DNA from: Tubulanus polymorphus
Lineage: Eukaryota; Animalia; Nemertea
DNA: 64,000 bases
NCBI RefSeq assembly: GCF_964204645.1
Contig: NC_134025.1
Coordinates: 12,896,001 to 12,960,000 of the forward strand
Reading direction: 5' to 3'
A program made the translations under genes and the position numbers. Shown here piece by piece: positions 1 through 64,000 of the stretch. The notes below the pieces were generated by a model, which worked only from the letters and a program-made list of their open reading frames with translations, did no database searches and had not been told where the DNA came from. Positions within the stretch are counted from its first letter, which is position 1; every line of letters begins with the position of its first letter.

Positions 1-1686
1 CAAAACGTCACAGGTTTATGTGTACACATACAAGCTATTCGGCAAACTATTATTGGTAAAGATGTAGAATGGCTCCCTGTGATTATATAATGACCTCTAT
101 TCGAACGTCGAAATGTTATATTGCATTGATTATCATGAGAAGACGTATTGTAATAGTAAAGGATGTATGATTATATCAGGAGCGGCAGGCATAAATAGAA
201 ATGATAAGTAAATCGGATTATTCGGTTAAATGGCGGATGTATACACGATGCGGAAGTCTGATATAAAAGTCAGACTCTGACATGGGGATGCTAGTGGAAT
301 GACGGAGCTATCTACGATCTGAGTAGGGCCGGCGTGAATTATTGGCCCTTACAAGCGGTCTATATAAAAACGTGTAAACATATAATTTCAATATTCAAAT
401 GTTTTAGAAAATATGTTCGATATTAGAGGTATGCAGGTTTCATGAGATAAGCAATTTATAATAGCATAGCTGTCATATACGGCTCCGCATCCACTGATGG
501 CATGTTTATAAGGTGACAATTCAATTCAATGCTTTATTGATCCTTATTACATTGAAATTCCGGGATAAAATTCCAAAATTCAATAAAGTTACAAATTTTA
601 AAATAAGAAAATACAAAATACAAGACACGGGTAATTCATACAGAATAACATGAATAAGTTATTTAAATGACAATGTCTACTTCAACCCAGATTCAAGTCT
701 AGGATATCGAGTGACAGCCAAACCGGGCCCCAGGACCGGGCCAACTGGCTACACGATATGCTCAAATTCATGATGAAGCAGACATCAGAAGAGCTCTTTC
801 TTCAACCATGGAGGCAATGAAGTTGCAGACCAGCTTAGAGGCATAAGTGAATCGAAGTCGGTCACAAGTTGACACTTTTTTTTTAATTAGACCAGTCGAA
901 GACTGTATCATCTACCCAATCACCAAATCTCATAATTCCCCAAATTTCTTAAAACTTCGATTTCAAATTTGCAATTCCACATTAGCTTATCCCAGAAATT
1001 CTACATTTTTTCGCAGGCATCAAATAATTTATTAAAGTTAATTTTCTTGTTAAATTTCTGCCCACAGTCATTAAGTCCATCCTAACAATTCCACATTCAA
1101 ATGCTGAATCAGAAAGATTATTCAGCATGGTTCGTAAAAATAAAGTAGACGTTAGAAAGTCAATGAATGTTTCAACTTTGCAGTCTATCTTACAAGTAAA
1201 GGTAAACATGGATGGCCACTTTTACGAAAGAGAGTTCGATGGAAAAATGATTAAGAAAGCCAGGTCATGTTCGTATGAGAAAAAGAAAGCCACTTAATTT
1301 GCTATATTACTCAACCATTACTATCAAGTGTGACAACTGACAAAAAAGTTGCAACTTGTTTATTTCTGTTATGAATTTCTTAAGATTAAAGAGTTCACAG
1401 GCTACTTTTGATTTTACTTAGCTTGGGCACTTGGTATTAACCATACTGTGCTTGTTGAAGTATATATATATAGTTAATTCTTTTTTAAACATTTTAGTTC
1501 GAGTTAATTATATATTGTTTTAAGGCAAAACGATAATCTTGACAAAGAATAAAAACGTCTTATTTTCTTGTTAAAAACATGTATCTTTTTATGTCTTTTA
1601 TTTATTTGTGATTCCTGAAAACCGGTCCATTTTCCTGAAAATCATACTTTTATTCCTGAAAATGATTTTCAAAGGTTGGAGGGTCT

Positions 1687-2147
1687 GGGACCGTTCATTA
1701 AGTACGCACGCAAGTCCTAGGTAGGACCTCAATGGCAAAAGCGTACGATCCGCATACAAAGCTAGGTAGCTATTAACACAAAGCGTACTTACTTAAAAAA
1801 TCAAAGTGCTCTAATTGTTGTAGTAGCCTGGCTGCTCATCTGTAGGTATTAGTTCAGCCATGAGTCTGGAACAATATGGTGAATCCATTACACTTTTTAA
1901 AAGGCAGCATCCTAGTAAATCCCTTCAAGAGGAACAAGCTTTATGGTGTGATAGTTAAAGTCTCAAATAATAGAATTTATTTGTACTATAATAAAACAGA
2001 CCAGTAACAAGTGTTTTTTATGTTTTATACTACATGATCAATCATTGCGTACGTAAGGCAATATAGTACAATGTGCGTACATAAGGTAGGACCTTGAAAT
2101 AAGAAATAAGGTCCTATTTTTTGCGTACGTACTTAATGAACGGTCCC
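1687..2147. mobile_element. MITE with ~27-bp TIRs (PIF/Harbinger-like termini)
   Basis: GGGACCGTTCATTAAGTACGCACGCAA at 1687 and its near-perfect reverse complement ending at 2147; no clean TSD. Confidence 0.75.
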
Positions 2148-4770
2148 GTTCTACCCTGGTCCGGGTAAGAGGGACGACGAGAAGGTCCACGACACCGACA
2201 GTCCTTCCCCCGTTGGCGCTAATACAAGGAAGTAGAGAAATGGAGCAAAATCTCCACACGTCTTACCCTCACGAGAGCTGTAGATAAGAATGACTTGTCC
2301 CCCAGGACAAACATTCAAAAACGTTTATGAGAGCACTGGGAGACGAGCGCATCAACCGGCTTGGCAACGAGCACCTCAACCCGCTCGGAGCCAAAAAATA
2401 GGTATTGGGTTCGGGGACTTCCTTCGCGAGCGACACCTCACGGGGGAAGCCTGCAAAAATAATGATGGCCGCGAACGCGAAATAATTATATGAAATACAA
2501 GATACGAAGACACACGACTATGTACAGTACATAGCATATCAAACGGTAAAAAGGTCGACCAACTCTAAACGAGGGCGGGACCGGAGTTGGACTCTGTAAC
2601 AGAAAGGAAACCCGCGGTTCTGCTACATAATCCACATGATGTTGTTGATGGTTGTTGTTGTTGCGATGCATTTCCAATGCTCTACATTCCTCATCACACA
2701 AACTACAGTTGAATCCCGTTCACGAAAATCCTAGAATAAGGACAGTATCTTAAATCCCTGACGATGTCATAGGCCGTAATACGAAAACCCGTCTACAACG
2801 ATGTGATTTTGGTATCAAATTTTGTAATGAATAAACGCGTTTTACTTTTTGTAAATTAAGAAAATATGTTAACCAACCTTTGAATTTTCATTCCTGGCTT
2901 AACCACAAAATTTTAACCACAACCTTTTTCGCTTTGACCATTGTAAGTTATAGGAAAGTGGATGTATATGTTGTTGTTTACTTATTAAAGCTACGAGAAT
3001 GGAAGAAAAAGAGCAGTCAATAAATAGGCTTCAACACCGGTGAAAGGCCATTTCTACTTAATAAACAGAACTAGAATCAGTCAAGCGCTTCAAAAGTTAT
3101 GAAGGAATTCGTTGGCTGAAAATCACACTTCTCAGCCATGGAGTCCCCATTAGGAAATGAACTACAGTTCATAAGGTCAAATGGTGACCAAATGTCACCC
3201 GATTTTGATCAGACTCCCGGAAAATATAAAATGATGGTTTCTCTATCGATTGAAAATATTTTATGAATTGTTGACAATTTCAATTAAAGGTTATTAGCAT
3301 AGTTTGTGTTTGCAGGGGGCAATCTTACCACGGCAAGTGGTCATGACACTGTCTTTGGATGGTTAGAAAATGTTGATCTGTCTTTCATCTGTTGTAGTCC
3401 CTTTTAGAAGAAGTCTGAAAATGGCCTTATTTGTTTTCTTAAATATTTGTGCACTCAATTTTAAGAATTTCAGGGGTGATTCGTTGTATATGACATGATA
3501 ATCGTATATAAGTCAGTAGCGCTGTAGGTCTGTGAATACGGTGAAAAATTACTATTTCATCGATTATACATGCATATACGTGCTTTCGTTGATTGCCATA
3601 GATAACATCATAAATAGCACCATCGTTGAATGTTAACTATATGCACGTAATGAAGGATAAATGAATGACTAATTTACGGCTAAGTAGAGATACTTTTTCC
3701 GATCAGACAGATCTCAGGTCGTTTAATATATATTAAAGTTTCTAAAAAAATGTTATAAAGATGTATAATCTACCTATATTACCAGTTTTCAGAAAGGACA
3801 ATATCACAAAACTGACTGTTAATAAACAAGAACATGTTGCTGGGTCAATACGGCTATTCAACAAAGCATTCTTGTAGTATGCTACAATGGTACCATACTT
3901 CAAAGAACTTCAGGGCACCAGAAAAGATTTTACCTTTAGGCTAAACAAAAATGATACCTTGAGGTCATTTTTGTAAAAATTTGTAAACAGTTCATTTCTA
4001 TAGCGTCTGTAATAATAAAATTGACCAGATTTTAAAAAATGCAGTGTAGTATAGGGATAGGCGGCTGGTCAGGTCAACTTTTAAGCTCAGCAGTGCGGAG
4101 AAACAAGCTATTAAATTTTTTTAGCCTTAAATATCTTTCATATTTTAAGACAACATTCTAGGGTTGAAATCAATTGTTAGATCAGAGTAATAAGTTTTTT
4201 CAACGGTCTTCCACTATATAAGTAAGTAAGCTTAATCACAAACAATTGTTGTATATTGCACATGAATAATATAGTCTCTCATTGCGACGATAGAGTGTAC
4301 AGGTAATTCAAATCATTTCTCCTTTCGAAACATATTAACAATGAAATTTTGATTCTTTCCATTGAAGGTTTTTTGAGCCACCTTTTGGTGAACCACTGAA
4401 TCTTCGAACATAGTAAACAATTTAATCAATTACTTGACAAGATTCAAATACAAGTTTTGCTGATTTATATGTTACATTTGCTCCTTGATCGCCCAACTAT
4501 TTCCTTAACTTATATTTCAACCAGGTTATCGTTGAGATCTTCTTTCCTAATCCCCCTCGGAGATTAACTACTAGTCCTATGTTCCATTTATATTTGAAAG
4601 CTTGTTTCGGTGTTGATAGGACAAGTACATATGCCAAAGCCATAAGCTGTATTTGATATGACCGCATGGAAGTGCATTAAGCTTCCAAAAGAAAGATCAC
4701 CACCACAATATTTCAAACTGTCATTCGTGTCACAGAAAAGTAGACCTAGCTGTATAAACGCACTACTTAA

Positions 4771-5198
4771 CCCATTAGCACTCAGGAATTTTACTATGTA
4801 GTGTCAATTACTCCTCAGAAAATCCAAGTTCATCACGATACCGAATAGCTCTTTGCTGTTTATTGTCATGCACTACAAGTTATTGTTATTTTTTAGTAAA
4901 TAGTCAAGGCTTTCATATAATATACAATTTGATGAGGTGGGCCACCAAAATCATGTCCTTCTGGCCCCCCAAAATTCATCCAAACTTACTTGGATTTGAA
5001 GAAAGCACTCAGGTATGTCATGTTCATACTGGAAATACTTGAGAAATTGAAATAGGAGGATGTTGATTTCTGTTTGGTGTTTCGAGGACTTAGGTGTTTA
5101 GTTTATCATAAGCTATTGGAATCGAATCCCACTACAACCGTTTCTGTGCAGAATACAAAAAGTGCCGGGCGGATTTGTGTGGCTTTAGTGCTTATGGG
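4771..5198. mobile_element. piggyBac-like non-autonomous element
   Basis: TTAA|CCCATTAGCACT ... AGTGCTTATGGG|TTAA (12-bp TIR, 1 mismatch, TTAA TSD). Confidence 0.7.
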
Positions 5199-6104
5199 TT
5201 AATGTTGGCCTACAGTCCACAGGTTTCTCTGATTCGGAATATTCATCGGGTCAATCCCTGATACATAAAACAACTCCCAAAATATGGAAGAGATATTTAG
5301 AATCATCTAGGCCTACTTACTAAAAATTTTGGAAAACTAAGTCACAGGAAATGTGATTCACTAATTTGCATTTGTGATAAAATGATGTCTTGGTTATGCA
5401 ACATTATGTAATACATAATATACAGGAGATTGGCTGGAATGAATTTTCATTGTCTTGAGCATGAGCTACAATCCAGTGTGGCGGTGGTTTGCATCTATGT
5501 GGTTTTGAGCAATGGTTCATCAACATTCAATTGAAAATAATCAACAGCTGCAGCCAAGGTATTCACATCTAGGGCATACATCAAGAATGAGAAATGTGCT
5601 CTAAAACTTTTAAGAAAATATTTCACATCTTACAATTTACTCATCGAAATGAATCCATCAATATTTTCAGGCCAGTGTCATCACACCTACTGGTCCAGTT
5701 TCTCAACTGGCTAAGGTATCCTCAGCTGCCTCCATGGTCATTCCTGTAAAGCTGAAAGAGAGTAAACGTATGGAATTCAGAGTTGGCCCATAATAACTGA
5801 ATAGCTAAATAAAGTGGATAGAAGAAATCAATGAGTAATGAACAGAAGTATACACAAATGCATGTAGTGGTATACATTGTAAAATCAGTTTTCATGCACT
5901 AAATGTTTGAACAGGAATTGTTATTACAGCTAACCAGTGGTAGGGTTGATTTTAACAGAGTGAAAATATAGGAATCCAGGTAATTATGCCAGAGGTAAAA
6001 AGGTAGCCACTTAAAGATACTATCAATACTCAGATTTCAGCTCGCTCTGATTTATGTATGAATGAATGATAGATTCAGGCAGCAAAATCGCATAAGGTAT
6101 CCAA

Positions 6105-7353
6105 ACTAGGGGTCCAGGGACACCATGCCCACTTGGGAAGTGGTTTCCAATGCTCAACAATCTAACAATTTCAACGTTCAACGCCAACTGGTGACCATAT
6201 ACAAAAACCAATGACCTTGAACCTCACCACAATCATAGAACATGTCAGCAGCTATGATTTTGTAATTGATTGTGATAACAAAATATGTCTCATTACCAAT
6301 TTAATATGGAAATACTAAGTATTCTACTATTCAACGCCCCCTGGTGACCATATTCAAAACCCAATGACCTTAAAACTCACCATAATCATAGAACATGTCA
6401 TAAACTACAACTTTGCAATTGATCATGATAACAAAATATGTCTCGTTACCAATTTAATATGGAAATACTAAGTATTCTACTATTCAACGCCCCCTGGTGA
6501 CCATATTCAAAACCCAATGACCTTAAAACTCACCATAATCATAGAACATGTCATAAACTACAACTTTGCAATTGATCATGGTAACAAAATATGCCTAGGT
6601 ACCAATCTAATAAGGAGATACTAAGTTATTCTACTATTCAACGCCCCCTGGTGACCATATAGAATAACTAATGTCCTTAAAACTCACCACAATCATAGAT
6701 GATGTCATGAGCAACAACTTTGCAATTAATTATGGTAACAAAATATGCTTAGGTATCAATATAATGTGGAAAAACTTTTTCCCACCTTCCAATGAGTACT
6801 GATACCAAGATGGCCGCCAATTGCGTCACAAATGGCCGATCAAAAATACCTGGCTCAGGTATAAAACAACCCTTTCCAAGGAATACCCATCAAAAATTGC
6901 AATGAGAAATGGCAAACCAGTAGGAAGCTACAGGACTCAGAATTTGGGCCAAAATTTTTGGGCACTAAAAAGGTCATAGGACGGCCATCTTGCGTCCGAT
7001 CGACCCAATTTTTCTTATGGTGATGGGCCCTGGGGGGATTCAAATATATATGAAAGATCAAGGTAATTGATTTAAGCGTCTTCAAAATTTCCCTCAAAAA
7101 GTTCAAAAATGTGTAAAAAGTGCTGATTTTGACGAACAATGGCTGCCAGTCGGCCATCTTGAATCTGAGAGGGCCAGTTTTTGGGCTGAAGATGTGTCTA
7201 GGGTAGACACATGTATAAACCAAATATCAAGACATTACCTTGAAGCGTCTTCAAAACTTCCCAAAATAACTGGATTCCGTCTACGGACGGACGAACGCTA
7301 CGACGGACGAAAAGTGAACGCAATAGCCCGCTGGGACTAGTCCCAAGTGGGCT
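6105..7353 (+). mobile_element. Non-autonomous Helentron/HINE-like element, copy 1, with internal ~125-bp tandem repeats
   Basis: Second copy at 26847-28250 in the opposite orientation; internal repeats ~6165-6770; GACG-type microsatellite ~7285-7310; terminal hairpin AGCCCGCTGGGACTAGTCCCAAGTGGGCT; A/T-run flanks and no TSD. Confidence 0.75.
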
Positions 7354-7399
7354 AAAAAATAGACTGGTTTAGAGCAGATAGACTCACATTGAATATCCC

Positions 7400-7900
7400 A
7401 AAAACAGCAAGCCTTTTGATTAAACCAAAACAATCTAATCTTAAATACCCAGTCTTATCCTTTGAAAATAATCCAATGGAGTTTTTCAAATCACAAGTTC
7501 TTGGGTGCAATTGTAGATGAAAAACTAACATTTGAACACCACACCACATCAAATCGATTTGCTCAAAACTCAACAAGAATATATATCTTTTGAAGTGTGT
7601 CCGAAATTTATTACCAAGTTGGTCTAAACGCTTACTCTATTATAGCTACATAGATTCACACCTAAACTATTGACTTTCTCTTTGGGGGCCCATGATTTCT
7701 AAACAACAAATCAATACGATAACAAAATTACCAAAAAAAAAGCTGTTCGGGTTAGGCCTATAACCAACTCAAAATACAACGTCCCAACCTCATCCCTTTT
7801 AAAAAACTTGAGAATCTTGAAATTTGATGACATGATAAGACTGGAACTTATCAAACTTGTATATTCCTTTATTCATAATATACTCCCAATGACAATAAGT
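7400..7900 (+). mobile_element. Degenerate non-LTR retrotransposon (CR1/L2 group) ORF2 fragment
   Basis: Translation HKFLGAIVDEKLTFEH / HIKSICSKLNKNIYLLKCVRNLLPSWSKRLLYYSYIDSHLNY*LSLWG, the typical RT thumb/C-terminal region, with a frameshift and a stop. Confidence 0.8.
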
Positions 7901-8394
7901 AACCATGAGTTCAACCCCATAAATCATCAACCATGAATAGATCATTTCTTTGTAAAGGACCCACAATATGGCAGAATACACCCTCATTCATTCAATCCGC
8001 ATGTTATCTTGATATTCTTAGAACAAGATATAGGCCTAACAAGAGCCCCAAGGGGCACTATGGCCAGCCAGCCTGTCAGCTTTTCATAAAATGGCAAATG
8101 ATGCATTCTGTGGGTTAAATTTGTATGAAAGTACAGAGCACAACAGCAATTTTTACTAGCCTACTTGCCTATTGCCAACATACCTTATAAGCTCTTTTTT
8201 CTGTGTAGAGTTCAATGCCTCAATTTCTCGTTTTTTCTTTAAAATACAATTACTCGATACACTCAGCCCCATATGATTACACATTGTAATAGCCTAGAAA
8301 TAAATTTCAATCGTGTAGTCTACATCCAAATAATATCACCATTTTGTCAAAAATAACACTGAAATATAAATGAATGTAGAAATTTAATTGAATA

Positions 8395-8916
8395 CAGTCA
8401 ACTTGCTTTAATTTTCTTGGGATGGTGGTTTTTTCTATGAATTAGACATTATACGTAATTTGAATTTTCTATAAATTATGTATAATTCATAGAATTAATG
8501 ATTTATCTAAATAGATAAACGTATAAATTTGTATAAACTACAAATAAAAACCTGGTAAAAATTATTTCCACTGGCGTTGAAACAAATACTGCATGCCACG
8601 GCCATTCATTGTTTAAGATGTAACTGGCGGGAAGATACGTCGCGTGGCCGCGGCACGCTCAGTGGCAATGACTGATGAGTAGTTGATAAGCTTACCAATC
8701 AAGCAGGCAGAATTACGGGATACAAATTACACGTCGCATTTTCAATTGTTTTTAAGAAAAGGGACCGTGGATATAGCTACGATTTAAGAATTACAAAGTA
8801 CGAATTATCCGATGGAAATTAAAGGGTGTAACGAAGGGAAAATCAGTAGATTTCATTTTTATACGAATAAGGTAGTTATACGAATTAACTGACGACTAAT
8901 TAAGCGAGGTTGACTG
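8395..8916. mobile_element. Tc1/pogo-like MITE
   Basis: TA|CAGTCAACTTGCTT ... AAGCGAGGTTGACTG|TA imperfect TIR with TA TSD. Confidence 0.7.
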
Positions 8917-9934
8917 TATAATCAATTTTCAACAACATTGAAACACTAAATACCAGTAAACGCCTTTACCTTATCTGACGTACCACCATTATGAAGAGCT
9001 AAGCCAACAAAACGCTGCATGGCTGACAACTTCCGATTGCGACTGAACAGCATAATTGAGCCAGCCATTGCCATTTCCTTCTCCTTCTGGTAAGAAGTTG
9101 TGTTCCCATAGACTACGGTTCGTAAAATGTTAACAAATAGCTTCGCCCTTTCTTCCCATTCATTTATGATAATATCTGGTTTGAAGTCCAGTAGATTAGT
9201 CACATCAGGTGATTGTAAAACCGATGGTGGATCCATCGCACAAAGTGAAATTATATCCTGGTTCAAATGACGTAACATTAATTCGAATATCTCTGACTTG
9301 TACATATTTACGATGGAAGCAACCAGCACATGCCTTGGCTTTCTGGCAACTAAGTTCATCAAAAATGTCTTCAGCTCTTTTTCGACAGGCACGAAACGTC
9401 TGGTCTGTGATGGATATGCAACCGTTACTGTGACCTATAATTGCATAACAAAAGAAAATGATTTTCATTTTAAGGAACGATTTTCATTTTAAGGACTGGT
9501 TGTACAAACTTACTTAGGCACTTCCAATGAATCCAATCCTAGACTAAGCTCATGCCTTCAGGGGTGGACCCAGGGCACACTTTGACAGGAGGGCTCAACT
9601 CGTTTTCTGGTTAAGTAGTTCAGTTGGCGAATAACAGTTTAGATTAATACGCCAAGGGCATTGTCGAAGAAATTTCCTTTGACAATCCGGCAATCAGAAA
9701 CATTATCGAGGATATTTCTTTCGACGATCCGACAATCGGAAGTATTGTCGAAGAAATATCCTTCGAATATCCGACACCAAGCAATGAAACCAGGGGCCGT
9801 GTGTGTGCGTGGAATACCCTTATATTCTCAGCCATTTTATTTGGTGGTATTACGGATGGCGGTATAATGAGCTTTGACCATATTTTTTTAAAACTCCCCC
9901 AATTGGCCAATCGATTATCATCATGAACTGGCTT

Positions 9935-10590
9935 ACCTGACTCGGAGTCATAGAAGTTTCCCATGTATCTCGCAAAGTCGTCCCTAATCAAGTCAAATGA
10001 TGCTTGAGCATCTCGGGATTATATAAATATGGTAAGCCCACCGCCGTCTTTGTACTTTGTATACAAATCTCTAATAAATCTGTTGAAATCTTGAACTTTT
10101 GCTTCTTTTAGGGATGCGACTTTTATTCGAGCCTCTTCTGATAAAGGTATCTTGGGATTTGACACCAGAAATAGTAATCGGTCGATAAATCTGTCCCCAT
10201 AAATCTGTTGCCAGCATAAGCATAGCATTTAAAAGCGGTTCAGGTTGCATCATCACAGCCATGCTCGAACTCGCTCAAACTCATTAAAAATCCTCTTTCC
10301 CAAGTTCCGAGGGATACAGAATCACCTTTTCCGCCCCAGGTGATATTCAAAAATGCTCTCTCTGTTTCACCAGTTTTCTGTTTACTTTGAATGTCACCTA
10401 TTATCTTAGAACCCTCGTCTTCACTAGTGAGTCCGTAACCTCTAGCCATCTTCTGGTGCACTTGAATGCTGGCTACTGTGGTATACGCTTCTATAATTAG
10501 AGGTGCATTTGCGATCTTCCTAAATTCTTCTGATGCCGGCAAGAGAACTTTGGCATAGACTCTTGATTTCCCTCATCCCGTCTCGCACAC
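9935..10590 (-). pseudogene. Frameshifted DUF3987/YfjI-like AAA+ ATPase fragment
   Basis: Joining ORF pieces 10542-10240, 10262-10071, 10228-10019 and 9991-9644 gives a Walker A-like CETG*GKS, acidic TSEDEG, AVMMQP and DRFIDRLLF in the order expected for this family; it contains stops and frameshifts. Confidence 0.55.
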
Positions 10591-11497
10591 ACTAAACAAA
10601 CAATTATTCAAAGGAACTTCGTATTCGTTGTTGTCAGCCGCCATCCTAACTTTAGGCCCAGCTGATTGTCGAAGGAAATTTCATGGGACAAAAAATGCAT
10701 TACGCAGTTTGTCCCTACGACCTTGGCACTTTTCAACCAGAATATGGAGTTGAACCAACAGGAGCACGAAGAAATGAAAAGGGCGTATTTTTTAAGCGCA
10801 CCTATTTCCCATCTCACTATAAATTGTGCCTTTTTTAAAAACTTTTCAATACTTCTGTATTGTCGTAATTCTATTGTGAACATTGTAAAGCGCGGTGATT
10901 AATTCATAGCACTGCGTTATGAAATAAAATAAATTACTGTTATTATTATCATTATCATTATCATATTGAAAAAGGGGCCACAAAGAAATGAAAAGGGTAT
11001 ACCGGTATATACCGAAAAAGGGCAATTCCCCAACACCAAAATAAGAAACTGGAAAATTCTTTCGAAATTTCAGTGCATTTTCTTACAATTTCCAGGCAAT
11101 TGAGGGACATTAGAGAAATCTTGTGCAGCTGCTATCTTATCAGTTGCAGGTGGAAAAGTTCATTGAAAAACATTGCCATTGTGTAACCAGTTATTACTAT
11201 AGATCTGTTATTTCTTATCACTACAATATGTTTGCACACTATGAGGCTGGCTTTACTGTAGAAATATGAAATCTATGAATCACACAGTCAGTGTGCCTCG
11301 GGCAGGTCTGTAACCGCAGCTTGCAATGCAGTTCCGGTGAACTCTCCATCGCTTAAAGGAAATTCTTGCAGGGCCCAGTGATCAATTATTCTTATTTGAC
11401 ACTTTCTGAGAAAATTCAACTCTACGTGGGCTGTGCGGGGTTAACTTGAGTGATCAGCCGTGAATTGAAATTATCTAATAGTTTCATTTAATTCAGA

Positions 11498-11543
11498 CTG
11501 TGTGTGCGTGTGTGTGCGTGTGTGTGTGTGTGTGCGTGTGTGT
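11498..11543. repeat. (TG)n/(TGCG) microsatellite
   Basis: Directly visible. Confidence 0.9.
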
Positions 11544-13319
11544 CTTTTTCTTATTAATAATAAACTGTATAATATTCTCACTCCCTGTTGTGCGGACATA
11601 CTACAGAAATATATAGCACACAAGCACGTCCGACAGCGAGGAAAACCAATGACAAACTGATTTCTTCCGCCTGTCCGCAGCGCCACGTAGTGAGAATAGT
11701 ATAGTATTTTATTCCAGAGTTTGTGTTTTGTATTTTGTTGTCGATATCGGGGATTGAGGAAATTTGATTTGGAGGACCCTACCTGGTCAATAACATCTCG
11801 CAAGTGTGGGTTACAATTGTATCTTCAAAAGGGCACAGGAAAATTGCAACGGGAGCACGTGCTCCTTGTGTTCCCATCTGGATTCACCCCTGGCTTTGTA
11901 GCAGGCCTAACATGTTAACAAGAAAATACGACCATTCCAGGACCAGTAATCATACCTTAGTATTTTTCTCAGCGTAATCCTTTTCATTTAACGCTAGCTT
12001 CTTCTTGGCTATAGATGGAGAGCCACTCTATAAAAGTAAATTTGCATTTAGAATGGACAACCGTTAATCTTTATGAAGGAGATGGCATTATTCTCAACAA
12101 TTAATAATTGCTACCACAATGGGATAAAGATAGCCTACTAAAATTAACCATATATATTTTGTGCCAAGGCCCGTGCCGAGTGGGGCTTCGGAGGTAACAA
12201 ACGAATCCCCTAAAATTTTGAAGTGCCCTTCTGTCAGTGTAAAAAAAATTGAGTCAAGATCTTTCAAATTTAGATACAATTTTCCTGTTTTTTTTAGAAG
12301 ATGAAAAGCAATCGATTCTCAAATGATTTATTCAGGTACACAGGCACTTCATATCTGTCGTTTTTCAATTGGAAAGTTCCCCTTTACCAAAGGGGCCATT
12401 TCTTGGAATGAAACTGCCCTCAAAAAAGCTTGGCACCGGCCTGCACCCGAGATTCAAATGCTACCTACCGGCGGCAATCCAAATGTTACGGTTTGTTCAC
12501 ACTTTTTAGATGATCGCTGTCCTGGTGATAGTACCGAAGTCTCTTCAATTTTTGACAGGGATGTGGAAATCTTCCGCACTTTAACACGAGGTACTGGTGT
12601 CTCCCCACTGGGAATACAACGTTTTATCGGTTTGGTGTCCTCAGAGTCAGACTTGTACTCAATCGGCAGATCAAATACATTAGTCTCCACTGATTCAGTC
12701 ATGCCTGGTAAAACCTTCGGCGTCTGTAATAGGCTCACAATATCTCGTTGCACGTTTTTCAGTTTGTTCGCGGCATTTGAAAATTTTCTTAATTTCGATA
12801 CGCATTCACGACACAAGATGTCACTAACTCGTTCTCGGTTATTGGTGTCCAAAAACGACATGTACACCGATAATAACGCCGGTGGGAACGTGACTGAGTT
12901 TATATTCGCACGAGACCGAGAGTCATCAACAGACTTTTTGCACAGATCACAAATCTTTGACATTATTGTGACAGTAACGACACGTAGGCCTAAATTTACC
13001 TATCAGTAATTTAAGAAACGAGGTCCAGCACCTGCACTGGAGATAGGAACGACCACTTCTTAACTGAAAAATAATTCAATTGAGCGCGCGACAACCGGAT
13101 AGGGCCTAGGCCCTATTGGCTATACTGGCTATAGGCCCAACTGGGGAAAACCAGAAAATGAAAATCATATAGGCCTACACATTGAGGAGGTCATCGTAAA
13201 CCAGTGCGTAGTTAAGTTGCCTTTCTCAACATTTTTTGTAAACATTTTGGAACCGTCACGGTCTTATTTTAGAATGACGACGACGCACTGTTGTGTATCA
13301 ATACCGCGTCAATACATAT

Positions 13320-15864
13320 GAGTCATTCTGCAGATTTTCCAGAACCTGCCCTGAGAGGCCACATGGCTTCTCAGGGCAGGAACCTGCCCTGAGAGGCCAG
13401 TCGTTTGAATCAATAGAAAATGAAAACCCATTCAACAGAGTGAGCTGAAATGGTGGCAAGGTGATCGGGATATTCAGATTCAAACTAAAGTTTTCGATCA
13501 TACAATTGAAGACTACGCTGTATTCTATAGAAATAAATTGAGAAATACAAATGCTTTTAATCATATTAAGCTAAAACAGTTAAAAAGTCAAGACGATAGG
13601 GAAACAAAAGTTACCTAAAATCAAAATATGAATTTTTGTTGAAATATATAAGAAAAAAGAATTAGAATTGGTATTTTTCAGAAACAAATTAAAAAATACT
13701 AATATTTTTCATAGAAATAAAGAAATGAAAAAAAACTTTTCTCTGTGGGAACATTTCTTATCAAAACATCATAAAAAATTTCATCTATAACTTAATGAAG
13801 AAGAAAAATCACAATTATTCTCAGGAATAGAATTTTGCTGCTATGTTAGGTAATTAATGATAACGATGATACAAGTTTTTGTAAAAATTAAATTAAATGA
13901 TTCCAAGCGGCGCTGTTTTTATTTGTAATCTATAATTTATTACGATTAACGTGCTATATGTTTCTTCTAATTTCTTTGCACTTCACTTTCTTGTGTTACA
14001 TTTGCATACGTATTTCTATACATTGTTTGCATCAATAAATATGAATGCACTTGTGTTAAATAACAAGTCCTTATCGCATCGTAATTAAACTGGCTATCGG
14101 CTTGCTCACACATAAATGGGAGGTGACGAAGAGATGAGGAGAGCACGCCGCAATTGCTCATTACGTCAATATAAAACATTCGACACATTTTCTAAACTCA
14201 TTTTGGTAACATGCGTGAGGCCTAGCCTAGATTGCAGCAGTTGAACAGGCCTCTCAGGGCAGGTGATAGGCAGAAGTCAAACTGCAGCAGTTGAACTGGC
14301 CTCTCAGGGCAGGTTGATTTCTGCAGAATGAAACTGGCCTCTCAGGGCAGGTGATATCAGAACTCAAACAGCAGCAGTTAAACTGGCCTCTCAGGGCAGG
14401 TTGATAAGTCAAACTGCAGCATTGGAACAGGCCTCTCAGGGCAGGTGATATCAGAAGTCAAACTGCAGCAGTTGAACTGGCCTCTTAGGGCAGGTTGATA
14501 TCTGCAAAAATGAAAGTGGCCTCTCAGGGCAGGTTGATATCGGAAGTCAAACTGCAGCAGTTGAACTGGCCTCTCAGGGCAGGTGATCTGCAGAACTCAA
14601 ACTGCAGCAGTTAAACTGGCCTCTCAGGGCAGGTGATATCTGCAGAATGAAACTGGCCTCTCAGGGCAGGTTGATTTCTGCAGAATGAATTTAGCCTCGC
14701 AGGGCAGGTTGATTTCTGCAGAATGAAACTGGCCTCTCAGGGCAGGTTGATATCGGAAGTCAAACTGCAGCAGTTGAACTAGACTCTCAGGGCAAGTTGA
14801 TATCTGCAAAATGAAAGTGGCCTCTCAGGGCAGGTTTAATCAGAACTCAAACAGCAGCAGTTGAACTGGCCTCTCAGGGCAGGTGATATCTGCAGAATGA
14901 AACTGGCCTCTCAGGGCAGGTTATATCAGAACTCAAACAGCAGCAGTAAAACTGGCCTCTCAGGGCAGGTTGATTTCTGCAGAATGAAAGTGGCCTCTCA
15001 GGGCAGGTTGATATCTGCAAAAATGAAAGTGGCCTCTCGTTGATTACAGAAGTCAAACTGCAGCAGTTGAACAGGCCTCTCAGGGCAGGTGATATCAGAA
15101 GTCAAACTGCAGCAGTTGAACTGGCCTCTCAGGGCAGGTTGACGACAGTAGACTACGTATATAATTGCACCCACAGGGCTGATCAGATTAGATTCAATTG
15201 CGTATGCCTTATTGCATGTGGCAACTATAATTATGCCATTGTCATTAGATAAAGTATAAAACTGATTAAAGTTGGCCTGCGCTCAGGTAATTAACCTAAC
15301 GAAAAATAATATGACATATGATCAACCAACCCTTACCCCGGAGAAGAAAAATATGATCAGCAGAATTACAATAGAGTTTCTGCGAAAGCAGTAGACAACC
15401 CCGAAAAATTCACTGTTGAATTAGAATATACAGCATATTGAAACGCACTAATATCAGTGGACGACACAAATTGTTTATGTAGGCCTATAGGATATTTGAA
15501 TAATTAAATTAATGCTTTGAAATTTATATAATCACCATAACTTTTCGTCGTCGGTTAACTACATAACTTTTTAAAAATACATTTCTTATTATGAATGAAT
15601 TTTAATTGAAATATTACTTTCGTTTTATTTGTTAAGTGTCGATATATCAATACGTTTAATTTATTTCATTTTAATCCATTTAATTTCATGACTCGATAAT
15701 GTGCATGTCAAACATCGGCGAGATAATTCGCCGTTTCATCAGAATTATAGCAGAGTTTTCCATTTATACTGCTTAATTGCGCCAATGGCCTCTCAGGGCA
15801 GGTTCCTGCCCTGAGAAGCCACATGGCCTCTCAGGGCAGGTCTGCGGATTCTTAAGAATGACCC
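13320..15864. mobile_element. TIR element with ~80-bp inverted ends and internal minisatellite
   Basis: 13320-13400 and 15785-15864 are imperfect reverse complements built from the motif GGCCTCTCAGGGCAGG; no TSD recognised. Confidence 0.7.
14235..15142 (+). repeat. Complex minisatellite with constant core CTGGCCTCTCAGGGCAGG
   Basis: About 20 copies of the core separated by a few recurring linker types (..TCTGCAGAATGAAA.., ..AGAAGTCAAACTGCAGCAGTTGAA..). Confidence 0.92.
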
Positions 15865-18800
15865 TTCTCCGTATTTCGATTCCGAATCCGCGTTTTACTC
15901 TTTACCCCATTTACTGCGGTATATCGTAACAACGTAAGGAAACCATGCAGCAAGATTCATTCAAAGTCACATCTGGCCGAGACGGATCTAGACAGTTTAA
16001 TCGTACGTAAACACCCGAGCCACATTCGTTGTGATATAAGAGAACGGGAGAAAATCTAGAAACTATTCTTAGTCCGATTAGATCAGACTTAATTTTCTTG
16101 TCAATCAATTCAATTCTTTTTATTGATTTTGAGTTCTATGATTTTAGGAAGTGGATATTTTGCCAATGCTGCATTATTTTAGTAAATGCTATTTTGGGTA
16201 AAAGTGCAGATCCGCACCTCTCCGCGCAAACGGTTCAATCAATTACATTGAATAATATGTCAAAGTCGAAACTTTTGGTTGGTGAAGCGCACAGCCAGTC
16301 TTAAGTTTTAAAGAATAAATAGAGGCGAGTGCCCTTCCCAACTCATATAGAAATCTACATTGTAAAAAAAACATAGGTTTTGCGGGGCACCTGTGTTCGG
16401 CGTGGTGCGTGGCCAAAGAAAATCACCCAAAATATCGAAGATCTATTCGAGCGATGATTCGCCGTGATCATATACGTGTATAGAAAAGGAATTCATTTTT
16501 GCGAAAAAAAACCTGCTTTGGGAGTGTTAATTACAAATTGAAAGCCTTGTTTGTTTTATCTTTCATACGACGATAAATCTTATAGAAGGTGCCCGGAGGA
16601 CGTCCCTTTGGTAAACGCGTATATGTGGATACTACGAAGTGTCTTCTTAACCGATTCTGACTAGCTGACAAAGTCAGAAAAAAATGACGTCACTTGACGT
16701 CCAGTTTGAAGTTCATGGGGAAATCGGAAGTAGAATTACGTCACGCTAAAATCCGGCAGCCCATTAACTAAAATAAGGCAATTTATGGATCGGGTTATTT
16801 CAGAATTTATTTATTTCATGAAATTTCGAACAAGTTTGGGTCGATGAATAGTTTGACAATGAACCGCGTTGATCGAACGAGTTCGAAAATAGCTGAAATC
16901 CCCTTAGCAACGGGAGCGAATTCATTATAAACAAACCACGCGCCGGCGCCCGGTTCAGCCATCGCAGGTTCGAATCCCGGAGAATTACGCTCTCGCGCGC
17001 GCGTGCGACAGTCAACCCCAGCCGCAGCGCTGAATAATGTAATCATTTATCAAGTTTAATGACCCTAAAACTGCGATGTGTCGCGTTGTCACGATTTGCT
17101 TAACATTTCAAGGCATCGCTGCGGATCGGCGGCACGGTCTCGCTCCGAGGAGCAGCGACATCGCGGTCGGCAAAAACATTAGTCTCCGCCCCTTCTTTCA
17201 CCAAATAAGGAATTCAGTACCGCTGGCCACGTGCACTATTTATTTTGAGCCGTAGATTCCCGGTACTCTACATTCCCCCGAGAATTAGAGACAAATAAAT
17301 ATTTTTCGCGAGAGAAATCAATTTTTGTATTGACATTTGAATTTTACTGCTGATGATTTATTCGATTTTTTTTCTGGCAGAAAAAAATGCGATCGATTCT
17401 TTTCAACGTGTCTTTCATTTTTTCGTGTCTTCCTTTACTTTTCAAATGGAGCTAATCTCTAAATTAACACCAGGTCAAATTCTTCAATCTTGCAAACCGT
17501 CTCAGTTTCACCATAATGTCGGTTTTCACATTTCGGGGTTTACAAAGTGGTTTATAAACCATTGAAAAATTCCTGATACAAATCGAAATAGTAATCTTTT
17601 TAGCAGTGGTAAACCGACCTACCCCGGGTAGCCAAAGACCAGTTTATATTTAGTTAAGAAATGGGTCAAGTTATTTTCATAGAAAATTGAATTTCATTAG
17701 ATCTACAGATGAAATGAACAGGTTCGTCATAATTTTCCTAATCAAAATATAAGCCAAAATTTTTAATAACCAGAAATTAATCGAACCTTAAAGTTGAAGT
17801 TTCATCTTTCTTTCCCCCACCACTTAACTATATGGCATTAGTTTTCATTTTTCCAAGCTTAACAATAAGAATTGATTTAATTTCTTCAATAATTTAATGC
17901 TTGGGGCCCAAATCTACAGAACAATTTCAACATCGAAATATAATTGATAGACTTTAAGAGTTATAGTAAGAGTTTCTTGGCAGTTTCATTGACAACAATT
18001 AATTTTCTCGGTGTTCCTTTAGTCACTGACTTTATATTGAGTGCTTTTGTTACACTCCGTGAACGAGGTTGTTTTTGAATCGTTATGATTTCTTAATCTT
18101 AGTCGTAAAAATTAAATCAAGCTGCAGTGACAAAGCGTCCGTCACTTAGATTTCATCTATTACATATTATGATATTATATACGCACTTATCTGATATTTT
18201 TTACGAACGGCTTTAATAGTTTTATATGTTTTACACAAGAACTGTGTTCCCAAGTTCTACATTGTAAAAAATGTAGGTTATGCTGAAGGAAGGCACCCGG
18301 TGGCGGGACCACCACCCAAAATATGCTAGATCTTCGAGCGAATCAAGGGACCCGTGATGAAAAAAGAAAAAAAATCATTTTCTGCGAAAAACAACGTGGG
18401 AGTTTGGGAATGTTGATTACATATTGAGAGCCTATTGTTTTATCGATTACACGAAAACAAAATTTTCTGTAGTTAAAGAACGTCAGATTTCTACATTAAA
18501 TCTCATGGCTTCAATAGTTTTATATGTTTTACACTAACGATTTGTTCCTAAGTATTACAACGGGTCGCATGGGTACAGAATTTATGGAACAACGGTATTT
18601 TAAGCACGGATTATTGCATATACGTATTTTACTCGAAGTGGAAAAGGTGAATAACGTTTGAAAAACGGGAGTAAAAAACACATAAAGATACGGTAGGCCT
18701 ATGTTAAAAAACGCACGGCATTTTATTCCCAGGGATTGGCAAAATTTTGAGTTGATTATGCAAAATTTTGAGTTGTTTATTTAGTACTTGTGTGGAGCGG

Positions 18801-19363
18801 GACGGTCATTTTGTAACACGCGGACCGCGCGCGCGTGTTATTCTCCGGGACTCGACCCTTAGTGATGCTGTGAAACCGGCGCGCTTGTTATTCTAAAAAA
18901 TTCGACCCGTTGCTAAGGGACTGTGCTTTTTGTGGGATTCAAATCCAGTCTTCCAATCGGTTTCTACGGAGAAATACGAACTAAAAATAACATTTTTTGA
19001 CAATATTTTGAGGATATTCTTTGTAAATATTCTGAAAATTACACAAAATCTTTTTGTTATCCTTCATTCACGTATTTAAACTACCCGCGCGACGCGGCCC
19101 GCAAGTTTCGCCGAAAGTCCGTCCGTGACCGTCATTTTCGTTGCCGCGATTTAGCCAATGCCCATGTGTCCCGGATGTAAACTACACTTTTTGAGAAGGA
19201 CGGTATGGAGAAATATAGAAAATTTGAATTTGCCTCATACGCGCGATTAACTTAAGGAGTTTCCAGCTCGCGCCTTCGGCGCTCGCTGTGCGCTTATCAT
19301 TGTTTCAGATTCAAAATGTCATCAGTAATTCGGTACATTTCCATTGACATTGGTTAATTTTAA

Positions 19364-19703
19364 CAAAGTGGCTATTTTTACGTCGCCCGTAAGAATTAAC
19401 TTCCAGCTATATTTACGTCCGGGAAGGGATAGGGTTAGGGTAAGGTGAGGCTATATGTAGTTAAAACATTCGGCTGACTGTGAGCGAGCTCGGTGGTCTA
19501 GTGGTATGATACTGCGCTAGTAATATACTGGCCCGGGTTCTAGTCTCTCGATCCGCTCTATTTTTCTCTAACTCTGTTCTCCACACTTTCCTTGAATTTT
19601 CTAAGTCGTGCACCTCTGTACGCATGCGCGTCAATAATTTGCGTACAGACGTAAATATAGCCGGAAGTTAATTCTTACGGGCGACGTAAGAATAGCCACT
19701 TTG
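19364..19703. mobile_element. Mutator-like MITE (~56-bp TIR, 9-bp TSD) carrying TTAGGG-like repeats and a tRNA-like segment
   Basis: TIR CAAAGTGGCTATT(T/C)TTACGTCGCCCGTAAGAATTAACTTCC..; TSD TAATTTTAA at 19355-19363 and 19704-19712. Confidence 0.85.
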
Positions 19704-19761
19704 TAATTTTAATATATCTTCAGTAGAAAGATTTTAGCCTGGATTCTGTCATTCTGCAGAT

Positions 19762-20183
19762 GGGTCATCCTTATTACCGAGATGACATATTTTACCGAGA
19801 TGAAATGAAATTTAGCATATTTATCTATTCCTTATCGATTTTAACACTTCAAATCATGTTATATCAGTAATAAATACCTTCTAGAGTCATATTTTACATA
19901 TTTTTTTATTTGAAAAAATTTTGACTTCAAATACGTAAACTCGGTTAGCAATAAAATTTCATTGAATTTGATTGATCGACGATCTCATCTCGGTAAAGTT
20001 AAAAGTTATTTTTCTACAAAAATATCCGACAAAATATGTAAAATATGACTCCAGCAGGCATTCATTACTAATATAATATGATATCAATTGTTAAAATCGA
20101 TAAGGAATAAATAAATATGTTATATTTGATTTCATCTCGGTTGATCTCGGTAAAATACGTCATCTCGGTAATATGGATGACCG
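19762..20183. mobile_element. Foldback-type MITE
   Basis: Long imperfect inverted arms starting GGGTCATCCTTATTACCGAGATGAC; flanks CTGCAGAT/CTGCGGAT (8 bp, 1 mismatch). Confidence 0.8.
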
Positions 20184-20261
20184 CTGCGGATTGTCAATCA
20201 CGAGAGGTGCGGATCTGCACTTTTACCCTATTTTGCCAATGGCTATATACAAGGCGCCATA

Positions 20262-21612
20262 TATAATATGTCAAAGCCAAAGAACTTGGTGAAGCGCACA
20301 GCCAGATTTAAGTTTTAATGAATAAATAGAGGCGAGCCAGTGCCTCTTCAGTCATAGAATTCTACATTGTAAAAAAAACATAGACGTTTTGTTGAAGGCA
20401 CCTGTATTTGGCGTGGCCTGTGGCCAAAGAAAATTGCCCAAAATATCAAAGATCTATGAGCGATGGTTCGCCGTGATCACTAGAAAAGAATTTCATTTTT
20501 GCGAAAAAACATACTTTGGGAATGTTGATTACAAATTGAAAGCCCGTTTTTGTTATCGTTCTTACGAGATGAATCTTTCTGTGTCGTCAGTACGCCTACA
20601 ATAAATCTTCATGGCTTCCCAAGTTCTACATTGTAAAAAACGTAGCTTGCAACTGGATGGTACCCGGTGTTTGGCGTGACAAAGAAAATCACACAAAATA
20701 TCGTAGATCTTCGAGCGAATTAAGGAACCCGTGATCAAATAAAAAAAAGGAAATTCATTTTCTGCAAAATATGGGAGTTTGGGAATGTCGATTACAAATT
20801 GAGAGCCTATTGTTTTATCGATGATACGATAAAAAATTTTCTGTAGTTAAAAATCGTCAGATTTCTACATTAAATCTCATGGCTTCAATAGTTTTATATG
20901 TTTTACACTAAAAATTTGTTCCTTACTAGTACAACGGGTTGCATGGGTACGGAATTAATGGAACAATGGTATTTTAAATACGGATTGTAGCGTCATGTAG
21001 GCCTATACGAATACTCAACACAGAAAAGGGGAATAACGTTTGAAAAACGGGAGTAAAAGACGCATAAAAAGATAAGATATGTTAAAAACGCACGGCATTT
21101 TACTCCAGGGATTGGCAAAATTTTGAGTTAATCATTCAGTACTTATATTGTAGCGGGACGGTCATTTTGTAACACGCAGTCCGCGCGCGTTATTCTCCGG
21201 GACTCGACCCTAAGCGATGCTTATTATTCTAAAAAATTTGACCTGTTGCTTAGGGACTGTGCTTTTTGTGGGGTTCGAATCCAGTCTTCCAATCGGTTTC
21301 TACGGAGAAATACGAACTGAAAATAAAATTTTTGACATTGTTTTGTGAATATTCTTTGTAAATATTTTGAAGATTTAACAAAATTATCTTGTCATCCTTC
21401 ATTTGTGTATTTAAACTATCCTACGCGGCTCGCAAATTTCGACAGAAAGTCCGTAATTTCCAATTTAGCCAATGCCCATGTGTCCCGGATGTAAACTACA
21501 CTTTTGGAGAAGGGCGGTATGGAGAAATATAGAAAATTTGAATTTGCCTCATACGCACGATTAACTTAAGAAGCTTTCAGCTCGCAGCTCCGGCGCTCGC
21601 TGTGCGCTTATT
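20262..21612 (+). repeat. Diverged direct duplicate of internal segments of the Merlin-like element
   Basis: ~20262-20565 resembles ~16252-16570, and ~20618-21612 resembles ~18250-19297. Confidence 0.85.
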
Positions 21613-22911
21613 AAGAATTTCGTTTCTTGTTGATGATTTGAAAATGATATTAAATGGTAGGCATGGAAACATATTGTTCAAGTTGATTAAGTCCATGAAA
21701 TGGAGTCTCTTTTCTCTGATTCAAATGAGTTAAAGAAGACTTTGGCAATCCTTCAATATAGTGTGAAAATGATGGTTTATTCAGACTGCACAGTTTCACT
21801 GGTCGTATTGAGACCTATAAGAGGGGTCAACTGTGGTATGTAGTTCCTAATTCCTCAGATGAATACCAAGCAATGAGTAATTCGGGCATTCTGATTGATC
21901 AGACATTCAGGATTTGACAGGTCGACAATGATTCAACAGTCAGGCCCTATACATTGCCCACGATCCCGGCACATCTACATAGGTGAAGATCCTCACATCT
22001 ATATAGCCTATGGGCCTAGGGGAATATTTTGGAAGCCGTACATTGCCCACGATCCCAGCACCTACATATAGGGTAATGTTAGCCTATATCAGATCAATAA
22101 TGAATCCCTTTATTTAAGACTTATGCATTTAGAGAAGACTATATTGTTATCAACTAACTGATTTCCGACGACAGAGGCAAAATTATTTTCAAAATTTGAC
22201 AAATATTTCTTTGAAACCCAAGCCGTTGTGCCATCGATCCCGCACGCGAGCTTTTGCTGAACATGCCAGATGCCAGTACTGGGTGAATAAGATATGCGAG
22301 TAATCAAGACTTCTATATAATTTGTAAATATGTAAATATGATAAAAATGTAAATACGTCAACTTTTGGGGCCCCATTTTTATCGCAGATACACATCATCA
22401 GTGGCAGTGATTTACTCGCGGATCGGTGATTGCGCATGGTACATTCGCGTCAGCAACGCAGCTACATATGAATGCAATTCGCGGTGTAGGCCTACGCCAG
22501 TGATCAAGCTGATCGTCTCTACCGCACGCTGATAAAATGCACTACCTCGGGCGGTCGCTTAAAGATTTATCATTCAGCAAGTACGGGAATCAACAAATAA
22601 TAATGATTTGTCTGTTTAAAAGCAATATGTTCCAATTATGCCCAGGATACCTCTTCGCTCTGTGATCCGCTACTGAGAATATTTTAGCCAATGTTTGATT
22701 GATTCATTGTAAGTTACTCTGGGAATAGGTAGCTATAGCGCAAACTTGATAACCAGCCAGTACTAATACTTAATTAACTACCCTATTACACCTATGACCC
22801 CTTGATTTCAACCAATGGAGACTGCGGATTTCTTTGAATGCTTTCTTTATTCTATTGTTCTATAAGCTTATCCTAAAACATTCTGCATTTTTCCAAGTCA
22901 TCAAATAATTC

Positions 22912-23090
22912 ATAAGGGTTTTCTGTTTCTTCACAGAAAACCCTATTGAAATTCGCGTGATTATTAGGGTTTTCTGTTACATCACAGAAAACCCTATTGA
23001 GATTCGCGTGTTTCTTATTATTATTAGGGTTTTCTGTTATTTCACAGAAAACCCTATTGATATCCGCGTGATTATTATTATTATTATTTT
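22912..23090. repeat. Three tandem hairpin units (AGGGTTTTCTGT..CACAGAAAACCCT)
   Basis: Directly visible palindromic units, resembling a triplicated Helentron-type terminal hairpin. Confidence 0.7.
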
Positions 23091-24119
23091 CTTCCACACT
23101 ATTTTTACCAAAAGAACATAGGCTTTGTTACCTTACCGCTGTTTCATATACAATCCATATAATATCGTTCAGCTCGCTGAGATCTACAAATAGCCCGCGT
23201 TTTTTTTCACGAATCATCGTTACAAAAGTGCTGTCGGGCTGTAAACATCGAAAATTTAGCCCCATTCACTGGGGCGACATGTTTTTCGAGTCGTCATCCC
23301 GAAATCAACCCGCAGGCCGACTGTCACTTCGATTATCAATTCAAGTATAAATGAACTTATTTATTGCCGCAGACTTCCTATTCAGTCGCGGTCTTCAAAC
23401 AGTGATTTTAACAATAGCCCATTTTCCTCATCAAATCATATTACCGATACACTGGAAATTTACTACTTTAGATTTTAAAAGCACTGTGGAGCCGTAAACA
23501 TCGACGAATCGACGTGTGTTACTACATCGACGTTCCGGGGATGAGCTGCGAGTTTCTCCTCATCATGAGAATCAAATCGAGTACAAATTAATTTATTACT
23601 ACCAGTGATTTTGCTGCGGGTTTCAAGGAGTTAGTTTAACAATACCTATTTTTCTTTACCGAATTAACCGTGTATTTACTAAGATAAATCTTTAGTGTAC
23701 CGGGGAATCGTAGGCCTAAACTAAACAGGCCGAAGAGATATGGCGGAGAAAAGCTGTTATGTCGACGAGGTATCAAAATAAAAGAATATATTACTTTATT
23801 CGGCCGCGGGCTTCAACCATTTATCAATACTCTATATTTCCTACAGTACATACCGATCATTGTCAAATGCACAAGGTATTTACTAAATACAAGTATATAA
23901 CACACTCCTATCCGTATGCTGGACTCACCCTTGACATTCGGAGTAAGCGTTCGTTGTGGGGGAAAGGAGATCGTTCGCTGTGTCGCTTGAAGTGTTTATC
24001 GAGTTTTACGCGACCTTAAGGCTTTAGTATGGTGGCTGATAAGATAAAAAAACACGAATATGCAAATGAGGGCGACATTACGACAAAACGACAAAACTAA
24101 AATAACGCGAGAAAACAAT

Positions 24120-27100
24120 GATTTTGATTTTGTCGCCCGCGACAATTCATTATTTTGGTTTTGTCACACGCGACAATTCAATATTTTGGTTTTATCGCCC
24201 GCGACAATTCATTATTTTGGTTTTATCGCTTGAGACAATTCATTATTTTGGTTTTGTCGCCCGCGAAAATTCAATATTTTGGTTTTATCGCCCACGACAA
24301 TTCACTACTTTGGTTTTATCGCCAGCGACAATTCATTATTTTGGTTTTGTCGCCCGCGACAATTCTTCTTTTTGGTTTTGTCGCCCGCGACAATTCATTA
24401 TTTTGGTTTTATATTTTGTTTTTGTCGACAATTTTTTTTTGGTTTTCTCGCCCGCGACAATTCAATATTTAGGTTTTATCGCCTGCGACAATTCAATATT
24501 TTGGTTTTATCGCCTGCGATAATTCATTATTTTGGTTTTGTTGCCCGAGACAATTCATTATTTTGGTTTTATCGCCGGCGACAATTCATTATTACGGTTT
24601 TATCGCCCGCGACAATTCATTATTTTGGTTTTATATTTTGTTTTTGTCGCCTGCGACAATTTTTTTTTGGTTTTGTCGCCCGCGACAATTCAATATTTTG
24701 GTTTTATCGCCTGCAACAATTCAATATTTTGGTTTTGTAGCCCGCGGCAGTTCAATATTTTGGTTTTGTCGCCCGCGACAATTCAATATTTTGGTTTTAT
24801 CGCCCGCGACAATTCGTTACTTTGGTTTTATCTCCAGCGACAATTCGTTATTTTGGTTTTGTCGCCCGCGACAATTCTTCTTTTTGGTTTTGTCGCCCGA
24901 GACAATTCATTATTTTTTCTTAATATTTTGTTTTTGTCGTCCGCGACAATTTTTTTTTGGTTTTGTTGCCCGCGACAATTCAATATTTTGGTTTTGTTGC
25001 CCGCGACAATTCAATATTTTGGTTTTGTCGCCCGCGATAATTCATTATTTTGGTTTTATCGCCCGCGACAATTCAATATTTTGGTTTTGTCGCCCGCGAA
25101 AAATTCAATATTTTGGTTTTATCGCCCACGACAATTCATTACTTTGGTTTTATCGCCAGCGACAATTCATTGTTTTGGTTTTGTCGTCGTGACAATTCAT
25201 TATTTTGGTTTTATATTTTGTTTTTGTCACCCGCGACAATTTTTTTTTGGTTTTCTCGCCCGTGACAATTCAATATTTTGGTTTTATCGCCTGCGACAAT
25301 TCAATATTTTGGTTTAGTCGCACGAGACAATTCATTATTTTGGTTTTATCGCCCGCAACAATTCATTATTTTGGTTTTGTCGCCCGCGACAATTCATTAT
25401 TTTGGTTTTGTCGCACGTGACAATTCAATATTTTGTTTTTGTCGCCCGAGACAATTCATTATTTTGGTTTTATCGCCCACGACAATTCATTACTTTGGTT
25501 TTATCGCCAGCAACAATTCATTATTTTGGTTTTATATTTTGTTTTTGTCGCCCGCGACAATTTTTTTTTGGTTTTGTCGCCCGCGACAATTCAATATTTT
25601 GGTTTTATCGCCCACGATAATTCATTATTTTGGTTTTGTCGCCCGAGACAATTCATTATTTTGGTTTTATCGCCCGCGACAATTTTTTTTTTGGTTTTGT
25701 CGCCCGCGACAATTCAATATTTTGGTTTTATCGCCCGCGATTATTCATTATTTTGGTTTTGTCGCCCGCAACAATTCACCATTTTGGTTTTGTCGCCCGC
25801 AACAATTCATTTTTTTGGTTATGTCGCCCGACAATTCTTATTTTGGTTTTTTCGCCCGCGACAATTCATAAGTTCGGTTTTGTCGCCCGCGACAATTCAA
25901 TATTTTGGTTTTGTCGCCCGCGACAATTCAATATTTTGGTTTTATCGCCCACGACAATTCATTACTTTGGTTTTATCTCCAGCGACAATTCATTATTTTG
26001 TATTTGTCGCCCGCGACAATTTTTTTTTGGTTTTGTTGCCCGCGACAATTCATTATTTTGGTTTAATCGCCCGCGACAATTCAATATTTTGGTTTTATCG
26101 CCCGCGATAATTCATTATTTTGGTTTTATCGCCCGCGACAATTCATTATTTTGGTTGTGTCGCCCGAGACAATTCATTATTTTGGTTTTATCACCAGCGA
26201 CAATTCATTATTTTGGTTTTATCGCCCGCGACAATTCATTATTTTGGTTTTGTCGCCCACGAAAATTCACCATTTTGGTTTTGTCCCCTGGACAATTCAC
26301 CATTTTGGTTTTGTCGCCCGCGACAATTCATTATTTTGGTTTTGTCGCCCCGACAATTCTTTTTTTGGTTTTGTCGCCCGCGACAATTCATTAGTTTGGT
26401 TTTATCTCCCGCGACAATTCAATATTTTGGTTTTATTGCCCGCGACAATTCATTACTTTGGTTTTATCTCCAGCGACAATTCATTATTTTGGTTTTGTCG
26501 CCCGCGACAATTCTTCTTTTGGTTTTGTCGCCCGCGACAAATCATTATTTTGGTTTTATCGCCCGCGACAATTCAATATTTTGGTTTTATCGTCCGCGAT
26601 AATTTTGTCCCACGAGACAATTCATTATTTTGGTTTTATCGCCCGCAACAATTCATTATTTTGGTTTTGTCGCCCGCGACAATTCGTTATTTTGGTTTTG
26701 TCGCACGTGACAATTCAATTTTTTTGTTTTTGTCGCCCGAGACAATTCATTATTTTGGTTTTATCGCCCGTGACAATTCATAGTTTGGTTTTATCGCCCC
26801 CGACAATTCATTAGTTTGGTTTTGTCGCCCGCGACAATTCTTTTTCAGTCCACTTGGCACTTAAGTCCCAGCGGGCTATTGCGTTCACTTTGCGTCCGTC
26901 CGTCCATAGACGGAATCCAGTTATTTCGGGAAGTTTTGAAGACGCTTCAAGGTAATGTCTTGATATTTGGTTTATACATGTATCTACCCTAGACACATCG
27001 TCAGCCCAAAAACTGGCCCTGTCAGATTCAAGATGGTCGACTGGCAGCCATTGTTGTTTGCCATAATCAGCACTTTTTAAACATTTTCGAAGTTTTCGTG

Positions 27101-28400
27101 GGAAATTTTGAAGATGCTTTGATTAATTACCTTGATCTTTTGTTTATATTTGAATCTACCAAAGGCCCATCAGCATAAGAAAATTGGGTCGATCTGACTC
27201 AAGATGGCCGTCCTATGACCTTTTTAGTGCCCAAAAATGTCAATTTTGGCCAGAATTCTAGGTCCTGTAGCTTCCTACTGGTTTGCCATTTCTCATTGCA
27301 ATTGCTGATGGGTACTCTTTAGAGAGGGATGTTTTATACCTGGGACAGGTATTTTGATCAGCCAATTATAACGCAATTGGCGGCCATCTTGTGTCATCAG
27401 TACTCATTCGTAGGTGGGAAAAAGTTTTTCCACATTAAATTGATACCTAAGCATATTGTGTTACTATATTCAATTGGAAAGTTGTAGCCCATAACGTGTT
27501 CTATGATTTTGGTGAGTTTCAAGGTCATTGGTTTTTGTATGTGGCCATCAGGGGGCGTTGAATAATACAATAACTTAGTATCGCTATATTATATTTGTAC
27601 CAAGGCATATTTTGTTGCCATGATCAATTGCAAAGTTGTAGTTCATGACATCGTCTATGATTGTGGTGAGTTTTTAAGGACATTAGTTATTCCATATAGT
27701 CACCAGGGGGCGTTGAATATTAGAAAAGCTTAGTTTTTCCTTATTAGACTGGTACCTAAGCATAGTTTGTTACCATGATCCATTGCAAAGTTGTAGATCA
27801 TGACATCGTCTATGATTGTGGTGAGTTTTTAAGGACATTAGTTATTACATATAGTCACCAGGGGCGTTGAATAGTAGAATGGCTTAGTATTTCCTTATTA
27901 GATTGGTACCTAGGCATATTTTGTTACTATGATCAATTGCAAAGTTGTATTTCATGACATGTACTACAATTGTGGTGAGTTTTAAGGTCATTGGGTTTTG
28001 CATATGGTCACCAGGGGCGTTGAATAGTAGAATAACTTAGTATTTCCATATTAAATTGGTAACGAGGCATATTTTGTTATCACAATCAATTACAAAATCA
28101 TAGCTGCTCACATGTTCTATGATTGTGGTGGGTTTCAAGGTCATTGGTTTTTGTATATGGTCACTAGAGGGCGTTATGTATTGAAATTGTTAGATTGTTG
28201 AGCATTTGAAACCACTTCCCAAGTGAGCATGGTGTCCCTGGACCCCTAGTTTGGTTTTGTCGCCCGCGACAATTCATTATTCTGGTTTTGTCGCACGCAA
28301 CAATTCAATATTTTGTTTTTGTCGTCCGCGACAATTCATAGTTTTGTTTTATGGCCCCCGACAATTCATTAGTTTGGTTTTGTCCCCGTGGTTTTGTCGG
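24120..28400 (+). repeat. 31-bp satellite array (consensus TTTTGGTTTTRTCGCCCGCGACAATTCAWTA), interrupted at 26847-28250
   Basis: Roughly 90 tandem units; it produces the overlapping spurious ORFs in all three + frames. Confidence 0.97.
26847..28250 (-). mobile_element. Non-autonomous Helentron/HINE-like element, copy 2, inserted in the 31-bp satellite
   Basis: Reverse-complement homolog of 6105-7353 end to end with more internal repeat units; the satellite resumes directly at 28251. Confidence 0.8.
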
Positions 28401-29519
28401 AACATTAAGTTTTTTGGTCGAACAGTGTGTTAAGGTCGTTTTGGAAATTTACTCGGTCTGGAATATTTTGGATTACTGTGTATGTCATTTGTCAGGACAT
28501 TAAACAGAAGACGACTTAGGATACTACCATGCGTGACTCCACTAGTTAGACCGTCTCATTCCAAGATGAGGCGTTCGGTTGATTTCGGTTACAAGTTTTG
28601 TCAGAGATAACTGCTGAGCCATTTGGGCGACCTATCATTGATACTGTTTCCTAATAGCCTATTTAGTAATGGCTGACGTTGAGCCTTATCAAATGCTTTG
28701 TTGAAATCCACCGTTGAACAGGATTCTAAGACTGTGCAGAAAACCTGTTATCGCTGCTTCGCAGCTATATTTATTTTTTTTTCCCTTTTCCACACAGTTT
28801 TTGTTAAAAGTGTAAAGGCTTCCTTACCTTACCGCTGTCGCCGATACAATCCGTATGATATCCTTCAGCTCACTTCAATCTCCAGATACTGCATGGGAAT
28901 TTTGATAAATCCACGTTATGAAGGCACTGTCGAGCCGTAAACATCGGAAATTTTGCTCCGTTCAATTAGTAGCCATGTTGTGTTTTCTTTCCGAAATTTC
29001 TTTCTTCTTTATGAGGAAGAGCTATCGAATTATTCCCTCTCTTCTCCACAATCAATTTCAAAGTCAATTTTATGAATTTATTGCTCAGCGGGCCGAGTCA
29101 AAGGGTTTACGAGTCCGGGGTTCGCGTGTCTGACAGGTTTACAGGCATTTGTTTGTTACCTCTTTAATATTTTTGATTTCTTGTTATTCCGGTTATTTCA
29201 TTTAAGTATATTGCTGATCAGTTCATGTAACCAAAAGCGTCAATAAACAGATTTTGTATTGATCAAGTTTAGATCAAGGTCGTTGAGTCGCGTAGGGCTA
29301 CTAGAATTATGTTCGTCTCAGAGAGAAAACAAACGACAGAAAAGTATCAGGTGATTATCGATAGCCTACTACGGTACACACAGTTGACAGTGTTAGGCCT
29401 GTGCCGGTTGGTGCGCACTGGGACTAAATATACTGGTTGGTCAGTTGGTTCAGTTGTGAAGTGTGGAAGCTAAGAAAGCCTACCAGTATTTATTTTTCTA
29501 TAGGCCTATTATAGTAGCC

Positions 29520-30100
29520 AATACCATTTTGAATACGAAGTTGTAACCCGTATGTGACTGTACGGTGATCTCCACAGGTTAACCGTACGTGAGTTCCCTA
29601 CTAACGCCGTACGTGAGTTCCTAGGCCTAGTACCCAATACCATTTTAATTACGAAGTTGTTACCGTACGTGACTGTACGGTGATATCCACAGCTTAACCC
29701 TACTAACGCCGTACGTGAGTTCCTAGTTCCAAATACTATTTTAATTACGAAGTTGTTACCGTACGTGACTGTACGGTAATATCCACAGGTTAACCGTTCG
29801 TGAGTTCCCTAAAAACGCTGTACTTGAGTTCCTATAATCTGCAAACACGCATGTTTGAAAGAATAGAGTTTGGGTTAGGTGAGGCTAGGCTATTTCTAAA
29901 TCATATTTCATCCACCCTGCAGTTACGTTCCGTGGCACAGTGGGTAAATCACTGGACTACTACTGGATTTTTTTTCGTTTGGTTTCGAATCCCTATATTG
30001 CAAGTCTGAGCATAGCGTCAACATACTCACATATGGCTAACCTGTAGAAATCACCGTACAGTCACGTACAGGTTACAACAGCGTTTTAAGTATAAAGTGA
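29520..30100. mobile_element. MITE-like element with triplicated left TIR, TTAGG-like tract and tRNA-like segment
   Basis: Three direct copies of ..GTGACTGTACGGTGATNTCCACAGGTTAACC.. (29520-29810) and one inverted copy (~30025-30090). Confidence 0.7.
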
Positions 30101-33100
30101 GTACGACAAGCCTACCATGCCTATGTACTACAAACGCAACTTTTTCCCTCTCGTCGGCCCTACAGTGATGTTACTATAACTGGTGCCATTATAACATGGA
30201 TAGGATTAGGTCAGGACTAGCCTAAAGTCTAATTCAGTCTATGTACTAATTCACTCGATAGGCCTATTTCTAAAACAATACAGTGAAGTAACATGCAGAA
30301 AGGCTAATTGATTTGAGCCATGTGATTAAATTTGGCCAGGCCTTCTCTGACCTGCTGACATTAATAGTCAAACCAAAATGTTCATGTGGTCACGGCTTGT
30401 ATACCAAAAATCATTGTAGGCCTGTACATTTTGCTGTTTATAGGTTTGGTATACCGATTTCTCCATTCTTGACTGATAAGTGTACGGTACAGCTGTACAC
30501 ATTATACAATTGTTCCAATGGGAATAGGGCCTAACGTTCATTCAAATATCCAACATTGGTGAAAGTTTGATTACAGTATACGTGTACTGTAGGTTTTCAT
30601 GTTGTATGAATATTTTGCAGTTCAAATGGGAATGATGCTGATTCCAATGTCAAACGCAAGAAGTTAGATGGTCAAGGACAGTCAACACCAATGAAGATAT
30701 CTCTCTTCGACCGATGTTGCACCATAGAAGATCTGATTCTTTCAACTCAAGGAAAGTGATTCAACACGATCGACATAACACTGGAATAGGTTTGCAGTAA
30801 CTAACTGTTCATTTCATTTAGTCCTATGTACTTCTTAGCCAATTTGGATTTGATTGTTATTGAAACTCTGGAACTGTTAACAAAAGACAAGTAAGACAAG
30901 TTGAAAAAACACAAGTTATGCTTGATTCTCATGTTCAAATTTAATTCAAATTCAAATTTATTTTATTACATCATATTTACAAAGCATATCATTGGTTCAT
31001 ACAGTAATAAAAATTAGGACAGAACAAATATTATTACAGAATTTCCAAAAAGGCAATGAATTTCTATAACTAAATGAACATTATTTTTCTAATAACTCAG
31101 ATCAAGAGTGACTCTCCCGTTTATTAGGAAACACACACAACTAGTGGAATAGGTTTGATTTACACACATGTTGCAGGTATCAATTGTTTATCACTATAGA
31201 ATTTGTAATCCATAAAAGCCAAAATCAACATCAGGTGGAAACTCAGACCAAATCAATTCATAATTTATTGATTGAATCTACACTACAATATGTATTTATT
31301 CAAATATTTCAATAAAAACATTAACTTCTTAAATCTATTCTAAATCATAATACGTTCTTATCTGTAAATTTACTCAATCTATCGACTCAGCAGGTGCTTA
31401 AGATGAGTTCTTAATAGGACAGATCCATTTTTAAGCATGGTGATAATACAGTATCATGATGTTTGAATGCCAAAATAAATGCCTGGTCAAATAAATTAAT
31501 ATTTGTTGATTGTACGTCCGCGTATGTTCGGTTTCAAAGCTGTATCATATTTGACGTTTACACAGTGGTTGCATATTAGGTTCGAATCTGTCAATGCATT
31601 TTATTCTATGTATCGATATTTCAATTTACTACAATTCCCATCATTCTGAATGGCTTTGCAGAAAACCCGTCATCACTGCTTAGCAGCTATATTTTATAAT
31701 TCATTTTCTTGTTAGGCTAATATACACTTCCATACACCATGCATTTCAAAGCACCAATGGGTTCCAGTTCATTGTCCATTGTTATTCTGGATTCTGCTTA
31801 AAGAAAACTGGGCTACATACTTCGAACAAGGGAAGCTATTTCAACACCTTTCCGCTCTGATTTTTATGTAATAGCCTATGTACTTCTAAAGACATACACC
31901 TAACTTTACTTCAACATATAAATCCTTGCTCACTAGGAATAGTTGTGTACTAGACCTAATGCAGACAAGTTTTTTTCTTGGATGGAGCTGGGCTTAACTC
32001 GATATTCCTGATATATTTCTGATTAATCAAGCCAGTGCTTAATTTGATGAAAGCACCAATAATGAAAATGTTATTGCTTTTTGCCATTTTAATTGGATTG
32101 AAGTCTGATTAATCAGAAATAGATCTCCGTAGACGTTTTCATTAAAGCTTGATAGTGAGGAGCGCTCTGCGAATGAAATGTACTTCGTTCAGCAATCAAC
32201 TCATTTGTGCCATTATGATCGGTTGCAGACATTTAAAGGACAGACTCCTTATCGATTCTGCCGTCAGGGTCTGCCTAGTTCCGATAGTCGGCACGATTAT
32301 TCATCACGGTTCATCGTTGATGCGGACAGGTTTTTGGTCACGTCACACGGCTCGATTGACCGCTTCCATTGGCGGAGGCCGGTCCATAGAGAATATGGAA
32401 ATATTCCATTCCATACGATGAGGCATAATCCGTTTCCAGTCAATGTCTATGATGGAACTCATCATGATAGAGAGCAATATTTTAGAGAAGCGTGTTTTTT
32501 AGAATACACCGCAGGAGGTATTCCTAACAATATTTTTTTTTTGTTCTTTTGTATTTTTGCATTCTATAAAAAGAACTGTGGTTGGCAATCCTATACCAAC
32601 TAATATCTGTTTTGCGTATATAGAGCGACTTGTAAGTCCACCTTTCGGCTGGGTGCAGGTTAATGTAATTGACCCGCATTATATGTATTTATATTGCACG
32701 TGTCTCTAACTATAAAGATGTAGGTTCAAAATGCGTAGCAAAAAAGTAAGAATATCATTTGATTCATATGACACAATTTTTCAGTCAGGCCTGAAAACTA
32801 AGGCTATGTACGCATGTATTCGGATTGCGAACTCCAGGGGACCAGAAAATATGTTCCTTTTAGCCCATAATTTGTTATACACGGTATGAAATGATTTAAA
32901 TTTGGGATGAAATTTTTGGTTTGTAATAACTGATGAATGATTATATCTGAGGTGGTTATAACTAGGTTCAATTGCAGTAGTCCCTTATGTTTTGGTGACC
33001 CAAGTCTACTCTTTCAACTCATTCTGTTATTTCGATTAAGACTTGATTATTATTCCGTCGAGATCACGAACCGAAGCATTGGCAAACAGCTTGGCAAAAT

Positions 33101-33163
33101 AACATTATATATGCCAAATTAGTATCAATATGTTAAGGACCTAAATGGTTCTCATCTTTTCAG

Positions 33164-36100
33164 AACACGATGTCCGTGATGAAGATTTCGGAAATTATAG
33201 CTATAACAGAGGTGGTAGCTGGAGTTCATGGAGAGGAACAGGACGTAAGAGCCAAGGTTATCGTGGAGGCAACCGCCGAAGCAGCGGGGGATACCGGGGT
33301 GGAGCCAGAGGCGGCTACAAGAAAGATAAAGGTAAGCTTAGGATCAAGAAGTCTTCTGATAAAAAGTGATGTTCATTTTGTTGGTAGTTTTTGTATCTAA
33401 TCTACATACAATGCGTTTAAACATAGGCCGATTTGTCATAATTTCATTTAAAAAGACTTTAAAAAAAAGATTTTCAACAATTGACGCAAACGAAATTCAG
33501 GGATCAGTTTCAAATTAGTTAGGTGCAGATTGTGGAGGTAGTACATTTTGAAATAAACTTATGAATAGTGAGCTTGAATGAATTCGTGTGATTTTTACCA
33601 AAAAAAATTATATTCTTTGTTATGGACTTTCGATTTTCATAAAAACTTCTTGATTCAATCAAGGGGGGACATCTTAGGCTTTTTTGATTACTTGGAGCAA
33701 GGATTCTCTGAAATTCTGCCAAAAACTTCGTGCCGAAGATAGGTATGCGTTTCCATTCATAATTTGAAAAAAGAAATTAAAAAAAAAATATTTTCGTCCA
33801 TATTTTCGATCTGATTGTCTGTAAAAGGTCAGTTTTCTCCCATCATTTGAATTCAATCCAATAGAGTTTTCTCTCTTTTTGATTTGTTCTACTTAATCTC
33901 TAGAGTATCAATGCTGGATTAAACATACACTTGTGTAAATTTAGGAAAGTCCATATAAGAATTATATTTCATGTTTTTTTTCATAAGTTACTATAGCCAA
34001 AAATAACTATAGAGTCAAAACTAATACTTAAGTATACGGCTTGAAAGCTCAAAACAAACATGATGAATATGTTTATGTACAGTTTTACTTGGCTTTATTC
34101 TATCAATTTATGGAGTAAAATGGTCTTTGTAGTCAGGGATGAGCATTCCCCGTGGATTTCGGTATTGAAAAATATCAATTTTCCAAATAGTCCAAAAATG
34201 ATGTAAAAGTATGGGGGGGTGGTGATCATCTCATTCAATTGGTCTGGCGCGATCGGTAATCAGGTGAACCGTAAAAGCGTTCAGAGCCTGTTTTACTTAT
34301 CGTTACGTAAAAGCATTTCAATGCATATTCACTGCAACACAGTGATTTTGTATCTACATATGTACTACGATGAGTGTGTATGTATTTTATCGATCGGTTG
34401 CAGACACGCGCGTGCGGCTACAGTAGTAATGTACATAGGCCTACTTACTGTTGCCGCGCGTGTGTGGCGAACGCCTTCAGAAATTATACACTACTGGGTG
34501 ATGATTTTTAGTGAGCATTCATCGACGCATTTTTACTGCAATAATTCAGGGCTTGACCCGTAATGCATGAGATGCTGAATGTCATCGAATGAGGATGTAC
34601 CACATTGGAACTGGCCATTACCTTCCAAAATATAATAGTCGTTTATGGGTTCAAGATCGCTCTAAGTGCTCGGAAAACGCATTTAATTTCTAAAATTTTC
34701 TTGGGGGAGGGCCCTAACCCCCCGAAATAGCTTCGCGCCTTCGGCGCTCGCTAGTGCTGACGGCTATGCCGTCAGCTGGTTCGCGTGTGCAACTCAAGAA
34801 AAAAAAACCCGCGGATTTTACAGGTCGGCGTTCTCATCCCTGGTAGTACCTCTTGAAATTCCACTGACAGGTTTTCAAATTGCAGGAGTGAATCCTCTGT
34901 CGAGACTAGATGACGATGAAGATGTTGATATGGTTGGAACCGGAGGGCCTGAAACATCGCGTCAACGTTATAACCCTTACAGTAAAGGGGGACGTCGTGG
35001 TACCAGTTCTAATCGAGGCAGAATTAATGATTCAGGTATGGAATGTCTACATTTTAAACAAAGCTTTGCTTCCTGTAAACGGTATTTTACTTGCTCCGTT
35101 GAATGATATTTTTCAATGTATAAAAACAGTATGATATTCTCACCATCCGTTATGGGAACATGCAAATATATATATATAGAGGTAGCCTACGGCCCAGGGT
35201 GCTGTGCATCAAGCATGCACTAGAGGGACAGAATCTTTTTCCCACTACAACCAAGCTTTTCGTATCTAGACCTTTCCACAATCATACCAAGGCCGCACTA
35301 AATATACTTACCGAATATTTGCAGGGTGAGAATAGCATAAAAAAGGGTTATGCATTAATTTTCTTCCACCATCTGTAGACATAATCAAGTTTATTTTTGG
35401 GAGATTATTGAAAACAACTGGAGATAAAAATTTGGTCTGATCGGAATCAAATTGGCCGCCATCGATATATGCCAAAATTAGTACTATTTACACATTGTTG
35501 GTATCGGAAATATTGCAGGCACATCAACTATTTCTTGAGGTTTTTATATGTAGGCCTATATTAATCACCCTAGGGTCCATAAGCTAAGATAAATCGAGTA
35601 GATAGCTATCATCGTGCTGTAGTATTCTTGCACACATCGCAATGATATTATAATATTGTAGTCAAGTAATTCACTCTGATAAATTTGACACACTTCTCAG
35701 AAGCCATGTGTGAAGCTGAAAAAAATCCATTTTAGGCCCGAAGCTTCTTTATGTTTTCCATAAATAACATTGAAATTTAAGAAGATACATTTTGAAAAGA
35801 CATCTTAAAAATATCAGATTTGTTTTTTTTTTTCAATTAGTTAAATTTTGTGCATATATGTCCCTGGAACCCTTAAATGTTTCATGTACAGTTACCGTGT
35901 TAATTTTGCTTGGATTTTCAGTTACTAAAAGATTAGGAATGCCATTTCGAGATACTAGAGGTGGGAGGCGGGGCGGGCGCGGCAGCAGGTCTGGAGGCAA
36001 CTACAACAGTGGACCCAATGCGTGGTACAGAATTGTGGTAAGTAACTGGTGAATCAACATATTTGAGTTGTATAATTAAGGTCATGCATGGGCGTCCCCA

Positions 36101-39100
36101 GGATTTTTTTTCGGGCAGTTCGATTTTAGGAGGTCTGAGGTCCTCCCACAGAAAATTTTTGAAAATTCCTGCAAGCAGGCACATTCTGGTGCAATCAGAG
36201 GCCGAAAGGTAGGTAGGCTACCATTTACTTTGCATGTATCGATTCTATTTTCCTAATTTAGCAAATGCAGAACATGTGCCCACATTCGTCGTCGTTTGAA
36301 AATTCAAACTACTGAACCCCCCTAGGGACGTCCATGATATGTTCTAGTTTAATATTGTTATGGTAGTGTTCTGGAATAAGATTGAGGTTAATCGCTCGGT
36401 GCCCCAGTGACATACATGTATGTCTCAATTTCGGTAAATTCTATGATGACACTGGATGTACACCTAATATCATGTATTAACTGTGCCTTATTTCCAGTTG
36501 CGATCTGGGATAAAAAAAGGAAAAATACGGCAGGCTTTACCTCCCTCATAGGGCATGGGTAGTAATGCCAATGTCAGGATATAACCATTGTGACTGCTGT
36601 TTATACCCTTGAGAAATAATGACATGTAATTCATGGATATCTGAATATAGATTACAAGTTGATATGTTCTAATTAAAGATACCATATGGACGAAAAGCTG
36701 ACAAGGATTTCATCCTCAAAAACATCACTAAGCTTTCAGATTTGCCATTTGTTCCACACCAGGTAACCATATAATTGAATTTTCAATCGACTTTTTGTTG
36801 TTAATAATCAATCGGAAATTGTTTCTCTAATGATGATCATCTATCTATTACAGTTTCACTTCGAAAACAATAATGCAGTTTTCTTAGTTCAAGATACTCG
36901 GGTCGCACAAGCTATCCGCTCAGTCAATAAACGCATCACCATGCCTAATGGTTTTAAGGTATTGATTTGAGATATTATACCTTGTTTTCTGTAGAATTAG
37001 GGCCTGTACTAGTATTTATTTTTCGACATCTTATAAAGTACTGTTTGATATAGCGGCATGGCAGGTGTCATGCTAGGGCTGGATTGCAACTGGTAAACGG
37101 ACATCGTTCAAATCAGGGATAATCCGACCCAAAGAAATTTTACAAATTAAATACATTCCAAGTGATTGTGAAATCCAACTGAGATATAATATATAATATA
37201 TTTTATTTCCACTAAATATTATAATATATCATTATACATTATAAAAATGAAGTGAAATGAAATATTTTAATATTAAGCAGGGGAGACTTGAAGAAGCCGG
37301 TTAATGTCAAACGAGCAACTTATGTCAAACGAACAGTCAGTCCCCCAACAACGGGGACTATATATATATATCAGTCCATATATAATTGAATAATTTATTG
37401 GATGGGGCATTGGATGCCTAGTTAGTTTGAGAGCAAGTTAGAGCAAAATATGCATATTGAATAAGGTTCTTAATTTCATTTTAGAAAAGCTAATAGCAAT
37501 TTACCTCTGGTATCCAAAAATTCAACATTCAATAGGTGTTAAATGTTTATACATTATCAGATTATTCAACACCTAGAGATGGTGATAAGTTTTAGTCTAC
37601 TTATCTTGTGATGATTATAGCAGAATTTGACAGTGACATCAGATTACGTTTTTGTTTGTTTGCAGATGATAATTACAATGCAGGAAACTTCACCTCCAAA
37701 CCCGCCACTGGATGATGACACAGTAGAGAAATTAAAGGTACGTAATCTATTTTGAATGCGACACCTTTTCACTGAAACTGAACAAAGATATTTTACCTCA
37801 CACTCTGTCATTGTCAAATGGACCAGGCATTCTGTAGCCTACTCATTTAAAAATGTTCTTGGTACAATTGCTGAGATTTATTTGAATACTCAATATTGAT
37901 TTGGATTAACTTCAACAGATTTCCTCGTGAATATATGTATATCTTATCGTAACTGATTCATTGGCCTTATGAATGTGGAAACAATCGTATATATCCATAA
38001 TATATATTTTGTATATAAGAGAAAGTGCACACTCTGTCTCATGTCCGTTTGAATATTCCTGTTATTATTATCATTGAGGTATTCATTGTCGACTGTTAGC
38101 TTCCAAGTAGGATGAATGTTCTTCTACAATTTGAAAGTTTATTCATCTTTTGTTGTAGCTCTGCATGAGTAATCGTTATGATCCACAAACTAAGTCACTT
38201 AACTTATCAAGTCTGGCCACTGATGAAGGTAAGCGACGAAATTTTCATCATTTCAGGGGTTAACGATCTCTACTCATAGCACTGAAAGAGTTGTATGAAT
38301 AATATTTTCAGAGTTGTCGAAGGAAAAGATTTTCCTGCCATTGTCTCGAGTAACTGTGTTCGATAAAGTTGTGGCCATAGTCGAGGAGTTTATTCCAGAA
38401 GTATGTGAAATAACTTTTTTAGAATTTCATTTTCAGCTCCAGCAAGCAATTGCCATTTCTATTTAATAACTAAATGTAAAGGAGCTTGCTTATATAGATA
38501 ACTGCATAAAACGTTTGAAAGTTTGTGTTGCAACCTACGCTGTCTGTAAATTATAGATCATATGCTCTCAAGATTTTACTTTCTGAGAATAGTCATCCAA
38601 ATGATACTTTAGTATAGGCATATAGCTGCATTATGTGACAACCTATGATTGGCCTGATAGGAAAAATATCACTGATTAGCCTCAAATTTATTTAGCCACT
38701 CAATCCTGCTTCATTTTACAGCAGTGCCATGTTTTATGACATGGTAGCAAGAGTATACAATAGTGAAAATTCAGACATTCTCTAAAGCTGCAAAAGGATG
38801 AGATACCTTGAAAAGTGTGAAGTGATAAGAAAGTAACTCCTTCTACTGTATAAAGATTTAGCTTACATAAATTTCACATTAATGTACCACTTATGTTCCC
38901 TTTGTTTGTAGTGTTCTATGCTATGATTTTAATCATCCCAAATGATTAATTTTTTTCATTGAATTTTTCAATTGTTTTTAAGGTGGAGTCGATTGACCTG
39001 TCTGAAAACAAATTGTACAATCTACTGTCGGCATCAAAATTAAGCAAAATGAAGAATTTGAAGAAACTCAATCTGTCAAAAAATGTGGTATGTAGCTAGT

Positions 39101-42100
39101 ATTCACGGATAAGTGAATTAGTACTCACGGTCTGAGATGTTGTTGATAATTTCAATGTTGTCATGATAAAATTTTAGCTGCGAACTGAACGAGAATTGGA
39201 TAAGATTAAAGAACTTAAACTGGATGATTTGACGCTCGATGGTAATCCGATGTGCGACGAGTTCAAGGAAAGATCGGCCTATATTAGGTAACTCCTGTTA
39301 TTACTCCAATCACAGTGCAGTGATGGTAGTACCAGTTACAGATGCTGTCAAAACAAAATTAAATCTCTCGTACAGTCACTGCAGAAACCTGATTGTTGAA
39401 TAGCTTTTTTGGGCTCTGCACAGCAGCGTAAATTTTGCTTTCTTCAGCGTTAAATAGTAGTCAAATTTTTTTTAAGCCAAAAATAACGATGGTTACTCGA
39501 TTCACTGAAAAGATTCATTCCCTCCTTTTGAACCTATAAGGCAGTCTTTTGAATTGGTAAAATTGGTGTGAAATCTGAGAAATGTTTATAATTATTTATT
39601 CATAGATCAATAGATGATTGAGAAGAAAATCAAGTGTAATTTTGCGGCACCAGTCAATCACCAGGTTGTCTTGTCCACTGATCATGTCACTAATGATGTT
39701 CTGCAGTCAGCACTGAATTTATTCATTATTGGCCATTATTGCACACATTCTGTATCATATATGATTATTTAAGCCACTACTACCCTTCACTCATATATTT
39801 ACTGATCAAAGGAAAACTTAGTTCACACCGTATCTAGGAAGCTGAATAAAACCTTTCCCAATACATCCTTGAGCGATGGGAATCGAACCCAATGGAAAAT
39901 GCTTTCAGAGAATAACCACACCAAAACTCACGATACACAGATTTAAAGAAAAAGAACGTGGAAATTTTGTTCAAGTTTAGATTTGTATATGCTAGATTTT
40001 TAAATTCATGTATAGAAATTTCCTATTTGTATTGCCATAATTCATGCTTGCTCTGTCAGTGGCGTTTGTTTCGTCGTGTTCTCGAGGCATTAATCAAGAA
40101 TGATGAACATGGCACAGATTCGTGACACGTGCCGATGACGGGTAAGTCTTCCAGAAGGGGAGCAACCTAAGACAGACACGTGATCAGATCTGTTCGTAGT
40201 ATCTCAATCCCTGCCACTTTCATATCATAAGATAATGAGGTACTAGACGGCGCAGGTGAGATTAATTGGATTGAACGATGCCCACGCAGCAGCAAGTTTT
40301 TAATTCCTCATCAGTTTAGGATCAAATTTGTTTTAAAAGCTTTTTTGGGGTCAAATTGCTTTGGATGATGAGATTTCAGAGAATTATAAACCATTACACC
40401 ATTAACCTAAAAACATTTGGATATTTCAAAATTCCTTGGTAGTGTAAATTTCACAAACTAGAGCTTTGTGATAATTGTGGACATCTATCCTGTGTGTTTT
40501 CCTTGGTCTACAGGATGCATCTGATAAAACTTTTCATCATGATCTATTATATTTCTCTGGTTATTATCGAAATGAAGTAATTTCATAGATATCTGTTTAT
40601 TTGTTTTTCGTGGGAAACAAGACAGCTTTATTATCATAATGAGGAATGAAATATTAATTTCAGAAAGAAATCGAGTTCTATTGCCAAAATCTATAAACAT
40701 TTTTGAGCCTATTTTTGTCATAATGGCTTTTGCAAAGTAGATTTTTTGGGTTACATACACGTGATATGTCTGTACAATATAGCAATGTATTGTTCTGCTC
40801 TTGGGAGTCAAGAAGGTAATTCTTAGGACTGTCAGTTCATTGATGGTTTCAAAGAACTGACTTATTCAATTTGCAGACTCCTAGCAGAGGTGAGTAAATG
40901 TCCTATGATGTTTATACTAATTTAGCATATCACCTCATTGCTGATGTAATCTCTTTGATGCTGTATCGTGATGTATTTAGCTTAGCATTTTCTGTGCATC
41001 AAAATGTTTTCTTTTTCAGTGCTGTTCGAAGCAGGTTTCCCAAAGTCTTGAAATTGGTATGTTTCTTCCTTTTTAAATACATGTATACTTATTGAAATGA
41101 ATTTATTGTATTATTGAACCGTATATGATTGATATACCAATTCTGCTATGATTCGTTTTTAGGATGGACTTGATTTGCCACCGCCTATTAAATTTGATAT
41201 TCCTACGTCGACTGAGTTACCTAAAACGCTTGGCAGCCATTTTCCAAATGATGAAGTTAAGAATTTGCTCATACAGTTCATGGAACAGTACGTTTTTGCA
41301 CATGCTCAGCCTTTTACCTTGCGCATACCTTAGGCCATCCCAAAATAATGGTCTGTTTGCCGTAACCCGACCGACCCAACTTCAAAGGTACCGAGTGAAA
41401 GGTTCTATCTACCTACCGACACCCTGAAAACTTGAGTCGGTGGTATGGCAAACAGACAATTGAGCTTGGGATGGCCTTAGCAAAAATTGTCTTAAAAGAT
41501 TTGATTCATTATCTATAAGTGCAAGTGAATATCACGTCATTCATGCAGTGGACTATCTTTGTTTGACAGCTGAAATATTTCCCTGCAATTTTTTAGTCAC
41601 GATTACCATTCAGGCTTAAAGAATTACTTAGGTTTCAGGGCAATTAAATTTCTTTTGATTCAAAATTCAACTGCTTTTTAACTTCCTGAGAATCCACAAA
41701 TGCAGCTCACGTTTATAGTGATCTCTTTGTAATGTTAAGCTGAAAAGAATTTAATATATGTAACTTCTATGATGTAGTAAAATTCCCATTGCAACAAAAC
41801 CTACATTTCAACTTATAATTGTTGTTGAATTTCAGATATTACCAGCTTTATGATTCAGATGATCGACAGGGACTCCTCGAGGCCTATCATGACCAGGCTA
41901 TGTTCAGCTTGAATGCATCATACCATAGTCTCGATAGTAAAGATTCTTCAAGGTAAACACTACATCGCTTAATCCACAAAATGGCAGAACCTCATTTTTA
42001 GGAAATCTTTTAGGACCACGAGAAAGGGATCTTTAGAATATTATACTTTTTGACCACTCAATTTTTACTAAAGCCTTAAACTCATCTGTCCTAATACATA

Positions 42101-45100
42101 GGTGTCGCTCCATAGATGTCCTAATGTCATAAACTCATGAAGCTGATTTCAATGAAATTTTTGTATGTTTCCTTGTACACCATTTAGACCAGAAAATGTT
42201 AAAGGCAGAAAATGTTATCGCTGCTTTGCAGCTACATTTGAAAAGTACTGATTAAAGCCATTAATTTGAATCGTCCATCACCGATTCATACGCAGCACTG
42301 CAGTGTCGACACACTGAAAGGGTTTATAGTGGATTTCTTTCCAACTTCATTAGGGCTTGTTTAAGATATCTTACACCCTGAAACTGGCATTGCAGTGGAG
42401 TTTGCATTACATAGGTGGTACAGCCAGGGCTTTCAAAATGATTTGAAATACCAGTGGCAGACAAAGAAATAGCACTTGCAAATTTTTTCCCGACCACTGG
42501 CACATTGCTTGTTCTCACGGAAATATTTAATTATCTTGAGGTTACGAAAGCTTATTCATTGAAAATTTCATGGACATTCTTAAAACAGATTCTCTGTCTA
42601 TAAAAGCACAATAATAGTGATAAAAGCCAGGAATCAGGAATAGCGTATACATGAAATTGCATATTTTCATTTTTAGAAATATCAAATTAATTGATTTGCT
42701 AGTGTAAGTGACTGCAGTAATGGCAATGAGTAACTGTTGATTGGTTAAGCAGCCAGCTTAAAGGGCAAATGCCATCAAAATTGTACTTTCCGCGATTTCT
42801 TAACCAGAAGAAACTTTAGTATACTTATAACGACCTTAGATGTGACTTATTGAAAAAGGAGCACGAATTAGCCGTAATAGTTATCTATTTATCCTTCACT
42901 CCATGCGTATAGTTCATATTCAACCCGCGGGTGGCGCTATTTATGATGTTAACGATGACAATCAACACAAGCACATGTGCCCGCTATTACGCGTAGCCTA
43001 TGTATAATCGATAAAATAAACACCATTTGTTCACCGTATTCACTGACCTACAGTGCTACTCACTTATATATGATTATCATGGCATATACAACAGTAGCAA
43101 CACTTACAATGGCAAGAGTTTATTTATTCAAATCACTCCTAAAACGATAAAATACCGCATGAAATGTCTAGTGAAATGACTGGAAGCGGCGAGCGTTTGT
43201 CAGAGATGATGTCAGAAACACGCACCTGCGAACATAAACAATAACAGTGACCACGTGCTGAAATTGTTGATTTGAAAGTGATATTTCTCAGTAATGGCTG
43301 AACTAAAATTCAAACCAGTTCCATATTTGATATTTGTGAATACATCACATTTGAAAATGAATTTTACACAATATTCTATTTTGATGGCATTTGCCCTTTA
43401 AGAACACATTAATGCTACTGGCTACCCAAACTAATTGTCTCTGCGAGTGTCTTTGTGAGTTCACCGAACAAAGTTTTCACCTTGTGCATATGAAATAGGC
43501 CTATGTCTAATAGTCTTGATAATAAGATCCTGAGCATCAACGATGTGTTCAAAATTAAACAATTCATCTAATATACACTACTCCTTAAACACCGGCAGTT
43601 GTTTAGAAGGCAGCCAATTTTTCCTGGAAACTTAAACTAGGCCACGCGTCTGAGGCACATTTTCACACGATGCACACTGACTACAGTACATTTAAATATA
43701 ACCACTGATCACAGCTATTATACTATCATTGACATCAGACGAGATATTTCATAGCTGTCACAGGATTCTTACTAACAGTCAGATGCGACGGCCGACAGCT
43801 TATTTTGAAAGCCCAGACAGTGTCTTAAGTTGTTGGAACTTCCTCAGTGTATTAGTTATAGAAATCAGATTTAACTTAAAAGCTAATGAGCGCACTCAGA
43901 AAGTGATAGTCCCCAGTAGTATTTAAGGTAGAAATGTATTGAGTTTATCAAGCTGTATGCACTTTCAATCACGTGTATGAGTAGAAAACCAGCATTTTCA
44001 TGGTGTGAAAAAAATGTTGAGCAAAGTTCTGCATTACTCCTTGTTGCAAAACTTGTTACTACATCTCTACGCAATAGTTACATCTATGATATTGATTTTT
44101 GTATGTTTTTTTTTGCAGACGCTCGACAGTATTAAATGACTACATGCCAGAAAGCCGGAATTTACTTAAAATTACCGATGGTGGTAAGTTTGTTACTTTC
44201 CTGTCAATGCATAATCTATATGACTAGCAATTGGTCTAATGTTGCCTGACTCGACAACAACTCAACAATGACCTGTTGCCGCCAAAACACCAAACGCCAT
44301 CGAGCAAAGTGGCAGCACTCAATGGGTTGACTAACCCGGTTACATATATCCATCGCAGATACCAAAAAAGCTATCCAAAAAAGCTGGTTGATCAAATTCA
44401 AGATTGACTGACGCTATGATCAATTTTCTCTATATTTCGTATGTAGGGCCTATATGTATCCCCTGGGCCTACCATCATCTGGTGACTTAACTAACTGTAG
44501 ATGGTCTAATGATCAATGAAAATGGCTTACCATCAAGCATCGAGACATTGGACGAGACTCTTTGAAGATAGCTCAATTCATTGGGTAATTTAATTAGCAT
44601 TTAGTTTGTATTTGAAAATAAAGTATAAATGTTTGTTTTTAAATTTTGCAGCACGACGACAAAAGTCATTACGTATCGGCAAATTGAATGTTGTTGCGTT
44701 GATGTGTCAGCTTCCAAAAACACAACATGATCCAAATACGATTAATGTGGATGTTAGTGTTGTCACTGTAAGTGAATTGTCATACATAGAAATCTTCTCT
44801 GATAAATGGGGAAAAGGTGATGTGGTTATCTGACGAACTTGGGAGGGGTGAAATGGGAATAAATGGGTTTGTCGAATGGCTGAGGACTAAGTTCAGTAAA
44901 TGTAATACCAATTTGGTTCAGTATAGCAGTGCGAATAGTGGCACAGTAAAGAGCCAGTCAGATTACAGTTTAGTTAATTTACGCTTACACTCATAATTTG
45001 GCCTGTTCCCATTTATGCACTTTTCCAAACCATTCTTGTGGTTGTTTCAAGGACAAAGGTCAAAGGGGCAAAATTGAATTGGAGCTCTACTAAAGGGTGG

Positions 45101-46917
45101 TGATGTGATGAATAGTAAAAAATTGGTAATATGACGAATAGAAAAGAAGTGGGGGAAAGGGGTGCCAAAATGAGAAGATACCAACTGGTGTCTTGACCTT
45201 TATTCACCTTTTTATCTTGAAAAGTAGTGTTTGTTGTGCTGAATTCAAATTGTATTGCAAAGTTATTGTACATTAATTTGTTCATGCAGCTTTAGCTTAT
45301 TTTTCATATTACCAGTACAGTACCTTATATGTTTTTACATTTTTAGTCTACCATGATGGTATTTACAATAACTGGTGTTTTCAAAGAAAGTAAGTGCCGA
45401 TTTTTCATTTCCAGTATTATTTTGCATGCATTAACAAATGTTCAGTTTAGCCTACATGTATTACCAAAAATACATAAAGAGGAATCAAATCCTCTTAATG
45501 TATTTTTGGTATTACTTAGCTATTATCATACCTTTCAGCTACTTTTAGAAGTTTTATTTGGTACAATCCTTTACATCATCACAGAATATAAATGAAATAT
45601 ATATAGATATTTCATATATTGCATTTTTTTCCATGGAGTCTTGGCAGGAATTCCTTAATTGTCTTGTGGGTGACCTCTTAGAAAAGCGAATGATAAATGA
45701 TGATAGAACTTTTCTGGTATAAAGAAAGCTTTCAAAGATTTGGCAGTGCCTGGAAATGAATGGCATTTTCAAATAAATTAATTTTTTTTTAAATTTGGGG
45801 GACCCCTAGTAAGGGCGTCATCCCTCAAGTGTTTGCATCATTGAACTGATTATCATTGTCAATAAGAACCCAACATTTTTGAGGCGCCCTATTAGTAGAG
45901 CACTTACCATTTTAAGAGTCTAAGCCATGAATCGAGGAGGCCATCACCAAAAATGCTAATATTCATCGCAAAATTCATGTATTTAGGAATTCAAAAAATC
46001 TTGGCAGTCAACAATTATATTTGTTTTTTATTTTTTAATGTTACACACTTAAGCATTTTGAAATATATTCATGTAAACCATATTAATGAATTAATGTTTT
46101 TTATGGTACATTGCAGCTGAAAATCCTGACAGAATCCGTGCATTTAGTAGGACCTTTGTTACAGTTCCGCAAGGAAGTGGGTATGTCAAAGATTTTCAGC
46201 CTTTTACTTGTTTTAAAACATAGCTTTAAGCAAAGATGGCTTAAGTGGTCTGTCATATAGAATATGGTTGTGTGCAATAGGTGATGATAGTGGTATTGCT
46301 AGTATTTGGATTGGGGTTTAGGAGCATAAATGCTTAACTCAAGATGTGTCTCGACTGAAAAGCAAATTTTGGTAATCACATTTGATAGACTACCAGTTTG
46401 TGTGGACTAAGTGAAATTTAATGCAAGCTATAAGCCGCAATCACACGATTTGGCCCGGGCCAAATTGGCACGGATCAGGCTCGGGCCAAATTTGCAATCC
46501 AGTTATTGATAATCTTAGTTTGCAATTTTTTAACACCTTGGTGCATGCACATATTGAAACTGAGTAGTCGATTGCTGCTTAGTTATGTAATTTCACAAAA
46601 CTCTTTGTAAATTATTGAAGGACCAGTTATTGCTGACCCTGGTTGAACTTTGTCGTTTCAGGATTGTTATCATCAATGAACAGTTATCCATCTTTAATGC
46701 GAGCATCGGATTAAAAAAAGTGAGTTATTTCACATTTTTGTGTACAGATACATAGAGAATAGACTGATACATAGAGAATAGACTAATGCCTGATGCGCTG
46801 AAGTTGGAACTTGAGAAATTAAAATGTCAAAATAAATTGAATAGATATTGTGTAAATGTTAAAACCTTTGAAGAACAGATTGATGTCAACCAAGACATTA
46901 TTATATTATTATTATTA

Positions 46918-46984
<67 letters not shown>

Positions 46985-48877
46985 AAAATAAAATATTATT
47001 AAAAAGAAATAGATATTATTATATTAAGACATGCATTTGATTAGCTGCACCTACTAAGTAGCTGCAGCGATTAATATACCATATTGGAAAAACACATGAC
47101 TGAAAAAATCTAATACATGTATACACATTTGACTAGTTTTCAGCCATTAAGTACATGCATGAATCGTAGAGGAGCGGTGTGGTAAGAGCGTCCGGCTCTG
47201 GGAAGCCAGGTCTTGGGTTCGAACCCCGTACATTACCGTAGTGTCCCCGGGCAAGACACTTATCCTCATTACCTCTCTCCACCTAGGAGTAAATGGGTAC
47301 CTGGCCTGATAGATGAGTGCTTGTTAGTAGCTCATATGTTCTACTCCCCATGGAGAGATGACTGATACATGTTAGTGTATTTAACAGCTGGGGTGATAAT
47401 ACCGAATGTAAAGCGATCTGAGCAGCTTCGCTGCATTTAGCGCTTTATTAGACAATTGTCGTGACAAGATTTTTCATTTGCGAAAATTGCAAATTCTCAA
47501 AATTACAAACATCTTACCAAAGCCCTGGTGGAAAAAACTGCCATTTTATTTTTTGAATAGCACACCTCTAGACCCCATCTAAGAAATAGAAATAACACCA
47601 TATTTAGTTAGGGGTTAATCACTCATGCAATTTTCAGTTGATAACAATTCTTGCAAATCTGCAGTTGTTCTTTGGGTTTGCGTAACAGAAGGTTTGTTCT
47701 TTTTTGAGTTGATAATCCATTGATTTTGAAAACGGCAAAAAGGGGTTCAAAGGATGTGTTAGCATTGAAATAAAATAATACTAACTCATTTCTCTGCTTA
47801 TTTTTGTAGAAATCATTCCAAACGAACACAGCGCCGACCCCATCACCCAGTCCACAGCCATCTCCAACCGTAGTATCATCACAAACTACTGACCAGCAGG
47901 CTGAAATGGTGCGATCGTTTTCACAACAGTCTGGTATGAATGCAGACTTCTCCATGAAGTAAGTTCATCAATCATCACAGTTCATCTTAATCATGAATGA
48001 ATCAGTAAATCATGAAAGAAAGAATTGCTTGCAAATACTTCCTAATGAAGGTCTAGTCCCTAAATCAGTAGAAGGCTGTGTTGTGTAGTTATTGGATGGA
48101 CGTTATGATAAGTCCACACTTATAGTTTTTCCAGATAAGGAATATCTGGCTTAACCGCTTCATTTGATAAACCTGTCCCAAGAATTTTGCACTCAATTTG
48201 TGTTACTGACCTACAATATTTGAATTCTTTGCAGATGTTTGATGCAGAATGACTGGGATTATGAAAAATCGGCAAAAGTGTTTTCTGATTTACATGTAAG
48301 TTCTGGTTATATGTGCATTGTCTGTGGCTCTACCTCAGATAAGTTTTTTCCCTTTGTGCTTTTGTACTACCAGTAGATCTAGGAGGGGGTTTTCGGCTGC
48401 CCATTGATTTGAAAAAGTAATCATCAAAAGCTACAAATTTGACACCCATTCTCTCACAAATTTTATTTTTGAATTTGTAGCACAGAGGGGAACCCCCTTC
48501 GGCGTCATTGTTTTACTCAAGGAATCCCCCTTCCTTTTCTTATGGACAGCTCGGCCTCTTTTCCAATTGTATAAGATATCCCCCGAAGTCAAAACCTTAT
48601 GATAGAACAAGTAGCAAACCTTGACAGAACAGACAGAAGCATTGCCATTCCCTTGTTTTTCTCACACGTGATGTCATAGTTCGTATGCCCGTCAGTGTTG
48701 TAGACTTGCCATACATAACAACAAAAGATAATATGGTCATTTACAAATTTCGGATATATAAAAGCGCATGTCTGCACGGTGTCCATATATAAATCCCAAG
48801 TAGTTAAGCGATGTCTTTTTTTATCGTCAATTTTGCAGAGTAAAGGTGCCATACCTCCGGAAGCATTCGTCAAGTGA
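33164..48877 (+). CDS. NXF1: Nuclear RNA export factor 1 (TAP/Mex67 family), multi-exon; 5'-most coding exon(s) unresolved
   Basis: GT-AG exons in consistent phase: 33164-33331, 34886-35035, 35922-36037, 36679-36762, 36854-36958, 37666-37737, 38159-38228, 38312-38400, 38983-39087, 39178-39287, 41020-41056, 41163-41287, 41836-41952, 44119-44183, 44652-44767, 45347-45389, 46117-46180, 46662-46719, 47810-47958, 48235-48295, 48839-48877 (TGA). Translation gives an RG-rich N-terminus with RYNPY (PY-NLS-like), RRM ([14 protein letters not shown]), LRR ([52 protein letters not shown]), NTF2-like domain ([25 protein letters not shown]; [12 protein letters not shown]; IINEQL) and UBA/TAP-C ([36 protein letters not shown]). 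Confidence 0.97.
36087..36335. mobile_element. MITE (CATGGGCGTCCC termini), related copy at ~53073-53339 in the opposite orientation
   Basis: Shared TIRs and internal sequence (TTCTGGTGCAATCAGAGGCC..CTTTGCATG vs its reverse complement at 53190-53245). Confidence 0.7.
39288..41019 (+). other. NXF1 cassette intron, positional ortholog of vertebrate intron 10 / Drosophila sbr retained intron
   Basis: Lies between an exon of exactly 110 nt (39178-39287) and one of exactly 37 nt (41020-41056), the conserved arrangement around the retained intron of animal nxf1 genes. Retention itself cannot be seen in DNA. Confidence 0.9.
40114..40193 (+). promoter_or_regulatory. Constitutive transport element (CTE)-like cis-acting RNA hairpin, single NXF1-binding loop
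   Basis: CCGATGACGGGTAAG (40132-40146) ... CAACCTAAGACAG (40163-40175) matches the two strands of the MPMV/SRV CTE internal loop as I recall it (CCAATGACGGGTAAG ... AACCTAAGACAGG). Closing helices: GGGT 40140-43/ACCT 40165-68, CACGTG 40126-31/40177-82, TGA 40123-25/TCA 40184-86, ACAGAT 40114-19/ATCTGT 40188-93; apical CTTCC/GGGAG stem. Confidence 0.9.
42762..43397. mobile_element. Kolobok-like MITE in an NXF1 intron
   Basis: TTAA|AGGGCAAATGCCATCAAAA ... TTTTGATGGCATTTGCCCT|TTAA; internal part is homologous (inverted) to ~3490-3585. Confidence 0.85.
46897..46984. repeat. (TTA)n microsatellite
   Basis: Directly visible. Confidence 0.97.
47169..47450 (+). mobile_element. tRNA-derived SINE with L2-like 3' tail
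   Basis: A-box-like GGTGTGGTAAGAGC, B box GGTTCGAACCC, body GGGCAAGACACTT..GTAAATGGGTACC, tail GTAAAGCG..GAG..AGCGCTTTAT. Confidence 0.8.
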
Positions 48878-49419
48878 TGACGGTATGAATATATGGATAG
48901 ATGGGATATTCAACAACCAACATCGCATTTGACAGTACGAAAATAACATTCCAAATCCGGATGAGATTAATTGAAATATCTTGAATTGGAAGGATGTGGG
49001 TTTTCAAAATCAGTAGGAAAGCATACATGAGTGAGGTCATGCCAAAATGTATATACTGGGGGAGGGGTTGAAGTAACTTATACCTACTTTGTATACAGTA
49101 CGGAGTGATCTTTCGTAAAAGTGGTATGTTTTCCGTTTAACTTTCGTTTATTTTAAGATAAAAACTTTTAAACATCACATCAATATACATTAATTCATTC
49201 CTCCTTACGTTATCATTTAGGGGGTTATCACAAAGTGCGTACGCAAAGAGGGTTCTAGAAATATGTATTAAAGGAGTATGGATTGGGAGGGTAAGGGTTA
49301 TTAAGAATTTTTTAGCGTTCATACTTTATGCACGGCCCCAAATCTTCTGTGCATGACACTCCTGCATATATATTGTGTAGATACCAAAGAATCAATAATT
49401 TTGTTGTACACTCCAAATC

Positions 49420-49425
49420 AATAAA
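49420..49425 (+). terminator. Candidate polyadenylation signal of NXF1
   Basis: AATAAA ~540 nt after the NXF1 stop, followed by T/GT-rich sequence; other AATAAA hexamers further downstream could be used instead. Confidence 0.45.
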
Positions 49426-49535
49426 TCTGTTATTCTTGAGTGCTGGATATTCGATAACGATTTACAAGAATGCCCATCTGGTAGTACTGTCTTGAGTGTA
49501 AAGACGTGTCAGGTTATGAGCACAGACCGGTCTTA

Positions 49536-49949
49536 TGCACTAGTCAATGAAAGTTCCTGCCCTACGGGGGCCGGGAAATGAAATTTAGTGATCCATAGCG
49601 CCGGGACAGAGGCGATCCAGCGAAAAAATGAGTGGATCACATACCGGTAACAGCGCAGCTTTAGCTACTAGTCCTTTTGTACGTACCCGATCCACAGCAT
49701 CAAGTAGCGCTGACGTCCTAGCCCGCAACGTCGATCCATAGCCCATCTTCAACAACAAATTTCTTATTCCCATAAATTTGTATTTTTACCATTTTTAAGA
49801 GCTCATAGATCACTTTTTAAAACATTGGTTTGTAATATTTTTCTTTTTTCGAAGAAAGTTCCGATTGAGCGATCCTAGCGCCGGCGCTAATTTGCGCTAA
49901 TTTTCGTTTCCCGGCTCCCGTAGGGCGGGGACTTTCATTGACTAGTGCA
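49536..49949. mobile_element. PIF/Harbinger-like MITE
   Basis: ~55-bp imperfect TIR TGCACTAGTCAATGAAAGT..; TTA TSD on both sides. Confidence 0.8.
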
Positions 49950-52900
49950 TTATTTTAAGTTTGAACTGTTTAGTGGATTACGGTACCAGTATATGTGTTC
50001 AATGTTAATGGGCAGTTTTTAACACGGTGCTCATTACATATACACATGTATATTGTACATACATGAATTATATCTAGATAACAGTGATTTATCTTGCTTA
50101 CTCTGTATTATACATGAAGATGTATTTATATTGTCTAAATGAATTTCGCTTGTATTATTTTACCAAATAATTGCCCATTCGATGTGTTCTAAATTTTGTA
50201 AACAGTCAGATACCTCGGAGTAGGGTAATCGAGATATTAGTACTGAAAAATTTATTTGATCTCTGAATTACAGGTAGCTTGATTTTCCTGTGAGATAGCT
50301 CAAACTAGTTCAATATACCATATACAAATATGCCGATAAGATAGGTTTATCTGTATAATTTTAAAGAAGCATGTAAACCAGAAGAATTGGTCATGAAATT
50401 TTTTATTTTAATGATTTATGCATGTGGTGAAATCAGAATTTTGATTATTTTTAACTTGAAGTATCACTATGAACAAAATAATTTTCGTCAGCTAGCTTTT
50501 TTGATGATGAATCATGGAACGAACCAACTTTATGTACGCCAGACTTTGAAAATATGCGTTTATATGCGAAGCCTCTAAAACTTAGGCTGCAGTTCATTTC
50601 AACCATGGTAGAAGCTGTTGTTACCAAGCATTAAGTCATCAAATTCAGTCCGTTAATGGTAGCGATTTCAGACATAAGTATATTTTAGTGAAAAGTTTAG
50701 ACGCTTCAATCATACTTTATTTTTTATTTCGTGTTATATTATAATTAAAACGAGGTTTCTGAGGGATGTCTCAAAAAAACATTTCGCTTATAAATTTGAA
50801 AGTAGGCCTGATTTTTCTATGAAGTTGATGGCAGAGTTAAGGCTAGGAAATAGCTGGCTGTTTTTATTTGTAAATAAATAATATGTGTTTAGATGCCGTG
50901 TTGAGTTTTATTTCTAGTTAGTCCTCATGCCGCTCGAGCGGTACTCAGGAGTTTTTCAGCTGCGTTTTTGTTTTTTGAGAGCACTGCTGATTGTTAGCGG
51001 TAAAGGCAGGCGAAATGCCCACAAATCGCTTCTGAGGACGTTAAATTTTCAGATTTTTCCTCAGATCCCCTTATTGTGCCTGGCGCTAGGACTGGGCAGC
51101 AGTCTAGGACTGATACTTGATGGTCCAACTTAACACTGGACAAACACGTTGGAAGGTTGAAAATTAAGTGATTAGTTTTCATTTTAACGACGCAAAAATG
51201 TTTGAGATCCTTTTTTGAATCGGCCAATATTTCCCGTTCATAGTATTAACTGGATTATAGCTCAAGGTTTTTTTGAGGAACGTTCGCATCAGCCGTCATT
51301 TTTTTTAAACTGATCTTAACGTCAAATTAAGTTCATATACCCATACGTTACACTGGAGAGACCGATGTAGACATTCTGCTGTGCGCTAAAAATTACATCA
51401 AACATTCAAATATACGGATGCTTGAACATAAGACTATTTTTTCATATCCAATTGATACTCTGAGATTCGGTTTTATCCCAGAATTTGACTCGTAAATTGA
51501 AATCATCAATGGGCCGCACCTGTTTTGCGGTACATATAATTTGTTGTTCGATCGTTTGATCGCGGATTTGAAATCATTTTGTGAGCCGCGTAACAAGACA
51601 TGTAATTTATGATGCAGTTATTTCTGTCAGTATTTATGTTAATTAGAGACAATTGCCAGGGTCAGTTTTCAGTGTTCTCTTTTTGTGTAGATAGGTCGCT
51701 GGAAATTTCACGTACCGTAAGTATCCAGTTTATTTCTTTTAGATTTGAATATCGGTGCAATTAATTGAGATATTAGATGGGTTAATTCATCAAAAGATTG
51801 AAGATCGAGAATCGTAGCTTGCATTGTTTTACCTTTTTCTATAGATAATTGATGATGGTTTTAGGTTAACCAAATCGCCCCATTGAATATCTGATATTTT
51901 CACAAAGAAAATCGATGAATCCGATCTTTGTCAACGAATTCAAAGACAATATTCTAGAAAATGAATTGACAACATTCTGAAAAATAAATTGAAGTTAGGT
52001 AAGATAAAATAGGACAACCCTTGACTATGCGATTGAACTGGTTCTCATTAGAGTCACCTTATCACAGTTGAGGATTTGTAATTTTGATACGCAGTCTGTG
52101 GTATCTGGGTGGTAGTCTATGAATCGGGCCTCGTGTTGGAATATGAAATGTTAGTGTTATATGGTCGGTTGACATCAAGTAGGAGTGACATTCTAAAAAC
52201 AGCTGCGTTTAATGCGTTATTTTCACACGAACATCTATACGTACTCGGTCTACGCAACACTACAATTTTTCACGACAATCTAATTACACTCTGTAATGAA
52301 GTTGATAAAACATGATACAACATGAAGCTGATAAAAAAATGAGTTGCACAGTCCATTGCTTTGTTAATCGGTAAGTTTTTGCTGCGTCTGGTTTAATTTG
52401 TCGGATTCTTTCTCATAAATTCAAAATCTTGGTGTGAAATGATTTCTCAAATTATTTCATCATAACTTTAATTACAAAATACCACAATCTAAAAAGCCTT
52501 GTGAACAAAGCAACTGTTCGTGTCATCATAAAAAGGACATTTGGCTTAGTTATTTGCTCTAGAACGACACAGAGTTGTGATAGTAAATCTCATCTCGCAT
52601 ATAGGTACGTCGGAATTTTTTGTCGAAGATTTCTAAAATGAGGAGTGCATTATAAAGAATGCCAGGTTTATGTTGTCATTATCAAGTTCATACAAATCTG
52701 GATATGATCATGTGTTGTGATTACTTTGACAGCAATTATGATGGTGGTAGCATTCCTTGGCAGTATTTCGACGACAGTTTGCCTTCTTTGGTGGTTCCTT
52801 TTTCCCGTATCGATGGTAGATGGTCGACCTCGCTATACAGAGGCGGTAAGACGGCATATCGAGCACCGCGATTAAGTTCTTTATTACAGTAGACTCGGCT

Positions 52901-53435
52901 CAAGTTGGACCTTTTGGGACCGTAAAAGATGTTTCCGACTCGAGTGATATTCGAGTTGGATATTAGGCCTATGTTGTTCATAAATGAATAGTGTCACAAT
53001 GATATTTTGACAAACAACTGAGTTGAACTATCCGAGTCGATCGGTTCCGACTCGAGCGGACTCTAATGTATGCATGGGCGTCCCTAGGGAGGTTCGGTAG
53101 TTTCAACGAACCCTTTTTTGAAATTTCAAACGTCGACGAACGTCCGTACATGGTCTGCATTTGCTAAATTTAGCAAAATAAAATCGATGCATGCAAAGTA
53201 AAGGGAAACCAGTCTACCTATATTGGCCTCTGATTGCACCAGAACGCACCCGCTTGCACGAAATTTTCTGGGGGAGGACCACCAGACCCCCTTCTATTCC
53301 TAAAAATGAACTACCCAAAAAACGCTGGGGACGCCCATGTGTATGTTATTTCTCTCATTCGCAATTCTTAACTATAAGCGCACGAATTCCACATGCAAGT
53401 ATGCTATTCCTTTGAATTCTAAATTTAGCCTGCAG

Positions 53436-56400
53436 TTGTCCATAATCCAGAAGAAAGGCAATCTCCAGGAGCTTTCGAGTCGGACATGATACTGTCTCCA
53501 AAGCAGTTGGCAGCAATCCGCGAAGGCCAAAAGCTGGCCAAACTCGAGGAGGATACCACCGCCGCAAATAATGGAAAGCAAATTTACCGCCGAAGAAAAA
53601 GAAAGGCAACAACCGAAGTAGCGTCTTTATGGCACAGTGGCGTTGTTCCTTATGAATTCAGCTCCAATTTAGGTATGCAATACATCACATATAGGCCTAC
53701 ACGAGTTCCGGCGGTGACAACCGGTAGTTTTCTTTCATTGGGGAACACTTGAGATAAAACAATTTTCTAAAAATTTTCATATTTTTGTTAATATCTCAGG
53801 ATGTTTTCCTACTTTTAATCAAAACGATTTTCAAAACTAAAAATTCGACCTGTTTTGAAATTAAGCATATATACTTTGTTTTTGTGAAGACGAGCGCATC
53901 ATTACAGTTGCTATCAGAAGCATGCAACTTTGGGAAAAGAGTACTTGCGTGCAATTTCGGAACAAAACTAATTCGGACACTGATTACGTGTTGTTTGAGA
54001 AGGGAAATGGGTAAGCCTTGTTTGTGTAGCTTCTTGCTGCTAAACAGAGTGTTGTAGAAATATTGATCAGATTATTAAGTCCAATTTCTCAGGACTATCG
54101 ATTTCATATCATTGTCGTTTATACAGGTGCACATCGGCAGTTGGGCGTCAGATTGGGGAGCAGAGAATCTCGATTGGACAAGGTTGTGACATGGTTAGTA
54201 AGCCCACAAGCGTTCAAACGGGCAAAATACCGTTCCAAATTACTTTAGACCGTGCCAAATTAGACCGGTCTAAACATTTGGCACGGTCTAACAAAAATTA
54301 TTATCATGTAAAGTATTATCATTCCGAAGATTCACTTTGAAAATTGAGAGAGTAAGCCATTGTTTATCAACAGCGCGACGGACCATGATGCACACTGATA
54401 TCTAGGCAATCGATACCCTCGAAATTTAAAATGCCAGAAAATTCCCTATGCATCATCAAACTTTATTCATCATCAAAGTGATACATATGATCTCCCAGAT
54501 TTCCCAGATCAAAATTCCTCTTAAACCGACTGTTAGATATCGCATCGTTACTTCATATATAGGTTGGAGTTCTGGCTCATGAGCTCGGTCACACCCTAGG
54601 ACTTTTTCACGAACAAACCAGACCCGACCGGGACGATTTTGTCACCGTATTTTCGAAAAACATTCAAAAAGGTGGACTAGATAATTTCGTGAAATATGAT
54701 TTAGATAGCGTGCAGGACCACGGCGTTCCTTATGATCTTGGATCTATCATGCATTACGCGGGATGGGTAAGTCCATTAAGAAATCTAAAACCTTTATCAT
54801 GTCGTGAATTGCTGGCAGAATGAGGCGTTAATACGGTATATTTTTAAACTTTTAAACTAGCCGATGGTCAGTCACACAGACGTACCATTCTATCAATGAG
54901 ATAAACAACTGTTTGTCTACATTAATGAACATATTTTTCCAAAAGTACTTTAGTAAAAACAAAAAGCCAACGATCCTGGCTAAAAAAAGTGACATGCAGT
55001 CCGTTATGGGTCAGCGACGAGCACTCAGTCTTTACGACACTCAAATAGTTAACATCATGTACAAATGTGCAGGTGAGAATCCTCCTACTTGGAAACGAAA
55101 AAGAATTTTTGCTCAGATTCAATTCTGAAAATTCTCTTACTCTTATTCAAAGTCCATTGCAAGTCAGATATTGTCTGCCAGAACCACGGATATGTCGGCA
55201 AAGATTGCTCGTGTGTTTGCCCAGAAGGTTTGACGGGTGTTACGTGCGAAGATGTAACGGGTGTCATTCAGCAGTCAATGAATACTGAAAACTTTTCAAC
55301 TAAAGGTAAAATCTGAAGTCAAGGGTTCGCTTAAATATATTAATATTCAAACGGGAAATTTAATATTGATGCGTTCGGATTTTTATCAGGCTTTGGTTAC
55401 GCTGAAATGTCCACTTCTTTGCGAATTGCAGACGAATCTAAGACCTGCGGTGGAATTCTTTCAAACGATTCGGGAATAATAACTACTCCCAATTATCCTG
55501 CTGATTATAACAATAACATGGACTGTATTTGGTTAATCAAGGTAGGCCTATTGTGGTTTCATTGCACTTGATATTTTGAAACTAAGCTCGCCACAAATGA
55601 ATGTCAATTCGATTTCAGAATAAACCCGGTGGAATCATCCATTTCGAATTCGAAGATTTTGAAATGGAACACGAGTATGGCTGCGCATACGATTACGTCG
55701 AAATACGTCACAATGGACCTCAGATATTTGGACCAAGGTATCCAACCAGGACCGAGTTCCACAACATAGTCGTTTACGACTTGAATCGTAAATCGTTTTA
55801 GGGCCTATATTTCATCTATCGCGTCAAATACCGGTCCAAAACCATGATATATATACTGACCGATCCCGACTTCCGATAATAATGTTATTTCAAACCAGGC
55901 CTATTCATTCTTATACAGACCAATTTGAAGGTATTAAGATAAAGTATCCCCCTTATATATCTGGTTGAGTGATTTGATTTAAACATTAGTCATGCCTCTT
56001 ACAAACACACGCCTTCCGGGAGCGAAATGTATCTTAACCCTTTGAGGTCAAACGGGACTTTTGGGTCTGAACCCCTTTAACCCACAATAAGTTGATTATC
56101 AAAAGAATAAATTCCAACCTACTACTTTAAATAATGCATAACTATGTTTTCTAACATTTCCAATTCATCAAATTGTTTTCTGATGATTGACTAGGATGTG
56201 GTCACCATGGAAACATGATGAGACAAAACCTGTGAAAAAAATCCTGTCGGGACTTTTAAGTCCAACCACGTATAACTCCTATATAAGCAATGGGACCTAA
56301 AAGTCCCTACAGGGGTTTGAAGATACTGTTATTTGCAGATGATTTCAGGTGGTTTTGGCAAGATATCTGTCTTGACCTTGTCAGGAAGTAAGGGTGAATT

Positions 56401-57411
56401 TTCAGATTTTTCGACTTCCGGTTGCCATAGCAACCATGGGATTTGATGAATTCAATTTTTTTCACCCGAAATGTTTAAGTTGCTATATAACCAAGTTCAT
56501 AATAGCATAAATACAAAGTTTCTCCATAGTTAGAGTTACTCGGACCTCAAAGGGTTAAATCTAACAACGTACATTTTTTTCTTGTTTTGCTTGGTACCGT
56601 ACTCGGCATACAACCCTAGCCCTCCTGCTTGGAGAAACACCTCTCCAGTACTAAGACAAAACAGACCCAACTTCTACTGGTAAGACGAAACCCTTCATAT
56701 TGATCATGACGAATCCTGTGCACCTTGATACTGACTCTTATCTTCAGATATTGCGGATGGGGACCGAAAAAAACATTTCAGCTTCTCAACGACGGTCTAT
56801 TGATACAGTTCCACAGTGATGAACAGGACACCGCCAAGGGATTTCAAGCGTCCTACAAACTCGAACAAACTAGCAAAACTCCTGGTAATAATTTTTATCA
56901 ACAAAACATAATATCTTTATTAAACTGTATCGCACTTCATACAAAACCAACAGCTTTGATTACAAATCAGTCTCGTTTCTTGCCAATGGGACAAGAGGAA
57001 TTCTAGTCAATTATAATATACAATCTTTGTCCATAATTGCAGATGTAGTTCCAGAGTCAGACAAACAAACCTTAAAGTTCACTGGGAGAGTTTAGAATGC
57101 TATCTCATCTAATGTCTCTAAATATGTAATACATGTACATGTAGTTAGTATGAAAATCAGCAGAGGGCGGGAAATGGGGGTCTGTTATGAATAAAATACC
57201 TCTCAGCTGATTTTAACTTTAAATCTTTTGAATTCAAACAGTTGATGGTGGATGGTCGCAGTGGGGAATGTGGTCAGGGTGTGCATCCCAGTGCGGTATG
57301 TCATCAAAAATAAGAAAGCGGTCATGCACGCATCCAAAACCAAATCACGGAGGCAAGAACTGCGCCGGCCTGAAAGTTTCCATCGGCCAGTGCAAACTGA
57401 AACCATGCTGA
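53436..57411 (+). CDS. Astacin (M12A) zinc metalloprotease, pro-Astacin-EGF-CUB-TSP1; signal-peptide exon not located
   Basis: Exons 53436-53672, 53890-54010, 54127-54193, 54563-54766, 54946-55072, 55153-55305, 55432-55541, 55619-55737, 56748-56884, 57242-57411 (TGA). Propeptide FESDMIL, furin site RRRKR, zinc motif HELGHTLGLFHEQTRPDRD, Met-turn SIMHY, EGF (CQNHGYVGKDCSCVCPEGLTGVTC), CUB (CGG..TPNYPADYNNNMDCIWLI..CAYDYVEI..FHSD), TSP1 (DGGWSQWGMWSGCASQCG..RKRSC). Confidence 0.95.
56038..56554. mobile_element. piggyBac-like non-autonomous element in an astacin intron
   Basis: TTAA|CCCTTTGAGGTC ... GACCTCAAAGGG|TTAA. Confidence 0.85.
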
Positions 57412-59866
57412 AAAACCGTGCATTATCATTATTATTATAAATATTATTATGATTATTATTACTATCATTATCATTAAGGAAAGTATCTTGAATCTCAAAT
57501 TTGTGTTGTGAAAGCTTGATAAACCAATCATAATCTTACAAACTTAATCAAACAAAATGCACTGCCAAATCCATGACAAATCTACGGCAAAATTTCATGC
57601 CTAATAAAGGCAAGTGTAGGGCGATTGGTTGCAGCTGGTCACAAAATGGGTGCTTAGGTCGACCACACAGTGATTGTCAACCAATATGCGACTATTTTCT
57701 GCCATTCGCAAGAAAAACGCACATTGCTGGCAGTCACAAGGTTTAGTCAAGTCACTATGTTAGGTTTAAGAATCATTGTTGTTCTTGCTATGGAAACATA
57801 TGTAAAGTGTTTACACAAAACTGTGTAAAAATAAACGAAAGAACTAAATTTCATAACATGGGCTTGCTGACATTCTAGCATATGATCACCGATGATAAGG
57901 ATTTCAATAACAGCCTTAAAGAGTTGGTTGGCCCGTAAATGGACTATGTGCGTAGCATCCCTGACGAATGAGGACCCTGTCTACCACCAATAAACTTGAG
58001 ACTTCATCAGAAAAAAATAGGAGGTTCCAAATAGTAGAAAAAGAGCCTCAGGCTGGAGGAAATGTAGCGAAAGGTATCATGTATAGTTGCCCAAATATAT
58101 GATATGGCAAATCACACATTTCTACTGAAATGTAATTTAGAATTATTGCAGATGATGTTTTTTTGTAACATAGAAATAAATATCTACTTCGGATTTTTCC
58201 TTCAGTCACAATCATTTGGATTGTGTAATTTCTCAATGAAATTGAACTTTTATTTTTGACTGAATGAAATTAAATTGAATTTGTGACAAGCGCCAATAGA
58301 TTTCAACAATTACACAATTTTGTGATGTTGTGACAATTGATAGTTCATTAATGATATAAATGATACCTGGCAGGTATGAGTAAAATAAATCCAATCATTA
58401 ATTTATGTTTGTGTAACAGCAATGTCCAGATGAGAGGGAAACATTACATTGTTTACAACAATCCGAATACATTGCTAATCAGCATAATACAGGATACTGC
58501 GTGAACGAAATTTGGGCCCAGTCAGGGTGACCACAATCCATCCACTTCCAAATTCAGTGTTTTCTTGTGTTTTCCTGGGTTCTTTTGCAGACATAAAGGG
58601 TTGCTATCTTGACAGATCTAAGTAGTAAGCTAGCCCAGTAAATATTCTGACTTCCAGCTATCATATCTTAATAGGAATTTTAAAATTTACCATATGATAT
58701 GAAGATTTTTAAGTTACACAGTTGTTGATGACATGCAGATGCATCGGGACCATGAAACCATTGACCATAATTTTCTTTTTTTGGCCCTTATTATCTATTC
58801 TTATATTCACCCTTGCATATAATGCCCCTTAGGCGCTTTGCTTGGTTAATCCAGGATTTGTGCTCGCTTTTCTTTTTTTCTAAAATAAAGATGAATGGTA
58901 AAAAAAACCATGAAACACAATTCGTGGGTAAAAGGCGCAAGCAAAATAAACACCATTTCCCTGTGTTTTATCAATTCCTTGTGTTTTCCCTGAGAGAAAT
59001 TAGTTCCTTGTCTTTTTCCTGGGTTCCAGAATTGTGGTCTCACGTACTGAAAAAAGACCATCAACTGGGGCAGTAAAAATTGAGATTTTTTTCTAATTTA
59101 CATACCCCTTTTTTTCCATACCAATTTGATAACTATATGAAAGGAAGTTTGCTTCAACTGCATAAAATCTGTGAAAGTTTGAGCAACCTAATAGTTTCTT
59201 TCCTAGCTAAAAGGTCAAGCTGGTGATAGCAATAATGGCCTTGCAAGCAAGCCCATGATAAAACCTTTACTTTACCTTTCTGTTTGTTGCTATTAATATA
59301 ACCTGATGATGCACATGCTAGATATATCATTTCAGTAAACCCTTTCCCCAAGTTAGGTGATAACAACCATAACAATGAAATAAAAATTGAAATAACTGTA
59401 CCAATTTTCAAGTTTCACTGAAACCTAACCATCATCATACAATGCACCAAATACAAATGAAACCTAATTACCGACGCCTAACGGCAAATTCATTTCTCAA
59501 AACATAGTTTTTTGAACACATCAAATCGAATTACAGTAGACTTTTCGTCATACATTTCTAAATTCGGTATATGTATAAACATTTATATTATTCAATTATG
59601 CAGGTGATACAATCTGGACAACGGTTTGCAGTCCATACCAGTATACTGAATACCGCAAAAAAATGATGTAGGAATCTCAATCTGAAATAGTCTTTCTTAC
59701 AGAAGATTATTCCATGTCCGATATGTACCAGTTTAGCAGTCTTTCCAAAACTGTGAAACATTACTCGAAGGAATCAGATCAGGGAACCGTAAAATTTCAA
59801 CCAATGCAACTCTGTTGTAATGCCCAGTAACTCATCACGGTTTCACTGCAGCACAGCAGTTACGTT

Positions 59867-62800
59867 TTACGTTGATTTGTACAAAGTTCGGATGTATTTA
59901 TATATATTTCCGGCTCTGCTACGGCTAACACAACCTCTTGATTGAAGAAGTTCAACAGGACTGAAATAAACAGTGATCATAAATTCAATGACATAATTCA
60001 ATACATAGAATTTTCACAATTTTTACTGCAGGTTCTATAATTCAATTAATCATGTGCTTTTCGCAAAAGCAATTGCTCATCATTTATGTTCTTATCTTAA
60101 ACTGGTTACATAATCATCGCATCTTCGAGAGCGCGACAGTTAAATTCAAGGATGAATCAGTGTGTCTATTTCGTAAAATGGAATAGCATAGTTGAAATAA
60201 TTACCCCTTGATGAAATCCTGCAGTGATCGAAAATTTTGACAGAAGTTTAAGGCTGTCACGTAGCTGACCTGCGGTATGGAAAGATAAAATCGGAAAACC
60301 TGAAACCAAGAAAAACCGGGTCGTATAGAAAAACCATTGGCGATCAATCCAAATTTAGAAAACATTGGCAAAAACCATAGGAAAGGGTACAGTACTTGGA
60401 TGGAAATACCGGGTGATCTTTAGAAAAAGGACAAGAGATGCTAATATATAGAATCCCACACTAATGATGAACTAGAAAGTTTGAAATGTTTCCTATGAGC
60501 TAATAATTTACTCAACATTTTAATTTTATCCCAATAGTCATCTTCAGGAATACTTCACGTATTCGTGAACGATCCCCTAAGATGGCTATCAGGATATAAT
60601 CGAAACATTTAATCGAATAAAACTATTAGCTCATAGGAAACACTTTGGACTTTATTTTTCATCATTAATGTGGGATTTTATATATCAATTTCACGACACA
60701 GATATAGCATTTCATCAATGGTTAAGATAAGAGGCTAACTGTGTCACCGAAATAGTGTCTAGTACACTGGGACAATCCTAAATATTTGAGAATCATTGAG
60801 AGTATCGAAACATTTGATCTGGACAATATGATTATCCATGCATAGTGATAAAATGTTTCCAGACATATGGTGAGGTATATTTTTTTATTCATTTTCAAAT
60901 GAAAATTCCTTGGGTCCAGACAGCTTTTGTAGCGATAGCTGATATGAGTTGAGGTGGGTACAGACTGCTTTAGATTAGTAGAATCTTAATTCAAAGCTGT
61001 GATTTCCTTCTGGCGTAAATTTACCTGTTCTCTACCTTCAGTTAATGATGTCGGTACAGAAATTGCCATTTCTTTTCGCTGTTCTATATGACAAAGATCA
61101 GCTAATAATTCAGCTGTCATTACTGAAATATCAAACAGATCACAAGATCACAAATCAATTGCACAATTATGCATATCTTTCATGAAATGCGAACATACCT
61201 TGAGAATCACTGAATAAGACCTTTATATGAGTCAGGGAAAGAGAAGCCAGCGTTGATTCCACATATTTCGACTTGATGCTATAAGACATTTTCAACAATT
61301 TGATTTTACATTCAATTTAGTACGCGATCACAGTTCAAATAATCTTGATAAGCTTAAATAATAAGTTTGAAGAAAAATACATACAACTTCCAATTTCAAT
61401 AACCTAAAACCTAGTTTGTAATTACCTCAAATCTATGGCTGTGCAGCAATTTTCAGTAAGTATTGTGAACGTAGCCAAAATAAGAGGTCAATAGAGAAAA
61501 TTTCATAATCTTAATTGCCATAAGTCAGGGGGGACAATAGGGGATATGAATCCATGTTTTCACGCAAGAAAATTTCAGATATTCACAATTCACAAGTTTA
61601 AATAATGAAAATGGTTAGTTTTTATGAAAAAACGATGCGTTAAAGTTGTAACAACCCAACTATGGCACTCAAAACCATTACAAACAGGCAAATGAATGTC
61701 TATTACATAGCCTCACTTGCCATATGTCAATAAACCATTCAATTCTGACGAAATTAGATCCGAATCCCCATCCCAAGTACCAATCAGATTCGAATTTTCA
61801 TGGGAAATGTTTCATTGATTTCACAAAATATGATATATGTCAAATTAACGGTTCACAAAAAATTGAGTTACTAAGTGGTTTTGGTCTTAATGACAAGCTT
61901 AAATGTACTTATAAAGGATAATGTGAGAAAATGCTACTTACAGAGGTTTTTCAGGTATTTTTTCATCACCGGGTTTGACACGATCTTTCTCCAGTACCAA
62001 ACACGGTCGGTCGTAAAGTTCACACATATGTCGCAATCGGTCGAGCAGTTTACCTTTATTAGCACCATTCATAAAATCTATGTGGATGAAAATAACCTTA
62101 ATTATTGAAATGCAAAAATTGTTACTCAAGTGATATAAAACTGTCCAAAAAAAACTTGCAAACAAAATATGAATTTCATTCCAAAGGCAAATATTTTTTT
62201 CAAAGCGTCCACTATCAGATTAGTCAAATCACCATTCAGTTCATGTTCGACTACTGTTCAATTCAGGACACTTCCTGAATGAACTGAGATCAAATAAATA
62301 AAGGATCCAAGTTGACTATATCCTTGTTCTATTGTTCATAGCCAAGTGTACAATTTCTGGTTGTACAAAACCCTGAACATCTCTAATGATAAAATACCCA
62401 GTAGGTAAATCTGATTCATCATAGGTTAACCTTCCATCTAAAATACCAAAATATTCAAGCACTAAATGTCTTCTAGCACTAAACCAGAGCCATGTTAAGC
62501 CAGTTTCCAGCTACCTCATTCCTACTGCTCGCCAAAACGCTGAAAAACTGGTCCCGAGTTGGAAATTGAGCTAGGAAATATACTCGGCAGGAAATTTCTG
62601 GCGGGAAACCAAACATGAAAATGCTTACTGCAGCAGTTTTCAGACTGGTTAGATATGTTGGCGAAGAGTACTTTTTACTACTGAAGAGATTTTACTACTG
62701 AAATGAAAAGAAGCGTTGAAGTATTACCGGAAAAGTTTTTGCGTTCAACAGCCATCCGATTGCTGACGATAAAATCACACCCTGTCAACTGACAAACAAC

Positions 62801-64000
62801 TGGATTTAAGTTGTGTTCAAGTCTTAAAGCTGATACAAGATCCTGGATAGAAAAAAAAAACAACACCAAAATTAAATCAAGAAGCACAGACAAATGCCAT
62901 TACCAGTATTCTACAACAGTGGAGAGATAATCATTATTTATATTGTTCATTATTCGCAGGTTGGTTCAGGAAGGAAACAAATTTATGTACCTGTGCACCA
63001 TTGATTTCGCGTGAATCCACTAGAATCACTAGCTTATCCTTACGAGACAATTTCTGGAAATAATTTCAATAACAGATCATACATGTGCACGTGTAAATTG
63101 TATGCAATGCTGAAGACCTATTTCCACAGTTGTCGGTTTACGCAAGACACTTGTTAGAAAAAAATTATCAGTTCATTTCAAATTGTTTTCCACTAATAGC
63201 CAAAATTTGAACCGGAAACTGTGGAAGTGGGCGCTGGTATTCACATACTGGGACATATACATACTGTAGTATAAATAGTGACAAATCAGGGGTTGTTTTC
63301 TAAAAAAAATTTTATATTCAACCTAAATTCAAATGACTTGAGTTAACCCCTAGACCAGTATTGACTTAAACCCGGAAGGTAAAACAATCAATATTGAATT
63401 GAGATAACCCTGGGTTTAAGTTACCAGACCCTAGGTTAAAGGTAAAACTAATCTATACTATAGGACCTAAGGTCCTGAGCTCCTGATGTCCTGATTCATA
63501 ATCGAAATGAAAATAATTTTCATTGATGCAAATTGGTTCATTTTCTACAAGTGTCAAGGGGCACTGGCCACTATTGTCATTATAAAATTTCCTAGCTTCC
63601 CGAGAAAACTGGCAGTGACTAGAACCCAACTAAAATAGTGGCAGTACTGAGACAACAATATACGATTTATAAGACATCAGGTTTTGTGTAGACTGAAATA
63701 TTTTTTCTACAGTTATTGTAAAAGGCATTGGCAAGGAGAGCAGATCCAACTGCTAAGCAATTGACAACGAATGTGTCGTATAATCGAATTTCGAATATGA
63801 CCGTAGAGTCTCAATTTTTACCGAGAGATTCAAAACTATTCTTACCGGTGAAGATGTAAGAGAGTGTAGAACTGGACTAGAAATCTTAGAAAAATTCCCT
63901 GTTTGACGAGAGGACGATCCATTATTGACAACTTGAGAATCTAAACAACTGATCGCCGAAACATTGTTTATACTAGAAGTCTGTTGTTGTTTGTTGCTCA
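59867..64000 (-). CDS. FANCM: Fanconi anemia group M protein, 3' exons (ERCC4 nuclease-like + HhH2), continues beyond window
   Basis: Minus-strand exons 64000-63846 (partial), 63053-62991, 62842-62728, 62077-61942, 61278-61199, 61122-61025, 60299-60205, 59960-59867 (TAA). Translation LVILVDSREINGAQDLVSALR..VCQLTGCDFIVSNRMAVERKNFSDFMNGANKGKLLDRLRHMCELYDRPCLVLEKDRVKPG..FYLSIPQVSYVTALNFC closely parallels the vertebrate FANCM C-terminus (GCDYIVSNRMVVER; FYLSIPNISYITALN). Confidence 0.93.
60446..60685. mobile_element. Foldback MITE in a FANCM intron
   Basis: Long imperfect inverted arms (AATCCCACACTAATGATGAA..TGTTTCCTATGAGCTAATA / TATTAGCTCATAGGAAACA..TTCATCATTAATGTGGGATT). Confidence 0.7.

What the first reader, a model, noticed from the sequence alone, without database searches (positions are those of the whole stretch)
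40114..40193. Retrovirus-type constitutive transport element (CTE) inside the NXF1 gene of an invertebrate
Seen: both strands of the CTE internal loop (GATGACGGGTAAG and CAACCTAAGACAG) occur in the right order and spacing. They are closed by four complementary helices whose sequence differs from the viral stems but still pairs. The element is in the sense strand of the intron between the 110-nt and 37-nt NXF1 exons. Known: this motif is the NXF1 RRM-LRR binding site of the MPMV/SRV CTE, and a CTE in NXF1 intron 10 exports the intron-retaining mRNA in mammals and fish. To my knowledge the Drosophila retained intron has no such CTE. Inference: the NXF1-CTE self-export loop predates vertebrates, and the retroviral CTE may copy an ancient bilaterian cellular RNA element. 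The 5' arm here is nearly identical to the viral sequence as I recall it.
Basis: partly seen in the sequence, partly recalled or inferred. Interest (0 to 1): 0.95.

Follow-up and report, generated by a model that had tools for sequence, protein, structure and literature searches.

The report
Ribbon worm NXF1 intron export element
A ribbon worm's main mRNA-export gene carries, in an intron that stays in part of its RNA, the same small RNA motif that vertebrate versions of this gene and monkey retroviruses use to export unspliced RNA, so this likely self-regulating device probably dates back to the common ancestor of worms and vertebrates.

Summary
The window encodes NXF1 of the nemertean Tubulanus polymorphus: 22 exons reproduce the NCBI protein exactly. 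Both CTE arms (40134-40146, 40163-40175) lie on the sense strand of the 1732-nt intron at the position of human intron 10. They fold into one 6x6 loop with AAGACA unpaired; chance is about 2e-8 per such intron.

New evidence: a run with spliced contigs holds the whole intron (depth 15.2 against 19.2 spliced) while both flanking introns are absent. A second, non-gnathostome NXF1 gene (L021) has the same element in the same intron. Across three copies, 8 of 18 pairs change on both sides.

Corrections: it is the single-loop cellular type, not the doubled retroviral type. A C-A mismatch lies next to the loop, and the host-origin idea is already published. Binding and export are untested.

Papers searched report the element only in mammals, zebrafish and coelacanth. 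This scan noted it earlier in a sea urchin (unchecked note). A protostome copy points to an origin in the common ancestor of protostomes and deuterostomes. Verdict: new member of a known kind.

The parts
40114..40193 (+). Single-loop CTE hairpin (80 nt, 51% GC in a 35% GC intron)
40134..40139 (+). 5' strand of the internal loop (GAUGAC; AAUGAC in L021 and L010)
40169..40174 (+). 3' strand of the internal loop, AAGACA, the NXF1-binding motif named in PMC4174252 and PMC4330393; mean P(unpaired) 0.91
40140..40168 (+). Upper arm: invariant GGGU/ACCU helix (40140-43 with 40165-68), G40146-C40163, variable helix 40148-52 with 40158-62, 5-nt cap
   Evidence: 4 of these 10 pairs change on both sides among three copies, 100% of cells paired
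40139..40147 (+). 5'-splice-site-like word inside the element (GT at 40142); 8 of 9 matches to the recalled consensus, against 5-7 of 9 for 19 real donors of the gene; not seen used as a joint
   Evidence: the same feature is noted for vertebrate CTEs in PMC4338338
40114..40133 (+). 5' side of the lower and basal helices (pairs with 40175-40193); C40132 faces A40176
39288..41019 (+). Host intron, 1732 nt, 11th coding intron of isoform X2, at the position of human intron 10; covered end to end by one contig of a spliced-RNA run
39178..39287 (+). 110-nt NXF1 exon (end of the LRR domain)
39286..39291 (+). Read-through codon and stop (AG|G TAA): the intron-retaining RNA would encode a 376-aa NXF1 that ends one residue into the intron; the same arrangement in L021
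41020..41056 (+). 37-nt NXF1 exon
15945..48858 (+). NXF1 coding region, 22 coding exons, identical to XP_074662388.1 (T. polymorphus NXF1-like isoform X2, 666 aa)

Best explanation
This is a single-loop CTE motif in a partly retained intron of the ribbon worm NXF1 gene, likely the inherited counterpart of the vertebrate NXF1 intron-10 CTE, and it is predicted to bind NXF1 itself and so let the intron-keeping mRNA leave the nucleus. Shown: gene, species, intron position, motif, a contig spanning the whole intron in a spliced-RNA run, and a second non-gnathostome copy whose stems change but keep pairing. Predicted: the fold with AAGACA unpaired. Inferred from vertebrate work: NXF1-NXT1 binds the loop through its RRM and LRR domains; the strong 5'-splice-site word inside the element binds U1 or competes with the real donor and favours retention; the exported RNA either makes a 376-aa NXF1 lacking the NTF2-like and UBA domains or is degraded by NMD. 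Either way NXF1 would divert part of its own transcripts, a feedback on its own level.
For: Exact intron orthology: human short NXF1 has 356 aa, 18 of them intron-encoded (PMC5170612), so the intron follows residue 338, and the 110-nt exon here aligns to human 303-338. Motif chance is about 2e-8. Run X2 shows three precise GT..AG skips and one 1790-nt contig over the whole intron at depth 15.2 against 19.2 for the spliced joint; the depths of the bins over the flanking introns are fully explained by exon contigs. L021 has six NXF1 exons, then the same element 909 nt into the same intron (850 nt here), and the element is the only significant similarity between the two introns (E 1e-7). L021 is rejected as a gnathostome (p-AU 0.002). 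Three copies: 94% of cells paired, 8 of 18 pairs change on both sides, 0 of 500 shuffles. NXF1 residues Y126, R128, K276, Y278 and R307 of the published contact list are kept, and K304 is R.
Against: No binding, export or translation data. Retention rests on one contig of one run that is not on record as RNA; contigs show neither strand, poly(A) nor compartment, and depth is a poor measure. The flanking control introns are short (90 and 106 nt); retention of the gene's other long introns was not measured. Runs X7 and X8 show no intron contig (X8 has only two short exon pieces at depth about 4; X7 only repeat matches). The element departs from the other two copies at the loop base (G40134, C40132-A40176). 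Only 9 of 20 listed contact residues equal the mammalian ones and R233 is A, although two teleosts score 9 and 6 of 20. Covariation rests on three rows, one of which (L010) has no NXF1 exon in its 2.4 kb. Another hairpin in the intron is more stable.
Confidence: 0.7

Rival explanations
1. Same ancient element, but in this animal its main job is to hold back splicing. NXF1 or U1 bound at the element keeps the intron in, and the RNA is detained in the nucleus or destroyed; export and a short protein are minor.
For: The element holds the best 5'-splice-site word of the gene, unused as a joint. The stop follows at once, so the RNA is an NMD candidate. Contig data cannot tell nuclear from cytoplasmic RNA.
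Against: In vertebrates the same loop drives export and translation (PMC4338338, PMC5170612). The loop letters, not only the splice-site word, are kept in all three copies.
Confidence: 0.2
2. Convergent origin: NXF1 binding selected the same RNA loop independently in vertebrates and in spiralians.
For: Any NXF1 intron is the natural place for an autoregulatory NXF1 site. An AAGACA loop occurs in an unrelated gammaretroviral element (PMC4174252). Fly and nematode lack a detectable CTE.
Against: The same one of 21 introns, a similar offset and 12-15-nt identical runs on both arms, including letters outside the loop, in at least two non-gnathostome genes.
Confidence: 0.04
3. A retroviral or retroelement fragment, or vertebrate contamination, put the element here.
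For: 16 of 21 metagenome hits lie in, or cluster by sequence with, retrovirus-like loci with the same arms.
Against: One loop only, no second half-site within 250 nt. No long ORF on the + strand of the intron. The exons encode the T. polymorphus protein exactly. DNA reads of another study cover the element with no listed difference. Grouping the protein with gnathostomes is rejected (p-AU 0.002).
Confidence: 0.02
4. A decaying relic that no longer binds NXF1 in this species.
For: Two departures at the loop base and R233 to A in the protein.
Against: The rest of the intron has no significant similarity to L021 while the loop and the invariant helix are intact; the stems still pair; the intron is retained.
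Confidence: 0.04

Closest known systems
Cellular CTE in intron 10 of vertebrate NXF1 (Wang, Rekosh, Hammarskjold 2015, PMC4338338; Li et al. 2006, recalled)
   Same: Same gene, intron position and strand; one AAGACA loop; a 5' splice-site word beside the loop; intron retained; early stop giving a short RRM-LRR protein.
   Different: Host is a protostome, whereas the paper reports mammals, zebrafish and coelacanth and finds none in birds, reptiles, C. elegans or Drosophila. The element is mid-intron (850 nt from the donor, 844 from the acceptor), not nearer the donor. The intron adds 1 residue, not 18. Function untested here.
Type D retrovirus CTE (MPMV, SRV-1) and doubled CTEs of retrovirus-like loci L002, L004, L007, L013
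   Same: Both arms stand in the SRV-1 half-CTE primers; 12-nt and 13-15-nt identical runs with the fetched loci.
   Different: Those have two loops in two-fold symmetry (162 nt in MPMV; crosswise pairing in L004) and lie in retroviral genomes. This one has one loop in a cellular intron.
Retained intron of Drosophila sbr/nxf1
   Same: An intron-containing nxf1 transcript in a protostome (PMC8151460).
   Different: No CTE found there by BLAST, and whether SBR binds that transcript is called unknown.
Gammaretroviral gamma-CTE (PMC4174252)
   Same: AAGACA in a loop, NXF1-dependent.
   Different: Otherwise a different stem-loop inside pol, needing several copies for an effect.

Membership tests
Cellular NXF1-intron CTE | Sense strand of the NXF1 intron equivalent to human intron 10 | tested here: met
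   The 110-nt exon aligns to human 303-338 and the human intron follows residue 338
Cellular NXF1-intron CTE | Internal loop with unpaired AAGACA, closed by GGGU/ACCU above and a helix below | tested here: met
   Predicted fold only; one C-A mismatch next to the closing pair
Cellular NXF1-intron CTE | One loop, not two | tested here: met
   One 5' and one 3' half-site within 250 nt each side
Cellular NXF1-intron CTE | 5' splice-site sequence beside the loop | tested here: met
   8 of 9 matches at 40139-40147; feature named in PMC4338338
Cellular NXF1-intron CTE | Structure conserved across species while the intron diverges | tested here: met
   Three copies, 8 of 18 pairs with double changes, 0 of 500 shuffles; only similarity between the introns; small n
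Cellular NXF1-intron CTE | Host intron retained in transcripts | tested here: met
   One run: whole-intron contig at 15.2 against 19.2 spliced, flanking introns absent; poly(A) and compartment unknown
Cellular NXF1-intron CTE | Sequence similarity to the 53-nt human/fish core | not testable with these tools
   The alignment stands only in figures of PMC4338338; no call returned a vertebrate NXF1 intron; Rfam gave no match at gathering or a relevant one at E 10
Cellular NXF1-intron CTE | NXF1 surface that contacts the CTE | tested here: inconclusive
   9 of 20 listed residues identical to a mammal; teleosts 9 and 6 of 20; other invertebrate rows 2-9 of 20
Cellular NXF1-intron CTE | Direct NXF1-NXT1 binding and export of intron-containing RNA | not testable with these tools
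   Needs bench work
Type D retroviral CTE | Two loops in two-fold symmetry | tested here: not met
Type D retroviral CTE | Lies in a retroviral genome | tested here: not met
   Lies in a cellular intron with no retroviral frame

The most novel reading that the evidence does not exclude
The CTE is an RNA ligand for NXF1 that already sat in this intron in the last common ancestor of protostomes and deuterostomes. Its loop has stayed nearly letter-for-letter while half of the protein's contact residues changed. It works as a combined switch (decoy splice site plus export loop) by which NXF1 sets its own level and makes a clean RRM-LRR short form. Flies and nematodes lost it; betaretroviruses captured and doubled it much later.
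Probability: 0.65. Interest if true: 0.72.

Novelty: new member of a known kind. Interest (0 to 1): 0.62.

Why it matters
The papers found here place the cellular CTE in bony vertebrates only, and its absence from fly and nematode made it look like a vertebrate feature. A copy in a nemertean, in the same retained intron, moves its origin to the base of protostomes and deuterostomes and turns the fly and nematode state into loss. It strengthens the published case that retroviruses took the element from the host. It also supplies natural stem variants and a divergent NXF1 surface, which make the rules of CTE recognition and the purpose of short NXF1 testable by comparison.

Tried and rejected
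Rfam: no match at gathering in the window; three irrelevant weak matches at E 3-10 in the region. No whole genome is held, so NXF paralogues of this species were not checked. Viral-contig scan with a stricter 22-base pattern: 0 hits. Genome-contig scan: 14 hits, used as chance background; one (L029) forms the same helices by chance, so the fold alone is not diagnostic. Of the 21 metagenome hits, L005, L011, L018 and L019 look like chance matches (L018 partly forms the helices), L003 has an envelope frame and one set of half-sites, and 15 fall into three families with retroviral frames or second half-sites. Naming the animal behind L021 by protein search found nothing; the tree places it outside vertebrates but in no phylum. 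L010 has no NXF1 exon in its 2436 nt. No RNA holder is on record among the runs listed. DNA reads of run X5 differ at 6 places in the intron and none in the element, but only about 0.3 would be expected there (hand estimate), so this is uninformative. R249, recalled as decisive for CTE function in quail versus human, is R here but also in most invertebrate rows, so it does not discriminate; no paper confirming the recall was found. Papers not held: Teplova 2011, Ernst 1997 and two further ids typed from recall.

Full report
Gene and organism. Single exons of the window match human NXF1 chains in the PDB (E 5e-10 for the 110-nt exon; E 3e-6 for the 125-nt exon). The 125-nt exon is 100% identical to a protein named NXF1-like isoform X2 of Tubulanus polymorphus (XP_074662388.1). 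A chain of 22 coding exons from 15945 to 48858 reproduces that 666-aa protein exactly. It carries the Tap RNA-binding, LRR, NTF2-like and TAP_C domains. T. polymorphus is a palaeonemertean, thus a lophotrochozoan protostome. A tree that groups the protein with gnathostomes is rejected (p-AU 0.002; 19 of 46 rows used).

Position. The element lies on the sense strand of intron 39288-41019, between exons of 110 and 37 nt. Human short NXF1 is 356 aa with 18 intron-encoded residues (PMC5170612, passages), so intron 10 follows residue 338. With human numbering anchored on a mammalian row, which puts R128, K304 and R307 on the published contact positions, the 110-nt exon spans 303-338. The intron is therefore at the same position; it is the 11th coding intron here.

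The element. The two arms are at 40134-40146 and 40163-40175. A 20-base gapped pattern finds it once in the window and in 0 of 100 shuffles, and 14 times in 596 Gb of prokaryote genomes, about 2e-8 for an intron of this size. The predicted fold has a basal helix, a lower helix (P about 1.0 for 40126-40131), a 6x6 loop GAUGAC/AAGACA, the GGGU/ACCU helix (P 0.89-0.96) and a capped upper helix (P about 0.74). z is -2.7 for the 80-nt span (3 of 200 shuffles), -1.3 to -1.8 for three other spans and -0.75 for 131 nt, so stability alone is modest. C40132 faces A40176, and the closing C-G pair has P 0.66. Both arms stand in the SRV-1 half-CTE primers printed in PMC4330393 (passages), and AAGACA is named as the NXF1-binding loop motif in PMC4174252 and PMC4330393 (passages). 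The element holds the best 5'-splice-site word of the gene, 8 of 9 against 5-7 of 9 for 19 of its 21 donors (consensus recalled). Wang et al. note such a site in vertebrate CTEs and suggest U1 binding.

Intron retention. Ten runs were listed, four holding the stretch, all four from one study, none on record as RNA. Four of the ten were laid. X2 has contigs that skip 90, 1732 and 106 nt at GT..AG, so it behaves as RNA. It also has one 1790-nt contig from 39258 to 41047 that covers the whole CTE intron and about 30 nt of each exon, at depth 15.2 against 19.2 for the spliced joint, a rough share of 0.44. The bins over the neighbouring introns read 8.53, 4.7 and 0.45, exactly what the exon contigs alone give, so genomic DNA is not the source. 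Limits: one run, contigs only, no strand or compartment, short control introns; the gene's other long introns were not measured. X7 and X8 show no intron contig at low coverage. DNA reads of X5, another study, cover the element with no listed difference. If retained, the intron gives AG|G TAA, a 376-aa protein with RRM and LRR but no NTF2-like or UBA domain.

Other copies. The metagenome scan gave 21 loci. L021 holds six NXF1 exons of 105, 78, 70, 89, 108 and 110 nt in one open frame, followed by the same element 909 nt into the intron and the same immediate stop. Its best identity is 47% to Lingula. It falls outside the vertebrate clade (100/97) and is rejected as a teleost or gnathostome (p-AU 0.004 and 0.002); its phylum is unresolved. 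L010 has a single-loop copy in AT-rich DNA without exons, so its gene is unproven. The element is the only significant similarity among the three sequences (E 1e-7 to 7e-6). On their alignment, 18 pairs are formed in 94% of cells and 8 change on both sides; 0 of 500 shuffles reach this, and slid controls give 0-2. The structure came from folding these sequences, and three rows are few. Sixteen other loci are retrovirus-like: 15 cluster into three families, members of which carry pol, dUTPase or gag frames and second half-sites, and L003 has an envelope frame. In L004 the two halves pair crosswise, the doubled viral architecture. Four loci look like chance.

Protein side. Of 20 contact residues listed in PMC4330390 (passages), 9 equal the mammalian ones in Tubulanus, including Y126, R128, K276, Y278 and R307; K304 is R and R233 is A. 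Two teleost rows score 9 and 6, and the zebrafish system works, so this neither proves nor excludes binding.

What is known. PMC4338338 (abstract, introduction, first results sections, discussion and passages read) reports the CTE in over 30 mammals, zebrafish and coelacanth, finds none in birds, reptiles, C. elegans or Drosophila, states that cellular CTEs have one loop, and argues that retroviruses took it from the host. PMC6478720 (passages) gives 96 nt and one loop against 162 nt and two loops. PMC8151460 (passages) mentions a fly intron-containing transcript with unknown SBR binding; PMC7551171 (passages) added nothing on this. Searches for an invertebrate CTE gave 0 papers or nothing relevant in the listings. 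The library lacks most subscription journals, work of the Mamon and Golubkova group on this intron (recalled) was not seen, and supplements were not read, so a prior mention cannot be excluded. This scan's notes hold an unchecked report of the same element in a sea urchin and of conserved structures in fungal MEX67 introns; nothing similar by sequence or place.

Verdict. A real element, very likely homologous to the vertebrate NXF1 intron-10 CTE (about 0.93), most likely acting as an NXF1-bound export and feedback element (0.7). It is a new member of a known kind. Its value is the protostome host, the retention evidence and a second non-gnathostome copy, which together date the element to the protostome-deuterostome ancestor. 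Interest 0.62.

Noticed in passing
window 40792-40895 (+): A second, more stable branched hairpin in the same intron, about 125 nt before the acceptor (-35.6 kcal/mol, z -3.2, 0 of 200 shuffles, span chosen after a scan). Its 3' arm is flanked by acceptor-like and donor-like words 13 nt apart, like a hidden micro-exon; no such joint in X2 and no match in L021 or L010.
   Followed up: partly
window 39286-39291 and L021 2091-2096: In both non-vertebrate genes the retained intron gives a stop right after the first codon, so short NXF1 would have no real intron-encoded tail, unlike the 18 residues in mammals.
   Followed up: partly
L001, L002, L004, L006-L009, L012-L017, L020; L003: Three families of retrovirus-like loci with a doubled CTE in metagenome assemblies, and one locus (L003) with an envelope frame and only one set of half-sites within 250 nt. 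In L013 the element follows gag and dUTPase frames closely, suggesting an internally deleted element.
   Followed up: partly
L010 570-612 (-): Single-loop CTE closest to the window's copy (15-nt identical runs on both arms) in 2.4 kb of AT-rich DNA without exons; probably another animal's longer NXF1 intron.
   Followed up: partly
window 16003-33163: The first coding intron of isoform X2 is 17 kb and holds a long low-complexity repeat array at about 24100-28400.
   Followed up: no
window 41330-41400: A high-copy short interspersed repeat with inverted-end features, depth over 1000 in DNA reads and present in many contigs.
   Followed up: no
window 53400-57000 (+): Frames that look like an astacin-type protease with a CUB-like part (read by eye, not searched).
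   Followed up: no
P0018 (swan NXF1), position 249: Q at the position where other vertebrate rows have R, in line with the recalled quail substitution that blocks CTE function and with the reported absence of a CTE in birds.
   Followed up: no

Follow-up and report, generated by a model that had tools for sequence, protein, structure and literature searches.

An intron of the gene for NXF1, the chief mRNA-export protein, in Tubulanus polymorphus, a palaeonemertean and therefore a protostome, carries a predicted hairpin that is very likely a homologue of the constitutive transport element (CTE), an RNA export hairpin found in vertebrates and in retroviruses of monkeys. The hairpin is probably part of a self-regulating device in NXF1 that dates to the common ancestor of the worm and vertebrates. 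The cellular CTE is described from the retained intron 10 of NXF1 in human, more than 30 mammals, zebrafish and coelacanth (PMC4338338, PMC5170612), and BLAST found none in birds, reptiles, C. elegans or Drosophila (PMC4338338). What is new here is a protostome member of the cellular NXF1 CTE, the published range stopping at fish (PMC4338338). No invertebrate NXF1 CTE was found in the literature searched, a body that leaves most subscription journals outside it.

The NXF1 gene and its intron

The window, i.e. the whole 64-kb stretch of DNA analysed, includes an NXF1-like gene. Twenty exons joined from 34886 to 48876 yield 590 stop-free codons that are identical to residues 77-666 of protein P0001, which NCBI and UniRef label as NXF1-like isoform X2 of Tubulanus polymorphus. 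Pfam assigns to P0001 the domains RRM (160-238), LRR (250-390), NTF2 (425-575) and TAP_C (616-664), and its match to the human NXF1 chain 6e5u_A has an E-value of 5e-137. Judged by its sequence, the gene is predicted to encode the NXF1/TAP export receptor. The first intron of the isoform X2 transcript is about 17 kb long; near 24100-26800 it includes an extended, degenerate tandem repeat. High-depth interspersed repeats occur in neighbouring introns at 41330-41475, 42430-43750, 46445-46494 and 47170-47350, some of them with terminal inverted ends. Outside the gene, an open frame at 53429-53752 resembles a metalloprotease of the astacin type, over its prodomain and the beginning of what follows. 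No tRNA genes were found.

A sequence-only reading of this DNA had singled out an intron between exons of exactly 110 and 37 nt, with a predicted read-through end ..SAYIR*; its coordinates are exact, and read-through does end in ..ERSAYIR* (Table 1). In a protein alignment, the junction I375|S376 of P0001 coincides with I338|S339 of human NXF1. Human sNxf1 has 356 residues, 18 of which are intron-encoded (PMC5170612), hence the human intron 10 junction follows residue 338 (356-18=338). The alignment thus points to homology in position between the cassette intron and human intron 10. By count it is intron 11, because two further coding exons lie upstream of the 20-exon chain.

Table 1. Features of the NXF1 gene, the cassette intron and the predicted RNA structures (positions in the window)
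Feature	Position	Strand	Evidence or remark
NXF1 (TAP) coding span, predicted	15945..48877	+	tblastn of P0001/P0002 N-termini, exon chain, Pfam
Alternative first coding exons	15945-16001 (isoform X2), 32418-32516 (isoform X1)	+	tblastn, P0001/P0002 N-termini
110-nt exon, phase-2 end inside Ser376 codon (human Ser339 by alignment)	39178..39287	+	AG at 5' edge, GTAACT donor
1732-nt intron, vertebrate intron 10 position, unspliced copy in run X3	39288..41019	+	
Read-through TAA, intron nt 2-4	39289..39291	+	10 exon junctions downstream
CTE-type hairpin, single-loop form, predicted	40114..40193	+	predicted fold, flank swap, pair table
Internal loop 5' strand; first base G vs A in published CTE	40134..40139	+	
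Donor-like site within hairpin, GT at 40142, 8/9 textbook consensus	40139..40147	+	run X3 contig unbroken, no branch
Internal loop 3' strand, AAGACA, conserved NXF1-binding word	40169..40174	+	PMC4330393
Second stable predicted structure, no L020 counterpart	40800..40885	+	donor-like GTs 40816, 40890
37-nt exon, codes for LRR domain end; AG at 5' edge, GTATGT donor	41020..41056	+	Pfam; run X3 joint 41055/41162

The same reading had proposed that this intron is equivalent to vertebrate intron 10 and that its retention could yield a short NXF1. This proposal gains support from the CTE hairpin, its conservation in a second gene and a contig of the retained intron, all described below, but the grounds originally cited for it are weak. 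The immediate stop was rejected as evidence: it results from phase 2 combined with a GTAA donor, any such intron stops in this way, and three of the five phase-2 introns of the gene do so (39288, 41953 and 47959). All 19 introns of the gene reach a read-through stop within 204 nt. The human form also differs, its 18 intron-encoded residues preceding the stop (PMC5170612). Exon sizes were likewise rejected as the sign of a special cassette, since five of the seven internal exons compared with the second gene are equal in size.

The lack of a recognisable MITE in the intron had been read as compatible with constraint. We found no notable repeats inside 39288-41019, and no piece of it recurs elsewhere in the 64-kb window. 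The depth of the DNA-like sequencing run X1 is 32-33 in four bins of this intron, compared with values in the thousands for several others. However, introns 37738-38158, 44768-45346 and 45390-46116 are just as flat in run X1, so that the absence of repeats lends little weight to constraint. Weak splice sites were considered as a cause of retention and rejected: the donor scores 7/9, mid-range for the gene, and the acceptor is pyrimidine-rich.

The hairpin and its relatives

The predicted hairpin contains a lower stem, a 6x6 internal loop, a 4-bp helix, an AA/A loop, a G-C pair, a one-base bulge and a 5-bp apical stem. It lies mid-intron, around nucleotides 843-888 of 1732. Its folding energy of -26 kcal/mol (z -2.74) was matched by three of 200 shuffled sequences, and it ranks fourth in stability among the 331 80-nt windows of the intron. 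Three of the first four pairs of the closing stem are formed, the exception being the C40132 x A40176 mismatch, and the apical stem is fully paired (5/5). When random stretches taken from the same record replaced the flanks of the hairpin, equal stability was reached in four of 1000 trials. Rfam models gave no matches to 39000-41300 at E-values up to 1. The loop word AAGACA has been linked to NXF1-NXT1 binding (PMC4330393), and an embedded donor-like site is also described for vertebrate CTEs in the Discussion of PMC4338338. A cryptic exon ending at 40141 was rejected, as the run X3 contig is continuous across this point. The predicted fold has several features of an intron-10 CTE: an AAGACA 6x6 loop with the conserved helix, paired stems and a donor-like site beside the loop.

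A second stable structure is predicted at 40800-40895 (z -3.46, matched by two of 200 shuffles), chosen as the best of the 331 windows. The donor-like site at 40816 lies in its small loop, and the other is at 40890.

A scan of a viral collection found two loci (L001 and L002). The core strands of the worm hairpin, 40131-40146 and 40163-40177, agree with L002 in 15 of their 16 and 14 of their 15 bases, respectively (29 of 31 in total). Positions 90-255 of L002 correspond in sequence to the retroviral CTE given in bioRxiv 10.1101/2020.03.20.000869. The window differs from this published CTE in two ways: the first loop base is G instead of A, and the second closing pair is C40132 x A40176. The contigs of runs X1 and X3 have no alternative letter at either position. 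The motif pattern has one match in the window and none in 100 shuffles, and a looser 20-base pattern has two matches in 596 billion prokaryotic bases, both lacking the G-C pair above the helix; these counts are rarity checks rather than blind tests, because the window and the viral loci themselves supplied the patterns.

A scan of metagenomes for the hairpin gave 19 loci. One of them, L020, is an NXF1 gene with eight exons in order and 44% protein identity to P0001. It has a 110-nt exon, a 1868-nt intron and a following exon that starts SAIRK, and its hairpin lies at intron nucleotides 902-949. A comparison of the two introns gives the hairpin as their sole significant match (83% identity across 48 nt, E 3e-7), and no flank-swap trial out of 1000 reached its stability. 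Read-through in L020 adds one hybrid residue (Arg) before the stop, as in the window. The best protein matches of L020 are to Mytilus, Owenia, Lingula and Tubulanus, at 194-200 bits, with vertebrates reaching up to 191, and in a 37-row tree it falls within none of the starred clades (vertebrates, insects, corals and sea urchins), its position being otherwise unsettled. From its sequence, L020 appears to be a second non-vertebrate NXF1 gene with the same cassette and hairpin. Two more donor-like sites (GT 3474 and 3525) follow directly behind the true donor of the CTE intron of L020, within 3456-3530.

A full CTE-type hairpin is also present in L011 (553-628, minus strand), a 2.4-kb AT-rich contig without NXF1 exons; equal stability was reached there in 61 of 1000 flank-swap trials. 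This contig is possibly the middle part of a longer intron from a third animal. No NXF1 match was found in 16 other metagenome loci (L003-L010, L012-L017, L019 and L021). Their CTE-like hairpins, mostly single and doubled in L006 and L013, fall into a few recurring families, and we read these loci as putative retroelement copies.

The window shares an identical helix, AA/A loop, G-C pair and bulge with L020, with L011 and with the viral outer loop (L001/L002). The apical 5-bp stem is paired at all five positions in each of these, with four different sequences. Three further candidates (L018, L022 and L023) were rejected as CTE copies by their pairing: only one, one and four of the five apical pairs are formed, all three lack the G-C pair, and they are regarded as chance matches. 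Pairing is kept although the stem sequences differ, and the stems covary.

Intron retention and the predicted short protein

Four sequencing runs of one study (X1-X4) cover the stretch, all as contigs; the kind of run is unrecorded and none is listed as RNA. Run X3 has at least three GT..AG joints at exon ends among the joints listed. These are missing from X1, X2 and X4, and X3 therefore contains spliced RNA. No spliced joints are among the rows listed for X2 and X4, and both runs were left out. In X3, a single 1790-nt contig (39258-41047) spans the whole intron at a depth of 15.2; it comes from one run, as contigs only, which carry no information on strand or cell fraction and for which depth says little about abundance. 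The 31-mers specific to the retained form span exactly the same interval, and the contig of the DNA-like run X1 continues through both of its ends. The intron is thus present unspliced beside a spliced branch. The spliced branch is deduced from the contig ends, since the exon-to-exon joint of the cassette intron is not among the X3 joints listed (63 more lie beyond the list).

Some unspliced pre-mRNA is present in the X3 library, since contigs of the run also include pieces of three other introns, among them the 3' half of 46720-47809. Where X3 bins cover other introns sparsely or not at all, they were excluded as evidence. We consider it likely, with considerable confidence, that the cassette intron is retained in steady-state RNA. 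The piece of intron 46720-47809 is a contig of about 569 nt (47272-47839, depth 19.8) that ends at the exact point of merging with the spliced form; retention there would drop only the UBA domain.

By analogy with the vertebrate system, part of the NXF1 pre-mRNA would escape splicing of 39288-41019, and NXF1-NXT1 could bind the AAGACA internal loop without adaptors. [quoted passage not shown] How much full-length product is made relative to the short one would thereby track the amount of NXF1. On the same analogy, NXF1 probably binds and exports the intron-retaining RNA, and we lean towards the complete vertebrate-like route of partial retention, NXF1-NXT1 binding, export and translation of a short NXF1.

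The predicted short protein has 376 aa from the isoform X2 start or 390 aa from the isoform X1 start. It had been expected to comprise the RRM-LRR half of NXF1. The predicted end at residue 376 lies inside the LRR domain, which extends to 390, so the product would be an incomplete RNA-binding half. An isoform of 376 or 390 aa is absent from the 90 homologues listed and from the two-member cluster of P0001; this is weak evidence against it, because annotation drops such RNAs. The coral protein P0091, the one of the 90 listed that ends within 80 residues of the codon, was rejected as a short isoform since it reads through the junction. A C-terminal peptide of the 18-residue, intron-encoded type is absent from both the window and L020, where a single hybrid Arg precedes the stop. 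A stable short protein with a role of its own is conceivable, and we hold to it only tentatively.

Alternative explanations, related systems and origin

A true ancient CTE could also act in feedback by loss: NXF1 binding and the donor-like sites would keep the intron unspliced, and the RNA would be either detained in the nucleus or exported and then degraded by NMD. The stop upstream of 10 junctions, the cut within the LRR domain with one new residue, the short isoform missing among the listed proteins and the lack of conservation of the protein tail are all in line with this, and mouse intron 10 is classed as a detained intron in PMC5963917. The cassette intron also has four donor-like sites scoring 8/9 against one in the other 18 introns (p 0.002, with the threshold chosen post hoc), but the excess disappears at a threshold of 7/9 (4 of 19, p 0.28). 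Moreover, the mammalian counterpart RNA is exported and translated despite being a candidate for NMD (PMC5170612), and we consider regulation by loss, the strongest of the alternatives, rather unlikely.

A working CTE might also have arisen separately in this lineage, either because evolution converged on the RNA that NXF1 binds best or because a mobile element inserted there. Of the 19 metagenome loci, 16 have similar hairpins but no NXF1 match, and in two of these the loops are in tandem, so mobile DNA may carry the motif around. BLAST searches that found no CTE in Drosophila, C. elegans, birds and reptiles (PMC4338338) speak for a separate origin as well. Yet the intron is shared with vertebrates, and both the intron and the mid-intron place of the hairpin are shared by two distant non-vertebrate genes. 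Features beyond the loop are kept (the donor-like site, the AA/A loop and the bulge), the window has no second copy, run X1 depth is flat over the hairpin, and loss in flies and nematodes is simpler. A separate origin is therefore very improbable. Equally, the hairpin might be a decaying relic in a slow-splicing intron, with the unspliced contig representing ordinary pre-mRNA. One broken closing pair, one changed loop base, the X3 contigs from other introns and the rank of only fourth among 331 windows could be taken in this sense. However, 29 of 31 core bases are kept in an intron whose remainder has no detectable likeness to that of L020, one contig bridges the intron end to end, and the splice sites are not unusually weak for the gene. 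The shared position and the covariation of the stems are hard to reconcile with either a relic or a separate origin, and we hold a relic to be very improbable as well. In the preferred reading, protostomes and deuterostomes most likely both owe the element to their last common ancestor.

The worm element resembles the vertebrate NXF1 CTE in that it lies in the same gene and, judged by the codon, at the same intron position, forms a single-loop hairpin with a donor-like site inside it, and leaves a premature stop in the retained RNA; the introns are of similar length (1732 nt in the worm and 1801 nt in human). It differs in its protostome host, in having 29 nt between the loop strands against 30 in human (numbering of the Fig. 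1 legend) and in its immediate stop compared with one after 18 residues. The hairpin is central in the worm intron, whereas in vertebrates it is nearer to the donor. The core identity given above is measured against the viral CTE, not against the human 53-nt core. With the retroviral CTE the worm hairpin shares, besides the 29 of 31 core bases, the AAGACA 6x6 loop, the GGGU/ACCU helix, the AA/A loop, the G-C pair, the bulge and a 5-bp stem. In contrast to it, the worm hairpin has one loop instead of two, other stem sequences, one broken closing pair and a cellular intron as host; the two-loop symmetry of type D is absent, with one match in the window and two in L002.

Among protostomes, the transcript of Drosophila sbr (Dm nxf1) is said by Mamon and Golubkova to use the same 110/37 cassette. 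A comparable transcript that keeps an intron is produced from this gene and is plentiful in heads (PMC8151460), but no CTE was found in Drosophila by BLAST (PMC4338338), and binding of SBR to the intron-containing sbr transcript is stated to be unknown (PMC8151460). Intronic non-coding sequence that can be aligned from vertebrates to protostomes is uncommon: Frith and Ni (2023, PMC10735318) list 25 regulatory DNA segments at developmental genes that are conserved across bilaterians. The worm element is similarly a short non-coding piece whose place is kept between vertebrates and protostomes; unlike those segments, it is a structured RNA with a protein partner known in vertebrates. The string 'nxf' is absent from the main text of PMC10735318.

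The presence of the CTE in a protostome points to an origin in the bilaterian ancestor. We see about an even chance that it is a pan-bilaterian RNA switch. On this reading the ancestor already used the hairpin to export its own intron-retaining NXF1 mRNA and produced a short NXF1 from it; the hairpin later disappeared from flies and nematodes, in which the intron is still retained. The element would then be among the most ancient intronic RNA elements of animals with a conserved sequence, and the viral CTE would have come from it late, by doubling. The distant copies reveal the key bases, as the loop, the helix and the donor-like site are fixed and the stems covary. The unconserved tail of the short protein bears on whether selection keeps the RNA switch or the short protein. 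Taken together, the protostome copy, the second non-vertebrate copy and the signs of retention would shift the origin of the CTE to the bilaterian ancestor. This ancestor lived more than half a billion years ago, and an origin there is far outside the host range of retroviruses. Such an origin would strengthen the view that the virus acquired the CTE from the cell.
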